A program made the position numbers and the translations under genes. A DNA stretch of 64,000 bases, taken from positions 159,403 through 223,402 of the IMG/VR virus record IMGVR_UViG_3300007513_000004, one strand, 5' to 3'. This document shows, one piece after another, positions 1-64,000 of this stretch. The notes below the pieces were generated by a model. The model was not told the DNA's origin. It was given only the letters and a program-made list of their open reading frames with translations, and did no database searches. Every line of letters begins with the position of its first letter. Within the stretch, counting starts at the first letter, position 1.

Positions 1-1056
1 GCGAATATCTTCCAGACCCTTAACGAGTCTTAATGCATATTCAATGTTCTTTTCCGGAGAAAGCCTGGCGACCATCCCAAATGCCGTTTCTCCTCTAATT
101 CCCAACTCTTTTCTTAACTCTCTGTTTTCTCTTCTTATAAAAACACTGGTATCAATTCCAACTGGCATTAAGATCTTATTTTTATCTAAAACACCAACAA
201 TATCCTTCGTCAATTCTTCGCTTACTTTGAAAATATTATCAACACCTGATCTGCTTCTTGTGTTTGCAACAGCATCACCCCAAATAAAATCACTATGGTA
301 TATCTCAACAACTTTTGCTGTTATTTTCTTGCTTTCTTTTAACTTCGAAATAACATCATATATCTTTTTGCTATTATAAAAAATAACTGTATCATAATTA
401 TGAGATATAAGAGTTGCTGATAAACGATCTAATGTTCTAATGAGCTTATGCTTTATATTTGGATTTGATAATTCAAATTCTAATTTATTTTTTGATAAAT
501 ACAAAAAATCTATATGAAACATATCTTTAGTTTTAGAGAAAATATTTTTAATATAGACTTCTCCGCCGCCATATATGCCATAGGGTATAATAACTGCAAT
601 TTTCTTATTAAAAGATATATTTTGCATATAAAGCTCCATCTGCCTAACTTCGTCCAACCGTTTCTCTTTTGGTTTTTTTATTATAGGCTTAATAATTCTA
701 TCATCACTTACGACAACTCTTCCCAATTCTATTCTTCCAAATGAATTTTTTGATCTTGATATTTCAATTATACAATTATCAATATTTTCTTTACATTCAA
801 AAGAATATTCGGACCAAGAACTTTTTGTAAACTTTATTTCTTTTTGAAAAAATATCTCTCCACTTTTCTTTTTAATATATAACTTTAATATCCCATTTCC
901 TGAAATCTTTTTACCAATTATTTTTATTTTTGCATTTTTAAAACTTAAAATATCTGTAGACAAACTTGACTTTGCAGACATTACAATGTTTTTATCTACA
1001 AAGCTAACTCCAGAAGACTTCCATTTAATATTATTATATGAATCTAATATTTTCAT
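1..1056 (-). CDS. GT-B glycosyltransferase (GT4-like), truncated at the left window edge; absent from the ORF track
   Basis: Manual translation: ATG at 1056 overlaps the upstream TGA (ATGA) and the frame stays open to base 1. It gives MKILDSYNN...KKIAVIIPYGIYGGGEVYIKN...VEIYHSD...MPVGIDTSVF...FGMVARLSPEKNIEY, i.e. the GGxE start motif, the xGID motif and the ARLxxEKN start of the second Rossmann domain typical of GT4. About 150 aa of extra N-terminal sequence precedes the GT domain. Confidence 0.85.
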   Translation of the reverse strand, partial: MKILDSYNNIKWKSSGVSFVDKNIVMSAKSSLSTDILSFKNAKIKIIGKKISGNGILKLYIKKKSGEIFFQKEIKFTKSSWSEYSFECKENIDNCIIEISRSKNSFGRIELGRVVVSDDRIIKPIIKKPKEKRLDEVRQMELYMQNISFNKKIAVIIPYGIYGGGEVYIKNIFSKTKDMFHIDFLYLSKNKLEFELSNPNIKHKLIRTLDRLSATLISHNYDTVIFYNSKKIYDVISKLKESKKITAKVVEIYHSDFIWGDAVANTRSRSGVDNIFKVSEELTKDIVGVLDKNKILMPVGIDTSVFIRRENRELRKELGIRGETAFGMVARLSPEKNIEYALRLVKGLEDIR

Positions 1057-2138
1057 AAAATATCCAAGATCTGTTTGGCCGCCCTCTCCCAGGTAAACAG
1101 CTTCACTGTTTTGTTAGACTCCTTTTTTAAACTCTTCTTTATATCTTTATAGTTCTCATATGCTTTTGTCATGGTTTCAGACAATGCATCTATATCTGGA
1201 ATATAAGTTTTGGCCCCAGGAGATGGTCTCCAATATTGATATTTGTCTGTGGCATCAATTTCTTTTACATCAACTAATAATGAATTTTTATCATTTAAAA
1301 AATCTAACTGACCAGTACACCTTGGCGCTATAACGATCATGCCTGCGGCCAAACCCTCCAGCAATGGTAGTCCAAACCCTTCAGAAGAAGAGGCGCTAAC
1401 AAGACATTCGCAAGAATTATATAACGGAACCATGCTTTCGTATCGATGCTGAACAACCTCCACCTGAGGCAGCCTTCTGCCTTTATGCTTTTTCTGTATT
1501 TTAAGAATTTCTTTAACAACATCACATTCAAACCTATATTTTGGCTCATTCAACTTTACTTTCAGCAAAAGACATACATCATCATCGTCTGTAAATGCAC
1601 TATAATATGCATCAACAAGCAAATCTATATTCTTTCTATAATGAGGTATAGAGACGTTTAAAAACTTAAATTTTCTCTTTGTCTTAAGATTATCAACTTT
1701 TGCTTTATTCTTAAAATCCTGAGGATTAATACCATGAGGTACAACTATACATTTTTCTTCTGGCCATCCGGCATTTACAAAAATCTCTTTTGAAAAATTA
1801 CTGGAAGGTAAAGCATAATCTACATGTTGAATTTCTTTTGACCAAACTTTTGGCAAAATACTTGTTTCATAATTGTAAATTGCTAATTTTAATTTAGAAT
1901 TTTTATTAAATCTATATTTAAAATTTCTAGGCAATGTATAAGTGAGATCAATATCCGCATTTATACCCTCCCTGCAAAGCTCCATCCAATCTTTTGGAAA
2001 CAAATTATATTTATTTGTACTATTTAAAAACAAATCATGGCCCATTAAGTGAAATTCTCTTAATAAGCTGCGCATAGTGACCGCCCAACTATGGGAAGTG
2101 CCAAGCATCGATTCTGCTCTAATTCTTAATGTGTCCAT
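1053..2138 (-). CDS. GT4 family glycosyltransferase
   Basis: Contains VVPHGIN, RKNIDLLVDAY and the EX7E motif EGFGLPLLEGLAAGMIVIA. Start moved from the track's 2222 to ATG 2138 (MDTLRIR...) because 2222 overlaps the upstream gene. Confidence 0.9.
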   Translation of the reverse strand: MDTLRIRAESMLGTSHSWAVTMRSLLREFHLMGHDLFLNSTNKYNLFPKDWMELCREGINADIDLTYTLPRNFKYRFNKNSKLKLAIYNYETSILPKVWSKEIQHVDYALPSSNFSKEIFVNAGWPEEKCIVVPHGINPQDFKNKAKVDNLKTKRKFKFLNVSIPHYRKNIDLLVDAYYSAFTDDDDVCLLLKVKLNEPKYRFECDVVKEILKIQKKHKGRRLPQVEVVQHRYESMVPLYNSCECLVSASSSEGFGLPLLEGLAAGMIVIAPRCTGQLDFLNDKNSLLVDVKEIDATDKYQYWRPSPGAKTYIPDIDALSETMTKAYENYKDIKKSLKKESNKTVKLFTWERAAKQILDIL

Positions 2139-2147
2139 GGTATGAGA

Positions 2148-2156
2148 ATTATACCA
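2148..2156 (-). promoter_or_regulatory. Putative extended -10 promoter (TGGTATAAT) for the glycosyltransferase pair
   Basis: Exact TGnTATAAT in the 43-nt gap upstream of ATG 2138. No -35 consensus and no Shine-Dalgarno. Confidence 0.5.
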
Positions 2157-2181
2157 AATAATGCTTTGTTTTTTTATAAAA

Positions 2182-5100
2182 CTATGGCAAATGGAAGTAG
2201 CATGGGAACGGTCCTTCGACAAAGGTTCCGGTTGCTGTACTGCCCGCTATGAAGAAGCACAGATCATCATCTTCAAAGTCTGTTTCTTCAACACACACTC
2301 CTATGCCTATTCTGCTGAGATCCTTTACACCAACCATTATATCTTCATTTCTGAATCCAGATTTCTTAAGGTGTACTCCAAATTGCAAAACCGTTCTATT
2401 TGAATCATTCAATGTATCATATAATATATTTTTGGTTTGCAATGTAGCAATTCCGGTTGTTGCGTCCAAACTGACACCAACCTTGAATATAACCCCGGTT
2501 GTTACCTCTTCATATTCTATCTCAAAAGACATCTCTGGAGATATAGACATAGCAGTCTCCGCAGAGCCGCTAGGTTCTATAATTAAAGCTTTATAAAAAC
2601 CAGGCAGATGTCCAGCTTGTGATAAAAAGTACAATGCCAAGGTAGTGATGTCAACATCTATGGTGCCGCCAGAGACTAACTCTCCAGGCTGAAAAGTAAC
2701 AACGAAAGAATCATTGTCTTCTAACGGATAATCTATTACCGTACCTAAGTTGTCTGCATTTAATATGTTATATGGAATTATATTATAATCCTCTGCACCG
2801 TCTGCAGCCGAAACAGACTCTGTCGTAGTTATAGATAATGTTGCCCCTATAACATTAGTCCTCTGTGTTAACATCAGAGGGAAGGCGACAGTGGCTCTGT
2901 TTATCAAAGAGTCAGAGTCTCTACTTATATCTATAGATGCCTCTTCCAAGTCTGACGAAGAAGAATATCCGTGTCTCATAACCAAACTATGCAATGTGCC
3001 GGTGAACTGAACTGGATAAGTTGGATATGCATATTGTGCAAGCTCAAAAGATACGCTGGCATCTCCGGCTCCGGGCTGAACGTCTGGAGTTTCTCCTATT
3101 CTTATAAACTGACCTGTTATATTGTCTGTTGAATCTATCAAAGTATCATCATAATACATTGCAAAAACAGCCTCATCAATTCTTCTTAATCTAAATATTA
3201 TTTCATCATTTAAATCATCCGCAGCATCTATAGAAAAGTCGAAATCACTTACAACATCGCCATCGGCATCGCCAAGCGTTATAACTCCATTATAAAACAT
3301 CTCTGTAGCACCACTTCCCGACAATCTCCATCCGAACTTAAGGACGGATGTTGTTTCGGCATTGGTAATAGTTATTGTCGTAAAAAATGCAATCTTTCCA
3401 TGGACAAGAGTACTGTCATCCCAAACTGTTCGCGACATTACAAAATCAATAATAAAATCACCCGATAATTCGCTGTCGATTATAGTTGGGACCGAAGGAT
3501 AATCTAGTTTTGCATATCTCTCATCAGCATTAATTGTCGATAATACAAAAACCGCTGGCTCATTTGGTCCAGAAAGTGCAGTTACAAAGGCGTCTGACGA
3601 TGGACTGTCAGAGGCATCTTGCCACTGATTAAAACCATTATCATCAGGATATGTAAAGTCTGTAAAAGACTCTGATATAACCTCTTCAGAGTCAGCGGCC
3701 TCTGTTTCGTCGGCATATCCGTCTACAGCATATCCGTCTACAAAGGCATCTACGTAAAGGCTGGAAATACACTGACTAAACTTTATTCTGCCTTTTGTCA
3801 AATCAGTTTCTGAACCAGAATCTTCGCACCCAACATATGTTCCGTCCGAAAACTTCATAGCAGGATATCCCGATTCTGTTTCGCAGGTTCCAGATTCAGC
3901 TTTTATAAAATTTGTATATAAATCAATTTGGCAGTCATCAACAGTCCCTGGAGGAAGCGGAATAGTTATCGTAGAAAACTCTATATCTCCATGATATGGA
4001 ACTCCAGGTTCCTTGTATATTTCGCCATTCGGTATAAACAAATCATTTGCCAAAACCTTTTGGTTTTTATAGATAGGAGCGCAATCGCCCTCCTCCATAC
4101 AGACTTCCTCGTCACAAACACATGATTCTTCATACTCTTCTGTAAAGTTTGTTTCCGAATATCTTCTTAGATCACATATATCAAGAAAGGTATCATCATG
4201 CGGTGCTCCAATATATGTTATTGACCAATTTTTTTCTTCAAATGGTACATTTAAAAGCTTCATATTATCGGAATAGGTATTTACCCTGGTCCCGCTTACA
4301 ATAACAACGTCCCCTAAATCACTAGAGCCAACAAAGGCTACTGCCTCTCCGTCTGTATCTGTAACGGACAACTCCACACTTACTCCGTCTGTATCTACTG
4401 TCTTGGAATATATAACATATGTGCCAGCAGACGATCCGGAAGATATTGTTATCTGATCCCCAACCCTCAGGGACAAAGCTTCATTTTCCGTCTCTACCGC
4501 AAAACTAACAGTGTCCTCTCCATCGGCTGTGGCCGGAGTGCTTAAAACGCCCCAATCGGAAAATTCTGCAGAATCAAATAGCGTTGGAAAGTCATCTTCT
4601 TCTAAAACATTTTCCAACTTTAATCTTAATACATTAAATGATTCATCTAAGGTGAAATTTACATATCCATCTATTGCATCTTCTATAAGCTCTATATCAG
4701 AACCATCTACCGTATCATCTTCGTTCAAATCAGCCTGAATAAATGTAACCAAGTCAAGCTCTCCGCCTAGAATCTTGCGCTCTGTGGTTTCTGTGTTTAT
4801 TGTGTTACCAACCACATTGAGTAACTCCATTATATCATTAGAAGTTAACTCTTTATCATTATCTAAGTCTCCAGCATACATTTTGTCGCATATGACACTA
4901 ACAATTCTATATCTAGAATTACATTCGCAATCTAAATCTGGAATAATAACTCTATTTATTAGATTTGAAGTTAACAGCTCAGAACTTGGCTCTATAAATA
5001 CGATTTCATCATTGCCAATATAACCCGGCTTGTCGAAAACTCCCGTTATATCCTGTGCTTCTCTTACATTTTTATCCTTTACTCTGGCCAATAAAACGGG

Positions 5101-6783
5101 TGGATAATCTTCATCGACCTCTGCCCACTCGTCTGCAGTCATTACTGCTACAGATGGAGCATCTTGAATTCTTGTATTAACAAAGTTTCCAGTTCTAGGG
5201 TGTGTTGCGGGAGTCTCAAAGTTATCTTGCCGCTGCAATACAAGCAGGTTTTCAGTTCCTTCCGAAACGTCACTCAATGATATATTTCTCAAAAAATAAG
5301 ACACTTCGGTACTTCCAACGTAATCAACAGTTTTTGGAAGAATTACTGGAAAACCATCTTCGGTATATGCTATACCGTCTGTAACCTCTACTGTGTCAGA
5401 GTGAACTGCAAACCAAAGTGACGAATCTGAATCATCGACATATACTAAATTATTTGGATCATATTCAAAAAATCTAGTTGTTTGCTTGTCAAAGCTTTCG
5501 AGGACGTTCAGCGTTTGACCATTATCAGTCTTTCTTGAGGGTCTGTCGTAACCTTTCTGCATCACAACCGTACCGGTCCTGTTGTCTCCCCGCCTGCTGA
5601 TAAGTACCGCATAATATTCATCAACATCTAATGATGGTTCAATATTTGGATCAGCGATTAGCGTGCCAGAGAAGTCAAAGCTTACAACCCGAGGTGTATC
5701 ATCAAGCTTGACCCCCAATGCTGCAAGATCTGCTTGAGAATATGACATCTCAATAATAGGAGAAGGGTCAGGGTCAAAGTCTATCAAGTTGTCAGGGGCT
5801 GGATCAGTTATGCAACTTATATCGGTTGATAACTTGTGAATTGAAATAACTATATCGCCTGAAAAATCATACTCAAGCCCAGAACTTGCATCCTCATCTT
5901 CCGAAACAGAAAGTAGTAAATCAATTTTTTGAATATTATTTGCTTTTGCTAAAAACTTCTGTCCATAAGTAGTGGTTTGGTCTCCATCTACTTCAAAATA
6001 AATCTCCTCTTCCGACTCTAATTCGAAATACAAATCATTAAAATTATATATAGAACCAAGACCTGTTTTTATTTCATCCTCAATAGACAAATCTGCACTA
6101 GAGGTTATAAAGTTTGCAAGATCCATATTTGGAGAATCTGTTTGAAAGGCAGTCTTCGTTCTCGCAAAGACCTTAAAGGGCTCTGCCTCTCTAAAAACAA
6201 TTTTTCCACTATCAGAAAGAGTATTTAAGCTTTCCTTTTCTAAACTATGCTCTGTCTTTCCGGTTCCTCCGGAAAAATTATTAAAAAGTACCGCTATAAC
6301 GCGTGTATAGTAATGCTCTGTAATCTTTGATATATTTTGCTTAAAGCTTATAACCTCTGAAACAAGTTCTCCAGAGTCGCTCAGGCTGCTGTATACAGTT
6401 CCAAGGATCAAAACCTTAGCTTCGATTCTACCACCAACATCAAGGCCAGAGGCCTCGACCTCTATTCTGTTTCCATAAATAATATCACTGGGCTGCCTAT
6501 CTAAATAGATAGCCCTTCCATCATACTCGCCGGAATCTATAACAAATTCTGATTCATTCTCATCATCACTGCTGTCCAAATTACCCGCAGGATCGCTCGT
6601 ATCTAATAAAACACGGCTTTCAAACAAGCGATCTCTTATGATTCCGCTTCCATGAAAATCCTTTGTTAAATTAGAAACTAAACCCCTATGGTGAATTTGT
6701 TCAGCATCTAAATCAGCCTCTGTTATTCTTTGGCCGTCAAAGAAATTTACTCTGGGAAGTTTTTCTCTATTAGCCTTTGCCAT
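2182..6783 (-). CDS. Large baseplate-associated fibre/structural protein (1533 aa) with an internal dockerin/EF-hand-like loop pair
   Basis: N-terminus PRVNFFDGQRITEADLDAEQIHH resembles the RxNFFxGQxLTxxDLxxEQ anchor of contractile-system fibre proteins. Lies directly after the wedge gene, is acidic and beta-rich, and has SD-like AGGAG upstream. Confidence 0.6.
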   Translation of the reverse strand: MAKANREKLPRVNFFDGQRITEADLDAEQIHHRGLVSNLTKDFHGSGIIRDRLFESRVLLDTSDPAGNLDSSDDENESEFVIDSGEYDGRAIYLDRQPSDIIYGNRIEVEASGLDVGGRIEAKVLILGTVYSSLSDSGELVSEVISFKQNISKITEHYYTRVIAVLFNNFSGGTGKTEHSLEKESLNTLSDSGKIVFREAEPFKVFARTKTAFQTDSPNMDLANFITSSADLSIEDEIKTGLGSIYNFNDLYFELESEEEIYFEVDGDQTTTYGQKFLAKANNIQKIDLLLSVSEDEDASSGLEYDFSGDIVISIHKLSTDISCITDPAPDNLIDFDPDPSPIIEMSYSQADLAALGVKLDDTPRVVSFDFSGTLIADPNIEPSLDVDEYYAVLISRRGDNRTGTVVMQKGYDRPSRKTDNGQTLNVLESFDKQTTRFFEYDPNNLVYVDDSDSSLWFAVHSDTVEVTDGIAYTEDGFPVILPKTVDYVGSTEVSYFLRNISLSDVSEGTENLLVLQRQDNFETPATHPRTGNFVNTRIQDAPSVAVMTADEWAEVDEDYPPVLLARVKDKNVREAQDITGVFDKPGYIGNDEIVFIEPSSELLTSNLINRVIIPDLDCECNSRYRIVSVICDKMYAGDLDNDKELTSNDIMELLNVVGNTINTETTERKILGGELDLVTFIQADLNEDDTVDGSDIELIEDAIDGYVNFTLDESFNVLRLKLENVLEEDDFPTLFDSAEFSDWGVLSTPATADGEDTVSFAVETENEALSLRVGDQITISSGSSAGTYVIYSKTVDTDGVSVELSVTDTDGEAVAFVGSSDLGDVVIVSGTRVNTYSDNMKLLNVPFEEKNWSITYIGAPHDDTFLDICDLRRYSETNFTEEYEESCVCDEEVCMEEGDCAPIYKNQKVLANDLFIPNGEIYKEPGVPYHGDIEFSTITIPLPPGTVDDCQIDLYTNFIKAESGTCETESGYPAMKFSDGTYVGCEDSGSETDLTKGRIKFSQCISSLYVDAFVDGYAVDGYADETEAADSEEVISESFTDFTYPDDNGFNQWQDASDSPSSDAFVTALSGPNEPAVFVLSTINADERYAKLDYPSVPTIIDSELSGDFIIDFVMSRTVWDDSTLVHGKIAFFTTITITNAETTSVLKFGWRLSGSGATEMFYNGVITLGDADGDVVSDFDFSIDAADDLNDEIIFRLRRIDEAVFAMYYDDTLIDSTDNITGQFIRIGETPDVQPGAGDASVSFELAQYAYPTYPVQFTGTLHSLVMRHGYSSSSDLEEASIDISRDSDSLINRATVAFPLMLTQRTNVIGATLSITTTESVSAADGAEDYNIIPYNILNADNLGTVIDYPLEDNDSFVVTFQPGELVSGGTIDVDITTLALYFLSQAGHLPGFYKALIIEPSGSAETAMSISPEMSFEIEYEEVTTGVIFKVGVSLDATTGIATLQTKNILYDTLNDSNRTVLQFGVHLKKSGFRNEDIMVGVKDLSRIGIGVCVEETDFEDDDLCFFIAGSTATGTFVEGPFPCYFHLP
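3713..3742. repeat. 15-bp tandem duplication (gcatatccgtctaca x2) encoding VDGYA VDGYA
   Basis: Read directly from the sequence. Confidence 0.9.
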
Positions 6784-6825
6784 TAAACATCTCCTACCTT
6801 TAACCTATATCGATACATCCAAGAT

Positions 6826-6833
6826 TATTAATA
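6826..6833 (-). promoter_or_regulatory. Candidate late-promoter octamer TATTAATA
   Basis: Intergenic, 42 nt upstream of ATG 6783. Flanks match the 61565 copy (AGCTCTA[T/C]TAATA). Confidence 0.4.
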
Positions 6834-6840
6834 GAGCTTA

Positions 6841-9800
6841 TTAGCATGGTTCTCTTGGGAATTTTATCAATGCATTCGAATGTGCAGGCTTTAATCTATC
6901 GACAAGTTCGACTATCAAATCCTCAACTTCATCACTGTTAATCTTACCAAAATTATCCGCTACTTCTATATCAAAATTAAAGATACCTTTTGAGGGGTCA
7001 ACAACCGTTGCATAAAAGTCCTCTTCACTTTCTTGTTCAAAATTCAACATAAGAGTTGTTGCATCGTCTTTAACCACAGGCATGACGGTATCTGTATTAG
7101 ATGAATAATTTGGATCAATATAATCTCCTGCAGGATCTTTAAATGTGCTTCTCATCGTTCTGCTAAATCTTATATTATCCATTCTAGATAATGCCGACTT
7201 TCTTTCAAAAGCATCAGACCCAACGCATACTAGTCTAAAATCATCTCCAAGCTTTATATTATAATCTATTTGTCTAGAGGCACCTTCTTGTTGTGTGGTT
7301 TGCCCATAAACAAACCCTGTACCATATATTACGCCTTCTTGACCATATGTTATGAACCCACTTTCAACCCCATCTACAAACAGCCTCATCGTATCTGATG
7401 CCGAATTTGTCCTATATGTACACATGACTCTATGCCAAGTGTTTCTATTCCAATCTATATCTTTACATATTATATTTGTACTACCATTTGCAATTATTGA
7501 GAAAACAATCTGACTTCTCTCGTTTTTATAAACAGACACCCTGTCTCCGGATAAGCTGCGCGGAATATACGAAACAAGCACATCAACCTTCGATCCTGGC
7601 AAAGCATCTGTCAAAAAGAGTCTTTTTCCGTCTGCGGAAAGCTTGCTTCCTATCGAAAAGTCCTTTTCAATTCCCGTCCCGCCTGTAAGCCGACCTGTTG
7701 TTTCGCTTCTATAGATTTCATCAAATAATATTTTATCTATTTCATCCTGAGAATAAAACTCTGAAAATTCTTGAGAATCTTGCAAAAGCTGCACACTAAC
7801 AACTTCCTTTGCCGGAGTTGGCAAATCAATTATCGTTGGAGAAAAAGATGTAACTCGCTTTCTGGTTACCGAATAAATATCAACATAATATCTTTCAACC
7901 TCATCTCCGATTGTATCTAAGACTGGACTTATCCAAAACTCAATCGTTCCTTCTTTTCTTCTAAAATAAGAAAGCCTATTATTTATAACTAAAGGCTGTG
8001 TATTAAAGAATCTTGCTGATAATCCAAAATTATCATTAACGCTGTTTTCGCTAACCAACATATCATCGCTTCTAATCAGCTTCGTCTCATTAAATAGCGG
8101 CCCATCTTGTGCATAATGACATTCAATATAAGCCTCTATAGCCGTATCTTTATCAAAGCCCATACGAACCATTGTTGATACAAACATATCTTCATCATTA
8201 ATATACTTTAAAAGCTTCTCTCTGTCTTCCAAATCAAGTTTAAATTTAAAATTACTCTCTGTATTTAAAAACTCTTTTTGCCTTAATCTTCTTGACTGAA
8301 GAGCTATTGGGTCATCAAAATGAATCAATGCAAGAGTCTGATCGTCTGGACAGTGTGGATTCGGATTCAGAAAATCCTCTGTAACACTTCTCGTTCCATC
8401 TGTATCACTTTGTGTAGGCCGTGTATCGCTAGACATCTCCGTTATGATTCTAAACTCATCTATGGTTCCGCCAAATTGGCCCGCTTCATTCCTATCACAC
8501 CCTATATAAAGATGATCCCCAACCTTTGGTAGTTTTATATTTAAAAATGCAGGATAATTCAGATAATAATCACCAGGATGTAATTCAAACGGATAAAACC
8601 CATTGGATCCAGCTGCAGTCAAAATAAGGCTTCCATTTGAATATTCAAATACCTCTGCATATTCTCCGCCATTATCTGAAACTGTAATTGGATTCGTCTC
8701 AATAAGCTCTACAACATACGGCTCATAATCTGGATCTGCCAAATAAATCTCTCCAACCATTTTTGATACAGATTTAAATAACTTCTTACCCTTTATTGTT
8801 CCGTTTCCTCTTATGGAAAAGACCTCCTCATCCGTTCCGTCTATAGTCTCTCCATATACTGTAATCTTATTTGTATAGATATCATCCATGTAACCTTCGG
8901 GATATCCTTCTATATCTTTTTCGCAAAAAGCTGTATTGTCTGAATCAAATTTGATCGATAAATATCTGCCCAAATTTTTCTTATAAACCTGAACTGGTTG
9001 ACAAATAAGCAGATGATGACCATCATCACCCTCTAGGTCTATTTCAAAAATTGACCGATGCAAAAAGTCTTCCTCCTCCACAATGCTGTCTAAAGTAGGA
9101 ATTGTTCGCGGCAAAACAATCCTTCTTACCGTAACATCTTCCAACGATACTGGCTCTGCAGCGTGGGCCAAAATAACACTCTTACCGCTCTTTACATCAT
9201 ACGGCTTCTCATCAAGCCTATAATATGAAGAACTAGATAAACTTATTATATCATTACAATTTGCATAAACCAAACCAAAGGTTTCTATGTGAATATTTAG
9301 ATCAGAAAAATCAATCGTACTATTAAAGTTGCAATCAGCATCCTTTCCGACAAACTCTACCACCTTTGTGGCTATATTAACCCTATATTGTGGATTTATA
9401 ACATTTTCACCGCTCACAATACTTATTGATCCACCATCTACGGTGTATAATATCCCGCCCAACTCTGTTTCGTTACCTTCGCAATCTGTTCTAAATATTG
9501 CAAAAGAACTATTTCTAAAATCGGTCGCTATATCTTCTTTGATTCCTGCGGTTGGGGGAAACATAAACTTTATATCAGAAGCAGAAGCGTCAAACGTAAC
9601 CGTATCCAAGCTTAACCCGCTAACAAAAGTGACATCATCCCCGTCAACGCTGTTTATAATAAACTCCTGACCAACATATGATGCGGCCACAGTTGACTCC
9701 AGGAAGATTATAGACCTTCCTACCATCTCTTGAGAGAAGCCGGCCTTACTTGACGTAAAAGAAGATGAATCAGCCAAAATTGTTCCATCTGTAAAAATAT

Positions 9801-12800
9801 CACAAAACTCTATATTATCAACAAGGAAGTCTTGAAGCATTTCTTTGCTAACATCTGAAAATTTATCATTTATCCTAACCGGGACTGGTCCGCCAAACTT
9901 ATAAATATTTGGAGCTTCAAGGCCATCTACGAATAAATGCATTTCATCTTTTTCATAAAGAGTATTTAGCCTCCAACTTGCAGATATATGATGAAGATCT
10001 CCTGGCTCAAAGTCTTTTATGTTTGTCGCAATATTATACATATTCACATCACCTCTTGAAGTCTGTGAATTATCATAAATTCTGAAATTCATAAATCCTT
10101 TGCCATCTTTAAATATTGATATTCTATTTTCAGAATCACTTTCGCCGCTATCAAACAAGTATCTTAATTTATCCGATGTAAAATAAACTTCGTCTACATC
10201 ATATTCTGATTCTGATGCATATCCATAAGCATCAGCATATCCATCTTCATCACAATCCATATACCCATCGGCATAAGCATCAGCATATCCATCTGCCTCT
10301 CCAATTACGGATAAAGAAAATTCAATTTTAGAATCAGTACTTATAAAGATATCTCCATCCTCTAAAGTTGTAACCCCATCTTCGTGTCGTCCACTAAACT
10401 CTATAAGGCCTATATCTATAAGGTTTCCAGAGTAATTATCATGAAAATTATTTGCATCAACCAAGGATCCATCAAGCAGGTGTATTCCCAAGAAAGGCTC
10501 ATTTAATATTTCGCATTCATCTATATCTTTTGATGAAAAATCATCAAAAGTAAGCCTGCTCAAGACAAATGTATCAGATTCTATTGTTATTATCTCGTTT
10601 TCATAATCTTTTGACAGAATAAGACTATCAAACAATCCTACATCCCAATTCATATAGGCTATATCCACTATATCGTTGGTATGGCCGTCTAGAACCAAAA
10701 CCAGCGGCTGCCCTGCATCACTTATTGCTAACGCAACCTTTATATTTAAAGCATCATCATAAACATGTATTGGAACAATACCCGTCATAACTCCAGATAC
10801 CGCCCCTTCAAATCTATCCGATGAAGAGGTTAAAATATCATAATCTAATTCTGACACCTTAAACGAAACCGTTACAGAATAATCTCCACCATGACATGGG
10901 AGTCTTGTGTATACAAAGTTACCATCTGATTCGGCATGATTACAGCTTTCCACATCATAAACTGATGGCCCCATCCGATAGACTCCGCCACTCTGAATAG
11001 TATCAAAGCCTCCATGCTTCATCCAGAGAGATGACTCAGTTTCTGTGCCTCCAAGCAATATGTTTATTAAATCCGAACTTGTTTCGTCAAGCTTTCTCCA
11101 CCCGCGCCCTGGCTCTTTTCCGTCCAAAACTCCATCGCCGCAATATCTATACTCCGCAGAGCAAACAAGGCCCGTTGGGCATCCCGACCCATCCTCATTC
11201 CTGTGCGCTCTTACTACAGATGAAAATTCACCATCTGTATTTATAGTTCCTGAAAAAGTATGATCTATTGGAACATCCGAATAGACAAACTCATAATCTC
11301 CGCCCGAGCCTCCGGACGCCTCGCAAACCCCTATTGGAACATTTACCGAGTTTCCAGCCCTGGTCCTAAAGACCCATTGACCAGCGTCTTCTGCTAGCGG
11401 AGATAAGCACAATTCGTCAAACCCTATAAAAACACCCTCTGAAGAATCTGAGTTGTACGGCAATCCAACCGACGTATCCGGGAAATCATACTTGTTTACC
11501 TCAAACGGTACACCTTTAGGGCTTCTTGCTGCAGCGCCAATATAAATATCATTTTCATTAAACCTATTATATATTGAATACTTCAACCTTCCTATATCCA
11601 CTATAGACTTTGCAGACCTATCTAGCGTTCCTGCTGCAATCTTGCCTGATAAAGCACTAGAATTATGAACAGAGCTTATGCCATCAGCTGTATTAAACCA
11701 TTTGTCAATATTAAAGGCTTCATAAATAACATCCTCTTTATCAACCCCGATAAGATCAGTATAAAATAGCTTTATAGTCTTTTTCTTAGGCCCAACAGCG
11801 CTATTTACAACAATCTCTACCAAATTATTCAAAGGATCCCTTGTAAACTTTAGATCAACAAAATCTGACATCCAATCTAATATGTAGCTTTTTGCTTCAT
11901 ATCCTAAATACTTTGTAGATTCTGGATTAGCATTTGTAAGAATGGATGCAGTCTGATAAAGCACTGTTATTTCGCCAGTTGGCAGCAGTGTATTTATTGC
12001 GGCCGAACCTTGTGCTGTCACATATTGTTGATTATCTGGAATTCTATTTATTATGAATCCAGACACAGAATCTGGAATTCTGCCTTCTACTGTATTTCCA
12101 TCTTCATCTAGAAACGCATATACTTCATATATCGCACCGCGAGTATCTAAAATTCTAAAAGCAGATGGACGATCATCAAACGCGACATCTACATCGCTTA
12201 TATATGAAAATGGTATACTAAAGTCTAAATCAATCGTAATAGACTGGAAATTCTTATCTCTAAATTTAGACAGCTCCTCAAGAGTGTCGTTGACTTTGCA
12301 GCTACAATTTCTTGTAGTATGCAGCCTATCATAAGTTGGTATTTCATTACTCTCTATATGCTCATACCCAACTCTAAATGTATATATTCTTCCACTTTCC
12401 GGATTGCATAATGGTCTTAATGAAAACAGCATAAACAGCAATTTATTCGTATCTCCCATAGATATAAACGCTGGGCTGCTAAACCTAAGAAGGTCTAATT
12501 CGCTACCCTCTGCCAAGAGGCCTCTAGAGGAGTCAGACATGGATCTTCCGAGTCCAAGGATACCCAAGGATGCCTTATTAAACGCAATGTCCTCAGAGGG
12601 CTTTCTGCGTGGAGGGTTTATTACTTCTGGGGCAGAAAAATTAGACACCTTTAATGATATGTCCATCTCTGTTTTTACAATCCTACTGATAGAATCTTCT
12701 TGTTTGACCAAGACAAAAGCACCAATGCTTTCTTCCTCTTCCCCTCCTCGCTCATCAACCCAAGAGCTTGTATAGTTATGCAGAGTTATGCTTGGAAGCG

Positions 12801-15800
12801 AATTGTCCACCCCTCCTATGACATGATCTGAAGCCAAAACCCCAAAATTATTATCATAATTAAATGGATTGGTTCCAAGTTTGTAAACATAATTTTTGGT
12901 ACCAATATTGTCTATATCTATAGTTAAAGTTGCATCATTATCAATTCCGGCCCACTCCGGGCAAATCCATGCCGAAAGCGTTCCTTCGCTCAAATTAATA
13001 TTCGAAAGAGAAGGGGTCTGTATAACGATATCGTCATTTATCATAACCCCCTCATTAAACTTGCAGGATTTAAACTCCAAAATTCCATCTGCACTCAATG
13101 TTCCGGGGTGTAAATAATCTCTGCCCAAAATCCAGCTTCCAAATACAGACTCTGTAATCTCAGGGGTTATGTCTGTAAAAGATTTTATCAAAGACTTAAA
13201 AGAAGGTGTGGTTGGCCCGTTTGTAAAGGCTTGCATCGTTCCCGCTAAAGCATTTCTATAAAGCTCTCTATCTGCAGTTATTGGAAATCTTTGAAAAAAC
13301 GGAATCTTAGTTAATATTCCAAAATTTTTCTTCAAAGCATCTCTCAATGCTCCAAATTTGTATGTAACAAAATATGTTTCACCCTCTGATATTGCACTTC
13401 CTATGGACCAATCTACTTCATTATCTCCATACTCATATGAAATATAGATATCGTCATATGAATATACATAGCCAAGGAAAAGCCTGCCAGCCCTGAAGTC
13501 AACACCAACTTCGGTTCCTATCTTCGGAACAAAGGTGGTCTTGTATATAACCTCAACTGGATCACCAGAATTAACATATGAGTCGGCCGGAATAGTGATT
13601 GTGATTCCAGAATCAGCTTTGTCCGTCTGAGCCTTAACGATAACCTGGGCGCTGCCCAAGTCTGGCGAATCTGCCTCAACATTATTCTCTGCTGGAACAG
13701 AAACTGTTATATTGGATAATTCTGCATCAAAACCTGTTATCGCAAATCGACTGCCTCCTTCGTCTAGTAAGAAATCTCCATCAAAATCTATGTCGTCCAG
13801 AATGGGGCCTGACTTTATTTCTACAACAACTTCATCGCCCGATTCTTCTGCAAAAACTATCTCTAAATCATCTATTTTAACAACATTTAATTTATCATTA
13901 AAAATTTCAGAACCTGTTGGCGTATGTATTATTTTATAAATTTCGTCAAATTCAGAATCATTTATTGTAATCAAATAATCATCACCACTACTAAGTAACC
14001 TTGTGCTATAACTCTTTTTTAAGTCTATAACATTATCTTCAAAAGACATAAATGTAGTATCAAAGATATTTCCGCCACCGTCTTTTACGAGCTCCTTTAC
14101 AACGTCTGACCCCAAGTCTTCAAGCCTACTAGCCTCTGCTTCGTAGGTTAACCTTGACCCCTCTAAGAGCCCCGTTGAGTACACCCCGTTTACCTCAGAG
14201 ACTTTCATGGGCAAGACCACTGTAAAGTCATCCAAAACAACACAAACATCTTGAAGGTTTCCATTAAAATCTATGGCCGTAGTTTCTCCGTCCGGAAGCA
14301 AAACAGTATTTTCTAAATCAAGTAAAGAAATAGTGCTGCTAGTATTTGATGGCTCATCATAAATTTTTGTAGCATCTTCCAAAGTATCTGAAGAAACTAA
14401 CTTCTTCGAAGCCTCTACAATACTTATTATATTGGTATTGAAAGGCGTAATTGAATTATAATTATAGTTAATATAACCTAATTCATAATCTTGATCATAA
14501 GATGTTGCCAAATAAACCTGGCCATGCCTATAGTCTACACAGTAATCTCCAACTTTGCGCAAACGAGATAGGTTTTCAAAAAAGCCTTCTCCTTTTGACG
14601 ATAATATTTCAGAAGTCAAACTATCATCCGAAGCTCTGCTCACTCCTGGGTTTGAATTAATATCCCCAAAGTACTTCTCTCTTGCAAAAAGATCTGTTTT
14701 TGTAAATTCAATTGATGTATTTATATACGATCCAATTGCATCTCCTGAGCCATTTATAATATAATTATTATCCAAGCTAAAGGCCAACCCCTTTGGACCT
14801 ATAGTTACATCTTCATTCAAACTTGGCGCTGTAGCTGTAGAGTTTATAGACACTGAGCTGATCAGGTTGTCAGAATCTGGCGTTCCAAAAAACTTAATTT
14901 GTAAATCTTCAATATCATCAGAGCCGTCTAACCCCGTACTTCTTATGAAATAATCTTGAGAATTTTGATCAATTAATTCAGCAGGAATTCCCGGTGAGAA
15001 TTGAATACTGCTATTAGACGCATTTGCTGTTATGGTTATAGAAAATGTTGGACAAACAAATTCTCCAATTGGCTCTAATCTTTCCAACTCTATTAAATCA
15101 AACTTTGCTAACTCATTCTCTTCTGTCCTGAACTCTGGAGAACGAGAGCCTGTAAAGTAAATCTCATCCCTTGTATTATATAGAGGCAGATAAACCTCTC
15201 CAGTTGTTTGGTTAAAAACTCTAAATACATTTGTTACTGGCGTATTTTGTGGACTTATGATAAATGAAGATACAAAATTATTTTCTACATGCTCGTTAAA
15301 TACCTCTGTATGGCAAGGAGCTCTGTAATCAACATCCTCGACATAGACCTTATCGTAATTAAAGTCTATATTTACACCTTCTCCAACTAAGCTTCTGTTG
15401 CTTGCGGCAACAAACTCATTATCTTTTATATAAAAATCTAGATTTCTAGAAAATGAATTTCTATATAAATATTCTGCAACATTATTATTAGACCCAGTGC
15501 CATCCCCGATCTCTTCGGCTCCGACCACTATAACCTCTCCTGTTGCATAATTTACTGCAAACTCACCAACTCTAGAAGGTAACTTTGAAGCATTGAAAAC
15601 AAGCTCTAACTGAAACTCATCTGGAATTTCTGATAAATTCTCTCCTGCCTTAAAAGCTATACCGCCCGTCTCTGGTATTTCATTTTCATAATTTACTATT
15701 GGAGCGTTTTCTAAGAAAAATCTTGTAATATTGGTAGGAATAGACTCTGTTTCGGCTTCTTTAAGATTATATACTTCTATTGAATTTTCATTAACGTCTA

Positions 15801-16800
15801 TCCCTGTATCTCTATAAAGATACGATACCAAAATAGTATCCCCTACAGTTGGTTCGTCTATATTTCCAAATTCTGATAACAAAACCCCATCTGTATCAAG
15901 ATCACTGTTGCTAAAAGCATATATTGGATCATATCGATTGTCAGATATTGAATACTTATAAAGTGAAATACCATACTCTGTGCCTATTTCTCCATCACAG
16001 TCTTCTTCGTCTGTAGACTTTATATGCTTTAGACCCACTATCTTTATTACATTTTTATTAACCAAGGATAGAAGAAAGCCTTTAAACCAATTGCCTTCGG
16101 ATGAAATAGATATCTCTTCTTCTTCTACATATATTTCTTGCAAAGAAATGGGATGATCCGGAATAGAATCGTGCATATCTATATCAGAATCTTCACTATA
16201 TTCTAACGATTTGAAGGTCAAGTTTCCAGCTGTTCTGCTTGAGGAAATACGATCTATTTCATATACCCCCTCATTTGCCAGCCGATCTGTTGCTCCAGAG
16301 CTTCTCGTTCTACGCTCGTCCTTAACACTTGTTGAGATATAATTATCGCTTAATACTTCTCCAATATGCTTTTGAGCCTGAAACAGCTCTTCTGATTGAG
16401 CGTTAATTAAATTATTTATATTTGTATTTTCAAGATCATAAAGCTTTGGAATATTCAAGACCATGCGGTCTCTAATTGGATTATGATTCTTAAGACCTAC
16501 AAAGTACAGCTCCCTGCTTACATCGTCATTTATTAACGGAGTACCGGAAGATGCGGCAAAAGGAATCTCATCTGTGTCTAATAACTTTAATATATAAAAG
16601 TTGCCTGCAACCTGTGGCTTTGTTCTTACAATTACAGACTTCTCTTCCACAGTAACTTGCGTTACTTCTAAATTATCTACATTACCACTAACCGACTCAA
16701 CCAAGAAGTGATCTTGGTTCAGCAGCTCTGTTAACTCTTTATTAAAAGTTACTTTTAGTTCAGTACTCGATGGTATTGAAAAAGAAACTGGTCTAAGCAT
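6841..16800 (-). CDS. Giant baseplate wedge protein (P2 gpI / T4 gp7-like position) with Ig-like and LamG/ConA-like domains (3319 aa)
   Basis: Follows the baseplate J gene. Helical wedge-like block (ELYRNALAGTMQAFTNGPTTPSFKSLIKSFTDITPEITE) and C-terminal LKPAHS motif. N-terminal SSTELKVTFNKEL Ig-like start. LamG signatures GTIEFWISP, WHRVMCTY...LFVDG and IG...GGTIDEFRI. Confidence 0.7.
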   Translation of the reverse strand: MLRPVSFSIPSSTELKVTFNKELTELLNQDHFLVESVSGNVDNLEVTQVTVEEKSVIVRTKPQVAGNFYILKLLDTDEIPFAASSGTPLINDDVSRELYFVGLKNHNPIRDRMVLNIPKLYDLENTNINNLINAQSEELFQAQKHIGEVLSDNYISTSVKDERRTRSSGATDRLANEGVYEIDRISSSRTAGNLTFKSLEYSEDSDIDMHDSIPDHPISLQEIYVEEEEISISSEGNWFKGFLLSLVNKNVIKIVGLKHIKSTDEEDCDGEIGTEYGISLYKYSISDNRYDPIYAFSNSDLDTDGVLLSEFGNIDEPTVGDTILVSYLYRDTGIDVNENSIEVYNLKEAETESIPTNITRFFLENAPIVNYENEIPETGGIAFKAGENLSEIPDEFQLELVFNASKLPSRVGEFAVNYATGEVIVVGAEEIGDGTGSNNNVAEYLYRNSFSRNLDFYIKDNEFVAASNRSLVGEGVNIDFNYDKVYVEDVDYRAPCHTEVFNEHVENNFVSSFIISPQNTPVTNVFRVFNQTTGEVYLPLYNTRDEIYFTGSRSPEFRTEENELAKFDLIELERLEPIGEFVCPTFSITITANASNSSIQFSPGIPAELIDQNSQDYFIRSTGLDGSDDIEDLQIKFFGTPDSDNLISSVSINSTATAPSLNEDVTIGPKGLAFSLDNNYIINGSGDAIGSYINTSIEFTKTDLFAREKYFGDINSNPGVSRASDDSLTSEILSSKGEGFFENLSRLRKVGDYCVDYRHGQVYLATSYDQDYELGYINYNYNSITPFNTNIISIVEASKKLVSSDTLEDATKIYDEPSNTSSTISLLDLENTVLLPDGETTAIDFNGNLQDVCVVLDDFTVVLPMKVSEVNGVYSTGLLEGSRLTYEAEASRLEDLGSDVVKELVKDGGGNIFDTTFMSFEDNVIDLKKSYSTRLLSSGDDYLITINDSEFDEIYKIIHTPTGSEIFNDKLNVVKIDDLEIVFAEESGDEVVVEIKSGPILDDIDFDGDFLLDEGGSRFAITGFDAELSNITVSVPAENNVEADSPDLGSAQVIVKAQTDKADSGITITIPADSYVNSGDPVEVIYKTTFVPKIGTEVGVDFRAGRLFLGYVYSYDDIYISYEYGDNEVDWSIGSAISEGETYFVTYKFGALRDALKKNFGILTKIPFFQRFPITADRELYRNALAGTMQAFTNGPTTPSFKSLIKSFTDITPEITESVFGSWILGRDYLHPGTLSADGILEFKSCKFNEGVMINDDIVIQTPSLSNINLSEGTLSAWICPEWAGIDNDATLTIDIDNIGTKNYVYKLGTNPFNYDNNFGVLASDHVIGGVDNSLPSITLHNYTSSWVDERGGEEEESIGAFVLVKQEDSISRIVKTEMDISLKVSNFSAPEVINPPRRKPSEDIAFNKASLGILGLGRSMSDSSRGLLAEGSELDLLRFSSPAFISMGDTNKLLFMLFSLRPLCNPESGRIYTFRVGYEHIESNEIPTYDRLHTTRNCSCKVNDTLEELSKFRDKNFQSITIDLDFSIPFSYISDVDVAFDDRPSAFRILDTRGAIYEVYAFLDEDGNTVEGRIPDSVSGFIINRIPDNQQYVTAQGSAAINTLLPTGEITVLYQTASILTNANPESTKYLGYEAKSYILDWMSDFVDLKFTRDPLNNLVEIVVNSAVGPKKKTIKLFYTDLIGVDKEDVIYEAFNIDKWFNTADGISSVHNSSALSGKIAAGTLDRSAKSIVDIGRLKYSIYNRFNENDIYIGAAARSPKGVPFEVNKYDFPDTSVGLPYNSDSSEGVFIGFDELCLSPLAEDAGQWVFRTRAGNSVNVPIGVCEASGGSGGDYEFVYSDVPIDHTFSGTINTDGEFSSVVRAHRNEDGSGCPTGLVCSAEYRYCGDGVLDGKEPGRGWRKLDETSSDLINILLGGTETESSLWMKHGGFDTIQSGGVYRMGPSVYDVESCNHAESDGNFVYTRLPCHGGDYSVTVSFKVSELDYDILTSSSDRFEGAVSGVMTGIVPIHVYDDALNIKVALAISDAGQPLVLVLDGHTNDIVDIAYMNWDVGLFDSLILSKDYENEIITIESDTFVLSRLTFDDFSSKDIDECEILNEPFLGIHLLDGSLVDANNFHDNYSGNLIDIGLIEFSGRHEDGVTTLEDGDIFISTDSKIEFSLSVIGEADGYADAYADGYMDCDEDGYADAYGYASESEYDVDEVYFTSDKLRYLFDSGESDSENRISIFKDGKGFMNFRIYDNSQTSRGDVNMYNIATNIKDFEPGDLHHISASWRLNTLYEKDEMHLFVDGLEAPNIYKFGGPVPVRINDKFSDVSKEMLQDFLVDNIEFCDIFTDGTILADSSSFTSSKAGFSQEMVGRSIIFLESTVAASYVGQEFIINSVDGDDVTFVSGLSLDTVTFDASASDIKFMFPPTAGIKEDIATDFRNSSFAIFRTDCEGNETELGGILYTVDGGSISIVSGENVINPQYRVNIATKVVEFVGKDADCNFNSTIDFSDLNIHIETFGLVYANCNDIISLSSSSYYRLDEKPYDVKSGKSVILAHAAEPVSLEDVTVRRIVLPRTIPTLDSIVEEEDFLHRSIFEIDLEGDDGHHLLICQPVQVYKKNLGRYLSIKFDSDNTAFCEKDIEGYPEGYMDDIYTNKITVYGETIDGTDEEVFSIRGNGTIKGKKLFKSVSKMVGEIYLADPDYEPYVVELIETNPITVSDNGGEYAEVFEYSNGSLILTAAGSNGFYPFELHPGDYYLNYPAFLNIKLPKVGDHLYIGCDRNEAGQFGGTIDEFRIITEMSSDTRPTQSDTDGTRSVTEDFLNPNPHCPDDQTLALIHFDDPIALQSRRLRQKEFLNTESNFKFKLDLEDREKLLKYINDEDMFVSTMVRMGFDKDTAIEAYIECHYAQDGPLFNETKLIRSDDMLVSENSVNDNFGLSARFFNTQPLVINNRLSYFRRKEGTIEFWISPVLDTIGDEVERYYVDIYSVTRKRVTSFSPTIIDLPTPAKEVVSVQLLQDSQEFSEFYSQDEIDKILFDEIYRSETTGRLTGGTGIEKDFSIGSKLSADGKRLFLTDALPGSKVDVLVSYIPRSLSGDRVSVYKNERSQIVFSIIANGSTNIICKDIDWNRNTWHRVMCTYRTNSASDTMRLFVDGVESGFITYGQEGVIYGTGFVYGQTTQQEGASRQIDYNIKLGDDFRLVCVGSDAFERKSALSRMDNIRFSRTMRSTFKDPAGDYIDPNYSSNTDTVMPVVKDDATTLMLNFEQESEEDFYATVVDPSKGIFNFDIEVADNFGKINSDEVEDLIVELVDRLKPAHSNALIKFPREPC
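10224..10294. repeat. 23-bp exact direct repeat (10224-10246 and 10272-10294) encoding DGYADAY twice
   Basis: cataagcatcagcatatccatct occurs twice with a 48-bp period. Confidence 0.9.
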
Positions 16801-16808
16801 ACCCTTAC

Positions 16809-19800
16809 CTAATTAATTCTAAATTTGTTTCTAGATACAGCCTCAAAAACAATAGTGCCAGGAGATATAGTTTGATTATCTAGCGCTCTAATAAAAGCCT
16901 TCCTTCCTGTTTTATCAGACTCATTAAATAATGAAATATTAACTGAGTCAACACCATTTTCTGCAGCAACAACGGCAATTATATCAGAATAATCAACAAC
17001 CGTTCCAAGTTTTGATGTGTTTAAAAGGTTTGAAACAGAATTTGTAGCATTTTCAACAATTTTTCCAGCCTCTCCAAGAGCGTTATCATTTATCAAAATT
17101 GTTCCTTCAACGTCTATTGTCAATTCCTCTGCCTCTTTAATAAGAATGTCTGCAGTGACAGGCCTAACCCTCTCAATCTCTATAGTAGAGCTTGTTATTA
17201 GCTTATTAACATTATATGATATTGAAATTCTCTCACCTTCTTTTGGAGCCAAAAAATCATAATCAACATAATATGTATTTCCATTTCCAGGCTGACTTAT
17301 CGGATTAACCTCAATGCTTCCCACCAAGTTTCCTGCAATAGATCTAAATCCAGATGATACAGATATCATGTCTATACGGCCAAATTGATTATCGGTAATT
17401 CTATGTCCAGAATCCGTAAAATATAATTCTTCATAAGCTTCGCTATTGTATACCAAAATAACTACCCTTACTACGTCTGAAGAGCTTAGCGAAATAGAGT
17501 TATTATTAGATGTTGACGGCAATGTAACCTCGTAATTTTCCAAATCTGAGTCTACCTGACCTGTGCCAATATCATATGTTATATCGTTTAGATAATATCC
17601 TAGCAAGTCAAACTCTTCATCCATCTCTCCGTCCGAATCCAACGTATATACGTGATCAACCCTTGCTATGCCTACATTGCCGGGTATAGAAGTAAGGCCC
17701 AAAGCTGTTTTTAACTCAGACTCTATATCTAAAGTTAACCCGCTCATAGATACTCCGGCCGCAATATCTATTTCGTACCTATTCATGGTTACCCCAGAAA
17801 TCTTTACCTTTCCTGGTTTTGAAATTCCAGATATTCCAACATCAATTTTTGTTGGGCCAAATCTGGCTATAGAAACTTCATCAGAACTTGTATCATAATT
17901 GAAAAATATAGGCTGATTTGTGCCAGAAGTCTCTGCCTGCCCCAGTCCTGATAATTCGTTTGAAGCTCCGCCACCCGTTATTGGAAGGTTTCCCAGGGTG
18001 GTTTTTGGATAAATAGAGTTTATATCTGCAACATAACTTACATAAATTGAATCACCAGATAAATACAGATCTTCTACTGTATCTAAAACCTCTTCTGTAT
18101 CTAAAATACTATCTGAAGGCAATGTTATTATATTGTTATAAAATGACCCATCGGTTCTGTCTACATCAAACACCTCTACTTTGTTATAGTGTATAATAAT
18201 CTCATCGTCTATCGCTCCTGGAGAATCTGATGGAAGATAAATAATTCTTGCAACAAATGATCCATCTGCCTCCTTTGTATTATAAAGCTCTAGACCATCA
18301 CTTTCTCTTCTTATTGATATTACATTTTCTATAGCGTCCTCTTCAGAGTCGATCTCTATCCCTACAACATCTGTAACCCCTACTGTATCAACTACGCTTA
18401 TAGATCCTGATAATTCTATTTTCTGATAAGCAGAAATAACCTTATTAATATTATATCCAAGCTCTACCTCATAAACCAATTCATCATCTGACTTGGTTAT
18501 GACAGACTCTTCTTCAAAGATGCCCCCCGATGGAGTCCAGTCTATAGAGTCTGATGCAGATGGATCTTGAAACTGCGAAAGACTATCTGATCCACCATAG
18601 TCAACATATTTATCATAAACTTGTCTCCATGTATAATTTACACTTAAAACATCCGCAGGAGTTGGAAGGGATCGTCCAGAAATCTCTATAACGCCCTCAT
18701 TATTTAGCCCGTCTGAGTCTAAATTTTGATCAACTACAGAATATAGCTCTCCAGTTGTTTTGTTTTGAACCTTGCTAACTCTAACGGCAGGGGTGTGCAT
18801 TAATCGTACAAACTCTTTTCCTGCAGAACTAACTTCTGAATTTTCTCCGACCTCATTTATATCCCTATACACTTGTATTATATTATCTATATCTGTAAAG
18901 GAAAGAGGGTCAATACTAAAGGATCCAGCCTTAGTGATTCCTTCTCCTGATACAATCTTTGTATTAGATACAAAGTGAATTTTATCAAACCCAAAAGGAC
19001 TTCCTCCAGTTTCTGGATTTAAATCTTTTTCTAATTCAAAATTTCCATGAGTTATTCCATCACTATCAACGAATGCCTCTACCAGTGTCCCAGAAGAGCT
19101 ACCGACTACCGATATTATAGAGTCAATCGGCTGAGCAGGCAATGTTCCGTTTTTAAAAGCTAAGACCCTCCTCTCTTCAGAGGTTCTCGTTGGATCCTGT
19201 CCTGTTTGGCCAAGTATATGATCATTTCTTTCATCAATAATATTTCCAGAGCCAGATAGGTCTGTAAAAATAAATGATTCAGAAATTGCCTCTACTTTTC
19301 TTCCTAGGATATAGGCATCTACTTTGCCTCCAGTTCCAGAGCTTATGATTCTGTCCGTCCCATCCCCTGTCTCTAGAGTTTCGGTTCCATCTCTCAGCAT
19401 CAATGTATCACCGGGCTCTACTATTAGAGCATCTAAAACCCCATTGACGCCCAAGAGGGAGTTTCTATATCCTGCCGAAGTTCCTACATTTGCTCCGCTA
19501 AAAACTGCTAAGATTCTAGACCTAAAAGAATCATCCGTTTCTCTATTTGTTCCACCAGTCATTGATGTTAGATTTGTAACAGATACGGCAAATGGAAGAT
19601 TGGTTGAAACAATCTGAAGAGACGCAACATTGCCTCCGGTTCCTTGCCTAACCGCTTGTACGGGAACTTCTAAAACATACGAACTATTAAGTCCGGCTAT
19701 TCTTAATCCCTTTTTCATCCTACTGGCATTGGCTGCCAATCTATTCTTATCTGTTGCAGACATTACAAAATTACCGATTGTTCTAAACTTTATTCCGTTT

Positions 19801-20135
19801 CTTGCAGTTACAAGAGTACCGGTTGGTATCGATATGTCTCCAACCAATGTATTTGTACAAAATATAACAATCCCATTAGCTGCCGAGCCGGTGTTTCTTC
19901 CTGCTCCAAAATTTGCAGCAAGCCTTTCCAGGTCTCTTCCGGAAGTTGTTGCCAAAGACTGCTTCTCTGCAACAACACCTACTGCTGAATATAATTTTGC
20001 AATCTGATCTGCTGGCAAGTCTACAAACAAATCTCTAGAAACAGTTCCAGGCTTTGTATCAAGATTTGGCTGAGTAAAGCCTAACCTCTGTATCATCGTA
20101 GACACAATTTCACTAAAAGATCTAAACGTAGCCAT
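16809..20135 (-). CDS. Baseplate J-like wedge protein (P2 gpJ / Mu gp47 / T4 gp6 family) with large internal insertion
   Basis: Canonical motif GGTNRETDDSFRSRIL, preceded by an A.GxxGN.....I segment. Position after gp25-like gene. Confidence 0.9.
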   Translation of the reverse strand: MATFRSFSEIVSTMIQRLGFTQPNLDTKPGTVSRDLFVDLPADQIAKLYSAVGVVAEKQSLATTSGRDLERLAANFGAGRNTGSAANGIVIFCTNTLVGDISIPTGTLVTARNGIKFRTIGNFVMSATDKNRLAANASRMKKGLRIAGLNSSYVLEVPVQAVRQGTGGNVASLQIVSTNLPFAVSVTNLTSMTGGTNRETDDSFRSRILAVFSGANVGTSAGYRNSLLGVNGVLDALIVEPGDTLMLRDGTETLETGDGTDRIISSGTGGKVDAYILGRKVEAISESFIFTDLSGSGNIIDERNDHILGQTGQDPTRTSEERRVLAFKNGTLPAQPIDSIISVVGSSSGTLVEAFVDSDGITHGNFELEKDLNPETGGSPFGFDKIHFVSNTKIVSGEGITKAGSFSIDPLSFTDIDNIIQVYRDINEVGENSEVSSAGKEFVRLMHTPAVRVSKVQNKTTGELYSVVDQNLDSDGLNNEGVIEISGRSLPTPADVLSVNYTWRQVYDKYVDYGGSDSLSQFQDPSASDSIDWTPSGGIFEEESVITKSDDELVYEVELGYNINKVISAYQKIELSGSISVVDTVGVTDVVGIEIDSEEDAIENVISIRRESDGLELYNTKEADGSFVARIIYLPSDSPGAIDDEIIIHYNKVEVFDVDRTDGSFYNNIITLPSDSILDTEEVLDTVEDLYLSGDSIYVSYVADINSIYPKTTLGNLPITGGGASNELSGLGQAETSGTNQPIFFNYDTSSDEVSIARFGPTKIDVGISGISKPGKVKISGVTMNRYEIDIAAGVSMSGLTLDIESELKTALGLTSIPGNVGIARVDHVYTLDSDGEMDEEFDLLGYYLNDITYDIGTGQVDSDLENYEVTLPSTSNNNSISLSSSDVVRVVILVYNSEAYEELYFTDSGHRITDNQFGRIDMISVSSGFRSIAGNLVGSIEVNPISQPGNGNTYYVDYDFLAPKEGERISISYNVNKLITSSTIEIERVRPVTADILIKEAEELTIDVEGTILINDNALGEAGKIVENATNSVSNLLNTSKLGTVVDYSDIIAVVAAENGVDSVNISLFNESDKTGRKAFIRALDNQTISPGTIVFEAVSRNKFRIN

Positions 20136-20143
20136 TATTACCC

Positions 20144-20575
20144 CTAAGCAATCCTTACCGTAATATTATCCCTTACCTCTGTAAGTTCTTGTGTTAATAC
20201 GGAAACAAATATATTATAAAGCCTTGGATCAACATCATCTCTTGCTACCGATATCTTGACTATATCCATAATAAGTTCTCCAGGAGACATATTCTGCCTT
20301 CTGGCCTGAGACCTCTGAAGAGACATAAGGTTTCTAACAGCAGTTCTTGCTGAAGACTCAAGATCTAGAGAAACTAATTTGTTATCTGCATGATGCCCTA
20401 TTCGCAAAGCCCCTATATAACTTCCATATTTTGGATGAAACTTATTATCACCAAGCTCTGTTAATAGTATTTTAATAATATCTTGACGCAGCTTTGCATT
20501 GCCATTTACTGTTTTTACAGAGCCACTAACTCCTATTTTAATATCCCCTCTTTCAAGGGCTAAATCAAAAGACAT
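20144..20575 (-). CDS. gp25/gpW-like baseplate wedge, sheath-initiator protein
   Basis: 143 aa. LRQDIIKILLTELGDNKFHPKYGS matches the gp25-like LxTxxGxxxxxPxYG pattern. Immediately before baseplate J. Confidence 0.85.
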   Translation of the reverse strand: MSFDLALERGDIKIGVSGSVKTVNGNAKLRQDIIKILLTELGDNKFHPKYGSYIGALRIGHHADNKLVSLDLESSARTAVRNLMSLQRSQARRQNMSPGELIMDIVKISVARDDVDPRLYNIFVSVLTQELTEVRDNITVRIA

Positions 20576-20635
20576 ATTATTGTTTCCTAAACTCTGTTTT
20601 TTACGTTAAAAATAATAGAAATATTTTTATATAAC

Positions 20636-20660
20636 TCTTGAATTTTAACCCAATTCAAGA
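20636..20660 (-). terminator. Hairpin (9-bp stem) just after the 692-aa gene; weak terminator or RNA processing stem
   Basis: TCTTGAATT-7nt-AATTCAAGA, with a poor U-tract. Confidence 0.4.
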
Positions 20661-20665
20661 ATCAA

Positions 20666-22744
20666 TCAGCCAGTTTCTACAGGATGAACAAAGGTTGCAA
20701 TCTCAGTCATAACTGCATATCTAAATAATTGATAAGCATCATAGGCCCTGAGGGCTATATCATTTGTAGCCTGAGCTATCGTGTCTCTTCTTTCTAGCTC
20801 ATCAAAAAAGCCGCTTGGAAACTCTTCCTCAAGATCTGCAAACTGCTCCTCTGTCAATAAGCATAATAAAGTTTCTTCTTTTGCTGTGAAAAAGGCAATA
20901 AGAAATGCCAATAAGTCTACAGCCCCGACGCCCTTTGATATACCTATCTTCGTTGCTATTTGAGCCTGAGTTTCGTCCTGAGCTTTTTCTGCTCGTCGCC
21001 TTTCATCTTCATCCTTCTTCTCCAACTGAGTTGTAACCCACCTTCTTGGAACATCCATTACAGATAAAACCGCGCTCATCATATGTGCATTTTTTACACC
21101 ACCACTTCTAGCGACACCCTCCTGCAATTCCAATACTTCAGGAACCTGACTGTCTCCCAAGATCAACAAAAGAGATTCTTCAATCATCTGCATAGTCTCT
21201 AACTGACACCGGCTTCCATGCGCCAATGCATCATCCTCTTTACAATAATCCTTTCTTTCAACAGCTGTTCTTGCATTATCATTTGTAACTTCAGAGCCAG
21301 AAGGTGGCGCATAACCACTTTGGTGTTGCATAGTCTGCAGATCTGTTATCTTGCCTCTGACATCAACTGCAAATCCGTGAAGCGCAGAAAATAACCTCGT
21401 TATCATCAATGATTCTATTAGCCCCATAGAGTTTGCAACATCACTGTAAGAAATTGGGACATCAGATATTCCAACGGTCACCGGAGGAGGTGTGTCTGAT
21501 CCAGAAAGATCTGGAGCATTAACTGTAGTTCCGCTAATAATATCAAGCCTTATTCTTATTACAGCTTCTAAAAGTGTAGATCTTAATTTATGCCTATTAA
21601 CAGTCCTGAGGGTGCTTGGGGCAAATGGAGCAGCCACCATTTTCTTTGGCTCATTAATACACTTCGCTATTCTTCCATCTTGAATGGGGGGGAATAGTAA
21701 ATAAGAAAATTTCCAAAAATTCTTTCCTCCCACGAAGCCCTGAAGAGATGGATCCGGCTCTTCCTTGACTTCTCTATTCCACAAAGAATTTAATAAATCA
21801 GTAGAATATTTATTAACCAACGCCGGCTCCATTAATATCAAGGCTTCCGTTACCAGCCAATACAGGTCGTTCTGGGAACTTCCCAAGGCCCAGGCCGGGG
21901 ACAAGGCTGAATCTGCTACATAATTTGGATCAAAGCCCATCAAGCTATCTTCCAAACTTGCCAACTTATCATCCAATGAACCTTCCGGATCAACGTTCGA
22001 CACGGCCGGGGCGCTGAGGATTATACCCATTATTTTATTTGCCGCAGCTAAAGTTGTTTCATTTGCTGTATCTGCTTCTAACAGTTCTTTCACTATATCG
22101 ACAAGCTCCTGAAGCTCTGGAACATATACAAAGCCTGCCTTTTCTAACCTTGAAAAGGCACTGACAGATGCTGAAAGAAAATCATATATAGCATTTGTTG
22201 GAGCCCCGGGCCGAGAGGTGACGGATAGCTGTCTGGTGTCTAAAATACTCATATAAGAATAACTTCCATCTTGCGTAAGGTTTTCCTGTTCACTAATCAA
22301 GTTTCCCGTTTCACTTACAGCAATCAATGCCTCATCAGCGTTTAAATCTGCCGAAGAAGGCATTCCTAACATTCTGAAAAACGCATTCTCATATGACTCC
22401 ATTACAGCCTCTGCATCCACAACTTCTTCAAGAGTTTTCTCCTCCCCTGTTACAGTTGGAATTTCCTGAGCCAATTCAAATGGTAAATACGAAGACCTCA
22501 TTCCGCTAAGTTCAGCAAAAAGTGAAGAAAAATTTTCCGCTACTTCTCCAAACATTTTCGCATAAGCCTCGCCTTGGCCTCCTGGTGGTACAAAATCATT
22601 GTTTACACCGAACTGATCTGCCAAAGAGGCTAGGGCGGTTCCGAGGGCGGCGCTTAATTCGTTTGTGGTCATACCAGAAGCGTCTACATTTGATTCTGCT
22701 TTTGCTATAAGATCTTGAATACCACCCGAGCTTGCAACTGTCAT
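20666..22744 (-). CDS. Hypothetical virion/baseplate-region protein (692 aa, helical)
   Basis: Long ORF co-oriented in the baseplate operon. No recognised motif. Confidence 0.75.
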   Translation of the reverse strand: MTVASSGGIQDLIAKAESNVDASGMTTNELSAALGTALASLADQFGVNNDFVPPGGQGEAYAKMFGEVAENFSSLFAELSGMRSSYLPFELAQEIPTVTGEEKTLEEVVDAEAVMESYENAFFRMLGMPSSADLNADEALIAVSETGNLISEQENLTQDGSYSYMSILDTRQLSVTSRPGAPTNAIYDFLSASVSAFSRLEKAGFVYVPELQELVDIVKELLEADTANETTLAAANKIMGIILSAPAVSNVDPEGSLDDKLASLEDSLMGFDPNYVADSALSPAWALGSSQNDLYWLVTEALILMEPALVNKYSTDLLNSLWNREVKEEPDPSLQGFVGGKNFWKFSYLLFPPIQDGRIAKCINEPKKMVAAPFAPSTLRTVNRHKLRSTLLEAVIRIRLDIISGTTVNAPDLSGSDTPPPVTVGISDVPISYSDVANSMGLIESLMITRLFSALHGFAVDVRGKITDLQTMQHQSGYAPPSGSEVTNDNARTAVERKDYCKEDDALAHGSRCQLETMQMIEESLLLILGDSQVPEVLELQEGVARSGGVKNAHMMSAVLSVMDVPRRWVTTQLEKKDEDERRRAEKAQDETQAQIATKIGISKGVGAVDLLAFLIAFFTAKEETLLCLLTEEQFADLEEEFPSGFFDELERRDTIAQATNDIALRAYDAYQLFRYAVMTEIATFVHPVETG

Positions 22745-22747
22745 ACT

Positions 22748-25700
22748 TTAATTCTCCAATTTCGTTCCGAAGGTTTGAGGTCCTGGCTTGGCAGACTTGG
22801 CGCTTTCATCTCTATCGTCATCTCCATACTTGCCGGAAGCTCCTCCGCCACCGGAGTCGGACCCGCTCTTAGGTACGAATAAAATAGTAAGTGTTCTATC
22901 TACCTTCATTAATTCACCTGGAGCAAAAAGCAACGAATCTGCTTCTGCATCGCCTGTGCTTTCCGCATCTTCTATGCAATCTACATCGGAAGAGGCCGAA
23001 GCATCCTCAGACTCTCCTCTTGTATCAATTATGCCTGACTCTGTAACAGCCTGTATGATAACCGAACAAACGGTCCCTCTCATAACAACCTTGCCCGGAG
23101 AATCCGCCGTTACAGCCAATGTATATGTTGATTCGTCCTTATCTACCAAATCTTCTTCTCCGGCGATAACCTCGATCCGTCTTGCCGAACCTGTGTCGTC
23201 CGTCAAAAAGTCTATTTTGATGCTATCGCTTAAATCAAGAGCTTGAGATATTTCTTCATCATAACAATCTCTTGGTATAAGTTCAATAAGAACCTTTGAT
23301 TCGGCCTCTGCAACGATCATATCTCCAACTCCAGAAGCATATTCCATAGCTCCCGTAATAGACGGGAAGCCTTCCATTTCATCAAAGTCTAATTCGTCAA
23401 CAATATCGCTCTTAATCAAGGTTGCAAGATCTTTTTGCTCTGGATTTATATATTCCGTAAGCGGTGTTTCATCGTCATCTCCAAGCAGCTTAAACGTTGT
23501 ATTCAATGGGTTAATAACAAACCTGCAAGTATCATCTATAGAATTCTCAACGCATGCCTTAAGAGCGTCATACTTCGTTATAATGAGCGGCATCGGAACG
23601 GGATTGAGGGCCAGCTTAAGCTCCCCTGTATCTTCATCCTCAACGGCTCCGATGGCAAGTTCGTGTCTTAACTTTGGAATAATCCCAAGAGGCACGCCAT
23701 CGTCATCTAACTCTTCGCTCTTAAAGTGCTGAAGGAATTCCTGCAAACAATCTAATGTGGGGGTTATTGCTATGTCTCCCAAGTCTTCTTCGAAGCCTGG
23801 AAGGTCCAAGAGAAGCTCCATCGGCCCCGAGGCACCGCAAGCTGATGCGATATCATCGGCAACCTGTCTAACGTCAACAATGTAAAGCCTTGGGAAGTCA
23901 AACACCTTGATTGAATCAAGAGAATTTCCAAGATCCTTTTGTTCTTTTCTGTGACCGCCGCCAAAATCATATGCCCATCCAAGCTCTGGAAATGGCATTT
24001 TATGTGCATCTTCCCAAGAGACTTCAAGAGTGTCGTCTGCTACAGTCTCCATAACAAGGAAGGAGGAGGCTGTGGAGGTGGCTGCATCTCCGCTATTTGT
24101 CCAACTTATCTCATACCCTTCCACAAAGCCCTCCCCCGCATCTGTATCAGGCTCTCCAGATATCTCAAAGGCTGTCCACGCAGCCTCTAAGGCCGCCCCC
24201 TGTTTTGTCTTTGGCAAATATTCAGTACCAGATGGTGCCAAACCAGACAAGAAGCTTGCATTGGCTTGAGCTTTAATAACAAGCTCTCCATCAACGGGGT
24301 ATTCTGCTACGCCGGAAGCAGTCGCAGCAGCTCCTGGGTCGCCGGATAATATAGTACTTTTTGGATCAATATTTCTATAAACCTCTTGATCTTCCTTTCC
24401 AAATCTTTTCTTTGGAGCACTTGGATGATTAATCATCTTTGCGTTTATTGATTCAATCTCCCCACTCTCAGTCACAATAATTCCACCGCCTGTATCTGTT
24501 TCTTCGACAAAATATACATTAAACTCATCATCAACAAGGGCAATCATTGGAATGTTTCCAAAAGTTTTAGTAACTGTAACTGGATTAAACTCAGCCACCA
24601 TAGTCTCCTCATTAACACTAGCCTCTTGAAGTTCAATCTCTACAGTTAACGGCTTTGGCTGATAGCCGTCTCCAGACTTTGTTAAGAAAATACCCGTCTT
24701 TCCATCTATTGGGCTAATAAAATCAAAATCACTTCCATCCTCTCCCTCGCCGGAGCTACCGCCACAAACATGTAATGAATCATCCGTACTTCTCAAAAAC
24801 ATCGGTGGAGAATCAAGAGTCTGTAACTCGCTTATAGTTTTCTTTCTAAAAAATAATGGGAACAATAAGAAGAATGGCCACCACGAAACTATACTTGTTT
24901 TGCCCCTATCGTTGAATTGAAACTCCACAATTCTTGGATCTGGACCTGTAAATATTGCAAACTTTTTAACGCTTCTTGTAAAAGACAAGCCAAATGTTGC
25001 ATTGAAATCACTGTCATCAAACTTCAAACCTGGATAATCAATATTGGGCATTTCCCCAGAGCCTTCGGAATCTCCTTCAAAGAACCCTCCTTCTATTACG
25101 AGCAAATTATCACCTGTAGCACTGTCTGTAAGGCCAGGCAACTCATTACCCGCATAACCACTGTTGCTAGATACAACAGCCGTACCTAGTTCATCAGATG
25201 AATCTATTAAAATATCACTAGGACATATACCGGCGGGATCATCACACCAGTCATCTCCATCGACATCTCCATCGAGCAGATCCGGCGGCGTATTTCCCCA
25301 AGTTTTCACATTATCTACCGGCAAAGTTGTATAGGTCTGAGCCAATGGCAGTAGCGCATCGGGCTCAATTCTTCCTCTTGGAGCAACCTTGCCAAGTATC
25401 AATCCGGCAAGCTGCGATGGATCAATACAAGCCTCTTCGTCGTCATCCGCACCAATTTGACAAGGGAAGGAGAATACAAGCATCAACAGCTCCAAGAATA
25501 GCTTTAGAATCGTTATAATTGGCTCTAGAACCGATAGGTCAGCCTCAAGGCTGAACAGGTGCTCATTTATGGCCTCCTCCAGCGCTACAATCGCCGGATA
25601 GTTCTTCTGCTCAATTGCGTTTACAAGAGCTGTTATGATTTCGTTTATAGCGTTGATGATGCTTAAGATCTTCAGAATCACGCAGAGCAGCAACTCCAGA

Positions 25701-28700
25701 AGGTGCAGTAATAATGCCAAGAACATAGCAGGAACAGAAAGCTGCGGCAATAACAATATAAGATCAAATAAGCACAAGAATAATCTAATTATTGCAAACA
25801 CCAATCTTATCGGATGCAGTAAAGCACATATAACATCAATAATGCAGAAGATAACCTTGATTGGAATCAAAAGAACTTTAAAGTTTCTAAGCTGAAGCGA
25901 TAACTCTGCAGTCAAGTGGAAGGAGAGATCACAGAAACTTTGCAAAAACTCTTTTGCGATATTTGCCTTATCTAGCGTTACAGATGTAAACTTGAGGAAA
26001 AACATCTCAAGCTCTTCTTGCAGCTTGCCCGCAGGACCCGTCTTGTTTCTGTTTCCACCAAAAATTTGGTCTGGCCATTTATCATCTAGATTTAAAGCAA
26101 TATCATTGCCCATCTGACGCTTGAGCCTCATTCTATTTTCTTGAGAATTTGTAAGAGAAATGCTCATACATTCACTCATTCCAAATACTGCAAAACTGCT
26201 CATATCCGGAATTGTGATTATCCAATTCATATAAATTCCGTCTGTAAACGGAGTTCCTTTTTTGGCCTTTACTCTCTTTCCAGCAACTTCAAATTTAGTA
26301 TCCTTCTTTGTTCCAATTGTTCTTAAGTAAATATTGTCATCAGAATTGACAATCATTGTTGAAAATATTTTTTTACCATATGATTTATATGGAAGCTTTT
26401 CATTCGGATCATTAATCCGAGCTTCTACAATTTCTGGAACATTAAACTTAATTGCAGCAACCTGCTCAAACCTAAAGGATAAAACCAATTTAAACTCATT
26501 CTCAAACTTATCTATTCCCGAAGATTGAATTGCCGCATCTTTATCTATAAAGACTTGATTAATATTTACCTTTGTAAAATCATTTGGCCTTGGCCCCATT
26601 GACGAAGCCCTCTGCTCCACACCTTCTGCTATTTGATTAAGCATTTGGCCAGCACTTGATAATTGATCTGAAAGCGTATTTAAAGCAGCAACCCCTGACG
26701 CTATTGCGTCAAGAACAGATTGGGCTCCGTCCATAACATCATCTACTGCACCTTGCGCAGTATCAAGAGCATTTGTAATGTCATCACCTATTGACGAAGA
26801 GTCAAGCCCTCCAGCCGCATCTGCTGCTGCACGAGCCTCCTCCAGAGCCTGCTCCTCAGCCTCTGCCGCGCTTAAGGCCTCATCTCCCAAAGATTCTTGT
26901 GCCGCTTCTTCTTTTGCAGCATACTCTGCTGCAGCTGTATCATAGTCTAATTGTAGCTCCTCGAAGGCGTCACCAGCTTCATCCATGGTTTCCTTGGCAG
27001 CATCAAGCTGCGCCTTCATCCCCTCCAGGGTTGCTGCAGCCTCTTCCTTTATCCTTTCATACATTGCGGCCATTTCAGATAAGCTTAAGGCAACCGTAGT
27101 TTGGCCATTCGTATCTATCGCAATAATCTCAACACCAGGCTTCCCCTCTTCATTTACTGGCGAATCAGACAAAGACATGCCATATATGTCTCCACCATCT
27201 TCGGCTCCAAAAACCATATCTACACTTGGATATATTTTAATTGGATTAGCAAATTCATAATAAGCATTTTCATTTGTAGATGGTTTGGTCCCAACCTCTT
27301 CGCCGCCCGGTCGCAAGGGATAACTTTCATTGGCAATTAATGGAAGTGGAGTTAAGCCTGCATTGCCTCCTGGGAAAATTATTGAAGACATACTCTCTTC
27401 GCCACTTGAGTCGGTAAACCTGCTAAGAGTTCCGGACAACATTGTTGTTGGTCGATCCTGACCTCTGGCCAAGACCGTTATATCCCCATCGTCCTTTACG
27501 GGGCTGCTGTCTACAACATCATCACTTATTCCACCATACCTTTCGTTAGAAAATGTAACAGTCGTTCTGTTATATAAAGTTGAATCATATGTTACATTGA
27601 AATATCTATCCTTTTTGCTTATGACTACATCTGTCCATCCCTCATCTTTAATGTTTCTTATATTTCTATAATTTGCGACAAGATATGAATTTTCAGCATA
27701 CTTTATCCTTCCGGCTCTCGATGGCTTTAGTCTTTTTGACCCAATATATCCTTTATACATTTTGGACATTCTGGCCTGCTTTGGACCGGTAAAGACTACA
27801 GACAAGCGGTCTAAACCATCTGATGTAATAATTGAAAATGGAGATATTCCAGAGCTATGACCACCTTGCGTTAGTTCGCTTAAATTATTATTTTTTATTT
27901 TTTTATTAAGCGTATTTGAATCACTATTGAGAATATCGAGAGGTATATTAGACTCAATTCTTGGCTTTCCACCTAAGGCTGATGGCAAAGTTGCAACAAA
28001 CCCCAAGATATGTGGCGGAGTAATAAAGGGTCTAAGCTCAGATCCTGGCTTACTATCTTTGGCTCCCAGCGGAATAATCCCATAACTTTGATCAGAACTC
28101 GACAAAGCCTGAGGGCCGCCTGGCTCGTTGAGAGGCTCGTTAGTTATAAGAATATATGCTGGATATTCCTTTTCTGATCCAACCAATTCAGTAAATCTGC
28201 TATAATTTAAAGATGCAGCCGCCGAGCCTGGAAAGTTTAAAATAGCTTTTCTTTTACTTATATATTCAAAGTCTGAAGAACCAATTTCGTATCCAAATTT
28301 CATAGGAACATGAAAACTAGCTCCATTCGGACTTGCAACGGTAGCCATTTCTATCTCCGAAATAGTACCCCCGCTTCCCGTCCAGCCTATATCTTCTTCT
28401 AAAATATCAAGATTTTTACCACCAGTGTCATTCAAAATTGCTATATAAGCATAAAAGGTTCCTCCAAAAATTGGCTTTTTGGATTTAATTTTAATTTCTG
28501 CATTTTGACCATCCATAAGAAGTGGAATGGAATGAACAGCGTTTGTCTCACTTCTAAACTTTGGAACAAAAAATCCATCTCTATCTGGGATTGGCGTAGG
28601 CGTAGGCGTAATGTCTGGCAATTCTATTTTGTCAGTACCTGGTGCTGCTACATAAATTTGAAACCCAGGAGAAGGATCAGTCGCGCCTTCTTCGGTCTGC

Positions 28701-30964
28701 GGCTGGGAGCATGTTCCGCTTGAAAGCTGTAAGCATACATAAAGCGTTCCCACATTAGATCCTAAGATATCAGACACAAGAGCTTCAGAGCGCACAGTTA
28801 AACTAGTTGATGATTGATTTGCAAAAATTACCGAATAATCACCAACGCTATCTCCGTCTTGAAAAGACCCTATTAAATTCTGCATTAATGGATCTGTATA
28901 AAAGTTAACCGAAACTACATCTGTCAAACCCTTCCCTGTAAAGGTTAATGCCTTGGTTCCATAAAAGCTAGCATCTGCGGAGAAAACCAGTTTATCATCA
29001 ACAAAACCATTTGGCTTTATCTTGGTTAATGTGACTGCCTTTGGATATACTTCTATATTATTTCCTGGAACTCTTACAATTTGACCTATATCATCAACCA
29101 CATAAAGAGCATATTCTGTTTTTTCTGACTCAGAATAAATATCCAACCCACTTGCAGCACCACTGGATGACCCGCTTGATGTATAAGGAATCTCAAGAAC
29201 CCATTCATCGTCTGGAGCATCTTCGCTCTTTGTTTTTGTAAGCGGAATCCAAATAGGAGGAATCTGATCTTCAACACTTGTTAAAATATTTGGCCTATTA
29301 GAAGCAACAATATCTCTGGCCCCGATGGTTTTAGATTCGAAAAACTTTTCATCGTTTGTTTCGTCCGCAGGCATTCCATCTCTAAACCCGAGAAGAATAT
29401 CAGGTCTATTTGCCTCACCCAAAACATCCGAAGTTCTATTCGCGCCCACCTTTGCAAGCGGAACGGACAGCGGAAATCCAAGATCTTGAAATCTATATCT
29501 ATTAAATGCATTTATAAAAAAATACTGTTGCTCCAGACTGTCCTTTGCCGACTGAGAATAGGCTGTTAACATCTCTTTATTAAAAGCGGATACATCACCA
29601 CTATTTATATAATCTAAAAGAACTTTATATACTGCCTGAAAATCTTCTTTCGATATATCATCAACAGACACCACAGGGCTTGCAGAAGAATCTAAATACC
29701 CCTTTGTAAGAACCGGCGCTGTAAACATCTCTACAGCCTCCCAAGACTCCCTAAACCCCCTTACTCTGGGTGGCTTTTTCGGAGTTATAATTGGAGATAA
29801 AAAGAACTCATAAGACGCAGAGGCTTTGTCTGAATCTCTATTCGTATCATACAGCCCCTCTCTGCTAATCGCTATATAACCCTTATCTCCATATTCTGGA
29901 TATGTTGTATCACCCGCCATTAACTCACAGGCCGGTGGCGCTTGATATTCAAAAGCTTCTGCAGCATAATTATTTCCATTAAGAAATTCAAAACAAAATG
30001 TTATATACTCTTCCGAAGGCTCTCCTAGGTCGTACATATTTGTTGTGTATCCAGAGCTATCTCTTCCAGATAGGTCTGGCATTTTAATATATACCGAATC
30101 ATCGTTGGCCGTATAATATCCTATATCTGATTTAAACAAATCTCCAAGGATATAATCTTCTTCTATATGAAATATAGGAAATATATCAAGCAATATTTTG
30201 ACGATACTATCATCTTCTATATCAATAACACCATCGGTTTCAGCCCCTACCCCGGTCAGGTACTGTGATAACGTTTCAAATGTCTCGCCGGAAATTCCAA
30301 CGTAATTCTTTAGCCCAAACTCCTCATCTGCAGCATTAACCAAGATATCCAGCATATCTTTTAATACTTGCATCGGAATAAACTTAAATGTTCCAACCGT
30401 TTTTAGTCCAGATAATCTTATATTATCTTCAGCCAAAGGATCTAGCTTCTTCTGCAGGTCCGAAGCATCTTCTATGCTTTCTGAAATCATCCTTGTAAGC
30501 ACAATAGATGGAACGTTACCTTCATGCCAACCATCTGTAATAGACGGCATGCTTTCTAATGATTTATTTATTTTATTTCTAGCAGTTACAAGGCTGGCTA
30601 CTCGCGGAAATTCACTCGAAGTATCAACCCCCGGTGTAATAGCGCTTATATGAGCCTTTAATCTTCCAAGTCTATATTTATTAAGCTTTTTGCTATACGT
30701 AGCTTTTGTTGTGTTTATTTTCTTATCGGACTGTAAAGATATCTTTACAATTGATCCTCCAATTAATGGAATTTTTTCTTTATCTTTTGCAGCATCAGGA
30801 AATAAAATTTCCATATCTTTAATCTTAAGATTAGAACGCCCAGAGGATGCCGTGGACGAATCATTATCCTCTGGATTGCAATTTACGTATATTTTTGAAA
30901 ATTCTTCTTGAAGATTAATATCGCCAACTAATAGCGGAAGAATCTTAGATACATTATCACCCAT
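22748..30964 (-). CDS. Giant hypothetical virion protein (2738 aa) with a coiled-coil and a long hydrophobic helical segment
   Basis: Long ORF between spike and gp25. Ala/Glu heptad region at about 26640-27070. Leu/Ile/Phe/Cys-rich stretch at about 25455-25950. Confidence 0.75.
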   Translation of the reverse strand: MGDNVSKILPLLVGDINLQEEFSKIYVNCNPEDNDSSTASSGRSNLKIKDMEILFPDAAKDKEKIPLIGGSIVKISLQSDKKINTTKATYSKKLNKYRLGRLKAHISAITPGVDTSSEFPRVASLVTARNKINKSLESMPSITDGWHEGNVPSIVLTRMISESIEDASDLQKKLDPLAEDNIRLSGLKTVGTFKFIPMQVLKDMLDILVNAADEEFGLKNYVGISGETFETLSQYLTGVGAETDGVIDIEDDSIVKILLDIFPIFHIEEDYILGDLFKSDIGYYTANDDSVYIKMPDLSGRDSSGYTTNMYDLGEPSEEYITFCFEFLNGNNYAAEAFEYQAPPACELMAGDTTYPEYGDKGYIAISREGLYDTNRDSDKASASYEFFLSPIITPKKPPRVRGFRESWEAVEMFTAPVLTKGYLDSSASPVVSVDDISKEDFQAVYKVLLDYINSGDVSAFNKEMLTAYSQSAKDSLEQQYFFINAFNRYRFQDLGFPLSVPLAKVGANRTSDVLGEANRPDILLGFRDGMPADETNDEKFFESKTIGARDIVASNRPNILTSVEDQIPPIWIPLTKTKSEDAPDDEWVLEIPYTSSGSSSGAASGLDIYSESEKTEYALYVVDDIGQIVRVPGNNIEVYPKAVTLTKIKPNGFVDDKLVFSADASFYGTKALTFTGKGLTDVVSVNFYTDPLMQNLIGSFQDGDSVGDYSVIFANQSSTSLTVRSEALVSDILGSNVGTLYVCLQLSSGTCSQPQTEEGATDPSPGFQIYVAAPGTDKIELPDITPTPTPIPDRDGFFVPKFRSETNAVHSIPLLMDGQNAEIKIKSKKPIFGGTFYAYIAILNDTGGKNLDILEEDIGWTGSGGTISEIEMATVASPNGASFHVPMKFGYEIGSSDFEYISKRKAILNFPGSAAASLNYSRFTELVGSEKEYPAYILITNEPLNEPGGPQALSSSDQSYGIIPLGAKDSKPGSELRPFITPPHILGFVATLPSALGGKPRIESNIPLDILNSDSNTLNKKIKNNNLSELTQGGHSSGISPFSIITSDGLDRLSVVFTGPKQARMSKMYKGYIGSKRLKPSRAGRIKYAENSYLVANYRNIRNIKDEGWTDVVISKKDRYFNVTYDSTLYNRTTVTFSNERYGGISDDVVDSSPVKDDGDITVLARGQDRPTTMLSGTLSRFTDSSGEESMSSIIFPGGNAGLTPLPLIANESYPLRPGGEEVGTKPSTNENAYYEFANPIKIYPSVDMVFGAEDGGDIYGMSLSDSPVNEEGKPGVEIIAIDTNGQTTVALSLSEMAAMYERIKEEAAATLEGMKAQLDAAKETMDEAGDAFEELQLDYDTAAAEYAAKEEAAQESLGDEALSAAEAEEQALEEARAAADAAGGLDSSSIGDDITNALDTAQGAVDDVMDGAQSVLDAIASGVAALNTLSDQLSSAGQMLNQIAEGVEQRASSMGPRPNDFTKVNINQVFIDKDAAIQSSGIDKFENEFKLVLSFRFEQVAAIKFNVPEIVEARINDPNEKLPYKSYGKKIFSTMIVNSDDNIYLRTIGTKKDTKFEVAGKRVKAKKGTPFTDGIYMNWIITIPDMSSFAVFGMSECMSISLTNSQENRMRLKRQMGNDIALNLDDKWPDQIFGGNRNKTGPAGKLQEELEMFFLKFTSVTLDKANIAKEFLQSFCDLSFHLTAELSLQLRNFKVLLIPIKVIFCIIDVICALLHPIRLVFAIIRLFLCLFDLILLLPQLSVPAMFLALLLHLLELLLCVILKILSIINAINEIITALVNAIEQKNYPAIVALEEAINEHLFSLEADLSVLEPIITILKLFLELLMLVFSFPCQIGADDDEEACIDPSQLAGLILGKVAPRGRIEPDALLPLAQTYTTLPVDNVKTWGNTPPDLLDGDVDGDDWCDDPAGICPSDILIDSSDELGTAVVSSNSGYAGNELPGLTDSATGDNLLVIEGGFFEGDSEGSGEMPNIDYPGLKFDDSDFNATFGLSFTRSVKKFAIFTGPDPRIVEFQFNDRGKTSIVSWWPFFLLFPLFFRKKTISELQTLDSPPMFLRSTDDSLHVCGGSSGEGEDGSDFDFISPIDGKTGIFLTKSGDGYQPKPLTVEIELQEASVNEETMVAEFNPVTVTKTFGNIPMIALVDDEFNVYFVEETDTGGGIIVTESGEIESINAKMINHPSAPKKRFGKEDQEVYRNIDPKSTILSGDPGAAATASGVAEYPVDGELVIKAQANASFLSGLAPSGTEYLPKTKQGAALEAAWTAFEISGEPDTDAGEGFVEGYEISWTNSGDAATSTASSFLVMETVADDTLEVSWEDAHKMPFPELGWAYDFGGGHRKEQKDLGNSLDSIKVFDFPRLYIVDVRQVADDIASACGASGPMELLLDLPGFEEDLGDIAITPTLDCLQEFLQHFKSEELDDDGVPLGIIPKLRHELAIGAVEDEDTGELKLALNPVPMPLIITKYDALKACVENSIDDTCRFVINPLNTTFKLLGDDDETPLTEYINPEQKDLATLIKSDIVDELDFDEMEGFPSITGAMEYASGVGDMIVAEAESKVLIELIPRDCYDEEISQALDLSDSIKIDFLTDDTGSARRIEVIAGEEDLVDKDESTYTLAVTADSPGKVVMRGTVCSVIIQAVTESGIIDTRGESEDASASSDVDCIEDAESTGDAEADSLLFAPGELMKVDRTLTILFVPKSGSDSGGGGASGKYGDDDRDESAKSAKPGPQTFGTKLEN

Positions 30965-30998
30965 ACTTAACCCTTAAACTAACTTGATTTACAAACTT

Positions 30999-31007
30999 AT
31001 TATACCA
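30999..31007 (-). promoter_or_regulatory. Putative extended -10 promoter (TGGTATAAT)
   Basis: Exact TGnTATAAT in the 100-nt gap upstream of ATG 30964. Confidence 0.4.
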
Positions 31008-31064
31008 ACTTATCTACACAAAGATTAAATAAATTAATTGATTATAAAATAGAAAATATAACAA

Positions 31065-33509
31065 CTATTCACTATCTGCTAAATCTGCCAACAAATCTGT
31101 GATGCACTGAATTTTCTTACCAACCTCTTCAGCCGCATCTAAAGGATTTGTCTTTGGCGAAGCAGCCGGATCATCAGAACATGGAGCTTTGTGCGTTTCT
31201 CTTGGCGGCCTGTTTGCCTGCCTTACCTCTATTCCGTTTCCTGCAAGAATAAGCTTTGCCGTACTCTCTAAGCATAAATTTCCATCATTTCTAATAATCA
31301 TTGGCGCTCCGGGCTTCATCCCAGCTATAACCAAGCCTGCCTCACTTATGGAAATAATATAATCCGAAGCATGATTTCCATCTTCGGCCGCCCATCCTTC
31401 TTGTCCGCAATATCCTTTATCTGTCATATTTACTCTTAATTCAAACCTGCCTTCGCTAAAGTTATCGCCCGTTCTGCCTCCAACATTAAGCAGGAAATCT
31501 CCATCGGTCTGAACGACCACGCTTCGACCCTCTGAATCTGTACCAAACCAAGCAACCAAGGCCCCTGCTGTATCTAAAACGATACTTTTACCGTCTTGAT
31601 TATCGGCCCCGACAGAGGTCTCTATTGATCCTTCGAAATTTAAATTAGCACTTTTTCCTCCAGACTCCTTTCTCGTGCCTTCGCCTTTGTCGGCACTCTC
31701 AGTGGCTAGTTCTTCGCTAATAGAGAATGAATTTGTATATGGAACATTGGTTTCTCCCGCGCCGCCGGAAAAACTTTTGCCAGCAACGAGAACCTCTCCG
31801 CCTGGATCCATAGCGGGTGGACCCGGATTAATCTCCACTGTGGACATAAATGTTACATCATTAGCGTCTGAGCCGTCTGCGTTTGGATCTTTAGACTTTC
31901 TCTCAAAGGACTGTCCAAGAGAATTCCCCAAAACAATACCTGGGCATGCAGTTACCGAGGTCGGAATATGAACACATTTTATTAAATTTCCAATAAGCAT
32001 TTCTGCTGCAGCATACATGTTATGATACTTTGTAGAGTTAACACGCACCTTTGTGCCGCCTGATGAATCAATTATATTTTTTAAATTATGAAAATAACCA
32101 TCTTCATTCGTATGTCTAACCCCGGTTTGTCTTGTATATTTAACATCCTCCTCTGTATCTGCAAACATAGCTTCTCTAGCAGCAGCTGTAGGATATATTT
32201 CCGTACCTTCTTCATTGCGCAGCGTAACAGGAATCTTTTCTGAAACACTCTCTGACGATGGCTTGCTTAAAGTTCCGCCCGAAGTTCTGTAGAATAAGGC
32301 ATCAGTAGGGTATAAAACATTGCCAGTGTTTGATGACTTTGGAACATTTAATTTTAAAATACCCTCTTTATCAATTGCACAAATAAAGTTATCATTATCA
32401 TTTGAGGTTGCTTCAGATAAAGAATTTGTAGATAACTGAAAATGATAACCAATCCCTCTTCTGCTTATTAATCTAGCAGATTCATAATCTTTATCAGAAA
32501 CTTCAGACGGAATTAGACCATTATCATCTCCTGTTTTTACAACTCCATAATTTGGATCTAAAACTTCTCCCCTATGATTTACAACATTACCACCTATAAT
32601 CTCTATCAATTGATGTGGAGCCAAATGTAATGCATTTCTACTTCCAATGGCCTTTATATCACTCTCCCTTTCATATATGCTAGGCACAGAAGATGCTCGA
32701 TTAACGACCTCTTGATCATACCCTATGTACCCTGAATGTTCAGAAAGCTCATTAATAACAAGTCTATATTCTGATATTGGAGGATTTCTCATTAACTCAT
32801 TTGAGGCAATATTAAGAGCCCCACGGCCAGGCCAAATACCTCTAGATTTACCATCCGTATTCTTAGGATACATCAAAACCTGATGTCCACAGGGAACTGC
32901 TGCACTAGCAGAGTTGCTTTGCGGATCAAACCTTATTGCATCACCAGAGACTAAACGACTACCTGTACTGACGGATTGAATTGTATGCCCAACGGTTGAT
33001 ACTTTTGTTTCAGTTCCGCGCAAACTTATATATAATCCACTTTTTTGATCATTTCCTAAATATATATTATTATCTGTACAAGAGCCTTCCAAAAGTAACT
33101 GCCCGCCGCCAAACGCCGCCAACTTCATGTCGTTTGTATTCATGGCCGCTATAGGATAATCCGTAGTAGCTGTCGGAACAAAATCGCCTGGCTCGACCCC
33201 CTGGCGGCCCTTCCAGCCGGGTGCCCGGTCGCTATTCGGCTTTGGGATAACCTTTAAAGCCTGAATAGTGCCTCGACTTCCTGGATGCACTCTAATGCAA
33301 AGAACTCTATCTCCTTTGTTTGGATGCCTAAATAGCCCCGAATCTCTTACTCCACCATAATAAAGAGGCGGAATTACAAAGCTGGTCCCAGTATCTTGAG
33401 AGCCCTTATGAACCGTAAGCTCTCCAGTCTTTTTGTTAACATCCAAAACAACTGCTTCAAATGGCCAAAACGATGTTATCTGTCCGGCAATATCTGAATT
33501 TCCACTCAC
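31065..33509 (-). CDS. Baseplate central spike-like protein (gp5/gpV OB-fold N-terminus)
   Basis: N-terminal AVVLDV...PPLYYGG...GLFRHPNKGDRVLC matches the gp5/gpV OB-fold PxxGxxV pattern. C-terminal beta-strand repeats. Follows the hub gene. GTG start with GGAGAA SD. Confidence 0.7.
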   Translation of the reverse strand: MSGNSDIAGQITSFWPFEAVVLDVNKKTGELTVHKGSQDTGTSFVIPPLYYGGVRDSGLFRHPNKGDRVLCIRVHPGSRGTIQALKVIPKPNSDRAPGWKGRQGVEPGDFVPTATTDYPIAAMNTNDMKLAAFGGGQLLLEGSCTDNNIYLGNDQKSGLYISLRGTETKVSTVGHTIQSVSTGSRLVSGDAIRFDPQSNSASAAVPCGHQVLMYPKNTDGKSRGIWPGRGALNIASNELMRNPPISEYRLVINELSEHSGYIGYDQEVVNRASSVPSIYERESDIKAIGSRNALHLAPHQLIEIIGGNVVNHRGEVLDPNYGVVKTGDDNGLIPSEVSDKDYESARLISRRGIGYHFQLSTNSLSEATSNDNDNFICAIDKEGILKLNVPKSSNTGNVLYPTDALFYRTSGGTLSKPSSESVSEKIPVTLRNEEGTEIYPTAAAREAMFADTEEDVKYTRQTGVRHTNEDGYFHNLKNIIDSSGGTKVRVNSTKYHNMYAAAEMLIGNLIKCVHIPTSVTACPGIVLGNSLGQSFERKSKDPNADGSDANDVTFMSTVEINPGPPAMDPGGEVLVAGKSFSGGAGETNVPYTNSFSISEELATESADKGEGTRKESGGKSANLNFEGSIETSVGADNQDGKSIVLDTAGALVAWFGTDSEGRSVVVQTDGDFLLNVGGRTGDNFSEGRFELRVNMTDKGYCGQEGWAAEDGNHASDYIISISEAGLVIAGMKPGAPMIIRNDGNLCLESTAKLILAGNGIEVRQANRPPRETHKAPCSDDPAASPKTNPLDAAEEVGKKIQCITDLLADLADSE

Positions 33510-33528
33510 TAAAACTTCTCCTTTAACT

Positions 33529-36500
33529 TTAACTTAATACGCTATTTGGTATGTCTATAATACCAACTTCAATAACATTTATTTCACCTGTAAAATTAAA
33601 CCCACTTATTTCATCTCTGAAGTCTAACCAGCTGTTTTGTTTGGGCCCGCCTTTTGGAAAAATACCCAAGGCTTTATTGCTGCTGATATCTCCGGAAAGA
33701 TCAGAAGTAAATACACCCAATAGCTTTCTATCCATGCATTTTATCTCACCAAGAGGATTCGTATCATCCTCTCTTGTAAGATATGATATCTGCTCTATAA
33801 TCTTTGTAGAATTTATCGGAGTTACTGGCATATTGTTTGGCAACTTCATAGATGTAAGCTCTTTTGTAGTACCCGTTGATCCGCCACCAAAAAGAGAACC
33901 AACACTTGTCATTGCCTGACTTATTCCATCCACAAGGTCATCGCCTCCAGAGTATGCATGATCTTGAGCTACTTGGCTCGGATTCTCCAAAAGAGATCTG
34001 ACTATTGCCATCTTTTCGCTAACATTTTGAATCGCCTCTGTATCGTCTGGATCTTTTACGAATCCTCTAACTAAAACATATCTAGTTCCCATCATTGAGC
34101 CTGATAGGTCCATCATCATATTTGTAAATCTTATTTGATTATCTTTATAATCTAACAGCTCTGCCATACCAGCGCCTCCAGTTGGAAATACAAGTGTCGA
34201 ATCTGGCTTCAACACTCTGTAACTATCATCTGTTGATTCCGTTCTATACATCAGAGCAGGATCCTCAAGGAAGTTGGAAACAAGATCCTGTCCAATAATA
34301 TCTAGCGGGCTTGGCAAATACTCTCCGGGAGGATGGCCGTAAATTAAAGAAAGGCTTGTCGTAAAACTTTGTCCACTATATGAAAAGCTATGGTTAACAG
34401 ATCTAACATAATAAAGCAATCCCTTTGCCGGAACATACACCGTATCTCCTGGCTGATAAAATTCATTTCCAGGTACAGAAATTTCTCCTCTATTTATATT
34501 CATTTTTTGTAACAATAATTCTAATATCGCATATGGCCTCGCCTGCCCTTCGGCATCACTTATAAAAGGAACATTTATTGGACCACCTGACTTATAGCCA
34601 TACTGTCTCCAAAGATCAAAGTCTGTTGCTCCAGCCCAAAAATACAAGCCATCTGTTCCAGAGTTTAAATTGGCCCCCATTCCTAGTGGCGCATCACCCT
34701 GCACATCCACTCGACAAAAGTCTGGTGGATTTTCTGTAAAGGTAGCAGATAGAATATATTCATCTTTCAATATATATCTCTTTCCTGATCCATATCCTAA
34801 AAAGTTTCTTGTATCATCTTCTATGAGATGATCAAAGACAGAACCCTCATTTGCATCTCCAGTTATAATATCAATAGCATTTTGAGTGCTTTCTGCTAAA
34901 TTCTCAAGAAACTCAACCCCATCTCCAGATATTATTCCATCTGCAACATCTATCTCATCAGAATCTTCGCCAGACTCAAGAATTCCCGAAATCTCCTCTA
35001 ACTCTTCTTGTTTTGACAAGTTTGCTTGCAACATAGAAACATAACTATCTCTTTGAGATATAGCTTTTTTAATTTTATCCAAAATTCCATTGTTTCCTGT
35101 AACCACACTGTCAATATCTTCTTCATCCATAAAGAATATTAAATCTTTATTCTTAAAACCTTCTTTTTTGTCAATGCCTATGCCTTGAGCGGGATCTCTT
35201 CCGAATTGCTTCTTAAAAGTATTTCTTATGCCATTTAGGTTGTCAATTGTTGCCAGGTGTTGCGCTGGAGGCCTTATCGTATTGCCGGTGCCAGAACTGC
35301 CTGCTGCTGTCATTATATCGTTAACAATACCAGCCTCTTCTTGAAAGATTGGATCAAAAATACCCAAAAGAGTCTCTGTGTCTCCAGATAAAATATCTCC
35401 ATTTTCCTGAAAAGCAGCCGTAACCTTTAGCCCATCTCCGAACAACGAATTATTACTCTCTGTTATATCTCCAGCAGTTCCTTCAAACTCTCTCTGCTTA
35501 AGCTGCAAGCCTCCAGTTTGTGGAGAGTTGGCTCCAAAGAAATTTGCAATATCCCCAAACACTCCGCCGGCAACGGGGGCTTGAACTCCAAAGAAATCTA
35601 ATGAATCTGGACCAGATAGCTGCATATTTGGAATTATCGTATGATCTGGATACCTTCCCATCATAAGGCATAATAATACAATCTTTACATTCAAAGTGTG
35701 TACCGATAAATATAATCCTTCAATTCTTGTTGAAAAAAGATTGGTTATAAACCCTGGCATAATATCTCTGCCAGTTTCCTCCTGCGTTCTTATAACTTCC
35801 TTTAAAATAGAAAGGGGTGTTCGATTCCAAAGAGGAGGTCTAAACTCTAAATGACCCTGACTGTTGCAAAAGAATTCCAGGTGCAAATACCTAGCTGCCT
35901 CATCACATTTTTGATAAGTATCAACAAAGGTTCCTTTAAATAATGGAAAACTTCCATTATTTAATGATAAAATAAATGGTTTAATATCAGCACTATCATA
36001 CTGATCTGATACAACAAATAAATTCCTATCCCTATTCAGCCTAACATCTTCAATTCTTCTTTGCGCCCCAATCAGCCTCATTGCTCTATTTATATCATGA
36101 TTTTCCTCTTCATCATCATCCAGCGGAAGGCCGGAGCTTGGACCAAACAAGCTTATTTCAATGCCAACATCGTCGGCCGAAGTTAATGCACTATTAAACT
36201 GAGTTCCAACCCTTATCTGTTCTTGAATCGCAGCATCAATTGTATCAATTTCAGCCTGCAATGTGGCAACCAAAGCGGCTGCCGGAATTCCCGTCTGAAC
36301 CCCGCTTCCAGCGTTTTTTTGAAGACTTCTCATCTTCTTTCTAAGTTTCACCTTTCTCTTTTGCAAATTTTTAACCTGATTATTAGCCGTAGATCGAACC
36401 CCAGCCTGATTAATCATCTGTTCTGCCGCAGAAGAGCTAACTGACGCCATTCTATATGGGTGAAAATTTCCATAATATTCATTTTGCTCTCTTACCGCCT

Positions 36501-38862
36501 CCACAACACCTGTTAGTGGATCTTCTGGGCTAAAGTTTGTAGAACGATCACTCTTATTGTGCGCCGCGAGAGATTGCTCTATAAATGTTTCTACATCATA
36601 TGGCTGCCCAACAATCAAAATGCTTAAAATATTTGGAATATCAAGATTATTTAAAACATCATTTGTAGCTGTAACAGAATAATTTTGATCAAATTGTGAA
36701 GACATCTGGCTCTCTCCGGTTGGATCTACAATTTGAAATCCAGCCGTGGCCGTGATAACTCCGGTCTTCCACCTGTATACAAAACCATCCGGATGTTGCA
36801 TTACCTTCTTTCCATCTAAAGAACCAGGTCCATTGTATTGGCTTTGAAGAAGATTTCCCTCTGTAGCGTTTTGTCCGGCTAATATCCCAGAATCATAGCT
36901 AAGCAAGCCTGATGATAATAAATTTTTATTTTCATACAGCAATTCTCTTTCAGAGCCTATAACCTGTCCTAATTCATCTTTCGCCAATTCAAACGGAGTC
37001 AGCGGATCTTCCAAGATTCCCTGAGGATCGGCCATCGCTGGTTTTATAGCAAACCTACTCCACTTTAGCCAAGACATATTATCTGTGCATGAAACATTCA
37101 AAGTCCAATAACCTCCTGAAAAATTTTCAGAAGTATTTGTAATATACCCTCCGAACACATGAATCATTCCAAATGAATTATCCTGCATATGCCTTAATTT
37201 TTTATAAGTTTCAATATCCATTCTTTGATTTGTATATAATTGATACTCTGCCTTTAAAACTGCAGTGTCAATTTCCATAAAACCTGTATCAAAAGGTGCT
37301 TCGCTAGCCTCCTCTGGGTATAGTGACCCTCCTAATGTATAATCTGTATATGTTCTATTTCCACGAATATAAAAATGAACAGGATCTGGCGGACTCACAA
37401 TTGGCTTTCCAAGATAAAAGGTTCTAAGCCTCTCTCTTACATATTCCATGTCTAAAGAAGAATCTGCAGACCCCGCGCCACCGAGCTCCATAGCGGCAGA
37501 TACAATGGATGACCCATCTATCGGAGGCATACTTCCGGCCATACCCTCAGATTGCATTCCACCGTTTACTAATTCATCAAGAATTCCAACCGTTCCATTC
37601 AAAGCCTCTTCTATTGCAAGCTCTATATCATCCTCTAAAATGGTTCCAAGCCTATATGGATAAGTCATTGCGAAACTGGCAGTCCCAGGAGCAGTCTCAT
37701 AGTTGGTTGAAGTTTGAAAACTATTAAAAATTGTAAGCTCAATGACCCCAGTTCCTGGCCCTATTATATAATTGGCCGGATCGTGCGGATCAACTATCCA
37801 TGTTGTTAATTGATTATCAGTAGAAAATGCATTCCTTTTAAGCACCTTTGCTATATCTTCATTCATAGCACTATATTGCTCAACAGAAGATCCATAAGCA
37901 AAGGCATCCCCTATATCGCTAAACATGGTGTCCCAACTAAAGCTGAGATCTGCATCTGCATCTGCTCCACTTATAGCGGAAGCGTGACCATCTACACCTT
38001 CGTATTCATTTTTAAACTCTTCTTTTTTGCCTTCAAGAATCAACTTTGCAGTAGAGGCTGGCAGTGTATCTAAATAAGTTCTATTTGTATCTAAAGTAAC
38101 ACTCAAATAAGCTTCAATCTCTTCTCCTCTTTCATCAGTCAATAAGTTTCCATCCTCATCTCTAAGAAAAAGATCAGTAGTTGGCGCAGCGTCTGAACCT
38201 GGAGGGGCTACCGAAGATCTAGACTCAGCCAGTTGTTCATCACTTGCGTATATATACTGACCAGTGGCTGTATCATAGTATGCAGAGCCACCTTCGAGGC
38301 CCAAATTGTCCCCCCTAAGCTCAGAAAGCCACTCCTCAAGTCTTTTTGCAACATATTCTTCAGAAGTATATCCAAGTTTGTTTATATCGAATAAAGCTCC
38401 TTCGTTTATAAAAGAAGACAGCAAGTTCATACTGTACATCTTATTATCAGAAAGAAAATTTTCAAACTTTGTTAAGCTCTCATATGCTCTTATCTGCTGA
38501 ACTTTATAAGCAAACAATGCCTTAGTTGCTCTTAAAAGCATTTTTTCAGTTTTGTCCATAAACCTTAAATCATTAGCGCTTTTTAATGAAGAAAATGGCT
38601 TTTTCTTTATTAAAATTGTTGCCTCAGGAGACATCGCCAACAAGTTTCTGGTATCAGGAGTTACAGAGTTTGCATGATTTTGGTCTAAGAATATAGAAGC
38701 ACCCGTGCCAACAAGCGAAGGCGGCGGGTTCTCTATAGATCCATAATCAACATGTATAGGGACTGCTCCCTGAGATATCTTTGTTCTTGCCTCATTCAAA
38801 ACCTCTTTGATGCGAACATCCAACTCTGGAGTTAAACTCGGACTGGGCGCACTACCTGCCAT
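33529..38862 (-). CDS. Baseplate hub protein (gp27/gpD/gp44-like) with large insertions
   Basis: EFFCNSQGHLEFRPP and the C-terminal GEISVPGNEFYQPGDTVYV...YYVRSVNHSFSYSGQSFTTSLSL are typical of late-control-D/hub proteins. Position after tube initiator. Confidence 0.8.
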   Translation of the reverse strand: MAGSAPSPSLTPELDVRIKEVLNEARTKISQGAVPIHVDYGSIENPPPSLVGTGASIFLDQNHANSVTPDTRNLLAMSPEATILIKKKPFSSLKSANDLRFMDKTEKMLLRATKALFAYKVQQIRAYESLTKFENFLSDNKMYSMNLLSSFINEGALFDINKLGYTSEEYVAKRLEEWLSELRGDNLGLEGGSAYYDTATGQYIYASDEQLAESRSSVAPPGSDAAPTTDLFLRDEDGNLLTDERGEEIEAYLSVTLDTNRTYLDTLPASTAKLILEGKKEEFKNEYEGVDGHASAISGADADADLSFSWDTMFSDIGDAFAYGSSVEQYSAMNEDIAKVLKRNAFSTDNQLTTWIVDPHDPANYIIGPGTGVIELTIFNSFQTSTNYETAPGTASFAMTYPYRLGTILEDDIELAIEEALNGTVGILDELVNGGMQSEGMAGSMPPIDGSSIVSAAMELGGAGSADSSLDMEYVRERLRTFYLGKPIVSPPDPVHFYIRGNRTYTDYTLGGSLYPEEASEAPFDTGFMEIDTAVLKAEYQLYTNQRMDIETYKKLRHMQDNSFGMIHVFGGYITNTSENFSGGYWTLNVSCTDNMSWLKWSRFAIKPAMADPQGILEDPLTPFELAKDELGQVIGSERELLYENKNLLSSGLLSYDSGILAGQNATEGNLLQSQYNGPGSLDGKKVMQHPDGFVYRWKTGVITATAGFQIVDPTGESQMSSQFDQNYSVTATNDVLNNLDIPNILSILIVGQPYDVETFIEQSLAAHNKSDRSTNFSPEDPLTGVVEAVREQNEYYGNFHPYRMASVSSSAAEQMINQAGVRSTANNQVKNLQKRKVKLRKKMRSLQKNAGSGVQTGIPAAALVATLQAEIDTIDAAIQEQIRVGTQFNSALTSADDVGIEISLFGPSSGLPLDDDEEENHDINRAMRLIGAQRRIEDVRLNRDRNLFVVSDQYDSADIKPFILSLNNGSFPLFKGTFVDTYQKCDEAARYLHLEFFCNSQGHLEFRPPLWNRTPLSILKEVIRTQEETGRDIMPGFITNLFSTRIEGLYLSVHTLNVKIVLLCLMMGRYPDHTIIPNMQLSGPDSLDFFGVQAPVAGGVFGDIANFFGANSPQTGGLQLKQREFEGTAGDITESNNSLFGDGLKVTAAFQENGDILSGDTETLLGIFDPIFQEEAGIVNDIMTAAGSSGTGNTIRPPAQHLATIDNLNGIRNTFKKQFGRDPAQGIGIDKKEGFKNKDLIFFMDEEDIDSVVTGNNGILDKIKKAISQRDSYVSMLQANLSKQEELEEISGILESGEDSDEIDVADGIISGDGVEFLENLAESTQNAIDIITGDANEGSVFDHLIEDDTRNFLGYGSGKRYILKDEYILSATFTENPPDFCRVDVQGDAPLGMGANLNSGTDGLYFWAGATDFDLWRQYGYKSGGPINVPFISDAEGQARPYAILELLLQKMNINRGEISVPGNEFYQPGDTVYVPAKGLLYYVRSVNHSFSYSGQSFTTSLSLIYGHPPGEYLPSPLDIIGQDLVSNFLEDPALMYRTESTDDSYRVLKPDSTLVFPTGGAGMAELLDYKDNQIRFTNMMMDLSGSMMGTRYVLVRGFVKDPDDTEAIQNVSEKMAIVRSLLENPSQVAQDHAYSGGDDLVDGISQAMTSVGSLFGGGSTGTTKELTSMKLPNNMPVTPINSTKIIEQISYLTREDDTNPLGEIKCMDRKLLGVFTSDLSGDISSNKALGIFPKGGPKQNSWLDFRDEISGFNFTGEINVIEVGIIDIPNSVLS

Positions 38863-38870
38863 ATATCACC

Positions 38871-39896
38871 TCAACTACCACTTTTGATAGAACTCTTTCT
38901 GTTTGGATTAACAGAGTTCGGCTCTACTTGTTTATTGTCATCATCTTTAAATGTAGACTTTGTAGGGTTATTATTTAAAGAGTAATTATCATATAACTCT
39001 GGTGCTGTAGGCACAGTCGTTGAAGAGCTTGCGAATGATAAATTATCAGAGCCTGGAGTGTGCCCCTTATCAACTGTGGTGCCTTGAGCCATCATCGCTT
39101 CTCCGTCATATGACAACGGCTCCCTATGCCATGGCATAAAGTTTTCCCTTCGGCCCGTTCTTCTTAATACTGTAAATGTAAATTGATAAGTAAAATGACC
39201 AGGCTCTTGAGCAGATTCTGTTGTACTAAAGTTTTCAAAATAACCTCTGTAAAACTCTCCCTGATAATACATGTCTACATTTGTAGCAAAAGCTGCCAAA
39301 CTTGGAACGCTCGTAAACTGCTCATAACTAGCCGCAGTTCCACTTCCGGTAAATGGAGCAGATATTATATCTATAGCATTACTAACTCCAGAAACAGTGT
39401 CTGAAAAAGCCCCGCCCGTAAGAACATCTGCAACATTTGTTAGTGTTATTCCGGAAGAGCTGCTTTCTGCCAAAAGAGCTGCAGCTTCTTGCGCTGCAAT
39501 TTGAGCTTCGAGCGCCAAGGCCTCTTGCCTCTTTCTTAAAACATCTCTATACTGTATTTGCTCATGCCTATAAATATCTCTCAAAACATTTATTCCCTCT
39601 ATACCCGAAGAGCCCGTTGTGCCCCCAACCTCAATCTTGGTCAAAGCCTCTCCCCAGTACTGAGTAACGAAGCCACCCTTTGTAAGATCAGACTTAATCA
39701 GTTTATTATCTCGAACATTAAAGCTCTGAGGGTTTATATACAACTGCCTTCTTGCCCATAAAGGATCTCCGTCATCATTGTAAACCGTACCAGTTTGATT
39801 AGATCCAGATGCAGAATATGGATTTACACCGCCTGTAATAGCCTCCAATGATAAAGGAAGAAAGAAAATTATAGTTTGTCTTGTTATATCACCCAT
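38871..39896 (-). CDS. Tail tube initiator / baseplate-tube junction protein (gp48/gp54-like)
   Basis: LYINPQSFNV...TKGGFVTQYWGEALTKIEVGGTTG. Position right after tape measure. Confidence 0.7.
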   Translation of the reverse strand: MGDITRQTIIFFLPLSLEAITGGVNPYSASGSNQTGTVYNDDGDPLWARRQLYINPQSFNVRDNKLIKSDLTKGGFVTQYWGEALTKIEVGGTTGSSGIEGINVLRDIYRHEQIQYRDVLRKRQEALALEAQIAAQEAAALLAESSSSGITLTNVADVLTGGAFSDTVSGVSNAIDIISAPFTGSGTAASYEQFTSVPSLAAFATNVDMYYQGEFYRGYFENFSTTESAQEPGHFTYQFTFTVLRRTGRRENFMPWHREPLSYDGEAMMAQGTTVDKGHTPGSDNLSFASSSTTVPTAPELYDNYSLNNNPTKSTFKDDDNKQVEPNSVNPNRKSSIKSGS

Positions 39897-39905
39897 GTTT
39901 TATCC

Positions 39906-41978
39906 TTAGTCTGTACTCGCGCCCGCACGATTTCTAGTTCCCTGTCCAAGTTCATTACTTATTGTGGCTGCTGCATTTAATACCGATCCAGCCCTATCTG
40001 TCAAATCAATCTCTATAGAAAGCTTAGCAGCAAAAGCATCCGCTATTGCTACAGCCATGGCGTCTGCCAAGTCCCTCCTACTTGAAAACCCGGCCTGCTC
40101 CAAAGCCGATGTTGATGCCTCAGACGCCGCAAGCATAGATGCTCTCTCTATATTGGCAGGTAATTCATTCATATTTAAATTAAAATTATCAAGATTACCG
40201 CTCAAATTAGTAGCAGCCTCAACGATGCCGGCATTATCGGCCGGGCCCTCCATTGTCGCGGCTCGCGTTAACGTTCCAACATCCCCTCGGGTAGCGCGAG
40301 GAGCATTGGCCCCGCCTCCTGGTGCAGATAAAATTTGACTTATAGAGCTATCTCCCTCCAGGCCAAGACTGTCTAATGCGCTAAGCAGACTATCCTGAAG
40401 GCCGCCTGATCCGGCGGCTCCTATTCTTCCCCGAATAGCCTCTCCACCCGCCTGAATACCTCCCGTTAACTTTCTTCTGCCTGCCGCAGCCACGCCTCTC
40501 ATTCCTTCCAAAGCCGGTCTTGCCAAAACTGCTAACAAATTAGATTGAATTGCAAGCTGTTGATTTGCCTTTTCCCATTCATCAAGGGTTTTATCTCTTC
40601 CTTCCATCTCATTCTTTAATTGTTTTTCTAATTCTGCCTTGGTATCCACATCTCCAGATCTAGTTGCATCATCTAATCTTGAAAGCATGTCCAAAACACG
40701 AGTTGCTGACTTATCATCACCAACTCCAAATTGATTTTTTAACATCTGCTGCTGTATATAAAACTGATTCTGAAGCTCTGGAGACTCAGCTGCCTGCTGA
40801 ACAGTTACGATATCTCCCCCTGTAAACGAAGCAAGGGTATCTTTCATCCCCATTGCCAATTGAGCCCCTATATCTGATTGTTCTCCAGTCTGTTCAGCCT
40901 CCAGCATGGCCGCCTGCATTCCGATTGATGCTCCCAGCACTCCTGATCCGCCACCGCCGCCGATATCTAATCCACCTCTTTGAAATACAAGATAAGCATT
41001 TGCATAATTCGTTGTTAAATCTGCCAATGCACTAGTCAAAGTCCGCGTTAAATCAACAGCATTTTCAATTCCAAGCCCCATATCTTGCATTGTTCGTCCA
41101 AACCCTTCTAATATTGGTCTTCCAAAATCTGCTGACATTCCAAGCTTTTCGAACCCTTGTACTGCGCTATTCAATGTAGACGCAACAGTTGATGCTCTTA
41201 ATCCTGTTTCTTTTGCAACTGCACTAAATCCGCCGATCATCTCTGCAGCTTCTTGGGCGCTTTTTCCCTGCTTGTTCATAGCTGTATTGAAATATTCAGC
41301 ACCCTCGGATACAGATACGCCCATGGCAGCAGCTTGAGCTGCAGCAACAGCATAGAGCTTTGTTGACCCAATTCCCGTATCAACACTTTGATTTAACTGA
41401 TCTAATGATAAGCTGGTATTTTTAGTCGCCTCAACAAACCCTGTCATGGCATCTTTTGTAAGATACATAGATTGTGCAAATTGACTTGCCGTCTCTGTCC
41501 TTAAACCATCTGCAAATCTTTCTGCTTCGCCAATTGTGCTTCCAAACTGCTTTCCTAAGTCAAAAATGCCTTTATCATATTCTCTTAACGCTCTGGAGGG
41601 CCCGTCAAAAGTTTCTGCCAATAACTTAGCAGATTCAACAGCACCTTCTCCAAGCTCGCCAAGAATGCTCGTGCCAACCGACATGGCTTGAAACATAGCA
41701 TTTGCCGCGCTACCAACCCCTGGAATTTTTGAAGCAAGAGTTCCAAGAAAGCTAAGAGATTTAGAGCCTGCGTCTGTCATGCCGCTGATTGCCTCTGCAG
41801 CCTCCTCAAAGGCTGGAGTCATACCGCCGACCTTACTGCCACCAACTGACGAGCCAAGTTCAAAAATACTCTTTACAGAACTATTAAACCCCTCTGTAGT
41901 ATCCTTGGCCTCTTTCGCAGCCTTACGGTACGCCTCGACCTCAGCACGGAGCTGTGCAACCTCATCTTGAACGGACAT
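39906..41978 (-). CDS. Tape measure protein (690 aa)
   Basis: Ala/Gly/Ser-rich and helical. Lies immediately after the chaperone genes and before the tube initiator. Confidence 0.8.
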   Translation of the reverse strand: MSVQDEVAQLRAEVEAYRKAAKEAKDTTEGFNSSVKSIFELGSSVGGSKVGGMTPAFEEAAEAISGMTDAGSKSLSFLGTLASKIPGVGSAANAMFQAMSVGTSILGELGEGAVESAKLLAETFDGPSRALREYDKGIFDLGKQFGSTIGEAERFADGLRTETASQFAQSMYLTKDAMTGFVEATKNTSLSLDQLNQSVDTGIGSTKLYAVAAAQAAAMGVSVSEGAEYFNTAMNKQGKSAQEAAEMIGGFSAVAKETGLRASTVASTLNSAVQGFEKLGMSADFGRPILEGFGRTMQDMGLGIENAVDLTRTLTSALADLTTNYANAYLVFQRGGLDIGGGGGSGVLGASIGMQAAMLEAEQTGEQSDIGAQLAMGMKDTLASFTGGDIVTVQQAAESPELQNQFYIQQQMLKNQFGVGDDKSATRVLDMLSRLDDATRSGDVDTKAELEKQLKNEMEGRDKTLDEWEKANQQLAIQSNLLAVLARPALEGMRGVAAAGRRKLTGGIQAGGEAIRGRIGAAGSGGLQDSLLSALDSLGLEGDSSISQILSAPGGGANAPRATRGDVGTLTRAATMEGPADNAGIVEAATNLSGNLDNFNLNMNELPANIERASMLAASEASTSALEQAGFSSRRDLADAMAVAIADAFAAKLSIEIDLTDRAGSVLNAAATISNELGQGTRNRAGASTD

Positions 41979-41984
41979 TTTGCT

Positions 41985-42437
41985 TTATTTATCCTTTGTT
42001 ATATTAAATAATCTAGACATATCTTTCGGCATCCTCGTACTCCTAGCGTCTCTAGGCTTGTCTCCAGTATTACCTTGTAAATTAGTATTTTTATACTTAC
42101 CCCGAATAGACTTAACCAATTCATCATTCTTTCTAAATTCTTCTTGAAGTATTTGTCTTTCGAATTCTTCATCTGAAGCAAATCTGTCATCATCCTTAGA
42201 ATCTCTAATATTTCTAATTTTTTGCACAGCTTCAGAATTCCAGAACGAAGCCAAATATTCAGCAAGATCTAGATTATATTCATATTTGTTTTTTTCATCT
42301 TCTTGCAACATTTGGGCGTACCAAAGCCATTGAGCTTCGCTGATATTCTCGAAACGCTCATCGTCAGAAGTGCAACTCCATGTCTTGCATAGAGCCCAGC
42401 GGAGCCTGCTGATTGGCTCCTCGGTTATACTTTTAAA
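41985..42437 (-). CDS. Frameshift (gpT-like) extension of the tail assembly chaperone; predicted 312-aa fusion
   Basis: The frame of the track's 41985..42311 ORF is open back to the slippery site (SITEEPISRLRWALCKTWSCTSDDERFENISEAQWLWYAQ-MLQE...) and is closed by TAG TGA just upstream. There is no start codon in this extension and no SD before ATG 42311. Confidence 0.75.
   Translation of the reverse strand, partial: FKSITEEPISRLRWALCKTWSCTSDDERFENISEAQWLWYAQMLQEDEKNKYEYNLDLAEYLASFWNSEAVQKIRNIRDSKDDDRFASDEEFERQILQEEFRKNDELVKSIRGKYKNTNLQGNTGDKPRDARSTRMPKDMSRLFNITKDK
42401..42437 (-). promoter_or_regulatory. Programmed -1 ribosomal frameshift element: slippery T TTA AAA plus downstream hairpin
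   Basis: X XXY YYZ heptamer in the correct phase at 42437-42431. A 10-nt spacer is followed by the GGAGCC-8nt-GGCTCC stem (42420-42401). Confidence 0.8.
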
Positions 42438-42922
42438 TCTTCTAAACCAATCTCTTCACTAGAGGCTGCTACAAGCTTTTCGTATATTTGATATACTCTT
42501 TCAACAACAACTGACTGCATGTTAAGAACAACATCCAACCTTCTCTCTGCAACGCCCTCTAACTCTTCATTTGCACAAAGATCTTCTAAAGGAACTCCAT
42601 TTACCGACTCAATAACATAAGAAACAGTAACAGGCTTTATGTCTAGCAATCTATCTATCTGATCAAATTGCATCACTGTTTGCATAATTTCCTTTTGCTG
42701 CTTTGTAGATAATGTGGTTATAACAAATTTATATCCAACTATATCCACAACCTCATTTATCTTTCCTAAAAAAATTAAATTTTTCAAATCATCTAGACCG
42801 AGCATTGTTTCATTTGTTTCTTCTTTACGATTGTCGTCTACAACGGGCTCGATCTCTTCTAAGCTATCTTCTTCATTACTTGTATCATTAGAACGACTAA
42901 TCGTGGCGGTTCTCTTTGGCAT
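42425..42922 (-). CDS. Tail assembly chaperone (gpG-like)
   Basis: 165 aa, acidic, between tube and tape measure. Ends in a slippery site. AGGAGA SD. Confidence 0.8.
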   Translation of the reverse strand: MPKRTATISRSNDTSNEEDSLEEIEPVVDDNRKEETNETMLGLDDLKNLIFLGKINEVVDIVGYKFVITTLSTKQQKEIMQTVMQFDQIDRLLDIKPVTVSYVIESVNGVPLEDLCANEELEGVAERRLDVVLNMQSVVVERVYQIYEKLVAASSEEIGLEDLKV

Positions 42923-42979
42923 TGAGTCTCCTTTCTTTAGTTATACTAAAAATGCTATATTATTTTACTTTATATAAAC

Positions 42980-43009
42980 AAAAAACACCATCTTTTAAAA
43001 AGATGGTGT
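42980..43009 (-). terminator. Rho-independent terminator after the tail tube gene
   Basis: ACACCATCTTT-TTA-AAAGATGGTGT (11-bp stem) followed by TTTTT on the minus strand. Confidence 0.75.
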
Positions 43010-43037
43010 CTTTATAATTTAATTTAATTTTTGTATA

Positions 43038-43673
43038 TCAACTATAAGCTGCCGAAATAAGACCCGGGAAGTCCAAGGGACCTCTGCGGTCGCCCATATC
43101 CGCAGCCTGCTCAACTGCATCCACATCGATCTTGGAGGCATCGACCTCTCTGCTGCCACCCACGCCTTGGCTGTTTGCAACCGGCTCGTGTGCTCGCTTG
43201 GAAGATATGAATTCACAATCAATACCAGCAGATTCTGCAATAGTATAATCAGAAGTTTGATAAGTCTTTGATAAATTATTGAACCAGCAATTATGATAAG
43301 TCGTTATAACCGCATCATCACCGTCTCCTGTAAACTTATCAATAACCACTATATCAAACGGCATTCTTTGAGCATGAATATTCTTAAAGCCTCTGGCAAA
43401 AGATTCAGGCAAAGATAAGCCATCAAATACAATTCTGTTAACCTGCAAAGAGAACTTTGCCGGAGACTGAGGAACTAACTCTATTATGCCATCAGTTCCA
43501 ACTTCCGAAATAGGCTTGTTAGATCTTGACTGAGTTTCTTGAAAAGACTGGATCGCGCCGACTGGCTCGCCATTGACATAAACAATAACCTGCGTTGATA
43601 GACCGGTTCTAGTCTTTGCGCCTGTAATTGTAGCGCTATCAAATAAAGTTGATGTATTTGGATAATCTGCCAT
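43038..43673 (-). CDS. Tail tube protein (gp19-like)
   Basis: Directly after the sheath. VGAIQSFQETQSR...EVGTDGIIELVP...LQVNRI...YHNCWFNNLSKTY tube-fold pattern. Confidence 0.85.
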   Translation of the reverse strand: MADYPNTSTLFDSATITGAKTRTGLSTQVIVYVNGEPVGAIQSFQETQSRSNKPISEVGTDGIIELVPQSPAKFSLQVNRIVFDGLSLPESFARGFKNIHAQRMPFDIVVIDKFTGDGDDAVITTYHNCWFNNLSKTYQTSDYTIAESAGIDCEFISSKRAHEPVANSQGVGGSREVDASKIDVDAVEQAADMGDRRGPLDFPGLISAAYS

Positions 43674-43685
43674 TATTTTCTCCTA

Positions 43686-46600
43686 TTATATGACCCCAAC
43701 TTCTATATCTATAAAGATGTAATTTATAGGATAAGCTGGAGAGAACTGTAAAAATACGTTAATCTGTCTTGGGTCAACCTTATCTTGTTCAACCCTAACA
43801 TTCTTATACTGAGTGACCAACCCTTGAGCAATTAGTGCCGACATAATCGAACTAACCCTAGCTCCAACAAGGTTGTTTGTATCTCCGCTTTGTACTCCGC
43901 CTATAAATCCCTTAAGAGAGTTTCTCAAAACTCGTTTAACGGTGTCTCTAATGAAGATAATAGAGATTTCTTCATCCTCAACAAATCCTGATTGACTTGT
44001 TGTTCTGCCTGCCAAAACCTTTCCGCCTCCGGTTACTGGCTCAACAACTGTTGCGCCGACGTTACCAAGGCCATTTAAAATGACAGGTCTAAAAATCTTG
44101 TCTCTGGTTAATGCAAATCCAGATAATGTCTTGTATGTTAACGGAAGAGCTACATTCTGTCTTGCCGATAGCCACCCAGAAGCTGCTGCGGCCATATAAA
44201 ACCCGTGTAGATTAACATTTGTTCCATTTACATTTCTAACAATCGTATCTGGGAACATATAAACACATCTGTTGCTCGTATAGTTATCACTTAGCTTGAA
44301 GTTTACAAGGTCTTCCACATTATCATCAAGAACCTCTTCTGGATCATCTCCCTGAATTCCTTCAAGAATTCCGATATCTTCGACCGCAACCTCTTCTGTT
44401 CCGATTAAAGCAGCGGCTGAAACCCCCATTTGCGCTCCGATAAATGCCACCCTCTCCATCCTGTTTGCAACAGAACTCATGTTCTCACAGTGATTAACTG
44501 TTGCTCTAAAGATTGAAGAAATAGCCTGAGTTGGAAGAGGTACGATGATTTGAGCATCCGCAGCCTCAAGCGCCTCAAGCGCGTTAAACCAATTTGTATC
44601 AAAATAATCTGAATCATTTTCGTCTACATAAGAAATCTTAAGACCATCACCATCCTGAAGAACGCCGCTAGTTACAAGATCTTCATGAAGAAGAAGACAA
44701 GCATCATCAGGGGTGCTAGAAGGATCCTTGATGAAGAAGTTAATATCTTCATATTCAGCCGCAAGAGTTATAGCCTCACCATCGCTGGCCCTCACAACAT
44801 ATGCTTTTGAATCATCTGTTACTGCGCTTATTGTAAGCTCGACCTCATCAACTCCATCATTATCCAGCCCCAGCGCTCCAGAAACCTGCTCTTTACTTGT
44901 TAAAGCCGTTCTGCTATCCCAAGCTTCTCCGGCATTTTCCATGCTTGTAACGACAATTGTCATCCCAACATGTTCTCCGTCAAAATCAAATTCTGGAGTT
45001 GTGAAGTAAAATCCATCATCATCTTCGGCAATTTCGCCTTCGATTCCATTTCCAACAATGTCCTCATCTATATTTACAACCGTATATGAGAAAGCATTAT
45101 CAGAACTTCCTATCCAATTATATTGCTGGATATCTGATTCAAGCTGAGAGTTATAAAAGTCTACTTTATTCGGGAAAACCTGTGTTTCTTCGCCATCTCT
45201 TACAATAAAAATGTTAACCCTAGAGTCTGCATCAGGTCGGCCATTTCTAAGGCCTGTAATTGGTCTTGAGATAACGAACCTAAGATCATCTACTTCGCAA
45301 CCAGATCCACAATCTGGAAATCCACCGACTCCCAAAGAATCTCTTTCTTCTAATAGAGTTGCGGTTGTTCTTCTTGGGATTGCAGGCTTGCATTGAAGCG
45401 CAAGAATTGCTGGCGCCCCATTCTCCATGGCCATCTGTGACCCAAGAGAAAGAGTGTTGTCTTCGCTTGGGTTTCCGTGCTTCGTAAATAATGAATTAGC
45501 ACCTGTAAAAAACTCTGGATCATTAAGATCACCTTCGAAAACATATTTTGCCTCTAAGTTATCGCCCAAAGCTAAAGCTCTTGAGTTTACATCAATATAG
45601 AACTTATCCCCCACCTCGAATGGAACCGCACCCTCTTCTATTCCTAATAGTAAAATTCCATTATTTTCTAACATATGGAATGTAAGGCCTGTGTCTGATA
45701 AACCACCGGTACCCTCTAAGTCTGGAAGGCCTGTACTTTCATCGTCAAGAGCATGAAGTCTAAGCCTTCTGGTTGAAGTAATTGCGCTAACAGTATACCT
45801 GCCTCCATTGGAGTTCGTTCCTGCGCACATCACCACAGTCTTTCCTACATCGCCGCTTGTAAAGCTGCCCTCAGTAGTTGGCGCTCCAGTTGTAGTATTG
45901 TGAAGAACATCCTCATCATCTATCAACAGGTTTGTCGCCCGGATCTCCCAATCCATATCAGTCCAATCGGCGGGGCCAAGACTGTCTGTAGTAAGAGTTA
46001 TTGTTGTGTCTGTTCCATCATATTCTAAATCTTCTATTTCATATCCTGCATAACCATCTATGCATAAAAAGTCTCCCGCCATGGCCTGACCCTGAGTAAC
46101 AATATCGGCACCAGCAACAACAAAAGTATCAGTCGTAGATTCTGTTTCATCCCCACTCTTTAGAGTTGCAGAGCCCTGGGGGAATGCAAGTCCGGAGACA
46201 TCTCCGTAAGCTACAACAAACCCATCTGTGCATTCGTCTGAAGTTCCAGAGATTGCTCCATCTCCACTGGTGTAATATGAACTGTGAAAGGCCATCGGGC
46301 TTCCTGCGGAATCATAAATCTGTCCAGATTCAGACCCTGTAACGCTAAACGTGGCCAGCCCAGGAATGGGATCGCCATTTGAATCTCTTACGACACTTAC
46401 GCATCTTACGGTCCACCTCTCTGCCGGAGCAGAGTCATCAAGTACATCCAGGGTAATAAACGGATCACAACTTGCATCTTCAATGATTGTTCCCGTTCCT
46501 ATATTCATACTTGCTGCAGAATATCCCTTTCCGTCCTGATCGCCAATAGAGGCTCCCTGCAGCTCAATGCATCCTGTTGCAGGATCTAATCTAAAGTCAA

Positions 46601-46928
46601 AGGCTGAATCAAAACCATTTGCATCAATCTCATCTTCCTTTCCAAAAAGAAGAGTTCCGTTTAATCGAAGCTCTGTTCTTCCGCTAACGACAGGAATGTT
46701 TTGAAGCTCAAAAAAGCGCCCATCACCGCTACCGGTGGGGCTGCAATCTGCCGCTCCATCCTCTCCGCCGCCTGCTGCGGCCTGAACAATGGTCTCCTCC
46801 CTGAGGCCTTCGCCCATAACACAAACTATTCTTATTCCGCCTGGGATAGAGACCCCACGGGAAAGAACCCTATCTCTTGCAAATGCTCCAGGCTGAATGA
46901 AACCTGAAATGCCGGGTATATTAGCCAT
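43686..46928 (-). CDS. Contractile tail sheath protein with large insertion (1080 aa)
   Basis: Canonical sheath C-terminus (EEISIIFIRDTVKRVLRNSL...LIAQGLV...DPRQINVFLQFSPAYPINYIFI). N-terminal PGAF motif. GGAGG SD. Confidence 0.93.
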   Translation of the reverse strand: MANIPGISGFIQPGAFARDRVLSRGVSIPGGIRIVCVMGEGLREETIVQAAAGGGEDGAADCSPTGSGDGRFFELQNIPVVSGRTELRLNGTLLFGKEDEIDANGFDSAFDFRLDPATGCIELQGASIGDQDGKGYSAASMNIGTGTIIEDASCDPFITLDVLDDSAPAERWTVRCVSVVRDSNGDPIPGLATFSVTGSESGQIYDSAGSPMAFHSSYYTSGDGAISGTSDECTDGFVVAYGDVSGLAFPQGSATLKSGDETESTTDTFVVAGADIVTQGQAMAGDFLCIDGYAGYEIEDLEYDGTDTTITLTTDSLGPADWTDMDWEIRATNLLIDDEDVLHNTTTGAPTTEGSFTSGDVGKTVVMCAGTNSNGGRYTVSAITSTRRLRLHALDDESTGLPDLEGTGGLSDTGLTFHMLENNGILLLGIEEGAVPFEVGDKFYIDVNSRALALGDNLEAKYVFEGDLNDPEFFTGANSLFTKHGNPSEDNTLSLGSQMAMENGAPAILALQCKPAIPRRTTATLLEERDSLGVGGFPDCGSGCEVDDLRFVISRPITGLRNGRPDADSRVNIFIVRDGEETQVFPNKVDFYNSQLESDIQQYNWIGSSDNAFSYTVVNIDEDIVGNGIEGEIAEDDDGFYFTTPEFDFDGEHVGMTIVVTSMENAGEAWDSRTALTSKEQVSGALGLDNDGVDEVELTISAVTDDSKAYVVRASDGEAITLAAEYEDINFFIKDPSSTPDDACLLLHEDLVTSGVLQDGDGLKISYVDENDSDYFDTNWFNALEALEAADAQIIVPLPTQAISSIFRATVNHCENMSSVANRMERVAFIGAQMGVSAAALIGTEEVAVEDIGILEGIQGDDPEEVLDDNVEDLVNFKLSDNYTSNRCVYMFPDTIVRNVNGTNVNLHGFYMAAAASGWLSARQNVALPLTYKTLSGFALTRDKIFRPVILNGLGNVGATVVEPVTGGGKVLAGRTTSQSGFVEDEEISIIFIRDTVKRVLRNSLKGFIGGVQSGDTNNLVGARVSSIMSALIAQGLVTQYKNVRVEQDKVDPRQINVFLQFSPAYPINYIFIDIEVGVI

Positions 46929-46971
46929 TTATAAATCCTCCACGCTTGCGATAACTCACCAAATTATTTAT

Positions 46972-46979
46972 TATTAGTA
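46972..46979 (-). promoter_or_regulatory. Candidate late-promoter octamer TACTAATA
   Basis: Intergenic, 43 nt upstream of the sheath ATG. Confidence 0.45.
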
Positions 46980-47000
46980 GTTTCATTTTTCTATAATCTT

Positions 47001-47810
47001 TTAAAAAATTTCTGTTAATTCAATGATATCATCGAACCTACTAGACAGAACATCTGCCTCAGTTTTAACTCCTGGAATTGGATGCCACGTCGGCTGAATA
47101 CTAAATGCTATTTTTTCAACAACATTTTCAATCGGAATCTCAACCCTCCACTCGGAAAAAGTACTTAAACTAATGCTTGTGTTATATACATAGTCATTAG
47201 CATACGGCTCCGCTGCTTCTGCGCCAATTCTTAATTGACTTACAAATAAACCATTTGCCCTTAGCTCATTCCATAGCACATACTGTATTGCCATTGAAAC
47301 TATATCAACCAATTCTTCCAATTCACTTTGACTTTCAGAATGAATTCCCAATTCGAAACCTAACTCCCAACGTCCTGCGTAAACCCTATGAGTGGGAGTG
47401 CTAACAAGCCTTCTTGCGCCATAATCCGTCTCTACCATATCGGTTCTATACTTATAAGTCATATTTTGATTAAAAGACACTGGCTTATAAGATCCGCCGC
47501 TTGACTTTACAACAATTGCTGGAAAAAACTTAACTTCATATCTGTATGCATCACTTATCAATATTTTAGTGGTAAACTCTGAGTCTACATCAATGCCTGT
47601 TTGGTCTGGAGTCAAAGGATAACCATATTCATCATCTCGATATGTAAAGATGGAATCATTTCTAAAGACATTTCTCAAACCATCAATCAATAATGTTTTA
47701 GGATGTACTATTGCTGTTTGCTGAACAATATAGTTATCAGTGAAAAAACTTGAATAAACAACATGATCGCCATTAAGGCCAGATCCTGGTAAATTCTGTT
47801 CGTCAATCAT
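47001..47810 (-). CDS. Tail terminator / tail completion protein (gp15-like)
   Basis: FPAIVVKS...WELGFELGIHSESQSELEELVDIV pattern. Immediately upstream of the sheath. Confidence 0.65.
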   Translation of the reverse strand: MIDEQNLPGSGLNGDHVVYSSFFTDNYIVQQTAIVHPKTLLIDGLRNVFRNDSIFTYRDDEYGYPLTPDQTGIDVDSEFTTKILISDAYRYEVKFFPAIVVKSSGGSYKPVSFNQNMTYKYRTDMVETDYGARRLVSTPTHRVYAGRWELGFELGIHSESQSELEELVDIVSMAIQYVLWNELRANGLFVSQLRIGAEAAEPYANDYVYNTSISLSTFSEWRVEIPIENVVEKIAFSIQPTWHPIPGVKTEADVLSSRFDDIIELTEIF

Positions 47811-48154
47811 TTCTTATAATCCCTAAACTGTAACGGTAAATATTTCAAGTCTTCGATACTGGAGGCTTGTTCACAAAAATGTTTAATCTCTCTAACATAC
47901 TTATCTAACTTTTCTTTATTTTTTAAATCATCAGCATCGAGTATAATAGTTTTTTTGAACATTAACTCTGTAACAATCTCACCATTATTAGCATCTAAAT
48001 TACCAGAAACCATCTCTATAGAATTATTGTCAGAAACGATATTAACGCTTCGACTCATTTCTTTCTTAAGAAAATCAGATAGATTTTGAATCGTTCGTTC
48101 TAGAATATTATTCTTTCTTCTTTTTTTACTAAAAATTTTAACAGCAAACATCAC
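47807..48154 (-). CDS. Hypothetical protein (about 115 aa; start GTG 48154 or ATG 48151)
   Basis: Stop/start overlaps with both neighbours, consistent with translational coupling. Confidence 0.6.
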   Translation of the reverse strand: MMFAVKIFSKKRRKNNILERTIQNLSDFLKKEMSRSVNIVSDNNSIEMVSGNLDANNGEIVTELMFKKTIILDADDLKNKEKLDKYVREIKHFCEQASSIEDLKYLPLQFRDYKK

Positions 48155-48630
48155 CTTACCTCGTAGTCAGAAATATCATCAGCCAAATCTATCACTATGT
48201 TTATTGGCTTGAATTTCTTATGAATATATTCTACTCCGTATTTTCCCGAAGGCAATCTTACTTCCCAATATCCGTCACTATTGGTTTTTGCATTTTTAAC
48301 AAGCTTGTTATTTCCATCGTAAACATTAACTATAACATCATAAATTGGAACCTTGGACTTGTTAACAATAAATCCATGTGTTTTTATATTTCCCAAAACT
48401 AATCTATCAACCTTTTGCTGTTTTTGTGTAGGCCGATTTGAAGAAGGCTCCTTAATTACGGGAGAAGCAGTCACTGCTGCGGCTGCATTTTTATTAAGTT
48501 TTGAAACTTTATTGCTTAAGAGTTTTACATTATCATCTACAACCTGCACTCGTTTATCAAGGGTTTCCAATTTATCTAAAATTTCATAAATAGCATCTAT
48601 GGCCGATTGTTCTTTTGTCTTAGACATCAC
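48151..48630 (-). CDS. Hypothetical protein: N-terminal coiled coil plus prealbumin-like (carboxypeptidase-regulatory/SdrD-B-like) beta domain
   Basis: Heptads (LDKLETLDKRVQVVDDNVKLLSNKV), then VIVNVYD...TNSDGYWEVRLPSGKYGVEY. GGAGGA SD. Confidence 0.6.
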   Translation of the reverse strand: MMSKTKEQSAIDAIYEILDKLETLDKRVQVVDDNVKLLSNKVSKLNKNAAAAVTASPVIKEPSSNRPTQKQQKVDRLVLGNIKTHGFIVNKSKVPIYDVIVNVYDGNNKLVKNAKTNSDGYWEVRLPSGKYGVEYIHKKFKPINIVIDLADDISDYEVR

Positions 48631-48635
48631 TCCTC

Positions 48636-51600
48636 CTAGTAATCATCATCTGATACGTTATTCGCCTCTACGTACCCATAGAATGTAGAGTTGTTCAGTC
48701 CAGACTCAGCCCCAATACCATAAGGGCCAGTCGTTTGGTCTGTTACATTTATTGAAATGTTTCCATTTATAATAACATTATTAACGTAGCTGCCGCCATC
48801 CCAATAAATAGCCCCGTCGCCCCAGCCTATAGAATCAAAAAAACAATCTTTTACAATCAAATTGCCGAAATATAGCCCAGAACCACGGCCCTGCCTAACA
48901 GCCCACTCCCATGGCTCAGCGTCATTTACACTAGTCCGTGTTCCATTGTCAATTCCTATACAATTTATTTTAGAAAGCCTAAAAGTAGCCTCTGGAGAGC
49001 TGGTTGAGCTTCCAGTGCTAGATATTTCTTGAGCTACTTCAACAATAGAGCCTCGGTCTGTAAAGGATTCATGCTGTTTATATGTAAAACTTTCAAGCGT
49101 TACTCCATAAACTATATCCTCAGAAGAAGATCTGTTTCCGGGCTCTCCTCCTCCTATATAAATTAACACACTTTGATCAGCAGAACTTCCACCGACCAGC
49201 AGCTCTCCGCTTCGCTGTATTATAGTGTTTGGCCCAGCGCCGCTAAGTATCAAGTCAAAATCAATAATAATTGTTTCAGAAACATTATATGTCCCTTCTT
49301 TTAGAAAAATATTTGGGGTTCCCATTTTTGGAAATAATTTTGAAAACATTCTCGCATAATCTACGGCAGCCTTAATATCTGTAAAGTGTCCAAACCTTTG
49401 ATCATTGGCAACCGTTATATCACCAATAAGCTTATGGTCAATATGATCTATAAACAATCTAAGATCTGTTACCGTTGTTGTCTCCCCAGAAGTATCTACT
49501 TCCACATAAGCAAGATTTGCTACGGCCTGACCCGCAAATGGCGACACATACTCTGCACCAGCACCTGCTCGATCAACCTCGTTTTCAACAATAATACATC
49601 CACTTCCATCCAAAGCTATATAAAAATTATCTGTATCATTATAATCCTCAACACCCCCATCGTATTTGTAAACAAGATCTGTAACTCCCAAGTATTCAAA
49701 CCTTACACCGTTTACTACTGCAACTCCTGGGTTTATAGTTATCTTGCATGTACTGCTATCCACATATGTAATGCTATCTATATCTGTAGCTCGAATTACT
49801 CCGCTTGTTCTTAATTCATTTCTTGGACCCTGTATGTATCTTTCAAGAAATGCTTCTCCAATGATTGTATCATCAACAGTTCCTGTGATTCTTTTGTTCC
49901 TTACAGTCGGAACTGCTCCACCGGTTTCAGATGCAGATCCTAAAATAAATCCAAAATCAGCCGAATAAACCCCTCTGCACAAATGCAACACGCTACTTGG
50001 AAGATCATCATAGCCTATTAACACCGATGTCTGTTCTGAAAGTGGCGGGCCTGATGCTAAAACCTCCAAAACTATATACGACATCTTATCTCTGGAAAAA
50101 ACCTTATATTCTCCGGTTGCACCCACAAAGGTCTCCTCCCCCTCACTCCCCGGCGTCACATCATAAGGGGGCGTTGTAGACTCTCCAACCGTGGTTCCCA
50201 AATAAGCCATACCATCGGTTGTTACTGTTACAACATAAATATCATCCGCTTGAATAAAGCCTCCTGACACATCTGAAACAATGGCATAAAATCCGGCTGT
50301 TTCAATATGCCTTACAGTGTCTAGTTTCTTTTTATAAAAAATATCTTTATTTTGATCAACGAATACATCAAACATAATAAGACCATCGGTCTCAAGAAAC
50401 TCCATCTCTCCGATTGGGGCTGTACACCTTATTACAAAAACTGAAGAATCATCCGAAATCTCCCCTTGTAATGCTGGAGTTCCAGATGTAGGATCCAATA
50501 TTATTGTATTTGCAGATACATTACGAATTCTGAAAGTACCATCGTCTCCAGATTCTGTAGAGCCGTCAATTACACATAAATCACCAGTTCTAATATCATC
50601 TGCTATAAAGTCTGTAGATACAGAGCTCAAATACATTGTTCCTGCAGCAATAAGTATAGAGTCATCTCCATACTTCTTTATCTTTCCAAAATCTTCTAAA
50701 AGTCTTCCATTAATATGATAAGCGTTTCCCCCAGAGCCTTCAACCTCTCTGTCCAAAAGATATGATAGCCCCAAGACTTCTGCCGCATCAGTTGTTGCTG
50801 CGACCAATTTGATTGTTCTGTTTTTAGAATCTTCTGCAAAGCTTGGCAAAACGTGCGTAATTGCCAACTCATAACATCTTAATGATCTTATCTTATATGC
50901 AAAAATGTTTAAGTTATTAGCTACAGCATAATCATTTATTTTAAAAACAATTGTATCAAGATTTTGAATATCAAAGTCTTCATCATAAACTGTTATCTCA
51001 ACTGTATCTCCTCCGTCTATTTCCAAGGCAATCATATCAGCCACGCCATCTTCAAGACTCGTTGGCTTTATTCCGGACGATATAATTGTTGCTGCATTCG
51101 GAAGGGCCACTTGAACATCTGGCGTATTAGATTTATCGTATCTAGGTCTAACGCTACAGTTTAATCCATTCTCATTATAATTTACAAATTGATTTTTAGT
51201 TATCTTAGCCGTCGTTCCTTCTTCAATCTCATTTACTGGACCGCCAAATATCATTACATAATCTACATCACCTTCGTCGGTCAATGCTACAGATGCAATT
51301 AAATATTCTGTATTATCTTCTTCAAACGAAGAATCTACAACGGAAAGTATATCAAAAGGCTTTGGGGCGGTCGTTGGTGTTGGCGGGGTTGAAAAAGATA
51401 CTTTAGATGTGCTTTTATCATTTGGACCATCATAAATTATTTCGCTGGCCTCTGTCAGCAGCGTGCCTATCTCATTCCCCTCCCAGGCATTATAGGAAGA
51501 ACCCGTTCTTATTATTCCATTCGAATTGAAGTTAAGATTTGAATTTCTGAGCCCCTCTCCTTCCAATTCTGCTAAATCATCAATGGCTCCTTGAACACTT

Positions 51601-52259
51601 GATGAGCTAATTAAATCTGAAGTTTCTTCATTGCTATAATATATCTGTCCCGCAATATGAGAATTATTATTTGCGCCTATACTTTCACCGGTATAGTTCA
51701 TATGAGCATTATAAATTTCTTCCAAAATCTCCTGAAGAGTTCCCTCTCCAAGAGCCATCGTTGCATCGGAAGACTCCTCAGCCTCCGCTGCTTCTACGGC
51801 TATTGCTTTGGCATAATGTCTATTTATAGCATCATCATGAACGTGTGCCGAAACAATCGCATTAAGCTCTTCAAGGGTTATAATAAACGCATCTAATCTG
51901 TTGTCCAAAATAGAAATTTGATCTTGCAGCAAATGAGTTGGAAAGTTTAATCGTAATTTGCTTTCATTAATTGCCGCGACTTTTGATACGTCTGTATCTG
52001 TAACAGGGCCTGAAAGAACATTCGATCTATCCAAAGCTTCTTTTAATATATTTCCATTTTCATCCAAAGCATTTGACAGCCTTGCCGAAACGGTATTTCC
52101 GGTTGCTCCTTGCGGATTTATACCCAGAGCCTTTTCAATATTAAATATTGCAGACCTAAGACTATTAAACACATCAGAGCCTATCTCGGTAATATTATCT
52201 CTAATTACCGGGATCTCTACTGATGTATCTAATTCATTTGGATATTTTGATTTTGGCAC
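48636..52259 (-). CDS. Fibre/appendage protein paralogue 2 with C-terminal parallel beta-helix (1207 aa)
   Basis: Paralogue of 52269..58181. GHFTDIKAAVDYA...IFLKEGTYNVSETIII...LSGAGPNTII marks a pectin-lyase-like beta-helix start. GTG start. Confidence 0.7.
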   Translation of the reverse strand: MPKSKYPNELDTSVEIPVIRDNITEIGSDVFNSLRSAIFNIEKALGINPQGATGNTVSARLSNALDENGNILKEALDRSNVLSGPVTDTDVSKVAAINESKLRLNFPTHLLQDQISILDNRLDAFIITLEELNAIVSAHVHDDAINRHYAKAIAVEAAEAEESSDATMALGEGTLQEILEEIYNAHMNYTGESIGANNNSHIAGQIYYSNEETSDLISSSSVQGAIDDLAELEGEGLRNSNLNFNSNGIIRTGSSYNAWEGNEIGTLLTEASEIIYDGPNDKSTSKVSFSTPPTPTTAPKPFDILSVVDSSFEEDNTEYLIASVALTDEGDVDYVMIFGGPVNEIEEGTTAKITKNQFVNYNENGLNCSVRPRYDKSNTPDVQVALPNAATIISSGIKPTSLEDGVADMIALEIDGGDTVEITVYDEDFDIQNLDTIVFKINDYAVANNLNIFAYKIRSLRCYELAITHVLPSFAEDSKNRTIKLVAATTDAAEVLGLSYLLDREVEGSGGNAYHINGRLLEDFGKIKKYGDDSILIAAGTMYLSSVSTDFIADDIRTGDLCVIDGSTESGDDGTFRIRNVSANTIILDPTSGTPALQGEISDDSSVFVIRCTAPIGEMEFLETDGLIMFDVFVDQNKDIFYKKKLDTVRHIETAGFYAIVSDVSGGFIQADDIYVVTVTTDGMAYLGTTVGESTTPPYDVTPGSEGEETFVGATGEYKVFSRDKMSYIVLEVLASGPPLSEQTSVLIGYDDLPSSVLHLCRGVYSADFGFILGSASETGGAVPTVRNKRITGTVDDTIIGEAFLERYIQGPRNELRTSGVIRATDIDSITYVDSSTCKITINPGVAVVNGVRFEYLGVTDLVYKYDGGVEDYNDTDNFYIALDGSGCIIVENEVDRAGAGAEYVSPFAGQAVANLAYVEVDTSGETTTVTDLRLFIDHIDHKLIGDITVANDQRFGHFTDIKAAVDYARMFSKLFPKMGTPNIFLKEGTYNVSETIIIDFDLILSGAGPNTIIQRSGELLVGGSSADQSVLIYIGGGEPGNRSSSEDIVYGVTLESFTYKQHESFTDRGSIVEVAQEISSTGSSTSSPEATFRLSKINCIGIDNGTRTSVNDAEPWEWAVRQGRGSGLYFGNLIVKDCFFDSIGWGDGAIYWDGGSYVNNVIINGNISINVTDQTTGPYGIGAESGLNNSTFYGYVEANNVSDDDY

Positions 52260-52268
52260 GTTATCCTC

Positions 52269-55200
52269 TTAACCGCAATGGTATGTGCATCCAACAAATG
52301 CTTTTTTATAGGTTTGACCATCAAACTCAAATTCAACACATTCATAATTATTACTATTTAAATCAAAATTACAATCTTGGGTAATCTTTGCCACAGTATA
52401 GTTGTGAAGCAAATCATCATCTTGCCTCATACCATAACCAGGAATTTCGCAAGTTGTTATGTAATCTCCATTCTCCAAATCACCATTTATATTACAAATC
52501 CAAACAGCACCTTCTCCTAGTGAGTTAATAATCAGCCTTTCATCATCCTCTTTTTTTGCATAAGAAGATACGAATGCTCCTATCGAATAAGATCTTGTAT
52601 CACTGCCTTCATCCTCCATATCAGATATTACTCCAAAAGCTTTTTTATCATTTCTTACACTTGATAGCCCAACCTCTGGCAATGATTCATTTATGCTAGG
52701 CTTTTTTAATCCATCTAGATTACTATAAAAACCCTTTGAAATAACTATCAGCCCTATGTTGTCCTTGTCGTGCAAGGCTTTATCCCCCAGAGATCTATGC
52801 TGACCTGTAAAGTTAAGCTCGTCTACATTATTTGCCGGATTTAAATATGCTCGAACACCATCGAAGGAACCTCCATAACTATTTTTATGATGAAAGGCTA
52901 ATACGTTTGAGTTTCCATCGTATGAAGATCTCACGTGTATTGTCCATCTAACATCTGCCGTACCGGCAAGGATTCCGTCATCACCGCCATGGGTTGCATA
53001 CTGATGAATCCTTATTCCTGAGTTGCTATCATCGTCAGATTGAAACACATCAAATCGCCCATTCTTCATAGCCATTCTAAATTTTTCATCAAAATTAGTG
53101 CCAAGCAGACCAGTGTTAAATGGATCTTCATCTACATTATATGGCCCAAAAGCTAAATTACTATAGGTATCTGACGATGAAGACCAATATGTTGCTATAT
53201 CTCCATACATAGATGTAGAGCCAGCCTTTATAAAAAGACATGGTCCCTCCGCCTGGCTGCCTGCAACATTTATTACCCCAACCTGATGACCTGGACTGCT
53301 TACTGATAAAGAATCATATATAGCAACATTTCCGGTTCTATCTATATACAAGGCCTTGCCATAGTCGGTCCACAAGCTCAAAGTATCATCGTCTGCAGCG
53401 GATCCAATCAATGTTTCAACGCCACTGCGGATAGCGAAACTAACATCGTCTATAGTAATGGATCCACCAACATTGAGATCGCCTGTGTTCACGGAACCAC
53501 TAACATTCAACCTGTGGCCATCAGGTGTCGTGGTCCCTATCGCAACGCCACCACTGCCATTGGCACACATCATAAGATCACTATCTCCAGAGTTTTGAAG
53601 ATGCATTGAAGAAGAAGCGGAACCATCTCTGGCCAATATCTCATTGGCATCGAATGCTAGATGATCACCGCTTGTATCTCCTACTATTAAGATTCCGGTA
53701 CTATTTGACTCACTTATTTCGTCCGAACCTGTGGTGCCTCCATAAACATATAACGGCACTTGAGAATCGGCCACCCCTATCCCAACTCCATCTTCAGTTA
53801 TGGTCAAACTATCACTTAAAGATCTTCTGTTGATCTTGAATACCGCCGAATCAGTTGTAGAGCTACTTCTTGTTCCCATTACAAATTGGCCATTGGAGGC
53901 AGGCGTGTCTCCATCCCACTCGATAAAGCCACCATGGTTAAACACGCCCGCATCTCCGGAGCAATCCTCAACAAACTCAATTCTTGATGAACAGTTTCCT
54001 CCCCCAGCATCGGGCGATCCCAGTCTAAACACCACATCATCACCAATGAGGTGAAGATTTGGCTGAGTTGTTGATGGACTTGAGTTTTCAATCGTTATAC
54101 TTTCTGCTATAATATCTGTTGCTGCAATATTTGTAACAGCAAGCGTTTCAATGGGAAGAAGCCTATCTGACCATTCATGATTGCCGTCATAGTCGATCTT
54201 GCCCGATCCTGAGCCATCATTATCAGCACATATGTTTCCAACTATTTGTATATTATTTATTGCAGGACAATCATCAAAGTCAAAAATATTTTCTCCAGCA
54301 ACATACGAGCCAACCAGCGGATCGACATAAGCACAATGAATAAGATAATTGTCCATCCCATCCACCACCATATCCGTTCCACCGGGAGCGATTCCTGACC
54401 CTCTAGAAACATTATTTGATATATTTATATTTCTAATATTTGCTGCAGCAAAATCATCAAACTTTATTGCTGAATTTAAAAATTGACAATTTGTTATAGA
54501 GATATTTCCTGCGCCATGATCTGTCGCCTCTTCCAGCCTGTCATGAGCCTCAACTATAATTCCGCCATAGCTAATGTCGGCAGCACCGTCAGCGCCCTCA
54601 TCACACTCTGATGAGTCAAAAATAACATTATCAATGTTAACTCCCCAATTTAGCTTATAGCCTTCCGAATCTGAAAGATGATTTGGGTCTTTAATAGATG
54701 GATCTATAATATTTATAGAAGAAAGTCTCATTCTGAAATTGCTTAAATTCACAAAGCCATTATTTATTACATCCATGTCCATATCTGGCACAGAAGAGCT
54801 TATAGTCGGATCAAGGCCATATGCATCATCATCAATGGCCATTCCAGGTCCTGCAATTTTTATACCAGACCAATTATCGGCGCTTCTTGAGACCAGCCTA
54901 GTATCTAGATCGTTAGAGTCATCATATATGTCGGCTATATCTATAACTGTCGAATATCCTTCTCCAACTATATTTACGGGAAAGTTTATCCATATACCTT
55001 GATTTAAATGTCTTGCATTAAGAGTTTTGTTATCGGTTGTTGTTCCAGAGTCCTCTGCGTGATCAACAATGACCCTATGAGTTCCAGACTTCAGATGAAT
55101 CGTCGGAACACCAGCGCTTGAATATGCTTCAGAAAATCTTTTCGCATACTTGAGAGCTTCATTGATTGTTAAAAAGTGTCCCATACCTCTTTGCGGAGAT

Positions 55201-58181
55201 ACGGTAATTGAATTAAGAATTCTTAAGTCTAATTGGTCAATAAATAATCTCAAATCAGTTGCAAAAGGAGGATCTCCAATAGTGGTGTCAGAACCATCTC
55301 CATTGTATTCTACAGTACATAAGACGCAATAATCATACGGATCAAATGGTGAGGAACAAACCCCGCTTGCTCCAGAGGAGTTTGAACTAGCAAAAACAAT
55401 CTCTCCCCACTGGTTCATGGCTACAAAAAATTTATCTGTATCGGGAGAAGGCCCCCAAGGAGAGTTGATTCCTGTTATCAAATTATTTCTTGCGCTTATT
55501 TCAAATCTTTTTCCCTTCACATAACAAACGCCACCCGCTATATCTATAACATAATGTCCGTTTACATTTATTGACTCATGATCATCCAAGTCAGTATAGG
55601 GCGTTAATAAGTCCGTGCTAGAGTCAAGAACCGATGTTGTCACCTCAAGCCCGCTGACTACACCATTTGATCTAGTTTCTCGAATAGGCCTTTGCTGCAT
55701 TGTGTATATGGCATCAGTTCCAAGATCCTTGTGTCCAACATTTCCTCTGCGCAACTTTGAAAAAAGCCTAGGATAATCAGTTCCAGCCCCGGAAACTCTT
55801 GAGGATCCAGCTTCATAATGCGATCTTGCAATGAGAAGATTTTGCCCATCATTTACCTCCTCAAACCCATAAAGACCTATAGTGGTAGCAACTCCAGACC
55901 CAGCGGCTCCAATGTCATCATCTATCTGTGCCGATATAGCAGAAGAATCCTGAATAAACAATGTAAGCTTTATATCATACTTTCCAGAAGATACCTCTAT
56001 ATAAGAGTTTGAAAGACTGCCCAGAATAACTGGATCGCCTCCATCTAAGGCTATTAAGTCAACTCCATCTACAGTCCTCTCTAACGTTAGCCCCTCTCCA
56101 GATGCTGCCGAATACACAGAGACATCCCCAGCAAAGTCTACTACGGCCACTACGTTCGAAACAGTATCTCCATCCCCCGTGTTGGATAAGGCTCCATATA
56201 TTAATCTTCTATTATAAAAAACACTTCTATCATAATCCATAAAAACATCTATAATTGCAACATATGAAGATCCGTCTATCTCGCTAAATGCCATATCTGC
56301 CAATGATAATGAATTTTTAAATATATAAAACTCTGTACTTTCATCAGAAGATCCTGTCCAAGCCCCGCCTGACAGTTGGTTTGAATCTACACCAACCTTG
56401 GACCCTGACTCATGAACGCTTGTTACGAGATAAGTTCCATCGTCAGCGCTAGATTCCGCAATGACCAAAAGGTCTCCTACACATATCGCTTCTTCTAAAA
56501 AGTTTACAGAAGTTGACGATATCTGTGACGATCCAGACAAAAGCTCCAACCCGGTCTCTGCCAATTTTGTACCAAGACCGTTATAAGCTTTGCCCTGTAT
56601 ATAATATCTTGTTCCAAGACCAGCATCTATAACTGAGTCTTCATAATCTGATAAGCCCATAGAGTCAAGGGCGTCATCGGATCCTCTTGAAACTTTTAAT
56701 GTATAAGAATTTGTAGCAGAACTTTCTATAGAATGAACAAATGCAATTTCAGAAGGCTTATTCTCATCATAATCTATTCTGTATGCATAAACGCTATAAC
56801 CTCCAGCCGAGAATTGTTCATTTAGCTTTTTAAGAATCGTATCAACCGTTTGTACTGTAGCTTCTCCATCATAAACATCCAAATCAATGGCGGTTCCTTC
56901 GTCAATTGTTATAGAAAAATATCTATTTCCTTCGGACCCTATTCCGTTTATTTCCGAAGGCCTTATTCCGTTTGTTATAATTGCTGCGGCTTCTGGGTTT
57001 GCTATTTGCAAAGTATCTGCATTAGAAGTTGGAATGCCAGATTCGTCATAGGCCTCATACTCTCTAACTGACACAAGCAATCCGCCAAGATTTGCTTCTT
57101 TGTTTGTGTTTTGATAAATTTTTGCCGTAGTATCAACCTCTGCATCTTCTCCGAATCTTGCAAAAACATATACTCCTGTTATTTTGGTCTCATCATCAGG
57201 GTCGTATACAACTTCGCTAATCTGATATTCTGCAGTTCCAGACTCATCTGTTATTTGTAATATATCAGACTTTTTAATGCTTATTTCAGGCACATCTTGT
57301 GCTGTATTAAAACCAATATGATGGCCCTGAGGCGACTCATAAGATATGCTTGCATAATAGGTTATGCCAGTACTATCCAGTATCAGCTGTCCTACGTCAT
57401 CCTCAAGAGAGGATACAAGCTGACCAGTTCTTGCTACTCCATTATCATGCTGATGATTCTGGTGATCATCAAGCTGACCAACGGCATGTGCCAAGATATC
57501 CTCTATAGCGCCCTGAACATCATCTGAATCTATATAGGCAGAAACATCTGTTGTATCAAAAAATAACTGATCAGCTTCGTGTGATCTGTTTGATATCGAT
57601 ATATCACTTCCATCATAATTTATATGCGATTGAAAAACTGACTCAAAAGCATCTTGCGATGTTGTAATATCTAAAGATGTAATTCCAGTTGAAGAAGAGG
57701 TATTATCAATAGCCTCTATAGTAATTGCCTGCCCCTTGTGTCTATTTGTAGCAGAAGTATGCACATGGGCATTAAACAAAACTGCAAGCTCATCTATTGT
57801 AGCAAGCATGGCATCTACTTGATTCATCAATTGAGATACTTCGTCTTGCAATAATTGCGTTGGATAATTTAAACGAAGCTTGCTTTCATTAATAGCGGCA
57901 GTTTTAGAAACATCACTATCAACAATTGGGCCACTTAAAACGTTCGCCCTATCAAGGGCTTCTTTTAATATATTTCCATTGCCATCTATAGCCTTATTGA
58001 GTCTGTCCGAAACAGTATTCCCAACAGCTCCTTGCGGATTAATACCCAACGTTCTTTCTATCTGAAATAAAGCAGATCTTATACTATTGAGGACATCAGA
58101 GCCAACCTCTATGATGTTGTCTCTAACTGCCGGTATTTCAATAGATGTATCTAATTCATTTGGATATTTTGACTTTGGCAT
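52269..58181 (-). CDS. Fibre/appendage protein paralogue 1 with beta-helix, fibre repeats and a putative C-terminal chaperone domain (1970 aa)
   Basis: Same N-terminal body as paralogue 2. IHLKSGTH beta-helix start and GxVGIGTTTP-type fibre repeats (GGVAIGTTTPDGHRLNVSG). C-terminus NFTGQH...NSLGEGAVWIC...GDYITT...FVGCTYHCG. Confidence 0.72.
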   Translation of the reverse strand: MPKSKYPNELDTSIEIPAVRDNIIEVGSDVLNSIRSALFQIERTLGINPQGAVGNTVSDRLNKAIDGNGNILKEALDRANVLSGPIVDSDVSKTAAINESKLRLNYPTQLLQDEVSQLMNQVDAMLATIDELAVLFNAHVHTSATNRHKGQAITIEAIDNTSSSTGITSLDITTSQDAFESVFQSHINYDGSDISISNRSHEADQLFFDTTDVSAYIDSDDVQGAIEDILAHAVGQLDDHQNHQHDNGVARTGQLVSSLEDDVGQLILDSTGITYYASISYESPQGHHIGFNTAQDVPEISIKKSDILQITDESGTAEYQISEVVYDPDDETKITGVYVFARFGEDAEVDTTAKIYQNTNKEANLGGLLVSVREYEAYDESGIPTSNADTLQIANPEAAAIITNGIRPSEINGIGSEGNRYFSITIDEGTAIDLDVYDGEATVQTVDTILKKLNEQFSAGGYSVYAYRIDYDENKPSEIAFVHSIESSATNSYTLKVSRGSDDALDSMGLSDYEDSVIDAGLGTRYYIQGKAYNGLGTKLAETGLELLSGSSQISSTSVNFLEEAICVGDLLVIAESSADDGTYLVTSVHESGSKVGVDSNQLSGGAWTGSSDESTEFYIFKNSLSLADMAFSEIDGSSYVAIIDVFMDYDRSVFYNRRLIYGALSNTGDGDTVSNVVAVVDFAGDVSVYSAASGEGLTLERTVDGVDLIALDGGDPVILGSLSNSYIEVSSGKYDIKLTLFIQDSSAISAQIDDDIGAAGSGVATTIGLYGFEEVNDGQNLLIARSHYEAGSSRVSGAGTDYPRLFSKLRRGNVGHKDLGTDAIYTMQQRPIRETRSNGVVSGLEVTTSVLDSSTDLLTPYTDLDDHESINVNGHYVIDIAGGVCYVKGKRFEISARNNLITGINSPWGPSPDTDKFFVAMNQWGEIVFASSNSSGASGVCSSPFDPYDYCVLCTVEYNGDGSDTTIGDPPFATDLRLFIDQLDLRILNSITVSPQRGMGHFLTINEALKYAKRFSEAYSSAGVPTIHLKSGTHRVIVDHAEDSGTTTDNKTLNARHLNQGIWINFPVNIVGEGYSTVIDIADIYDDSNDLDTRLVSRSADNWSGIKIAGPGMAIDDDAYGLDPTISSSVPDMDMDVINNGFVNLSNFRMRLSSINIIDPSIKDPNHLSDSEGYKLNWGVNIDNVIFDSSECDEGADGAADISYGGIIVEAHDRLEEATDHGAGNISITNCQFLNSAIKFDDFAAANIRNINISNNVSRGSGIAPGGTDMVVDGMDNYLIHCAYVDPLVGSYVAGENIFDFDDCPAINNIQIVGNICADNDGSGSGKIDYDGNHEWSDRLLPIETLAVTNIAATDIIAESITIENSSPSTTQPNLHLIGDDVVFRLGSPDAGGGNCSSRIEFVEDCSGDAGVFNHGGFIEWDGDTPASNGQFVMGTRSSSTTDSAVFKINRRSLSDSLTITEDGVGIGVADSQVPLYVYGGTTGSDEISESNSTGILIVGDTSGDHLAFDANEILARDGSASSSMHLQNSGDSDLMMCANGSGGVAIGTTTPDGHRLNVSGSVNTGDLNVGGSITIDDVSFAIRSGVETLIGSAADDDTLSLWTDYGKALYIDRTGNVAIYDSLSVSSPGHQVGVINVAGSQAEGPCLFIKAGSTSMYGDIATYWSSSSDTYSNLAFGPYNVDEDPFNTGLLGTNFDEKFRMAMKNGRFDVFQSDDDSNSGIRIHQYATHGGDDGILAGTADVRWTIHVRSSYDGNSNVLAFHHKNSYGGSFDGVRAYLNPANNVDELNFTGQHRSLGDKALHDKDNIGLIVISKGFYSNLDGLKKPSINESLPEVGLSSVRNDKKAFGVISDMEDEGSDTRSYSIGAFVSSYAKKEDDERLIINSLGEGAVWICNINGDLENGDYITTCEIPGYGMRQDDDLLHNYTVAKITQDCNFDLNSNNYECVEFEFDGQTYKKAFVGCTYHCG

Positions 58182-58223
58182 TAACTCTTCCTATAATTTT
58201 AACTTTCATATTCATTAAAATAA

Positions 58224-58231
58224 AATTAGTA
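58224..58231 (-). promoter_or_regulatory. Candidate late-promoter variant TACTAATT
   Basis: One mismatch to TACTAATA, 42 nt upstream of ATG 58181. Confidence 0.35.
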
Positions 58232-58254
58232 TTAGAAACTTGACAGATAATTGA

Positions 58255-58704
58255 TTAAGGCATTTCCATCTGATCTGTAATAGCATCAGCACCTACAAAG
58301 GCTGCAATTGTAATTGCAATGCCTAAAGATAAAAATCCTATATTTTCCAATGTTTGAAATCTATCTCTTCTATTATATTTATCCAAAAGATCCTGATTTA
58401 TTACAGTCAGATGAGCATATCTATCCACCTGTGACTGAGAATAATCAAGGTTTAACTTATACAAATCTATCTGCTGCACCCTCAGAACCTCTAACTCTCT
58501 ATGCCTATCTAACTCCAACTCTTTAGCTTCTAATTCTTCAATTCTATTAAGAAGAGCTGTTGCCTCATCGATGGTAAAGACATAAGAGTCTTCCTCAAGT
58601 GTTGTTCCAGCCTTCACTATATCTCCCGCCCAACTTATGCTGGGAGTAAAAACAAGAGAAGCTATAACAGCAAAAGACATCAATTGCTTTAAAACGAACC
58701 TCAT
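58255..58704 (-). CDS. Exported coiled-coil protein with signal peptide and C-terminal TM helix (spanin-like?)
   Basis: MRFVLKQLMSFAVIASLVFTPSISWA signal-like start with no lipobox Cys, central heptads, and C-terminal IGFLSLGIAITIAAFVGA. Confidence 0.6.
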   Translation of the reverse strand: MRFVLKQLMSFAVIASLVFTPSISWAGDIVKAGTTLEEDSYVFTIDEATALLNRIEELEAKELELDRHRELEVLRVQQIDLYKLNLDYSQSQVDRYAHLTVINQDLLDKYNRRDRFQTLENIGFLSLGIAITIAAFVGADAITDQMEMP

Positions 58705-58913
58705 AAATCTAACTCCATATTTCCGATATGATCTTTAACGTCTACCTTATCTGGAGACATTAAAGACTCCATCTCTTTTATATCAATTAAAAGATATTCC
58801 CTTCCTGTTGATATATTTTCTTTTATTTTTTCCGCAAGGGATATTAAGCCCTCATAAACTTTGCTATTTTTATCTTTTGAAATATCAATAAGCTTGTTAA
58901 TCTTTTCTAACAT
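58701..58913 (-). CDS. Small hypothetical protein (70 aa)
   Basis: Stop/start overlaps on both sides. Confidence 0.55.
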   Translation of the reverse strand: MLEKINKLIDISKDKNSKVYEGLISLAEKIKENISTGREYLLIDIKEMESLMSPDKVDVKDHIGNMELDL

Positions 58914-59275
58914 TAAAAACCTCTTTCATCAAAAAACTCATCTAGTTCATCTTCCGAAACTTCTTTTCTTGCCTCGAATTCTTCAAGAGTTTTTATTTCT
59001 TCTATTATTTCTTCTATTCTGCTTTCTAAACTTAAAATCTTTTCATCATTTCTATCTATTTCTTCTTGAGCTTTCTCAATTTCAACTTCGGTTCTAACCT
59101 TTTTAAGTTCTAGCTCAAGAATCTCGCGAGCATTTATTTTCTTTCTTAATAAGAAGACCGCTATAAAGCCAAAAATGCCTACTATTGCACCAAATATCAG
59201 TTTAGCTTTTAGTCCAACCTTTTTAAAAAAGTCACCAATTGCATACCAAAACCCTTTATCTTCTTCTTCACTCAT
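58913..59275 (-). CDS. N-terminal TM plus coiled-coil protein (i-spanin-like architecture, 120 aa)
   Basis: Start moved to ATG 59275 (MSEEEDKGFW), overlapping the upstream gene's end. One TM (LIFGAIVGIFGFIAVFLL) followed by a long charged coiled coil. Confidence 0.65.
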   Translation of the reverse strand: MSEEEDKGFWYAIGDFFKKVGLKAKLIFGAIVGIFGFIAVFLLRKKINAREILELELKKVRTEVEIEKAQEEIDRNDEKILSLESRIEEIIEEIKTLEEFEARKEVSEDELDEFFDERGF

Positions 59276-59540
59276 TATCTTCTTCCTGCTCCTCTTCCTT
59301 GCTATTTTCAGCTTCGTACTTCCTGTCAGTCCAACGCCTGGTAACATATGCTGTAAATGTCGCAGCAAGATATGCCGTCATTGCCGAAGCCTCCATGGGC
59401 TGAAGGCCTAATTCAAAGTCTTTATAAGAAATTCTACCGAAAGTCGCTAACAAAATGTTCAGTGTAACTACTGAAAAAGCAAAAAATGCGAATGTAAGCA
59501 TTGCATCTGGCTTTCCTGCTGTATTTTTAATCCAATACAT
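59268..59540 (-). CDS. Small two-TM membrane protein (holin-like, 90 aa)
   Basis: Two hydrophobic segments and a highly charged C-terminal tail. GGAGGG SD. Confidence 0.55.
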   Translation of the reverse strand: MYWIKNTAGKPDAMLTFAFFAFSVVTLNILLATFGRISYKDFELGLQPMEASAMTAYLAATFTAYVTRRWTDRKYEAENSKEEEQEEDNE

Positions 59541-59548
59541 TATCCCTC

Positions 59549-61540
59549 CTAAGTGCTCAAACTATATGGAATAGTATAAACAATATCTGTCTTATCCATC
59601 CTCTTTAACTTTAACCTTTGCCTTGTGAAGTGTCTATAAAACAACTTATCTTTCGTAACGTCCAAAACTTCATATATATATTCTGCATCATCATTAAAAT
59701 CAAATCGCACGATTAAATCTCTATCTCTTATTGCCGGGTTTGGCAAAGTCCAACCCTGAGGCTCATAAACTTGTTCGAGATGCGTATGCAGCCCTAACTT
59801 CAAATCTTCTGTTGTATCTCCAAATGCGACCATAACCCTGCCATCCTCTCTTCTCTTGTAGTCATACTGAGTAAAGCCGCCGATAAAGCCTGTTCCATAA
59901 CACTTCTTGCAAGATTTAATCTTTGGATGCATCCTTCTGGAATCAGAACAGCTGCAGATCTCTCCATCCCAGATTCTTTTCAAAAGAATTATGGGCTCCC
60001 CAGATTGATCCAGAAGAACCTCTTCTCTGTTGAGCATTCGATCAAAGAGGTTCATACCTCTATATTTATTAAACTCTCCTCCGAGATAGCTTCCACAATC
60101 ACTTTGTCCTTGAAAAATATGTTGAGGAATGGCCCTATGATATCCGCAGAAATCAAAGCCTTGAAAAAACTTTTTATCATTATCTGTATAGTCAGTTATA
60201 ACCAGCCCCGTTCCGTCAAGCTCTCGTCCGCTCTCATATCCGTCTATATATGTTGGCGTTGCCATTATTATTACAGAGTTTTTATCCTGACATGCCAAAA
60301 ACATCTTTATAGGATCCCCCTCTAAATAAATTCCGGCGCTTGTTCCATTTAATCCTCGTCCTCCGGAAGGAAGAAGAAATGAAGTGTCTGTTTTTGCTGT
60401 ATATTTAATTACCTCTGCATTATTAACAATCAATATTCCAGTAGCCGGATATCCATCTGTTGAAGAAACGGGAAATATTGTATCATCCTCTAAAACTTGT
60501 TCGGTTATTTCAATATCATCTGGAATACGATATGTGTCATCGGCAACTTCTTCCATTCCTGTTAAATCTACACTTCCCGAAAAGGTCTCCAAGGCTCTGA
60601 CTGCAAATGACAAAGTAAGCCCGGGAGTCAGCCCAGAAATTTGCGCACACCTGCTTTCTGATGAAGATATATATTTGGGATTTGAATCAAAAATTTCTAA
60701 TCTAGACTCATCATGAAAGATTAAAGCGTAAGAATCTCCCTTATAAGATCTAGACATGGGTTTGTACCACTCCACCTGAAGCATATCTCCACGACCCATG
60801 TTGGATACTTTTCTAATTCCTTGTGCAAATCCTAAAAACTTAACTTGTGGAAATGTTGATGAAAGAATTATCTCTGGCAAGTCAACAGTATAAGAGAACT
60901 TTCCTCTTAGTACATTTCCAGAAGTATCTTCTATCGTATATCTCAACTGATATGGGCCATCACGGAAAGATTCTGTTGGCTCGATTCTAACGGAAGCTCC
61001 GTCTGTTATCTTGGTTATTGCTGACGAATCTCCATCGAAGTATTCTTCAAACTCACCATCAACTACTATCGGAAGATCATTTAACCATACATTTATAGAG
61101 CTAGTATTTACATCGTCTATTTCATCTTTAAATTGCAAAAACAGCACCTGGTCCGATTTAACCAAATCTCCAGGCTCAGGTGAGGACAATTCCAGTATAG
61201 GCTCTAGCGGTATAACTTTAAAAACATATTCAAAGTTATAATATTTGCCATCAAGATCTTTTACTTGAATTTTGACAAGAACAACCGTTCCAGGAATAAA
61301 ATCATCTTCACGATCTATAGCGACAGAAAGCCCTGCATCTATTACAGATATATCCGAATAAGTTCCATCATATCCCGCTTTAAACTCTAAATCTTTGATC
61401 GCTCTTGCGCCACTTATCTCAACGACCAAAGAGGACGAATCTATGCCTGTGTCATCATCTACGATGACAAATTCTATTAAGGAATCTAGGTCTGCGTAGG
61501 TAGTTCCCTCAGATGGGGATTGCCCAGATAATGTTAGCAT
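59549..61540 (-). CDS. Neck/head-closure-like protein with N-terminal Ig-like and FN3 domains and a CxC...CxxCxGxG motif
   Basis: C-terminal EPIILLKRIWDGEICSC...CKKCYGTGFIGG...IRDRDLIVRF...YEV. FN3 signature ISGLTPGLTLSFAVRA. Start moved to ATG 61540 (GGAGG SD). Confidence 0.6.
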   Translation of the reverse strand: MLTLSGQSPSEGTTYADLDSLIEFVIVDDDTGIDSSSLVVEISGARAIKDLEFKAGYDGTYSDISVIDAGLSVAIDREDDFIPGTVVLVKIQVKDLDGKYYNFEYVFKVIPLEPILELSSPEPGDLVKSDQVLFLQFKDEIDDVNTSSINVWLNDLPIVVDGEFEEYFDGDSSAITKITDGASVRIEPTESFRDGPYQLRYTIEDTSGNVLRGKFSYTVDLPEIILSSTFPQVKFLGFAQGIRKVSNMGRGDMLQVEWYKPMSRSYKGDSYALIFHDESRLEIFDSNPKYISSSESRCAQISGLTPGLTLSFAVRALETFSGSVDLTGMEEVADDTYRIPDDIEITEQVLEDDTIFPVSSTDGYPATGILIVNNAEVIKYTAKTDTSFLLPSGGRGLNGTSAGIYLEGDPIKMFLACQDKNSVIIMATPTYIDGYESGRELDGTGLVITDYTDNDKKFFQGFDFCGYHRAIPQHIFQGQSDCGSYLGGEFNKYRGMNLFDRMLNREEVLLDQSGEPIILLKRIWDGEICSCSDSRRMHPKIKSCKKCYGTGFIGGFTQYDYKRREDGRVMVAFGDTTEDLKLGLHTHLEQVYEPQGWTLPNPAIRDRDLIVRFDFNDDAEYIYEVLDVTKDKLFYRHFTRQRLKLKRMDKTDIVYTIPYSLST

Positions 61541-61564
61541 ATAAACCTCCAATTGAGGCTTTTC

Positions 61565-61572
61565 TATTAGTA
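61565..61572 (-). promoter_or_regulatory. Candidate late-promoter octamer TACTAATA
   Basis: Intergenic, 24 nt upstream of ATG 61540. Confidence 0.45.
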
Positions 61573-61575
61573 GAG

Positions 61576-62088
61576 CTAATCGTCGTTAGCTCTTTCCATT
61601 ATCTCTTCTTTTTTATCTTCTTTTTGACCCTCTGGAACATCATGAAACTTTAAAAGATGATTTACATACTTTTCAGCCTCATCCTCGCCCCTTTGTTCTT
61701 CATCAAATTTTACTTGATATTGAAAGGCTTCAATCTCATCTTCTCTGTTTAAATAATCTTTTCTTTTATCAGTTTGCTTTTTACCATATTCATCAATATG
61801 CTGTATAGCATGAACTAGCTCATGTATTACATATCTCATTAATACTTCAAAGGGTTTCTTCATTAATTTTGGACTTAAAACAATATTTCCATTGACCGTT
61901 TTAGCTGTAACTTTAACTTTGTCGAATCTAATCGGTACGCTTTTTAATATCCACACACCTACGCCAAGGTCTTCGCATATCTCTTTTGCAACACTATCAT
62001 TCATAAGCGCTGTTCTAATCTTTGATAGCGTTTCCATTTGATTCATCAAATGGTTATTTTTTTTCTTTGCCGATATTACCTTGATCAT
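61576..62088 (-). CDS. HExxH zincin-like putative metallopeptidase (170 aa)
   Basis: RYVIHELVHAIQH followed by a downstream EIEA (third-ligand Glu) motif. Confidence 0.65.
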   Translation of the reverse strand: MIKVISAKKKNNHLMNQMETLSKIRTALMNDSVAKEICEDLGVGVWILKSVPIRFDKVKVTAKTVNGNIVLSPKLMKKPFEVLMRYVIHELVHAIQHIDEYGKKQTDKRKDYLNREDEIEAFQYQVKFDEEQRGEDEAEKYVNHLLKFHDVPEGQKEDKKEEIMERANDD

Positions 62089-62308
62089 CTAACTCGCCCT
62101 CTTCTTTAAAAAAATAATCATCTAAATTTTCAGACTCACTAGTTATAGCTAAATTAGCAAGAAACGAACTTTGCTCAAGCATAGATATGCGCTCTTCAGC
62201 TCTTTTTATTAAGTGTTTTAGCCCTAAAAGCTCAAGCTGTATCTCCTCAAACGTCCGAGGGGAGTTAAAACCGCAATAAGAAAGGGAACAATTTTCTGGC
62301 TCTCTCAT
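62054..62308 (-). CDS. Small hypothetical protein (84 aa)
   Basis: GGAG SD. Short coiled coil. Overlaps the next gene by 35 nt. Confidence 0.55.
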   Translation of the reverse strand: MREPENCSLSYCGFNSPRTFEEIQLELLGLKHLIKRAEERISMLEQSSFLANLAITSESENLDDYFFKEEGELDDQGNIGKEKK

Positions 62309-62335
62309 ATAATCTCCAACTAATATATTACCTAT

Positions 62336-62905
62336 TTATTCTGGTGTTGCTTCAAGTTCTTTAGATAATTCTTGATACCTTCTATAGGTTACGCCTGTCG
62401 AGTCGTGACCTCCGCGTTCCCAAACTTCATTCATAAGGTGATATCTTCTATAAGTGTGATCCCAGCCAAAGGCGTGTCCAAGCTCATGCTCTAAAACCCT
62501 TTCTTTTGTTGTCTCTTTTTGTTGTAAAAAAATCTCTGCATGTAATATTATATTTAAATCTCTATTTATAGTCCTTCTTGTTATTGCAATTTTATCGTAA
62601 TCAAACCCCTGATCTGGAATTGTTATAATAATTTCACCGAAGAGTGGCCTTCCGGCACAAGACATAGACTCATCATTATATATTACTTTTTCAAAAGTAT
62701 ACCCCAACCTCTCCCAATACCCCAAAGCCTTTCTTACCCGACCATCTGAAATTGACAAAACTTTACATACCTTTACGACTGGGTTCATTACCCAGTATGA
62801 GTTTGTATCAGGATATGACGGAGGGCCGAACATTGCCTCCTCCGGAGTGTAGGATGCAACAAGAATCGGCGTTAATAGTAACAATATAAAATATTTCAAT
62901 TTCAT
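62336..62905 (-). CDS. Metzincin (matrixin/M10-like) metalloprotease with signal peptide
   Basis: HELGHAFGWDH (HExxHxxGxxH) and a Met-turn (HLMNE). Hydrophobic N-terminal signal. Confidence 0.85.
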   Translation of the reverse strand: MKLKYFILLLLTPILVASYTPEEAMFGPPSYPDTNSYWVMNPVVKVCKVLSISDGRVRKALGYWERLGYTFEKVIYNDESMSCAGRPLFGEIIITIPDQGFDYDKIAITRRTINRDLNIILHAEIFLQQKETTKERVLEHELGHAFGWDHTYRRYHLMNEVWERGGHDSTGVTYRRYQELSKELEATPE

Positions 62906-62977
62906 TACTTATTTTATACTCTATTTCATTTGAATATATTCCTCAAAAGTGATAGCTTTAAAATATAAGAATATTTT

Positions 62978-62985
62978 TACTAATA
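62978..62985 (+). promoter_or_regulatory. Candidate late-promoter octamer TACTAATA for the divergent plus-strand unit
   Basis: Same octamer, oriented toward ATG 63037 (51 nt away). Confidence 0.45.
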
Positions 62986-63036
62986 TTATTATTTAAATTA
63001 ATACTCATAAGAAGAGTTTATTTAGAGAGGTTCAAA

Positions 63037-63669
63037 ATGGCACTTATACTTTTAAATCCAGGACTAAGACCATTGGGGCAGTTTGACTTTGCTGACGATG
63101 ATGCATCCAAAGTAACTGGTGGCGAAATAGCAAAAATTGTAACATATACTTCATCAACTGAGAAGGCGGCTCCAGATGTAACTGGCAATCAAGACCTGGT
63201 ACACTTCCAGCTTGATTCATTTTCAGATGGAAGACTTTGCGGATTAGTAGACGAAGGAACTTCCTCGGAAGAAGATTCTACTCCTGGATATGGAACTTTG
63301 ATGGGACAAGCAATAGGGGTAACTACCACCATGGTCGCCGGATCAACTATTATGGGCCCATCAACTGTTTATAGCTCAGGAAAGGCCACAATCTGGCATC
63401 AAGCTGGACTTTATGGAATCACAGAGGAGGCTTTTGTCTCTGGACAGCCAGCTGCAGCTTTTGGGGCCGGTATTAACACCAGTTTGTTCGGAACAGCAAC
63501 TGGCGGAGCAACCGCCGGAAAACTAACCACAGTAAGCACAGGCAATGAGGCCGCTTGGTGGCTAAGCAGAGAATCAGGATCTTCGCTCGTATCAACCACC
63601 AACTCCCAGGCCGGGCTTACCGCCGCTACAGAATATCACATAATATATTTCCCCGGACCAACCAAATAG
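63037..63669 (+). CDS. Gly/Ala/Thr-rich virion protein, possibly capsid decoration/cement-like (210 aa)
   Basis: GAGG SD and beta-rich composition. The functional label is a weak impression only. Confidence 0.5.
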   Translation: MALILLNPGLRPLGQFDFADDDASKVTGGEIAKIVTYTSSTEKAAPDVTGNQDLVHFQLDSFSDGRLCGLVDEGTSSEEDSTPGYGTLMGQAIGVTTTMVAGSTIMGPSTVYSSGKATIWHQAGLYGITEEAFVSGQPAAAFGAGINTSLFGTATGGATAGKLTTVSTGNEAAWWLSRESGSSLVSTTNSQAGLTAATEYHIIYFPGPTK

Positions 63670-63678
63670 GAATAAACC

Positions 63679-64000
63679 ATGGCTAATGAATCTCAAAACA
63701 ATTACGCTGCAAAAGCAGCATCCTCAACACCATCTACTGCAGATGGCGCAGCACTTGGATCTGCAACTGCCGAATACTCCGATTTATACCTTGCAGACGA
63801 AGGCGTTCTCTATTTTGGCAATAATCAAGATGTCTTATTAACACATAATGCAGATACTGGACTTACTTTGTCCGGAACAACAAGTGCCATTCTTGTTGCC
63901 GGTAGCTTTACAGGAGATCTTACAGGAGATGTGACAGGAGATCTTACAGGAGATGTGACAGGAGATGTGACAGGAGATGTGACAGGAGATCTTACAGGAC
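63679..64000 (+). CDS. Fibre-like protein with TGD[LV] tetrapeptide repeats, truncated at the right edge; absent from the ORF track
   Basis: ATG 63679 with AGGA SD, open to the window end: MANESQNNY...LYLADEGVLYFGNNQDVLLTH...FTGDLTGDVTGDLTGDVTGDVTGDVTGDLTG. Confidence 0.8.
   Translation, partial: MANESQNNYAAKAASSTPSTADGAALGSATAEYSDLYLADEGVLYFGNNQDVLLTHNADTGLTLSGTTSAILVAGSFTGDLTGDVTGDLTGDVTGDVTGDVTGDLTG
63910..63993 (+). repeat. 12-bp tandem repeat ACAGGAGAT(CTT/GTG), 7 full units plus a partial unit
   Basis: Read directly. Unit order L,V,L,V,V,V,L. Confidence 0.95.

What the first reader, a model, noticed from the sequence alone, without database searches (positions are those of the whole stretch)
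1..2138. Two GT4 glycosyltransferases at the end of the tail/baseplate operon: candidate virion-glycosylation system
Seen: two coupled (ATGA-overlap) GT4 genes sit co-oriented, 43 nt after the last fibre-like gene. The second is invisible in the ORF track and carries an extra N-terminal domain of about 150 aa. Known: some actinobacteriophages glycosylate capsid/tail proteins with their own GTs, and giant eukaryotic viruses glycosylate fibrils. Inference: these enzymes decorate the giant Ser/Thr/Asp-rich tail proteins. DNA or host-surface modification are alternatives.
Basis: partly seen in the sequence, partly recalled or inferred. Interest (0 to 1): 0.72.

Follow-up and report, generated by a model that had tools for sequence, protein, structure and literature searches.

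The report
Huge marine phage's sugar-coating gene cluster
The two sugar-transferring enzymes are real and are the first genes of a much larger, phage-encoded sugar-chain factory that sits right after the tail-fibre genes in a whole lineage of huge ocean phages; it most likely coats the virus particle with sugars, but what it actually coats is not yet shown.

Summary
Two active-looking GT4 glycosyltransferase genes, joined by an ATGA overlap, lie 43 nt after a 1533-aa fibre-like gene. The second gene runs off the window's left edge. Its extra N-terminal domain is a CBM-like beta-sandwich.

The pair is only the start of a locus. The window is the last 64 kb of a 223-kb marine virus record. About 18 kb further along the same strand lie at least eight more glycosyltransferases, nucleotide-sugar enzymes, two sulfotransferases and a GT4-tubulin fusion, followed by the endolysin.

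In 24 of 24 related phage loci with enough downstream DNA, GT-A follows the fibre gene. Most keep the order fibre, fibre, GT-A, GT-B, GT-C, GT-D. Between this block and a conserved distal block (GT4, GT2, GT4/tubulin) lies a glyco-gene island of very variable length and content.

Neither this record nor four near-complete relatives encode the first enzyme of a lipid-linked pathway or a ThyA-like or C5-methylase route to glycosylatable DNA. No flippase- or polymerase-like membrane protein was found in this record or in one complete relative.

Best reading: cytoplasmic glycosylation of virion, probably tail-fibre, proteins (about 0.45). Main rival: remodelling of host envelope glycans through host machinery (about 0.3). 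No acceptor is demonstrated. I class it as a new variant of a known kind.

The parts
1053..2138 (-). GT-A, a 361-aa GT4 glycosyltransferase and the first gene of the array
   Evidence: Pfam Glycos_transf_1 E 2.4e-11, 43.9 bits against a cut-off of 26.4. The EX7E motif E253...E261 is invariant in 17 homologues. The best solved relative by profile is chlorovirus NY-2A B736L (3oy2, E 1.5e-8). GT-A follows the fibre gene in 24 of 24 related loci.
1..1056 (-). GT-B, residues 1-352 of a 507-aa GT4. The gene continues 467 nt beyond the window's left edge (genome 158,935-160,458).
   Evidence: Translation. The full-length protein scores 90.2 bits on Glycos_transf_1. E403...E411, R331 and K336 are invariant in 35 homologues. 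The AF2 model has pLDDT 87.8 and a GT-B fold that matches BshA, HepE and MshA with TM 0.75-0.79 normalised to the target.
697..1056 (-). N-terminal beta-sandwich domain of GT-B (aa 1-120), with a carbohydrate-binding-module-like fold
   Evidence: The AF2 model of the domain alone has pLDDT 93.7. VIA-align gives Z 12-13 to CBM36, CBM15, CBM4 and CBM16. Foldseek gives E about 1e-5 to CBM4, CBM22, CBM29 and CBM6. The domain is unique in this genome. It is the most divergent part of the protein, with 35% mean column identity against 45% for the whole protein.
610..696 (-). Disordered linker of GT-B (about aa 121-149)
   Evidence: pLDDT is 42-55 for residues 121-150.
1053..1056 (-). ATGA overlap between the GT-A stop and the GT-B start (translational coupling)
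   Evidence: Read from the sequence. The same 4-nt overlap is kept in most related loci, where GT-A ends at 10004 and GT-B starts at 10001.
2139..2181 (-). 43-nt spacer between the fibre-like gene and GT-A. It contains TGGTATAAT (window 2156-2148), 9 nt before the ATG.
   Evidence: Sequence. No terminator-like site lies here. A GTAtAAT-like element sits 6-10 nt before the GT-A start in about 11-13 of 17 phages. TGGTATAAT has 7 hits on the minus strand, 4 of them in the 9% of the genome that is intergenic.
2182..6783 (-). 1533-aa fibre-like protein (pI 4.05), always immediately upstream of GT-A
   Evidence: No Pfam or PHROG family matched. It lies after the baseplate wedge and the 3319-aa protein. 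Full-length homologues of 39-71% identity occupy the same place in relatives. pI.
6841..16800 (-). 3319-aa giant tail protein with a C-terminal Laminin_G_3 (ConA-like lectin) domain
   Evidence: Pfam Laminin_G_3 E 5e-11 at aa 3085-3163. It is syntenic in all relatives.
16809..20575 (-). Baseplate wedge genes (gp6-like 1108 aa, gp25-like 143 aa) that fix the context as a myovirus tail module
   Evidence: phrog_6 E 8e-44 and phrog_2669 E 3e-13. The sheath lies at 43686-46928.

Best explanation
GT-A and GT-B are the first two enzymes of a phage-encoded, cytoplasmic glycan-assembly line that a whole lineage of huge marine myoviruses carries directly after its tail-fibre genes.

Shown:
- In this phage the line has at least 8 confident and 2 probable glycosyltransferases. 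They are GT-A to GT-D, E314, F225, one GT2, one GT4, one GT2 and a GT4-tubulin fusion.
- It also has enzymes that make unusual sugar donors: a Gmd-like GDP-mannose 4,6-dehydratase, a TviC/GalE-like epimerase, a short NDP-sugar dehydrogenase and a cupin.
- It has two sulfotransferases and a PP-loop enzyme (DUF6395).
- All of these proteins are predicted to be soluble.
- GT-A to GT-D are conserved in the main clade, and GT-A extends to the deepest relatives found. The distal block is conserved in the few relatives examined. The genes between the two blocks turn over fast.

Inferred:
- Soluble Leloir transferases build a phage-specific, lineage-variable oligo- or polysaccharide step by step, from nucleotide sugars, directly on a soluble acceptor in the infected cell. 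In this phage the glycan is probably acidic and sulfated.
- The most likely acceptor is a virion protein, above all the very acidic fibre proteins encoded next door.
- GT-B's CBM-like N-domain would hold the growing glycan or the acceptor.
- The glycan coat would then act in adsorption, shielding or stability of the particle.
For: 1. Enzymology. Pfam scores are above the cut-offs and the EX7E motifs are invariant. The GT-B fold is modelled with confidence.
2. Locus extent.
3. Linkage. In 20 loci found through GT-B, the order 3319-aa protein, 1533-aa protein, GT-A, GT-B, GT-C, GT-D is kept (GT-B 30-61% identical), except where a locus ends first; GT-D is separated by an insert in three loci. 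Among 33 loci found through the fibre protein, all 24 with enough downstream DNA carry GT-A after it, including a distant clade. Translational coupling is conserved.
4. The locus lies between late functions: tail fibres on one side and an Amidase_2 endolysin on the other.
5. Core status. GT-B has more than 240 full-length homologues on contigs of up to 420 kb. Gmd and the GT4/tubulin pair are conserved on the same contigs.
6. No membrane steps. None of the 20 locus proteins has a convincing predicted transmembrane helix; one has a single borderline hydrophobic segment. No polytopic membrane protein was found in the 223 kb or in a complete 335-kb relative. No Bac_transf or WecA-type initiating transferase was found in this phage or in four 94-100% complete relatives.
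7. No DNA-acceptor route.
8. Viral affinities. The best solved relative of GT-A is a chlorovirus glycosyltransferase. Its nearest relatives in isolates are paired, ATGA-coupled glycosyltransferases of Streptomyces phages. The best viral structural matches of GT-B are giant-virus GT1 proteins, aligned over more than 500 columns.
9. Precedent. Virion glycosylation by phage glycosyltransferases is established in mycobacteriophages Che8, Corndog and Myrna (as summarised in PMC12363180, and PMC12619734).
Against: - No acceptor is identified, and no ORF on the strand that carries the tail and glycan genes has an S/T-rich tract or tail like the mycobacteriophage acceptor sites.
- The catalytic domain of GT-B is closest to GT4s that act on undecaprenyl-PP-linked glycans, lipids or small molecules, such as O-antigen and EPS enzymes, PglA, PimB, BshA and MshA.
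- The sugar-pathway genes are those typical of O-antigen and capsule loci: Gmd, uronic-acid enzymes, and NeuB, Kdo8P synthase and CMP-transferases in relatives.
- All the transferases are basic (pI 9-10), as peripheral membrane glycosyltransferases are. This is confounded by the low GC of the locus.
- Conserved order is expected for many core genes of a phage lineage, so synteny alone is weak evidence for a shared function.
- A conserved -10-like element before GT-A means that co-transcription with the tail genes is not established. The same element precedes early-type genes such as UvsW and Hc1.
- None of the listed RNA runs held the stretch.
- The GT-A/GT-B complex prediction gave no answer.
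Confidence: 0.45

Rival explanations
1. Host-envelope remodelling. The soluble phage transferases dock on the inner face of the host membrane. There they extend or replace host undecaprenyl-PP-linked (or lipid A-core) intermediates with phage-made sugars. The host's own initiating enzyme, flippase, polymerase and ligase then export the altered glycan. The cell surface changes as a result, which could exclude superinfecting phages, mask receptors on debris or deter grazers. This is the role usually proposed for the LPS-like genes of cyanomyoviruses.
For: - The structural and sequence neighbours of GT-B are O-antigen, EPS, Pgl, Waa and Pim enzymes.
- The pathway genes are typical of O-antigen and capsule loci, and the island turns over the way serotype loci do.
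- The transferases are basic.
- This is the published reading for the 13-glycosyltransferase cyanophage S-SCSM2R, for P-SSM2 and S-SCSM1, and for marine jumbo cluster PGC_C.
Against: - No initiating phosphoglycosyl transferase was found in this phage or in four near-complete relatives, and no flippase, polymerase, ligase or GtrA/C-like membrane protein was found in this record or in one complete relative.
- The glycosyltransferase array is a core trait with a fixed position next to the fibre genes, not an accessory island.
- The locus is flanked by late functions. A surface change that depends on late expression would come late in a lytic cycle.
Confidence: 0.3
2. Another soluble or non-virion acceptor. 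The line builds a free or secreted polysaccharide, a glycosylated small molecule, or glycans on non-structural phage or host proteins. One example would be a matrix at an assembly site organised by the phage tubulin, to which one GT4 is fused.
For: - GT4 enzymes such as BshA and MshA, which act on small molecules, are among the top matches.
- The GT4 and tubulin genes are adjacent in three complete relatives. They are fused in this phage, in a 94% complete relative and in at least 75 protein clusters.
- All proteins of the locus are predicted to be soluble.
Against: - No exporter is encoded.
- A small molecule would not need about 10 transferases.
- The fixed position after the fibre genes is left unexplained.
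Confidence: 0.12
3. DNA hypermodification. The transferases attach sugars to hydroxymethylated bases of the phage genome to evade restriction, as in T-even phages and the recently described 5hmC-glycan gene clusters.
For: - Multi-sugar DNA glycans made by successive phage glycosyltransferases of GT-A and GT-B fold exist (bioRxiv 10.1101/2023.12.21.572611).
- The transferases are basic.
- DNA modification is listed as an option for the glycosyltransferases of large aquatic phages.
Against: - No ThyA-family hydroxymethylase and no C5 DNA methyltransferase was found in this record, in its near-identical twin (ThyA family only), or in four 94-100% complete relatives.
- Known DNA-glycan clusters sit beside such genes.
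- No T4 alpha- or beta-glucosyltransferase appears among the listed sequence or fold matches.
- The locus sits between the fibres and the endolysin, not in a replication module.
- Sulfotransferases and about 10 transferases are without precedent for DNA.
- The Tet_JBP search was uninformative because its control did not ring.
Confidence: 0.04

Closest known systems
Virion glycosylation of mycobacteriophages (Che8, Corndog, Myrna; Freeman et al. 2023, as cited in PMC12363180 and PMC12619734)
   Same: Both are phage-encoded soluble glycosyltransferases placed with the structural genes. In both, the glycans are thought or shown to be built in the cytoplasm directly on virion proteins.
   Different: - Those systems have one to a few glycosyltransferases, and the modification sits on capsid and tail-tube C-termini. 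Here there are about 10 transferases, phage-encoded nucleotide-sugar synthesis and sulfotransferases.
- No S/T-rich acceptor tail was found here.
- No Mycobacterium phage appears among the tblastn hits of GT-A or GT-B.
- The host here is probably a marine Gram-negative bacterium.
- The acceptor here is unproven.
Giant-virus glycosylation machinery (chlorovirus glycosyltransferases such as B736L, PDB 3oy2; glycosyltransferase clusters of Mimivirus-like viruses that decorate fibrils; the second from my own knowledge)
   Same: - Both are virus-encoded sets of many glycosyltransferases with their own nucleotide-sugar pathways, including Kdo and nonulosonic-type genes in relatives.
- Gene content varies between clades in both.
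- The best solved relative of GT-A is B736L.
- The best viral structural matches of GT-B are Fadolivirus, Tupanvirus, Yasminevirus and Catovirus GT1 proteins.
   Different: - This is a tailed bacteriophage, not a virus of eukaryotes.
- The similarity is distant (E 1e-8; 12-17% identity).
- The function of B736L is itself only putative.
LPS and cell-wall gene clusters of large cyanomyoviruses (P-SSM2, S-SCSM1, S-SCSM2R; PMC12801897) and of marine jumbo cluster PGC_C (PMC9123017)
   Same: These are marine myoviruses with up to 13 glycosyltransferases, NDP-sugar epimerases, KdsA and KdsB. Their function is likewise unproven.
   Different: - Those clusters are read as host-surface or DNA modification.
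- No homology to them was seen in the searches of the phage collection.
- Those papers, as read here, do not report a fixed position after the fibre genes, a four-GT4 core array or a GT4-tubulin link.
Moraphages, a lineage of large aquatic phages with four glycosyltransferase orthogroups in the core genome (PMC12619734)
   Same: Both are jumbo myoviruses with gp6 and gp25 baseplate genes, UvsW, an Hc1 histone-like protein (present here) and four core glycosyltransferase groups whose function the authors left open.
   Different: - Moraphages are mostly freshwater, 200-307 kb, and the paper does not mention tubulin.
- Complete relatives of this phage are marine and 316-395 kb, and they encode tubulin.
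- Membership could not be tested because their sequences are not held here.
- The paper does not describe the fibre linkage, the variable island or the N-domain.
GT4 enzymes with an added beta domain: TarM (teichoic acid) and GtfA/Gtf1 (serine-rich adhesins)
   Same: Both are GT4 catalytic cores of about 500 aa with an extra all-beta domain. GtfA works with a partner encoded next door and glycosylates a protein in the cytoplasm. TarM and Gtf1 are among the PDB sequence hits.
   Different: - Their beta domain (DUF1975) is inserted within the N-terminal Rossmann domain (from my own knowledge).
- Here the beta domain is a separate N-terminal CBM-type jelly roll on a flexible linker, and no DUF1975 hit was found.
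- No GT-A/GT-B complex could be supported.
Phage DNA glycan hypermodification clusters (bioRxiv 10.1101/2023.12.21.572611)
   Same: Successive phage glycosyltransferases build variable glycans.
   Different: Those clusters sit beside C5-methyltransferase plus 5mYOX, or beside ThyA-like genes. None of these was found here or in complete relatives.

Membership tests
CAZy GT4 / Pfam Glycos_transf_1 (retaining, GT-B fold, Leloir type) | Profile match above the curated cut-off | tested here: met
   GT-A scores 43.9 bits and GT-B 90.2 bits against a cut-off of 26.4.
CAZy GT4 / Pfam Glycos_transf_1 (retaining, GT-B fold, Leloir type) | Two-Rossmann GT-B fold | tested here: met
   For GT-B, the AF2 model has pLDDT 87.8, and Foldseek matches BshA, HepE and MshA at E about 1e-17 with TM 0.75-0.79 normalised to the target. 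GT-A was not modelled and is supported by sequence only.
CAZy GT4 / Pfam Glycos_transf_1 (retaining, GT-B fold, Leloir type) | EX7E motif in the C-terminal domain | tested here: met
   In GT-B, E403 and E411 are invariant in 35 sequences. In GT-A, E253 and E261 are invariant in 17 sequences.
CAZy GT4 / Pfam Glycos_transf_1 (retaining, GT-B fold, Leloir type) | Transfer from a nucleotide sugar with retention of configuration, and a defined donor and acceptor | not testable with these tools
   This needs enzyme assays.
Phage virion-glycosylation systems (mycobacteriophage type) | Glycosyltransferase genes placed with the virion structural genes | tested here: met
   GT-A lies 43 nt after the fibre-like gene, and it follows the fibre gene in 24 of 24 related loci with enough downstream DNA.
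Phage virion-glycosylation systems (mycobacteriophage type) | Glycans demonstrated on capsid or tail proteins | not testable with these tools
   No virions and no proteomic data are available.
Phage virion-glycosylation systems (mycobacteriophage type) | Recognisable acceptor segment (S/T-rich terminal extension) on structural proteins | tested here: not met
   A scan for 30-aa windows rich in Ser and Thr hit only short ORFs on the + strand, opposite the tail and glycan genes (likely spurious), and two repeat-rich proteins. The composition of the fibres is ordinary for S+T.
Phage virion-glycosylation systems (mycobacteriophage type) | Sequence relationship to the mycobacteriophage glycosyltransferases | tested here: not met
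   tblastn of GT-A and GT-B against 50,697 phage records gave no Mycobacterium phage hit. GT-A hit Streptomyces and Rhodococcus phage glycosyltransferases at 28-29% identity.
Phage DNA-glycosylating systems (T4 alpha/beta-glucosyltransferases; 5hmC-glycan clusters) | A route to a hydroxylated base (ThyA-like hydroxymethylase, or C5-methyltransferase plus TET-like oxygenase), usually adjacent | tested here: not met
   No PF00303 or PF00145 match in this record or in four 94-100% complete relatives; the near-identical twin was searched for PF00303 only. The controls rang. The Tet_JBP search was uninformative.
Phage DNA-glycosylating systems (T4 alpha/beta-glucosyltransferases; 5hmC-glycan clusters) | Similarity to T4-type DNA glucosyltransferases | tested here: not met
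   None appears among the listed PDB matches (best 60 shown for GT-B, all 12 for GT-A) or the 50 best fold matches.
Lipid-linked surface polysaccharide loci (O-antigen, capsule, EPS) | Several glycosyltransferases together with nucleotide-sugar synthesis genes | tested here: met
Lipid-linked surface polysaccharide loci (O-antigen, capsule, EPS) | Initiating phosphoglycosyl transferase (WbaP/PglC or WecA type) | tested here: not met
   No PF02397 or PF00953 match in this record or in four near-complete relatives. The controls rang in 9 and 12 of 14 genomes.
Lipid-linked surface polysaccharide loci (O-antigen, capsule, EPS) | Flippase, polymerase or ligase, or ABC exporter (polytopic membrane proteins) | tested here: not met
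   A hydropathy scan found no protein with 8 or more segments in the 223 kb or in a complete 335-kb relative. No locus protein has a convincing predicted transmembrane helix; one has a single borderline hydrophobic segment. The scan is crude and used no family profiles.
Serotype-converting gtrABC of temperate phages | Membrane proteins GtrA and GtrC with a GT2 GtrB | tested here: not met
   No such membrane proteins were found. Integrase and other lysogeny genes were not searched for.
Moraphage lineage (PMC12619734) | Phylogenetic placement with the 25 described genomes | not testable with these tools
   Their sequences are not held. Shared traits are four core glycosyltransferases, Hc1, gp6 and gp25, and UvsW. 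Differing traits are marine habitat, 316-395 kb genomes and tubulin.

The most novel reading that the evidence does not exclude
A cosmopolitan lineage of huge marine phages coats its tail fibres with a phage-made, clade-variable, acidic or sulfated glycan. A conserved four-GT4 core next to the fibre genes starts the glycan, and a fast-turning island finishes it. One transferase is physically tethered to the phage tubulin cytoskeleton, so glycosylation is organised in space at the assembly site. The coat serves as bait or mimic for host glycan-binding surface proteins, or as a shield. This would be a bacteriophage counterpart of the glycosylated fibrils of giant viruses.
Probability: 0.12. Interest if true: 0.9.

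Novelty: new variant of a known kind. Interest (0 to 1): 0.68.

Why it matters
If the glycan ends up on the virion, it would extend phage virion glycosylation from a few actinobacteriophages with one to three transferases to a widespread group of huge ocean phages. These phages invest 20-45 kb in a complete, self-supplied and rapidly diversifying glycan factory, on the scale of giant eukaryotic viruses.

That would bear on several questions:
- how such phages find hosts
- how they persist in seawater
- how they escape recognition
- why their genomes are so large

If instead the glycan goes to the host envelope, it would be a core, lineage-defining case of surface reprogramming by a lytic phage.

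Either way the locus has a clear anatomy: a conserved fibre and four-GT4 block, a variable island, and a conserved GT4/tubulin block. That makes the question testable. The GT4-tubulin fusion links glycosylation to a viral cytoskeleton, and I found no paper describing such a link.

Tried and rejected
- Complex prediction for GT-A with GT-B (coupled genes, by analogy with GtfA/GtfB) scored 0.00 and gave 'no answer', so it counts neither way.
- Transcript evidence was sought. No listed RNA run holds the stretch, and three metatranscriptomes from the study of the best DNA holder laid nothing. A DNA run covers it in one piece.
- Sigma-70 promoter matches in the locus are at chance level (80 found, 78 expected). 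Terminator-like sites number 18 against 9.6 expected, but none lies in the spacer.
- A Bacteroidota-type TAnnTTTG motif, checked by eye, was inconsistent and was dropped.
- The GTATAAT-type element also precedes UvsW, Hc1 and a gene with a Nudix-like N-terminal motif, so it does not define a late class.
- The scan for S/T-rich acceptor tracts found nothing in ORFs on the strand that carries the tail and glycan genes.
- Charge is ambiguous. The transferases have pI 9-10 and the fibres pI 4.0-4.4, which fits a membrane, DNA or an acidic protein as partner, and it is confounded by the low GC of the locus.
- GT-A's match to the Pfam family 'GT4-conflict' is below the cut-off (21.9 bits against 26) and was not used.
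- The Gmd search was meant to hint at the host. It returned only lineage homologues without organism names.
- A scan of one genome per prokaryote species found only two weak hits in MAG contigs. The GT-B family therefore looks phage-specific, within the limits of a pattern-based scan.
- Moraphage membership could not be settled.

Full report
WHERE THE WINDOW LIES

The window is the last 64 kb (159,403-223,402) of a 223,402-bp IMG/VR virus record that CheckV rates 67% complete. A near-identical 221,878-bp contig also exists. Near-identical DNA occurs in marine and seawater metagenomes from several studies.

Most genes, including all those discussed here, lie on the minus strand. GC is 0.39 overall but 0.32-0.36 across the region discussed here.

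CHECK OF THE OBSERVATION

GT-A:
- It occupies window 1053-2138 and encodes 361 aa.
- The ORF list shows a 389-aa TTG ORF, but sixteen homologues start at the Met encoded at 2138.
- Pfam Glycos_transf_1 scores 43.9 bits against a cut-off of 26.4.

GT-B:
- It starts at 1056 and overlaps the GT-A stop by ATGA.
- It leaves the window after residue 352, which is why the ORF tool does not list it.
- In the full record it is 507 aa, and Glycos_transf_1 scores 90.2 bits at aa 312-426.

Context:
- The spacer to the 1533-aa ORF is 43 nt.
- PHROG hits fix the context as a myovirus tail module. These are the sheath, a gp25-like protein and a gp6-like wedge.
- The 3319-aa protein carries a Laminin_G_3 lectin-type domain.
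- The fibre proteins are very acidic (pI 4.0-4.3). They are not unusual in Ser or Thr, and no ORF on the strand that carries the tail and glycan genes has an S/T-rich tract.

Two points need correcting: the phrase 'Ser/Thr/Asp-rich' overstates the composition, and the pair does not end the gene array.

THE ENZYMES

Thirty-five full-length GT-B homologues keep the following residues:
- E403 and E411, which form the EX7E motif
- R331 and K336
- the N-terminal GG motif

Seventeen GT-A homologues keep E253 and E261.

An AlphaFold model of GT-B (pLDDT 87.8) has three parts: an all-beta domain at aa 1-120, a disordered linker up to about aa 150, and a canonical GT-B fold.
- The fold matches BshA, HepE, MshA, PimB', PglA and WaaG.
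- In Swiss-Prot it matches O-antigen and EPS GT4s.

Modelled alone, the N-domain has pLDDT 93.7. It is a jelly roll of the carbohydrate-binding-module type, with Z 12-13 to CBM36, CBM15, CBM4 and CBM16. A shared fold does not prove sugar binding. The domain is unique in the genome and is the fastest-evolving part of the protein.

The best solved relative of GT-A is the chlorovirus NY-2A glycosyltransferase B736L. Its nearest relatives among isolates are paired, ATGA-coupled glycosyltransferases of Streptomyces phages. The best viral fold matches of GT-B are giant-virus GT1 proteins.

WHAT LIES BEYOND THE WINDOW EDGE

On the same strand, tightly packed, follow these genes:
- GT-C (373 aa, GT4)
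- GT-D (310 aa, GT4)
- E314, a weak GT-B-type match
- F225, GT2-like by the protein atlas
- a GT2 (317 aa)
- a PP-loop DUF6395 enzyme
- a short NDP-sugar dehydrogenase (262 aa)
- a TviC/GalE-like epimerase
- a Sulfotransfer_2 protein
- a Gmd-like GDP-mannose 4,6-dehydratase
- a Sulfotransfer_3 protein
- a 294-aa protein of unknown function
- a cupin
- a 494-aa protein with a weak LysM match
- a GT4 (318 aa)
- a GT2 (238 aa)
- an 824-aa GT4-tubulin fusion
- an Amidase_2 endolysin
- a UvsW helicase

GT-A to F225 overlap each other by 1-8 nt.

RELATIVES

GT-B has more than 240 full-length homologues (30-92% identical) in marine metagenomes, many on contigs of 200-420 kb.

Linkage seen from the GT-B side:
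- Twenty loci were reached through GT-B.
- The order 3319-aa protein, 1533-aa protein, GT-A, GT-B, GT-C, GT-D is kept wherever the DNA reaches, although GT-D is separated by an insert in three loci.
- The 4-nt GT-A/GT-B overlap is mostly kept.

Linkage seen from the fibre side:
- Thirty-three loci were reached through the 1533-aa protein.
- All 24 with enough downstream DNA carry GT-A after it.
- This includes a distant clade with only 29-32% fibre identity.

Downstream of GT-D the content changes from phage to phage. Relatives carry the following where this phage has its sulfotransferases and neighbouring genes:
- NeuB
- CMP-sugar synthetases
- Kdo8P synthase and SIS
- DegT
- methyl-, acetyl- and pyruvyl-transferases
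- extra GT4s

The distal end is conserved again in the relatives examined. It consists of the short dehydrogenase, epimerases or Gmd, the cupin, a GT4, a GT2, GT4/tubulin, the endolysin and UvsW.

The distance from GT-B to the tubulin gene varies between phages:

| Phage | Distance from GT-B to tubulin |
|---|---|
| This phage | 14.5 kb |
| Four near-complete relatives | 24, 34, 36 and 40 kb |

In a complete 335-kb relative with terminal repeats, most of the interval consists of recognisable glyco-related genes, including a sulfotransferase.

DISCRIMINATING TESTS

DNA glycosylation needs a hydroxylated base.
- No ThyA-family enzyme and no C5 methyltransferase was found in this record, in its twin (ThyA family only), or in four 94-100% complete relatives.
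- The controls rang.
- Known DNA-glycan clusters sit beside such genes.

Lipid-linked surface polysaccharide synthesis needs an initiating phosphoglycosyl transferase and polytopic export proteins.
- No Bac_transf or WecA-type enzyme is found in the five genomes.
- No locus protein has a convincing predicted membrane helix; one has a single borderline hydrophobic segment.
- Neither the 223 kb nor the complete relative encodes a Wzx-, Wzy- or WaaL-like protein.

The phage therefore encodes the soluble steps and none of the membrane steps that were searched for. That fits a soluble acceptor, but it also fits reliance on host machinery.

Co-transcription with the tail genes is not established.
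- A TGGTATAAT element lies 9 nt before the GT-A start.
- Similar elements are kept in about 11-13 of 17 phages, and they also precede UvsW and Hc1.
- None of the listed RNA runs held the stretch.
- The GT-A/GT-B complex prediction gave no answer.

INTERPRETATION

The anatomy is shown. It is a conserved array of four GT4 genes next to the fibre genes, then a variable glyco-island, then a conserved distal block.

The acceptor is inferred. I rank the readings as follows:
- Virion-protein glycosylation comes first, at about 0.45. The reasons are the fixed fibre linkage over deep divergence, core status, the flanking late functions, the absence of membrane and DNA-route genes, the viral affinities of the enzymes, and precedent in mycobacteriophages.
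- Host-envelope remodelling through host machinery comes second, at about 0.3. The enzyme neighbours and pathway genes are those of O-antigen and capsule loci, and this is the usual reading for cyanomyovirus clusters.
- Other soluble acceptors get about 0.12.
- DNA glycosylation gets about 0.04.

LITERATURE

- A 2025 paper on 'moraphages' lists four glycosyltransferase orthogroups in the core genome of large aquatic phages and leaves their role open. It describes no linkage to fibre genes, no island and no tubulin.
- The marine jumbo-phage survey does not mention glycosyltransferases.
- None of the phage-tubulin papers listed in the search mentions a glycosyltransferase.

I therefore rate this a new variant of a known kind, of real interest but unresolved.

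Noticed in passing
outside the window: genome 141,964-144,438 (-) = L002:8965-11439 (-), about 15-17 kb left of window position 1: This is a single 824-aa ORF. It fuses a GT4 domain with an intact EX7E motif (Glycos_transf_1 45 bits) to a tubulin/FtsZ/TubZ-like GTPase. The tubulin part scores 46.6 bits on Pfam Tubulin, its best PDB match is RepX (4ei7, E 1.7e-15), and it carries the GGGTGS signature. The fusion is conserved in at least 75 protein clusters at 51-93% identity. In three complete relatives the GT4 and the tubulin are two adjacent genes. None of the phage-tubulin papers listed in the search mentions a glycosyltransferase.
   Followed up: partly
window 22748-30964 (-): A 2738-aa protein has five hydrophobic segments clustered at aa 1694-1810 and matches no family. 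It is a likely tape-measure protein. The moraphage paper reported that no tape-measure gene could be found in that lineage.
   Followed up: no
window about 4684-4878 (-), aa about 636-700 of the 1533-aa protein: Two conserved Asp-rich loops of the DxDxDG type, spaced like a dockerin or EF-hand calcium-binding pair, appear in the consensus of nine homologues. They were seen by eye only, and Pfam gave no hit.
   Followed up: no
outside the window: genome 152,281-153,069 (-) = L003:7282-8070 (-): A 262-aa NDP-sugar dehydrogenase lacks about 30 N-terminal residues and the whole C-terminal domain of the family. It is nevertheless conserved at full length (54-64% identity) in at least five relatives, so it is a shortened form that has been kept, not a pseudogene.
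   Followed up: partly
window 1-2200 and genome 144,000-162,000: The whole glycan locus has the lowest GC of the record, at 0.32-0.36 against 0.39 overall, and its transferases are Lys-rich with pI 9-10. This could reflect foreign origin or different constraints.
   Followed up: partly
window 2148-2156 (-) and 31005 (-); genome 130,909 and 83,109: TGGTATAAT occurs 7 times on the coding strand, and 4 of these are in the 9% of the genome that is intergenic. In three cases it lies 9-10 nt before an ATG with no Shine-Dalgarno sequence, which suggests very short or absent leaders.
   Followed up: partly
outside the window: genome 27,614-27,739 (-): A histone H1-like Hc1 gene (PF07432, 46 bits) is present. 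This trait was reported for the complete moraphages. Among the 14 control genomes the family rang only in Bacteroides, which is a faint hint of a Bacteroidota host.
   Followed up: no
L007:2351-3085 and L007:13573-14433 (relative on a 96-kb Logan contig): ORFs with faint LAGLIDADG matches are inserted between the two fibre genes and inside the glycosyltransferase array of one relative. Other relatives carry small ORFs or an endolysin between the fibre gene and GT-A.
   Followed up: no
outside the window: L003:5721-6350 (-) and L003:3917-4723 (-); relative L072:9627-11740: There are two sulfotransferases here. A complete relative has a Sulfotransfer_1 protein next to a sulfatase-family protein. 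Among phage records the only matches are two uncultured phage records (462 and 484 kb) and Ralstonia phage RSL1. PAPS supply was not checked.
   Followed up: partly
protein hits P0006 and P0167: Homologues of GT-B and of the GT4-tubulin fusion are filed in NCBI under 'Candidatus Pacearchaeota archaeon' MAGs (CMI47_03225, CMI41_04790). These are probably phage contigs binned with archaea.
   Followed up: no
L028:18841-22436 (relative, 348-kb Tara scaffold): A PrkA, DUF444, SpoVR gene trio lies downstream of DnaB in a relative, a few kb beyond the glycan locus.
   Followed up: no

What the first reader, a model, noticed from the sequence alone, without database searches (positions are those of the whole stretch)
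4667..4875. Dockerin-like pair of Ca2+-binding loops inside a phage fibre/baseplate protein
Seen: GDLDNDKELTSNDIMELLNVV and ADLNEDDTVDGSDIELIEDAI both fit the 12-residue D-x-[DN]-x-D-x-x-[LV]-x-x-x-D loop plus amphipathic helix, 46 aa apart. Known: this duplicated loop-helix is the dockerin type I signature, which binds cohesins on cellulosomes and cell surfaces. Spacing here is longer than the usual roughly 30-36 aa. Inference: the virion may dock onto a cohesin-bearing host surface or use a dockerin-cohesin-like joint for modular assembly of tail parts.
Basis: partly seen in the sequence, partly recalled or inferred. Interest (0 to 1): 0.65.

Follow-up and report, generated by a model that had tools for sequence, protein, structure and literature searches.

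The report
Dockerin-fold calcium module in phage tail protein
A conserved 1,533-residue tail-region protein of an uncultured marine jumbo phage carries a real dockerin-type calcium-binding module set inside a beta-hairpin, but no cohesin partner was found, so it is a new member of a known module family, not evidence that the phage docks on cohesins.

Summary
Both 12-residue Asp/Asn loops, each followed by a helix, lie at residues 638-658 and 684-704 of a 1,533-aa ORF (window 2182-6783, minus strand), 46 residues apart.

It is not chance:
- The segment aligns without indels in 120 orthologs, and the calcium-ligand positions are kept in 114-120 of them.
- The window's copy is below the Pfam Dockerin_1 cut-off (14.6 vs 22.9 bits). 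Ten orthologous segments scanned singly all pass (29.7-33.7 bits), while EF-hand families stay below theirs.
- AlphaFold2 models are confident (pLDDT 88 and 91). Their best structural matches are solved dockerins (Z up to 8.8), including in an unbiased scan of 48,161 chains.

It differs from classical dockerins in three ways. It is internal, inserted between two long beta-strands. Its linker is 26 aa and forms two helices. Only the second helix is conserved.

The gene follows a Baseplate_J-like gene and a 3,319-aa gene in a myovirus tail module. No Pfam cohesin was found in this record or in five relatives, two of them 99-100% complete. The host is unknown.

Most likely it is a calcium-stabilised structural or contact knob with a conserved partner.

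The parts
2182..6783 (-). Gene for P0001, a 1,533-aa acidic protein (10.6% Asp) that carries the module. It is the third gene of a conserved run: Baseplate_J-like, then a giant protein, then this gene.
   Evidence: ORF list and translation. 170 homologs of about 1,520 aa on contigs up to 420 kb. The same gene order is seen in a 49%-identical relative. No Pfam or PHROG family apart from a weak Dockerin_1 hit.
4666..4875 (-). Dockerin-fold module, residues 637-706: two calcium-binding loop-helix segments joined by a 26-aa linker.
   Evidence: Dockerin_1 14.6 bits, E=0.04 in this copy; 29.7-33.7 bits in 10 orthologs against a cut-off of 22.9. AlphaFold2 core pLDDT 94-97. Solved dockerins at Z 8.8, 8.4 and 8.1. 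Top matches in the unbiased scan map to residues 635-713.
4834..4869 (-). Loop 1, residues D639-D650. Position 6 is Lys here and Gly in 88 of 120 orthologs. The following helix (648-655) has variable exposed positions.
   Evidence: Column counts: D639 and D650 invariant, position 3 D/N in 119/120, position 5 D in 114/120. Positions 648, 649, 652 and 653 have entropy of about 3 bits.
4732..4791 (-). Extended linker, predicted as two helices (residues 665-672 and 678-684). It is itself well conserved: T661, T667, I671, G674, F681.
   Evidence: DSSP of the model; conservation.
4672..4731 (-). Loop 2, residues D685-D696, and the second long helix (694-704). This is the most conserved part of the module; both the hydrophobic and the acidic positions of the helix are nearly invariant.
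   Evidence: D685, D693, D696, E701 and G706 are invariant. L686, N687, D689, G694, I697 and A703 are kept in at least 90% of 120 orthologs.
4876..4911 (-). Beta-strand before the module (residues 625-636), preceded by invariant Cys619, Cys621 and Cys632.
   Evidence: Strand at model residues 14-25 in one model and 156-167 in the other. Invariant Cys residues.
4609..4641 (-). Beta-strand after the module (residues 715-725).
   Evidence: Strand at model residues 104-114 in one model and 246-256 in the other.
4297..4584 (-). Next domain, residues 734-829: a small beta-barrel.
   Evidence: Z 5-7 to beta-barrel domains of phage tail proteins (an Acinetobacter phage tailspike, T5 pb9, N4 tail) and of many unrelated proteins. 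This is a generic fold match.
6841..16800 (-). Upstream neighbour, 3,319 aa, with a Laminin_G_3 (ConA-like) domain near its C-terminus.
   Evidence: Pfam E=5.3e-11. A 3,218-aa counterpart sits in the same position in a relative.
16809..20135 (-). Baseplate_J-like wedge protein, 1,108 aa.
   Evidence: Pfam Baseplate_J E=1e-21; PHROG 6, baseplate wedge subunit, E=8e-44.
43686..46928 (-). Tail sheath protein, 1,080 aa. It marks the region as a contractile-tail module.
   Evidence: PHROG 2839 and 279, tail sheath, E=2e-16 and 6e-13. Weak tblastn matches to sheath genes of cultured myoviruses.
1053..2222 (-). Downstream GT4 glycosyltransferase.
   Evidence: Pfam Glycos_transf_1 E=3e-11; PHROG 2170 E=2e-37.

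Best explanation
Residues 637-706 of P0001 form a genuine dockerin-fold module. It has two calcium-binding loop-helix segments packed against each other, and it is inserted between two long beta-strands of a conserved, roughly 1,520-aa protein. That protein is encoded at the distal end of the tail/baseplate gene block of an uncultured marine jumbo myovirus lineage.

Shown here: the sequence motif, its conservation, family-level Pfam membership and the predicted fold.

Inferred:
(a) Each loop binds one calcium ion. In seawater the module would therefore be loaded and rigid, and much less so inside the cell.
(b) The module projects as a knob from the beta-sheet.
(c) Its nearly invariant second helix and linker make a conserved contact. 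The contact would be with another part of the same protein or with another virion protein, so the module acts as a calcium-stabilised structural or assembly joint and not as the variable host-recognition tip.

The variable face of the first helix is either free surface or a secondary, lineage-specific contact.
For: Motif and statistics.

Conservation: no indels in 120 orthologs, and ligand positions 1, 3, 5, 9 and 12 are kept in 114-120 of 120.

Family membership:
- 94 of 120 segments hit Dockerin_1 at E<=0.01, best 8.6e-10.
- 10 of 10 tested segments pass the gathering score over profile positions 1-54 of 57 as one stretch, while EF-hand families stay below theirs.
- A profile of the family against solved-structure sequences has dockerins as its top six matches, best E=1.9e-4.

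Fold:
- pLDDT 87.8 (core 94-97) and 91.3 with pTM 0.85.
- 33 of the re-aligned chains reach Z>=5, and every listed row is a dockerin-containing entry. Best is 8x39_A at Z 8.8, rmsd 2.2 A over 66 residues; 5lxv_B aligns 63 of its 65 residues.
- Dockerins are also the top seven of 48,161 chains in the unbiased scan.
- Eight of the ten nearest ESM Atlas clusters list Dockerin_1 among their Pfam families.

Setting: tail sheath, Baseplate_J, the 3,319-aa gene, then this gene. The same order is found in a 49%-identical relative.

Conserved-partner argument: residues 661-700 are among the best conserved of the protein, at 0.72-0.76 mean top-residue frequency. The helix after loop 2 is nearly invariant on all faces. 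The equivalent exposed positions after loop 1 have about 3 bits of entropy.
Against: - Calcium binding, oligomeric state and virion location were not tested and cannot be with these tools.
- No partner was identified.
- Model coordinates could not be inspected, so whether the conserved helix is buried against the neighbouring domains or exposed is unknown.
- The window's own copy scores below the Pfam cut-off and lacks the usual Gly at loop position 6 in both loops (Lys644, Asp690). Such variants are common in the family.
- The structural role of the protein rests on gene order only. PHROGs and Pfam give no tail-fibre or baseplate family for it, and a full-length profile finds no solved relative.
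Confidence: 0.6

Rival explanations
1. Host docking. The module binds a cohesin-type domain displayed on the host cell surface and so acts as the phage's adhesin or receptor-binding element.
For: - The fold and family are those of modules whose only well-characterised function is cohesin binding.
- The exposed positions of the first helix are highly variable among orthologs, as expected for a specificity surface.
- Non-cellulosomal cohesins and dockerins are widespread in bacteria and archaea (PMC9012536, citing Peer et al. 2009).
- A preprint reports a 406-kb brine-pool jumbo phage with a gene annotated as dockerin, linked by CRISPR spacers to Myxococcota (10.1101/2024.01.25.577265). Its relation to this family is unverified.
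Against: - The host is unknown, so no host cohesin could be sought.
- The module as a whole is among the more conserved parts of a protein that is evenly conserved over its length (45-72% identity across the listed orthologs). That is unlike typical receptor-binding tips.
- The conserved face (second helix) implies an equally conserved partner.
- The module is internal, not at a distal terminus.
Confidence: 0.1
2. Intra-virion cohesin-dockerin joint. The module plugs into a cohesin-like beta-sandwich of another tail protein that is too diverged for the Pfam model, and so joins tail parts modularly.
For: - The conserved second helix and linker suggest a conserved partner.
- The neighbouring genes encode very large, almost unannotated proteins with ample room for cryptic beta-sandwich domains. 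One has a ConA-like Laminin_G_3 domain.
- The gene order with the 3,319-aa neighbour is conserved.
Against: - No match to Pfam Cohesin, even at E<=1, in five related records, two of them 99-100% complete; none at the default cut-off in the window's own record.
- No candidate partner domain was identified, and no complex prediction was justified.
- The conserved contact could equally be intramolecular. A pTM of 0.85 for the 431-aa model indicates a fixed arrangement of the module with its neighbouring domains.
Confidence: 0.12
3. Calcium switch. The module senses external calcium and triggers a conformational change of the baseplate, as calcium does in the baseplate of lactococcal phage p2 (from my own knowledge), without a dedicated protein partner.
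For: Two complete calcium-binding loops are conserved in a baseplate-adjacent protein. Dockerins are known to fold on calcium binding (from my own knowledge).
Against: Seawater calcium is constantly high, so a switch would fire only once, at release from the cell. There is no evidence here for alternative conformations. All five models gave similar confidence.
Confidence: 0.1
4. Chance resemblance. The segment is two acidic loops in an Asp-rich protein with no dockerin fold.
For: P0001 is 10.6% Asp. A loose EF-loop pattern is not significantly enriched in it (observed 2, shuffled mean 0.66, P=0.14). The window's own copy is below the Pfam cut-off.
Against: The stricter pattern is significant (P=0.001). 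Conservation is complete across 120 orthologs. Orthologs pass the Pfam cut-off. The fold matches are consistent.
Confidence: 0.02

Closest known systems
Type I dockerin modules of cellulosomal enzymes (Pfam PF00404; for example PDB 1ohz, 2ccl, 4fl4, 4dh2, 5lxv, 8x39)
   Same: - Duplicated 12-residue calcium loop plus helix, with all ligand positions kept.
- The loop-bearing helices pack as in solved dockerins: Z 7-8.8, rmsd 2.1-2.8 A over 60-66 residues, covering nearly the whole target chains.
- Orthologs pass the Pfam gathering score.
   Different: - It is internal, inserted between two beta-strands, whereas classical dockerins are terminal appendages.
- The linker is 26 aa with two helices, making the loops 46 aa apart. 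A type I dockerin aligned needed a 10-residue gap in the linker.
- The two segments are asymmetric in conservation.
- The helix positions that are Lys-Arg in Clostridium thermocellum (from my own knowledge) are Glu-Asp here.
- No cohesin was found, and the context is a phage tail gene block, not a secreted glycoside hydrolase.
Non-cellulosomal dockerin-like modules (Peer et al. 2009, cited in PMC9012536; the Clostridium perfringens NagH/NagJ pair, PDB 2ozn)
   Same: A dockerin fold outside any cellulose-degrading system, with partner and role mostly unknown. 2ozn_B aligns at Z 7.1, rmsd 1.6-1.7 A over 53 residues.
   Different: Those with a known function still pair with a recognisable cohesin. 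None is recognisable in these phage genomes.
Dockerin-annotated proteins of other uncultured phages (BFVD entries named 'Dockerin type 1' from Siphoviridae and Myoviridae sp.; an ESM Atlas viral cluster with Dockerin_1 in 80% of members)
   Same: Phage-encoded proteins with the same module. Some orthologs of P0001 already carry a precomputed PF00404 hit in public tables.
   Different: Those are mostly shorter proteins (211-400 aa) or unrelated large ones, and none has been studied. No sequence match to cultured-phage records was found.
EF-hand pairs (calmodulin, troponin C)
   Same: The same 12-residue loop chemistry. Weak sub-threshold EF-hand hits occur in 5-21 of 120 orthologs.
   Different: EF-hand families never reach their gathering scores. 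EF-hand proteins do not appear among the significant fold matches, where the helix packing is that of dockerins.

Membership tests
Dockerin type I (Pfam PF00404) | Score at or above the curated Pfam gathering threshold (22.9 bits) | tested here: inconclusive
   The window's copy is not met: 14.6 bits, E=0.04 on the excised segment, and 8.7 bits on the whole protein. The orthologous family is met: 10 of 10 tested segments score 29.7-33.7 bits, and 94 of 120 match at E<=0.01. The segments align without indels at 43-78% identity to the window's copy, so membership by homology is the reasonable reading.
Dockerin type I (Pfam PF00404) | Two tandem segments, each a 12-residue calcium-binding loop with Asp/Asn at positions 1, 3, 5, 9 and 12, followed by a helix | tested here: met
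   Loops at 639-650 and 685-696. The positions are kept in 114-120 of 120 orthologs.
Dockerin type I (Pfam PF00404) | Dockerin three-dimensional packing of the two loop-helix segments | tested here: met
   Predicted models only. Z 8.8, 8.4 and 8.1 to 8x39_A, 5lxv_B and 4dh2_D. Dockerins are the top matches in an unbiased scan of 48,161 chains.
Dockerin type I (Pfam PF00404) | Short linker giving about 30-36 residues between loop starts | tested here: not met
   46 residues between loop starts. The linker is 26 aa and forms two helices, constant across all 120 orthologs.
Dockerin type I (Pfam PF00404) | Binds calcium, and folding depends on it | not testable with these tools
   Inferred only, from the conserved ligand positions.
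Cohesin-dockerin system | A cognate cohesin (PF00963) in the same genome or in the interacting organism | tested here: not met
   No match at the default E<=0.001 in the window's own 223-kb record (67% complete), and none at E<=1 in five related records, including ones rated 100% and 99% complete. The host genome is unknown and was not tested. Diverged cohesin-like folds are not excluded.
Phage tail fibre or baseplate protein | Homology to a known tail fibre or baseplate family, or presence in the virion | tested here: inconclusive
   No PHROG or Pfam structural family and no solved relative. The position directly after Baseplate_J and a giant gene in a sheath-containing module is conserved in relatives. 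There are generic beta-barrel matches to tail proteins.
EF-hand (PF00036, PF13499 and related) | Score at or above the gathering threshold, and helix-loop-helix pairing as in calmodulin | tested here: not met
   All EF-hand hits are below their cut-offs. No EF-hand protein is among the meaningful fold matches.

The most novel reading that the evidence does not exclude
The module is the working end of a phage cohesin-dockerin-type lock. Either the marine jumbo phage adsorbs by plugging a calcium-loaded dockerin into a cohesin-like protein on its (unknown) host's surface, or its oversized tail is assembled from giant proteins through dockerin joints with cryptic cohesin-like partners. Either would be the first functional cohesin-dockerin-type interaction shown in a virus particle.
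Probability: 0.15. Interest if true: 0.75.

Novelty: new member of a known kind. Interest (0 to 1): 0.4.

Why it matters
Dockerins are among the strongest modular protein connectors known, yet the function of the many copies outside cellulosomes is largely open. Here one is fixed, without length change, in a large and widespread family of marine jumbo-phage tail-region proteins: 170 homologs on contigs up to 420 kb. Its two faces are very unequally conserved.

That gives a concrete, expressible 70-125-residue fragment for two questions: what a dockerin does in a virion, and whether calcium, abundant in seawater and scarce in the cytoplasm, gates tail maturation.

As it stands this is an annotation-level result, not a surprise. 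Public tables already tag some orthologs and other phage proteins with Dockerin_1.

Tried and rejected
- PHROGs on P0001: no family.
- tblastn of P0001 and of the excised module against 50,697 phage records: no match.
- Full-length family profile against solved-structure sequences: only the dockerin stretch, weakly.
- ESM Atlas feature search on P0001: nothing usable.
- Cohesin (PF00963) search in the window's own record and in five related records: none.
- Scan of species-representative bacterial and archaeal genomes with the segment profile: only an ordinary dockerin in a Prevotellaceae genome bin, at 33% identity. It gave no prophage or host clue.
- Tail sheath against cultured phages: only 24-31% identity over part of the protein, to actinobacteriophage, Thermus phage and other sheaths. 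No usable lineage or host assignment.
- tRNA scan of the window: none.
- Literature: no paper in the held library describes a natural dockerin in a phage tail protein. The hits were a structural-modelling remark on a carbohydrate-binding module in an E. coli phage (PMC5967307) and a one-line mention of a dockerin gene in a 406-kb brine-pool jumbo phage (10.1101/2024.01.25.577265).
- Foldseek on the 431-aa model outside the dockerin: only poor matches, such as endosialidases at TM 0.11.

Not run:
- Complex prediction, because no specific partner could be nominated and neighbourhood alone is not reason enough.
- The exhaustive representative-protein search, because family scans had already settled the identity.
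- Laying of reads, which was not needed.
Full report
**Where it is.** The window is the last 64 kb of a 223-kb IMG/VR virus record rated 67% complete. The finding lies in a 4,602-base ORF on the minus strand (2182-6783) encoding a 1,533-aa protein, P0001, with 10.6% Asp.

**Is it more than chance?** Yes.
- In 5,000 shuffles of P0001 it occurs 0.044 times on average, with P(at least 2)=0.001.
- A word-based search found 170 homologs of about 1,520 aa, at 45-72% identity for the 120 listed, on contigs up to 420 kb.
- Across 120 of them the segment 615-730 aligns with no insertion or deletion.
- In both loops, positions 1, 3, 5, 9 and 12 hold a residue able to bind calcium in 114-120 of 120 sequences. 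D639, D650, D685, D693 and D696 are invariant.

**What family is it?**
- The window's own copy is sub-threshold for Pfam Dockerin_1: 14.6 bits and E=0.04 on the excised segment, against a cut-off of 22.9. Both loops have lost the usual Gly at position 6 (Lys644, Asp690). Such variants occur in 32 and 54 of the 120 orthologs.
- At family level the assignment is clear. 94 of 120 orthologous segments hit Dockerin_1 at E<=0.01, best 8.6e-10, against 21 or fewer for any EF-hand family.
- Ten segments scanned singly all pass the gathering score (29.7-33.7 bits). Each matches as one stretch covering profile positions 1-54 of 57. EF-hand hits stay below their cut-offs.
- A profile of the 120 segments searched against solved-structure sequences returns dockerins as its top six matches, best 2y3n_B at E=1.9e-4. 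Most of the remaining rows are also dockerins, with EF-hand proteins lower down.

**What fold is it?**
- AlphaFold2 on the 124-residue alignment gives mean pLDDT 87.8, with the core at 94-97. The order of elements is strand 625-636, loop 1, helix 648-655, helices 665-672 and 678-684, loop 2, helix 694-704, strand 715-725.
- Foldseek's first 25 or so matches are all dockerins, with TM by target 0.57-0.76.
- Re-alignment gives 33 chains at Z>=5, and every listed row is a dockerin-containing entry. Best is 8x39_A at Z 8.8, rmsd 2.2 A over 66 residues. 5lxv_B scores Z 8.4 and aligns 63 of its 65 residues.
- A second model of residues 470-900 has pLDDT 91.3 and pTM 0.85 and reproduces the module between the same two long strands.
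- In an unbiased comparison with 48,161 representative chains, the seven best matches are dockerins mapping to residues 635-713.
It is not met. The packing is dockerin-like.
- The long spacing is explained by a 26-aa linker that forms two helices.

**How it differs from classical dockerins.**
- It is internal, sitting as an insertion between two long beta-strands.
- The linker is about ten residues longer, and its length is constant in the family.
- The two halves are unequally conserved. After loop 1 only the hydrophobic helix positions are kept, and the exposed ones (648, 649, 652, 653) have about 3 bits of entropy. After loop 2 nearly every helix position is kept, acidic ones included, and E701 and G706 are invariant.
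- Residues 661-700 are among the best conserved stretches of the whole protein.

**Context.**
- All large genes of the window are on the minus strand.
- In the order of transcription they include a tail sheath (43686-46928) and a small virion structural protein (43038-43673).
- Several giant unannotated ORFs follow, then a Baseplate_J-like wedge protein (16809-20135) and a 3,319-aa protein with a Laminin_G_3 domain (6841-16800).
- Then come P0001 and a GT4 glycosyltransferase.
- The run of a 1,103-aa gene in the Baseplate_J position, the giant gene, the dockerin protein and then glycosyltransferases is the same in a 49%-identical relative on a 414-kb contig.
- P0001 itself matches no structural family. 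'Tail or baseplate-distal protein' is therefore an inference from gene order. Its even conservation along its whole length does not look like a typical fast-evolving receptor-binding tip.
- The domain after the module (734-829) is a generic small beta-barrel, also seen in phage tail proteins at Z 5-7.
- The gene is held nearly complete in marine or seawater metagenome runs from two studies, one of which may be the source of this DNA.
- No close cultured phage exists in the collection searched.

**The cohesin question.**
- Pfam Cohesin gives no match in the window's own record.
- It gives none, even at E<=1, in five related records. These include a 395-kb genome rated 100% complete and a 332-kb genome rated 99% complete.
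- The search's control genomes gave cohesin hits, so the search works.
- Diverged cohesin-like beta-sandwiches cannot be excluded by a sequence profile.
- The host is unknown. A scan of representative genomes gave no prophage copy and no host clue. The host-docking idea therefore could not be tested.
- A preprint mentions a dockerin gene in a 406-kb brine-pool jumbo phage linked by spacers to Myxococcota (10.1101/2024.01.25.577265). I could not verify that it belongs to this family.

**Most likely mechanism.** I take the module to be a calcium-loaded dockerin-fold knob. Its conserved second helix and linker would make a conserved contact, within the same protein or with another virion component, stiffening or joining part of the distal tail.
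- The fold and the ligand conservation are shown.
- Calcium binding, the location of the contact and the presence of the protein in the virion are inferred.
- The module would be loaded in seawater but hardly in the cytoplasm. That follows from general knowledge of calcium levels and of calcium-dependent dockerin folding, and is speculative here.
- Host-surface cohesin docking (0.10), a cryptic intra-virion cohesin joint (0.12) and a calcium-triggered switch (0.10) remain open. Chance resemblance is effectively excluded.

**Novelty.**
- Dockerin-like modules outside cellulosomes are well known (PMC9012536, citing Peer et al. 2009).
- Other uncultured-phage proteins are already named 'Dockerin type 1' in BFVD.
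- The nearest ESM Atlas cluster is viral, with Dockerin_1 in 80% of its members.
- Some orthologs of P0001 already carry a precomputed PF00404 tag.
- No paper in the held library treats a dockerin in a phage tail protein.
- This is therefore a new member of a known kind. Its somewhat unusual features are internal insertion, a two-helix linker and asymmetric conservation. It is of moderate interest.

**Not done.** No complex prediction was sent, because there was no defensible partner. The exhaustive representative search was not used, because the family scans had settled the identity.

Noticed in passing
L025:14868-24551 (relative on a 414-kb contig); window 1-2222: Directly downstream of the dockerin-bearing gene, a relative carries four glycosyltransferase genes plus NeuB (PF03102) and a CTP_transf_3 cytidylyltransferase (PF02348). 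This is a nonulosonic-acid and glycosylation cluster abutting the tail genes, which may suggest glycosylation of virion proteins. In the window only the first glycosyltransferase (1053-2222) and an unassigned ORF (1-1056) are visible.
   Followed up: partly
window 4888-4929 (residues 619-632) and about 3754-4176 (residues 870-1010): Three invariant cysteines (C619, C621, C632) sit just before the module. A Cys-rich stretch at residues 870-1010 includes the most conserved part of the protein, with up to 0.81 mean top-residue frequency. These may be disulfides or a metal site. No family match.
   Followed up: no
window 6841-58181, minus strand: Eight ORFs of more than 1,000 aa lie here: 3,319, 2,738, 1,970, 1,777, 1,207, 1,108 and 1,080 aa, plus P0001 itself. 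They have almost no Pfam or PHROG matches beyond Baseplate_J, Laminin_G_3 and tail sheath. This is an unusually oversized tail gene set.
   Followed up: partly
window 16809-20135: The Baseplate_J-like protein is 1,108 aa. Its C-terminal 85 or so residues also give weak hits to separate 'tail protein' and 'baseplate protein' PHROGs (1608, 4226), possibly a fusion of two wedge components.
   Followed up: no
window 20136-20665, 41979-42424, 58182-58912: These are gaps of 450-730 bases without an ORF of at least 150 aa in an otherwise tightly packed minus-strand gene block. They were not examined for small genes, promoters or RNAs.
   Followed up: no
window 7312-7548 (residues 3085-3163 of the 3,319-aa protein): A ConA-like Laminin_G_3 domain lies near the C-terminus of the giant upstream neighbour. 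It is the only recognisable beta-sandwich next to the dockerin gene, and it is conserved (faintly) in the relative's 3,218-aa counterpart.
   Followed up: no

Follow-up and report, generated by a model that had tools for sequence, protein, structure and literature searches.

The locus described here raises the question of why a giant protein encoded next to a phage tail spike carries an extremely hydrophobic helical domain, and whether this domain could act on a host membrane. The window, i.e. the whole analyzed stretch of 64,000 nucleotides, contains the target gene in a central baseplate block with the following genes:

31065..33509, minus strand: central spike (P0073, 814 aa), gpV / gp5-OB / Mu gp45-like, immediately upstream of the target
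22748..30964, minus strand: target gene (P0001), giant acidic baseplate-block protein of 2738 aa
20666..22744, minus strand: downstream partner (P0072, 692 aa), a helical protein that has a single hydrophobic helix, near aa 600
20144..20575, minus strand: gp25-like sheath initiator (PF10934, phrog_2669)
16809..20135, minus strand: gp6 / Baseplate_J wedge protein (PF04865, E 1e-21; phrog_6, E 8e-44)

The reading frame of the target was found to be open and encodes 2738 aa, as in the first-pass annotation. The product had been described there as an acidic protein without signal peptide, located next to the spike, and each of these points held. The net charge is about −205, the N-terminus lacks a hydrophobic signal-like region, and the upstream P0073 resembles gpV, gp5-OB and Mu gp45 spikes in language-model features (0.92-0.94, Atlas) and in predicted structure (TM by hit of 0.60-0.65). 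P0073 is homologous to the spike of a short-form locus; direct Pfam HMM searches with it yielded no match. The gene order p1777 - spike - target - p692 - gp25 - J was identified in 47 of 47 related viral contigs, with one gap (L057, without recognisable p692 and gp25). The proposed association with baseplate and spike is supported at the level of gene order: the target directly follows the spike in the central baseplate block of every related locus examined. The partner P0072 follows the target wherever the contig extends past it, L057 being the sole exception among the 47 loci. Its hydrophobic helix is kept in the L008 orthologue; Pfam scans of both proteins were empty and gave no DUF1795 (Eag) match.

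A total of 69 collinear homologues of the target with lengths of 1500-3030 aa were found. A profile (A2) built from aa 1645-1890, using an alignment with a mean column identity of 59%, recovered 241 cluster representatives of the hydrophobic-domain family from a library of 1.84 billion proteins (620-3030 aa in length). The hydrophobic feature is located at the same place in 69 of 69 close homologues and also in the 241 library representatives, and its recurrence exceeds chance. No match to the target was obtained among Pfam, PHROG and NCBIfam HMMs or PDB sequences, structure searches (Foldseek, VIA) returned nothing above noise, and a tblastn search of 50,697 phage records with giant and short forms gave zero matches. 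The designation as an undescribed component is supported by this, the protein belonging to no family described in Pfam, PHROG, NCBIfam or PDB. The carriers are a widespread clade of uncultured marine myophages, jumbo genomes among them.

The target protein is organized into the following regions:

27095..30964, minus strand: variable N-terminal extension (aa 1-1290)
26615..27082, minus strand: lineage-specific accessory stretch (aa ~1295-1450), helical, Ala/Glu-rich and heptad-like
26150..26440, minus strand: Ig-like (IPT/TIG-type) beta domain (aa ~1509-1605; AF2 pLDDT 85-92)
25295..26032, minus strand: conserved, family-defining region A2 (aa 1645-1890)
25460..25936, minus strand: hydrophobic helical domain (aa 1677-1835, ~160 aa), from hydropathy, conservation and AF2
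25427..25462, minus strand: 'FPC - acidic - C' motif that ends this domain (aa 1835-1846)
24353..25180, minus strand: beta-rich domain(s) (aa ~1929-2204; AF2 pLDDT about 90)
23516..23872, minus strand: C-terminal amphipathic helices (aa ~2365-2483), with invariant C2376, C2406, C2471 and C2480
23054..23323, minus strand: C-terminal Ig-like (filamin/invasin-type) domain (aa ~2548-2637)

The extremely hydrophobic segment reported in the first pass corresponds to aa 1695-1835 (nt 25882-25460). The size of about 160 aa assigned to the bundle was retained, but its limits were corrected to aa 1677-1835. Within the domain, four membrane-like segments were identified (aa 1696-1715, 1718-1737, 1740-1770 and 1810-1834); the tip of a helical hairpin (aa 1771-1809) is polar. 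The 19-residue Kyte-Doolittle (KD) mean peaks at 2.78, with 79 windows above 1.6, and the mean KD across aa 1701-1800 is 1.62. This hydropathy is unmatched by any other protein of the tail module, in which strong membrane-like segments are restricted to the target, apart from the one helix in P0072.

The segment had been called Cys-studded, which proved to be an understatement: of the 17 Cys that lie in aa 1645-2738, 13 show no or almost no variation across the 69 homologues, and they are distributed over the hydrophobic as well as the C-terminal helices. Besides Pro at the helix ends, the invariant residues are C1678, C1707, C1713, C1731, C1761, C1835, D1710, R1727 and H1754. D1734 is kept in 68 of 69 homologues and K1765 is likewise conserved. 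Conserved charges are spaced i, i+7, i+14 (K1696/K1703/D1710 and R1720/R1727/D1734), and three charged residues are present per 'membrane' segment. Short forms carry C..CC....C at the place of the 'FPC - acidic - C' motif and share the core motif of the domain with the target. The hydrophobic domain is the only part that giant and short forms have in common.

Identity within the family was 64-82% for the hydrophobic domain compared to 15-40% for the remaining protein. Relative to locus L005, identity was 67% for the domain, 57% for gp25, 53% for J and 37% for the spike. By sequence comparison, the domain is the best-conserved segment of the baseplate gene module. Codon identity at identical residues was 33% in the domain and 34-52% in the rest of the gene, i.e. 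synonymous sites are saturated. The conservation therefore lies at the protein level only and reflects selection on the protein, which supports the domain as a strongly selected, functional element.

The helices of the hydrophobic domain were modeled by AF2 with pLDDT values of 80-92, whereas the first two were less confident (53-63) and differed between two models. In the predicted structure (pTM 0.63) the long hydrophobic hairpin packs with the helices of aa ~2365-2483 into a four-helix-bundle-like unit; four-helix-bundle alignments cover model residues 96-840. The modeled packing would suit a shielded, releasable membrane element and a permanently buried core equally well. For the beta-rich domain(s) the structural neighbour search gave zero significant matches. 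The domain at aa ~1509-1605 matched TIG and Ig domains only (Foldseek, Atlas), and that at aa ~2548-2637 matched invasin, FdeC and filamin (Foldseek probability 0.99-1.0; VIA Z 10-11). The ancestral core would be composed of the ~160-aa helical domain, whose four membrane-like segments form two helical hairpins, the C-terminal amphipathic helices and the Ig-like end domain. The large N-terminal part including the coiled coil varies and would have been added in particular lineages.

Our tentative reading, which appears plausible without yet being probable, is that the gene product is a structural protein of the central baseplate adjoining the spike, and that its hydrophobic domain serves as a membrane-insertion module, stored in shielded form in the baseplate, in the role of the T4 tape-measure membrane segment. 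In the virion, the hydrophobic hairpins would stay soluble by bundling with the C-terminal helices. The invariant cysteines, acting as disulfides or as a metal site, would fasten this helical bundle, and the downstream neighbour, which is always adjacent, may contribute to the shielding. Upon sheath contraction and spike loss the bundle would open, and the four segments would insert as two hairpins into the host cytoplasmic membrane from outside. Since their number is even, no large domain would have to cross the membrane. The conserved heptad-spaced charged stripes could line or gate a DNA conduit, or anchor the tube to the membrane.

The invariant placement between spike and gp25/gp6 (47 of 47 loci) and the four segments with KD values far above that of the T4 gp29 membrane segment argue for this membrane-insertion reading. 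Counted against it are the very high identity, which is untypical of simple membrane anchors and could reflect tight protein-protein packing, the three charged residues in every 'membrane' segment and an AF2 packing that is compatible with a permanently buried core. Likewise counted against it, the tail module of Bacillus phage G, the nearest cultured relative by baseplate J, lacks a strongly hydrophobic segment; tails of this lineage can thus do without a membrane device of this kind.

In T4 gp29, a membrane segment (aa 207-246) is stored at the tail tip, where a hydrophobic patch on an amphipathic helical-bundle domain accommodates it; it is implicated in inner-membrane pore formation and its release is proposed to follow spike loss (10.64898/2026.03.06.709160). 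Predicted membrane segments were described as common in tape measures (10.64898/2026.03.06.709160). The AF2 model of the target similarly packs a hydrophobic hairpin against amphipathic helices. The two proteins share no sequence similarity, and the target is a separate gene of the baseplate block rather than the tape measure. It has four segments with a KD19 of 2.78 compared to one segment with a KD19 of 2.20, and its bundle shows conserved cysteines, the proposed staples, and Ig-like flanks.

The 'inside-out' alpha pore-formers (colicin, ClyA/XaxB/PaxB, Cry6Aa) also hide a hydrophobic hairpin in a soluble bundle; they differ in having a single hairpin, whereas about 100 of 160 residues are hydrophobic in the target domain, which has no Pfam match. 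PaxB (Z 9.2) and Cry6Aa (Z 8.6) were found as structural neighbours at a helical-bundle noise level of about 13, and de novo designed bundles outscore both. The comparisons with colicins and Tc toxins drawn in the first pass were not borne out: a PF01024 scan was empty and no colicin was present among the top Foldseek/VIA rows, nor was there a Pfam match or a Tc chain in the structural lists (Foldseek, VIA) for the latter. Podophage ejection proteins (T7 gp14/gp15/gp16) are stored in the virion and refold into a trans-envelope conduit; these are head-stored, whereas the target is encoded in the baseplate block. In the first structural list, a flat one of generic hairpins with 50 unrelated rows at Z 8-9.6, the highest scores belong to chains of two T7 entries (Z 9.6 and 9.2); the T7 match appears to be a generic helical hairpin. 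No T7 ejection-protein match was obtained with PHROG.

Contractile-machine effectors offer a further parallel. The T6SS prePAAR effectors combine N-terminal transmembrane domains with Eag chaperones (PMC7773334, PMC12881460). As proposed for the target, membrane-like helices are located on or near the spike and need shielding before firing, and in both cases an accompanying gene is always adjacent; the effector helices are thought to insert in the inner membrane of the target cell. The phage protein differs in being a conserved structural core gene product without PAAR/prePAAR, DUF1795-like chaperone match or toxin domain, and a search of the 223-kb record in full found no PF05488 (PAAR) at E <= 10.

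Should the membrane-insertion reading apply, a Cys- or metal-latched inside-out helical bundle beside the spike might even represent a kind of phage membrane-penetration device that has so far gone unrecognised, an idea we regard as speculative and rather doubtful. Firing would unlatch the two hairpins, through reduction, loss of the metal or a mechanical release, and these would build a DNA conduit through the cytoplasmic membrane. A baseplate protein dedicated to pore formation would then have taken over this role from the tape measure, and this shift would span a globally distributed marine myophage clade including jumbo phages.

The identity of the tape measure bears directly on this. Tape measure genes are located directly after the tail assembly chaperone pair, and the length of their products is tied to tail length and is thus stable among close syntenic relatives. 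The corresponding part of the window contains:

43686..46928, minus strand: tail sheath (phrog_985, phrog_2839, phrog_279 for sheath and tube; tblastn to actinophage sheaths)
43038..43673, minus strand: tail tube, within the tube and sheath region 43038..46928 (same PHROGs)
42425..42922, minus strand: tail assembly chaperone-like protein (phrog_2792, weak, E 0.004)
39906..41978, minus strand: tape-measure-like protein (P0071, 690 aa), Ala/Gly-rich, from position and composition

P0071 follows the chaperone and a small ORF, with the target four genes further on. Its length is steady in relatives (667-690 aa) and its KD19 maximum is 1.48, i.e. it lacks a membrane-like segment; the target is proposed for the job that in T4 is proposed for the tape measure's segment and bundle. 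HMM searches gave zero support for P0071, which is termed tape-measure-like on the basis of position and composition. That the target itself is the tape measure, with its hydrophobic segment as the usual membrane segment, is almost certainly incorrect. It is large, partly helical and hydrophobic in one segment like many tape measures, and one short family member weakly matches phrog_4200 'tape measure' (E 1.6e-4). This PHROG is unspecific, however, since 8 of 14 control genomes contain a match and, in the genome of the window, its hits lie elsewhere and not in the target. The slot after the chaperone pair is taken by P0071, AF2 shows beta and Ig-like domains in the target, and its length varies about four-fold across the 47 syntenic loci (710-2763 aa) while P0071 and all neighbours are constant. 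With no Pfam, PHROG or NCBIfam match to tape-measure families, the assignment was rejected on position, length and HMM evidence.

A possible but doubtful alternative to membrane insertion is that the helices have no membrane activity and stay buried for good in the baseplate hub, where they would serve oligomerisation or packing, e.g. as a helical collar of 3- or 6-fold symmetry that surrounds the spike or the end of the tube. Disulfides or metal would stabilise this element, and the variable N-terminal part would be displayed externally as an adhesin-like decoration. Tight, specific packing would suit the 13 conserved Cys and a conservation that is extreme at the level of single residues, extensive disulfide networks being known in phage tails, e.g. 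in phage Milano (PMC10811340). AF2 buries the long hairpin with good global confidence, Ig-like domains lie on both sides of the core, and three conserved charges per helix are unusual for lipid-exposed helices. However, only about 1 in 7 positions is polar in helices of 20-30 residues, a hydropathy far beyond usual soluble cores; the first two helices are weakly modeled and shift between models, and PHROG, Pfam and PDB hold no known baseplate component with such a domain. Co-translational insertion of the four segments into the inner membrane of the infected cell, holding the nascent baseplate or hub, or a non-virion membrane protein, is improbable. The even number of segments would leave both large flanks cytoplasmic and P0072 has a hydrophobic helix of its own, but the N-terminus has neither signal nor anchor, 1690 aa precede the first segment in giant forms, and conservation is well above the needs of an anchor. 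The gene is moreover part of a rigid structural operon between spike and gp25, and the Ig-like domains on either side point to an extracellular setting, exposed on the virion. A spike-loaded injected effector or toxin, the other option named in the first pass, is highly improbable. Toxin or enzyme domains were absent from every family member scanned, PAAR/prePAAR is missing from the genome, and the gene is a core gene of the block, universal and slow to evolve, rather than variable cargo. Adjacency to the spike, membrane-like helices and a neighbour that could be a chaperone are nevertheless shared with T6SS effectors, in which shielding of membrane domains by Eag chaperones is documented (PMC7773334).

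The Ala/Glu-rich heptad region was recovered in the follow-up and begins at aa 1298 (nt 27073). By a crude scoring of a/d positions, heptad scores of 0.7-0.95 were determined over aa ~1295-1380 and ~1400-1450 (protein-wide mean 0.37, 95th percentile 0.65), with a Gly/Ser interruption near aa 1385. Its sole database echoes are compositional coiled-coil matches to kinesin stalk and SMC. The coiled coil had been considered a stalk that carries the bundle, which does not agree with its conservation: at 11-12% identity with many gaps it is the least conserved part of the protein, and it is positionally kept only in forms of 2500-3000 aa and absent from members of ~2100 and ~700 aa. In addition, the Ig-like domain intervenes between the coiled coil and the hydrophobic domain, and the former is therefore not a bundle-carrying stalk. 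The N-terminal extension shows 15-40% identity among homologues and has no counterpart in short members, which start about 50 aa ahead of the hydrophobic domain. In the homologue P0063, a TIG domain is located in the region equivalent to this extension.

The source record comprises 223 kb and is 67% complete according to CheckV; the window represents its final 64 kb. All large ORFs of the window are located on the minus strand, including the tail and baseplate genes listed below.

Tail and baseplate genes of the window, in their order on the minus strand
43686-46928 (-), tail sheath
43038-43673 (-), tail tube, following the sheath
42425-42922 (-), chaperone-like gene, following the tube
41985-42311 (-), ORF of 108 aa, between the chaperone-like and the tape-measure-like genes
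following the 108-aa ORF (-), P0071, tape-measure-like gene, 690 aa, Ala/Gly-rich
following P0071 and ahead of the baseplate block (-), gene of 341 aa with a weak tube-initiator match
start of the baseplate block (-), gene of 1777 aa, presumed hub
next (-), P0073, 814 aa, spike
22748-30964 (-), P0001, ORF of 2738 aa, the target protein
20666-22744 (-), P0072, helical protein of 692 aa
next (-), gp25-like sheath initiator
next (-), gp6/Baseplate_J
6841-16800 (-), ORF of 3319 aa
next (-), ORF of 1533 aa

With the 108-aa ORF in this position, the arrangement is reminiscent of the G/GT chaperone pair found ahead of tape measures. The first-pass annotation had placed the target next to the spike, and this holds. 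P0073 is the central spike on the basis of the Atlas search and its stored model, even though it was not reached by direct Pfam HMMs: its Atlas feature neighbours are the Phage_base_V and Gp5_OB clusters (0.92-0.94, at least 170 shared features), and the model matches the gpV and Mu gp45 clusters with a TM by hit of 0.60-0.65. The spike, hub and PAAR HMMs PF04717, PF05954 and PF05488 were all negative against the genome. A homologue search with the 1777-aa neighbour retrieved unannotated proteins only, and this protein is presumed to be a candidate hub. The 3319-aa ORF, whose relatives range from more than 2280 to 3724 aa, is probably a gp7-like or fibre protein; its orthologues in two related loci (L005 and L008) showed YHYH hits and weak Laminin_G_3 hits.

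The target combines an Ala/Glu-rich stretch, starting at aa 1298 (nt 27073), with a hydrophobic segment at aa 1695-1835 (nt 25882-25460), both of which had been noted before, as had the acidic character of the protein and the lack of a signal peptide. All of these features were borne out. The a/d-heptad pattern was well over the protein background across aa ~1295-1380 and ~1400-1450, the net charge is about -205 and the N-terminus is without a signal-like region. For the hydrophobic segment, the maximal Kyte-Doolittle mean over 19 residues (KD19) was 2.78, with 79 windows above 1.6. For comparison, the KD19 maximum is 2.20 in the accepted membrane segment of T4 gp29 and 1.48 in the tape-measure-like protein of the window. 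None of the other tail-module proteins came near the value of the target, the sole other signal being a single helix in P0072. Outside the tail module, an ORF of 151 aa (58913-59368 (-)) reaches a KD19 of 2.50 near aa 56 and is the only other membrane-like ORF of the window.

Four membrane-like segments were identified (aa 1696-1715, 1718-1737, 1740-1770 and 1810-1834), each with three charged residues, and the third and fourth are linked by a polar helical hairpin tip (aa 1771-1809). Helices one and two carry conserved charges at a spacing of exactly i, i+7 and i+14 (K1696/K1703/D1710 and R1720/R1727/D1734), so that each of these helices is hydrophobic except for one narrow polar stripe. With an even number of segments, two hairpins could enter a membrane from one side, and the large flanking domains would not have to be moved across.

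Homologues from marine metagenomes, 69 in all and 1500-3030 aa long, were retrieved by a word-seeded search; each is labelled hypothetical. Every one is collinear with the target over its entire length and has the hydrophobic block in the equivalent place. NCBI homologues of the target (P0007) and of the 1777-aa neighbour (P0209) are labelled 'Candidatus Pacearchaeota archaeon' (CMI47_03190 and CMI47_03180), almost certainly because a phage contig was wrongly binned with an archaeal MAG. Identity to the target differs strongly along the protein.

Identity of the 69 homologues to the target, by region
aa 1651-1850: 64-82%
most of the protein: 15-40%
coiled-coil region: 11-12%, with many gaps

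Invariant in the 69 sequences are C1678, C1707, C1713, C1731, C1761 and C1835 as well as D1679, D1710, R1727, H1754, E1796 and the prolines at the helix ends, while D1734 is an aspartate in 68 sequences and a glutamate in one. Farther along, C2376, C2406, C2471, C2480, C2633 and C2663 are invariant or nearly so; including C1846, 13 of the 17 cysteines in the C-terminal 1094 aa are conserved. In a comparison with a relative that shares 32% overall identity in the target, the domain reached 67%, ahead of gp25 (57%), J (53%), the 1777-aa protein (46%) and the spike (37%). Where residues are identical, the domain showed a codon identity of 33%, and the remainder of the gene 34-52%. The conservation of the domain is therefore due to purifying selection on the protein, and recent exchange or a nucleotide-level signal could be ruled out as its cause.

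The profile of aa 1645-1890 was searched against 1.84 billion cluster representatives and matched 241 proteins, which fall into four size classes of ~620-850, ~1500-1600, ~2000-2160 and ~2400-3030 aa. In the shortest class, the domain begins near residue 50-90 and is followed by a Cys-rich acidic motif and a beta/Ig-like C-terminal part. The short form P0133 is found in the same gene order as in the window, with a homologous spike and downstream neighbour, and aligns with the target in the hydrophobic domain alone (33% identity, E 9e-12). Giant and short forms have I1705, C1707, I1708, V1711, C1713, P1718, A1724, L1728, F1729, C1731, P1740 and C1835 in common. The coiled coil is kept in position only in the forms of 2500-3000 aa and is absent from those of 2100 and 700 aa. 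It is therefore accessory, and the earlier proposal that it forms the stalk of a device was not sustained.

The order 1777-like gene, spike, target, 692-like gene, gp25 and J was observed in all 47 IMG/VR loci, one of which (L057) is without a recognisable 692-like gene and gp25. Across these loci, target lengths of 710 to 2763 aa contrast with neighbours of nearly constant length. Apart from L057, the 692-aa protein follows the target wherever the contig extends past it. It contains one conserved hydrophobic helix near the C-terminus, with a KD19 of 1.84 in the window and 2.77 in the short-form lineage (L008:11979-13652), and may serve the hydrophobic domain as partner or shield. L029 and L053 have two or three ORFs in place of an intact target (883 and 1478 aa; 733, 495 and 1056 aa), which may reflect natural splits, frameshifts or errors of assembly.

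Two AlphaFold2 models were calculated, for aa 1470-2000 (44 sequences) and aa 1645-2738 (69 sequences). The first contained an Ig-like domain (aa ~1509-1605, pLDDT 85-92) and helices at aa 1677-1830 (pLDDT ~80-90). The second (mean pLDDT 77, pTM 0.63) contained long helices at aa 1677-1715, 1718-1731, 1738-1785 and 1789-1829, a beta-rich region at aa ~1929-2204, further helices at aa ~2365-2483 and, at aa ~2548-2637, an Ig-like domain. Confidence was lower for the first two hydrophobic helices (pLDDT 53-63), which differ between the models. A homotrimer prediction of the domain (pLDDT 38) was too low in confidence to speak either way.

Both models were searched with Foldseek on PDB, AFDB clusters, BFVD and Atlas and with a wide VIA alignment, and only the Ig-like domains were recognised with confidence. 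In the wide search, 165-178 residues spanning model positions ~96-840 were aligned to four-helix bundles (Z 11-13), which implies that the long hydrophobic hairpin lies against the C-terminal helices in the model. The helical matches were generic, with Z of at most 13.1 and de novo designed bundles in the lead. According to the tool itself, Z below ~13 is noise for helical proteins, so the designed bundles, PaxB, Cry6Aa and T7-entry chains are shape analogies only. Searches of PDB, AFDB clusters and BFVD gave no structural neighbour for the beta-rich region at aa ~1929-2204 (24353-25180 (-), pLDDT ~90); this region may represent a new fold, or a neighbour may have been missed since the query was multi-domain.

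A function of the target as tape measure was rejected, since this position is held by another gene, the length varies four-fold among syntenic relatives and the target has beta domains. A tape-measure lead from phrog_4200 was an unspecific HMM match. The T4 tape measure is the closest mechanistic precedent: an amphipathic helical-bundle domain accommodates its membrane segment in a hydrophobic patch, and this segment has been proposed to form an inner-membrane pore once the hub is lost (preprint 10.64898/2026.03.06.709160). In the clade of the target, the tape-measure-like protein is without a membrane segment and the strongly hydrophobic helices of the tail module are found in the target only, which favours a membrane-insertion module. 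We tentatively suggest that the target may be such a module, stored in the baseplate, shielded and possibly latched by the conserved cysteines. Its main rival, a permanently buried structural core stabilised by disulfides or metal, appears somewhat less likely; the AlphaFold2 packing and the extreme conservation would fit it equally well. By baseplate J, the nearest cultured relative is Phage G, and its tail module has no hydrophobic segment, which weakens any claim that a membrane-insertion device is needed.

Searches with Pfam, PHROGs and NCBIfam on the target, its neighbours and 12 homologues gave nothing beyond coiled-coil noise and a TIG domain in a single homologue. Nothing was found in the PDB by sequence with the single protein or profiles A2 (aa 1645-1890) and A3, a hit to efflux-pump membrane helices (E 0.33) being compositional. 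No match to giant or short forms was obtained by tblastn and megablast against 50,697 phage records, and no toxin, enzyme, PAAR or Eag-like features were found. The hydrophobic domain is a new domain family. The concept of storing hydrophobic helices at a tail tip is already known, and the novelty therefore lies in the family that carries them.

The route by which contractile-tailed phages, T4 included, bring their DNA across the inner membrane is still under investigation, and the family is a compact, very strongly conserved candidate element for this step. The short forms of ~700 aa are expected to be easy to express. If the module is membrane-active, the pore-forming function would be separable from the tape measure and the invariant cysteines would represent a new latch chemistry. 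If it is only a buried core, it would still be the slowest-evolving part of the baseplate, a sharp clade marker and a new domain family. The clade is without a cultured member. No RNA run holding window positions 24000-28000 was seen in a run search that covered all kinds and was not RNA-specific; DNA nearly identical to this region occurred in at least 20 metagenome runs (marine or seawater) that belong to at least 12 studies (2014-2025).
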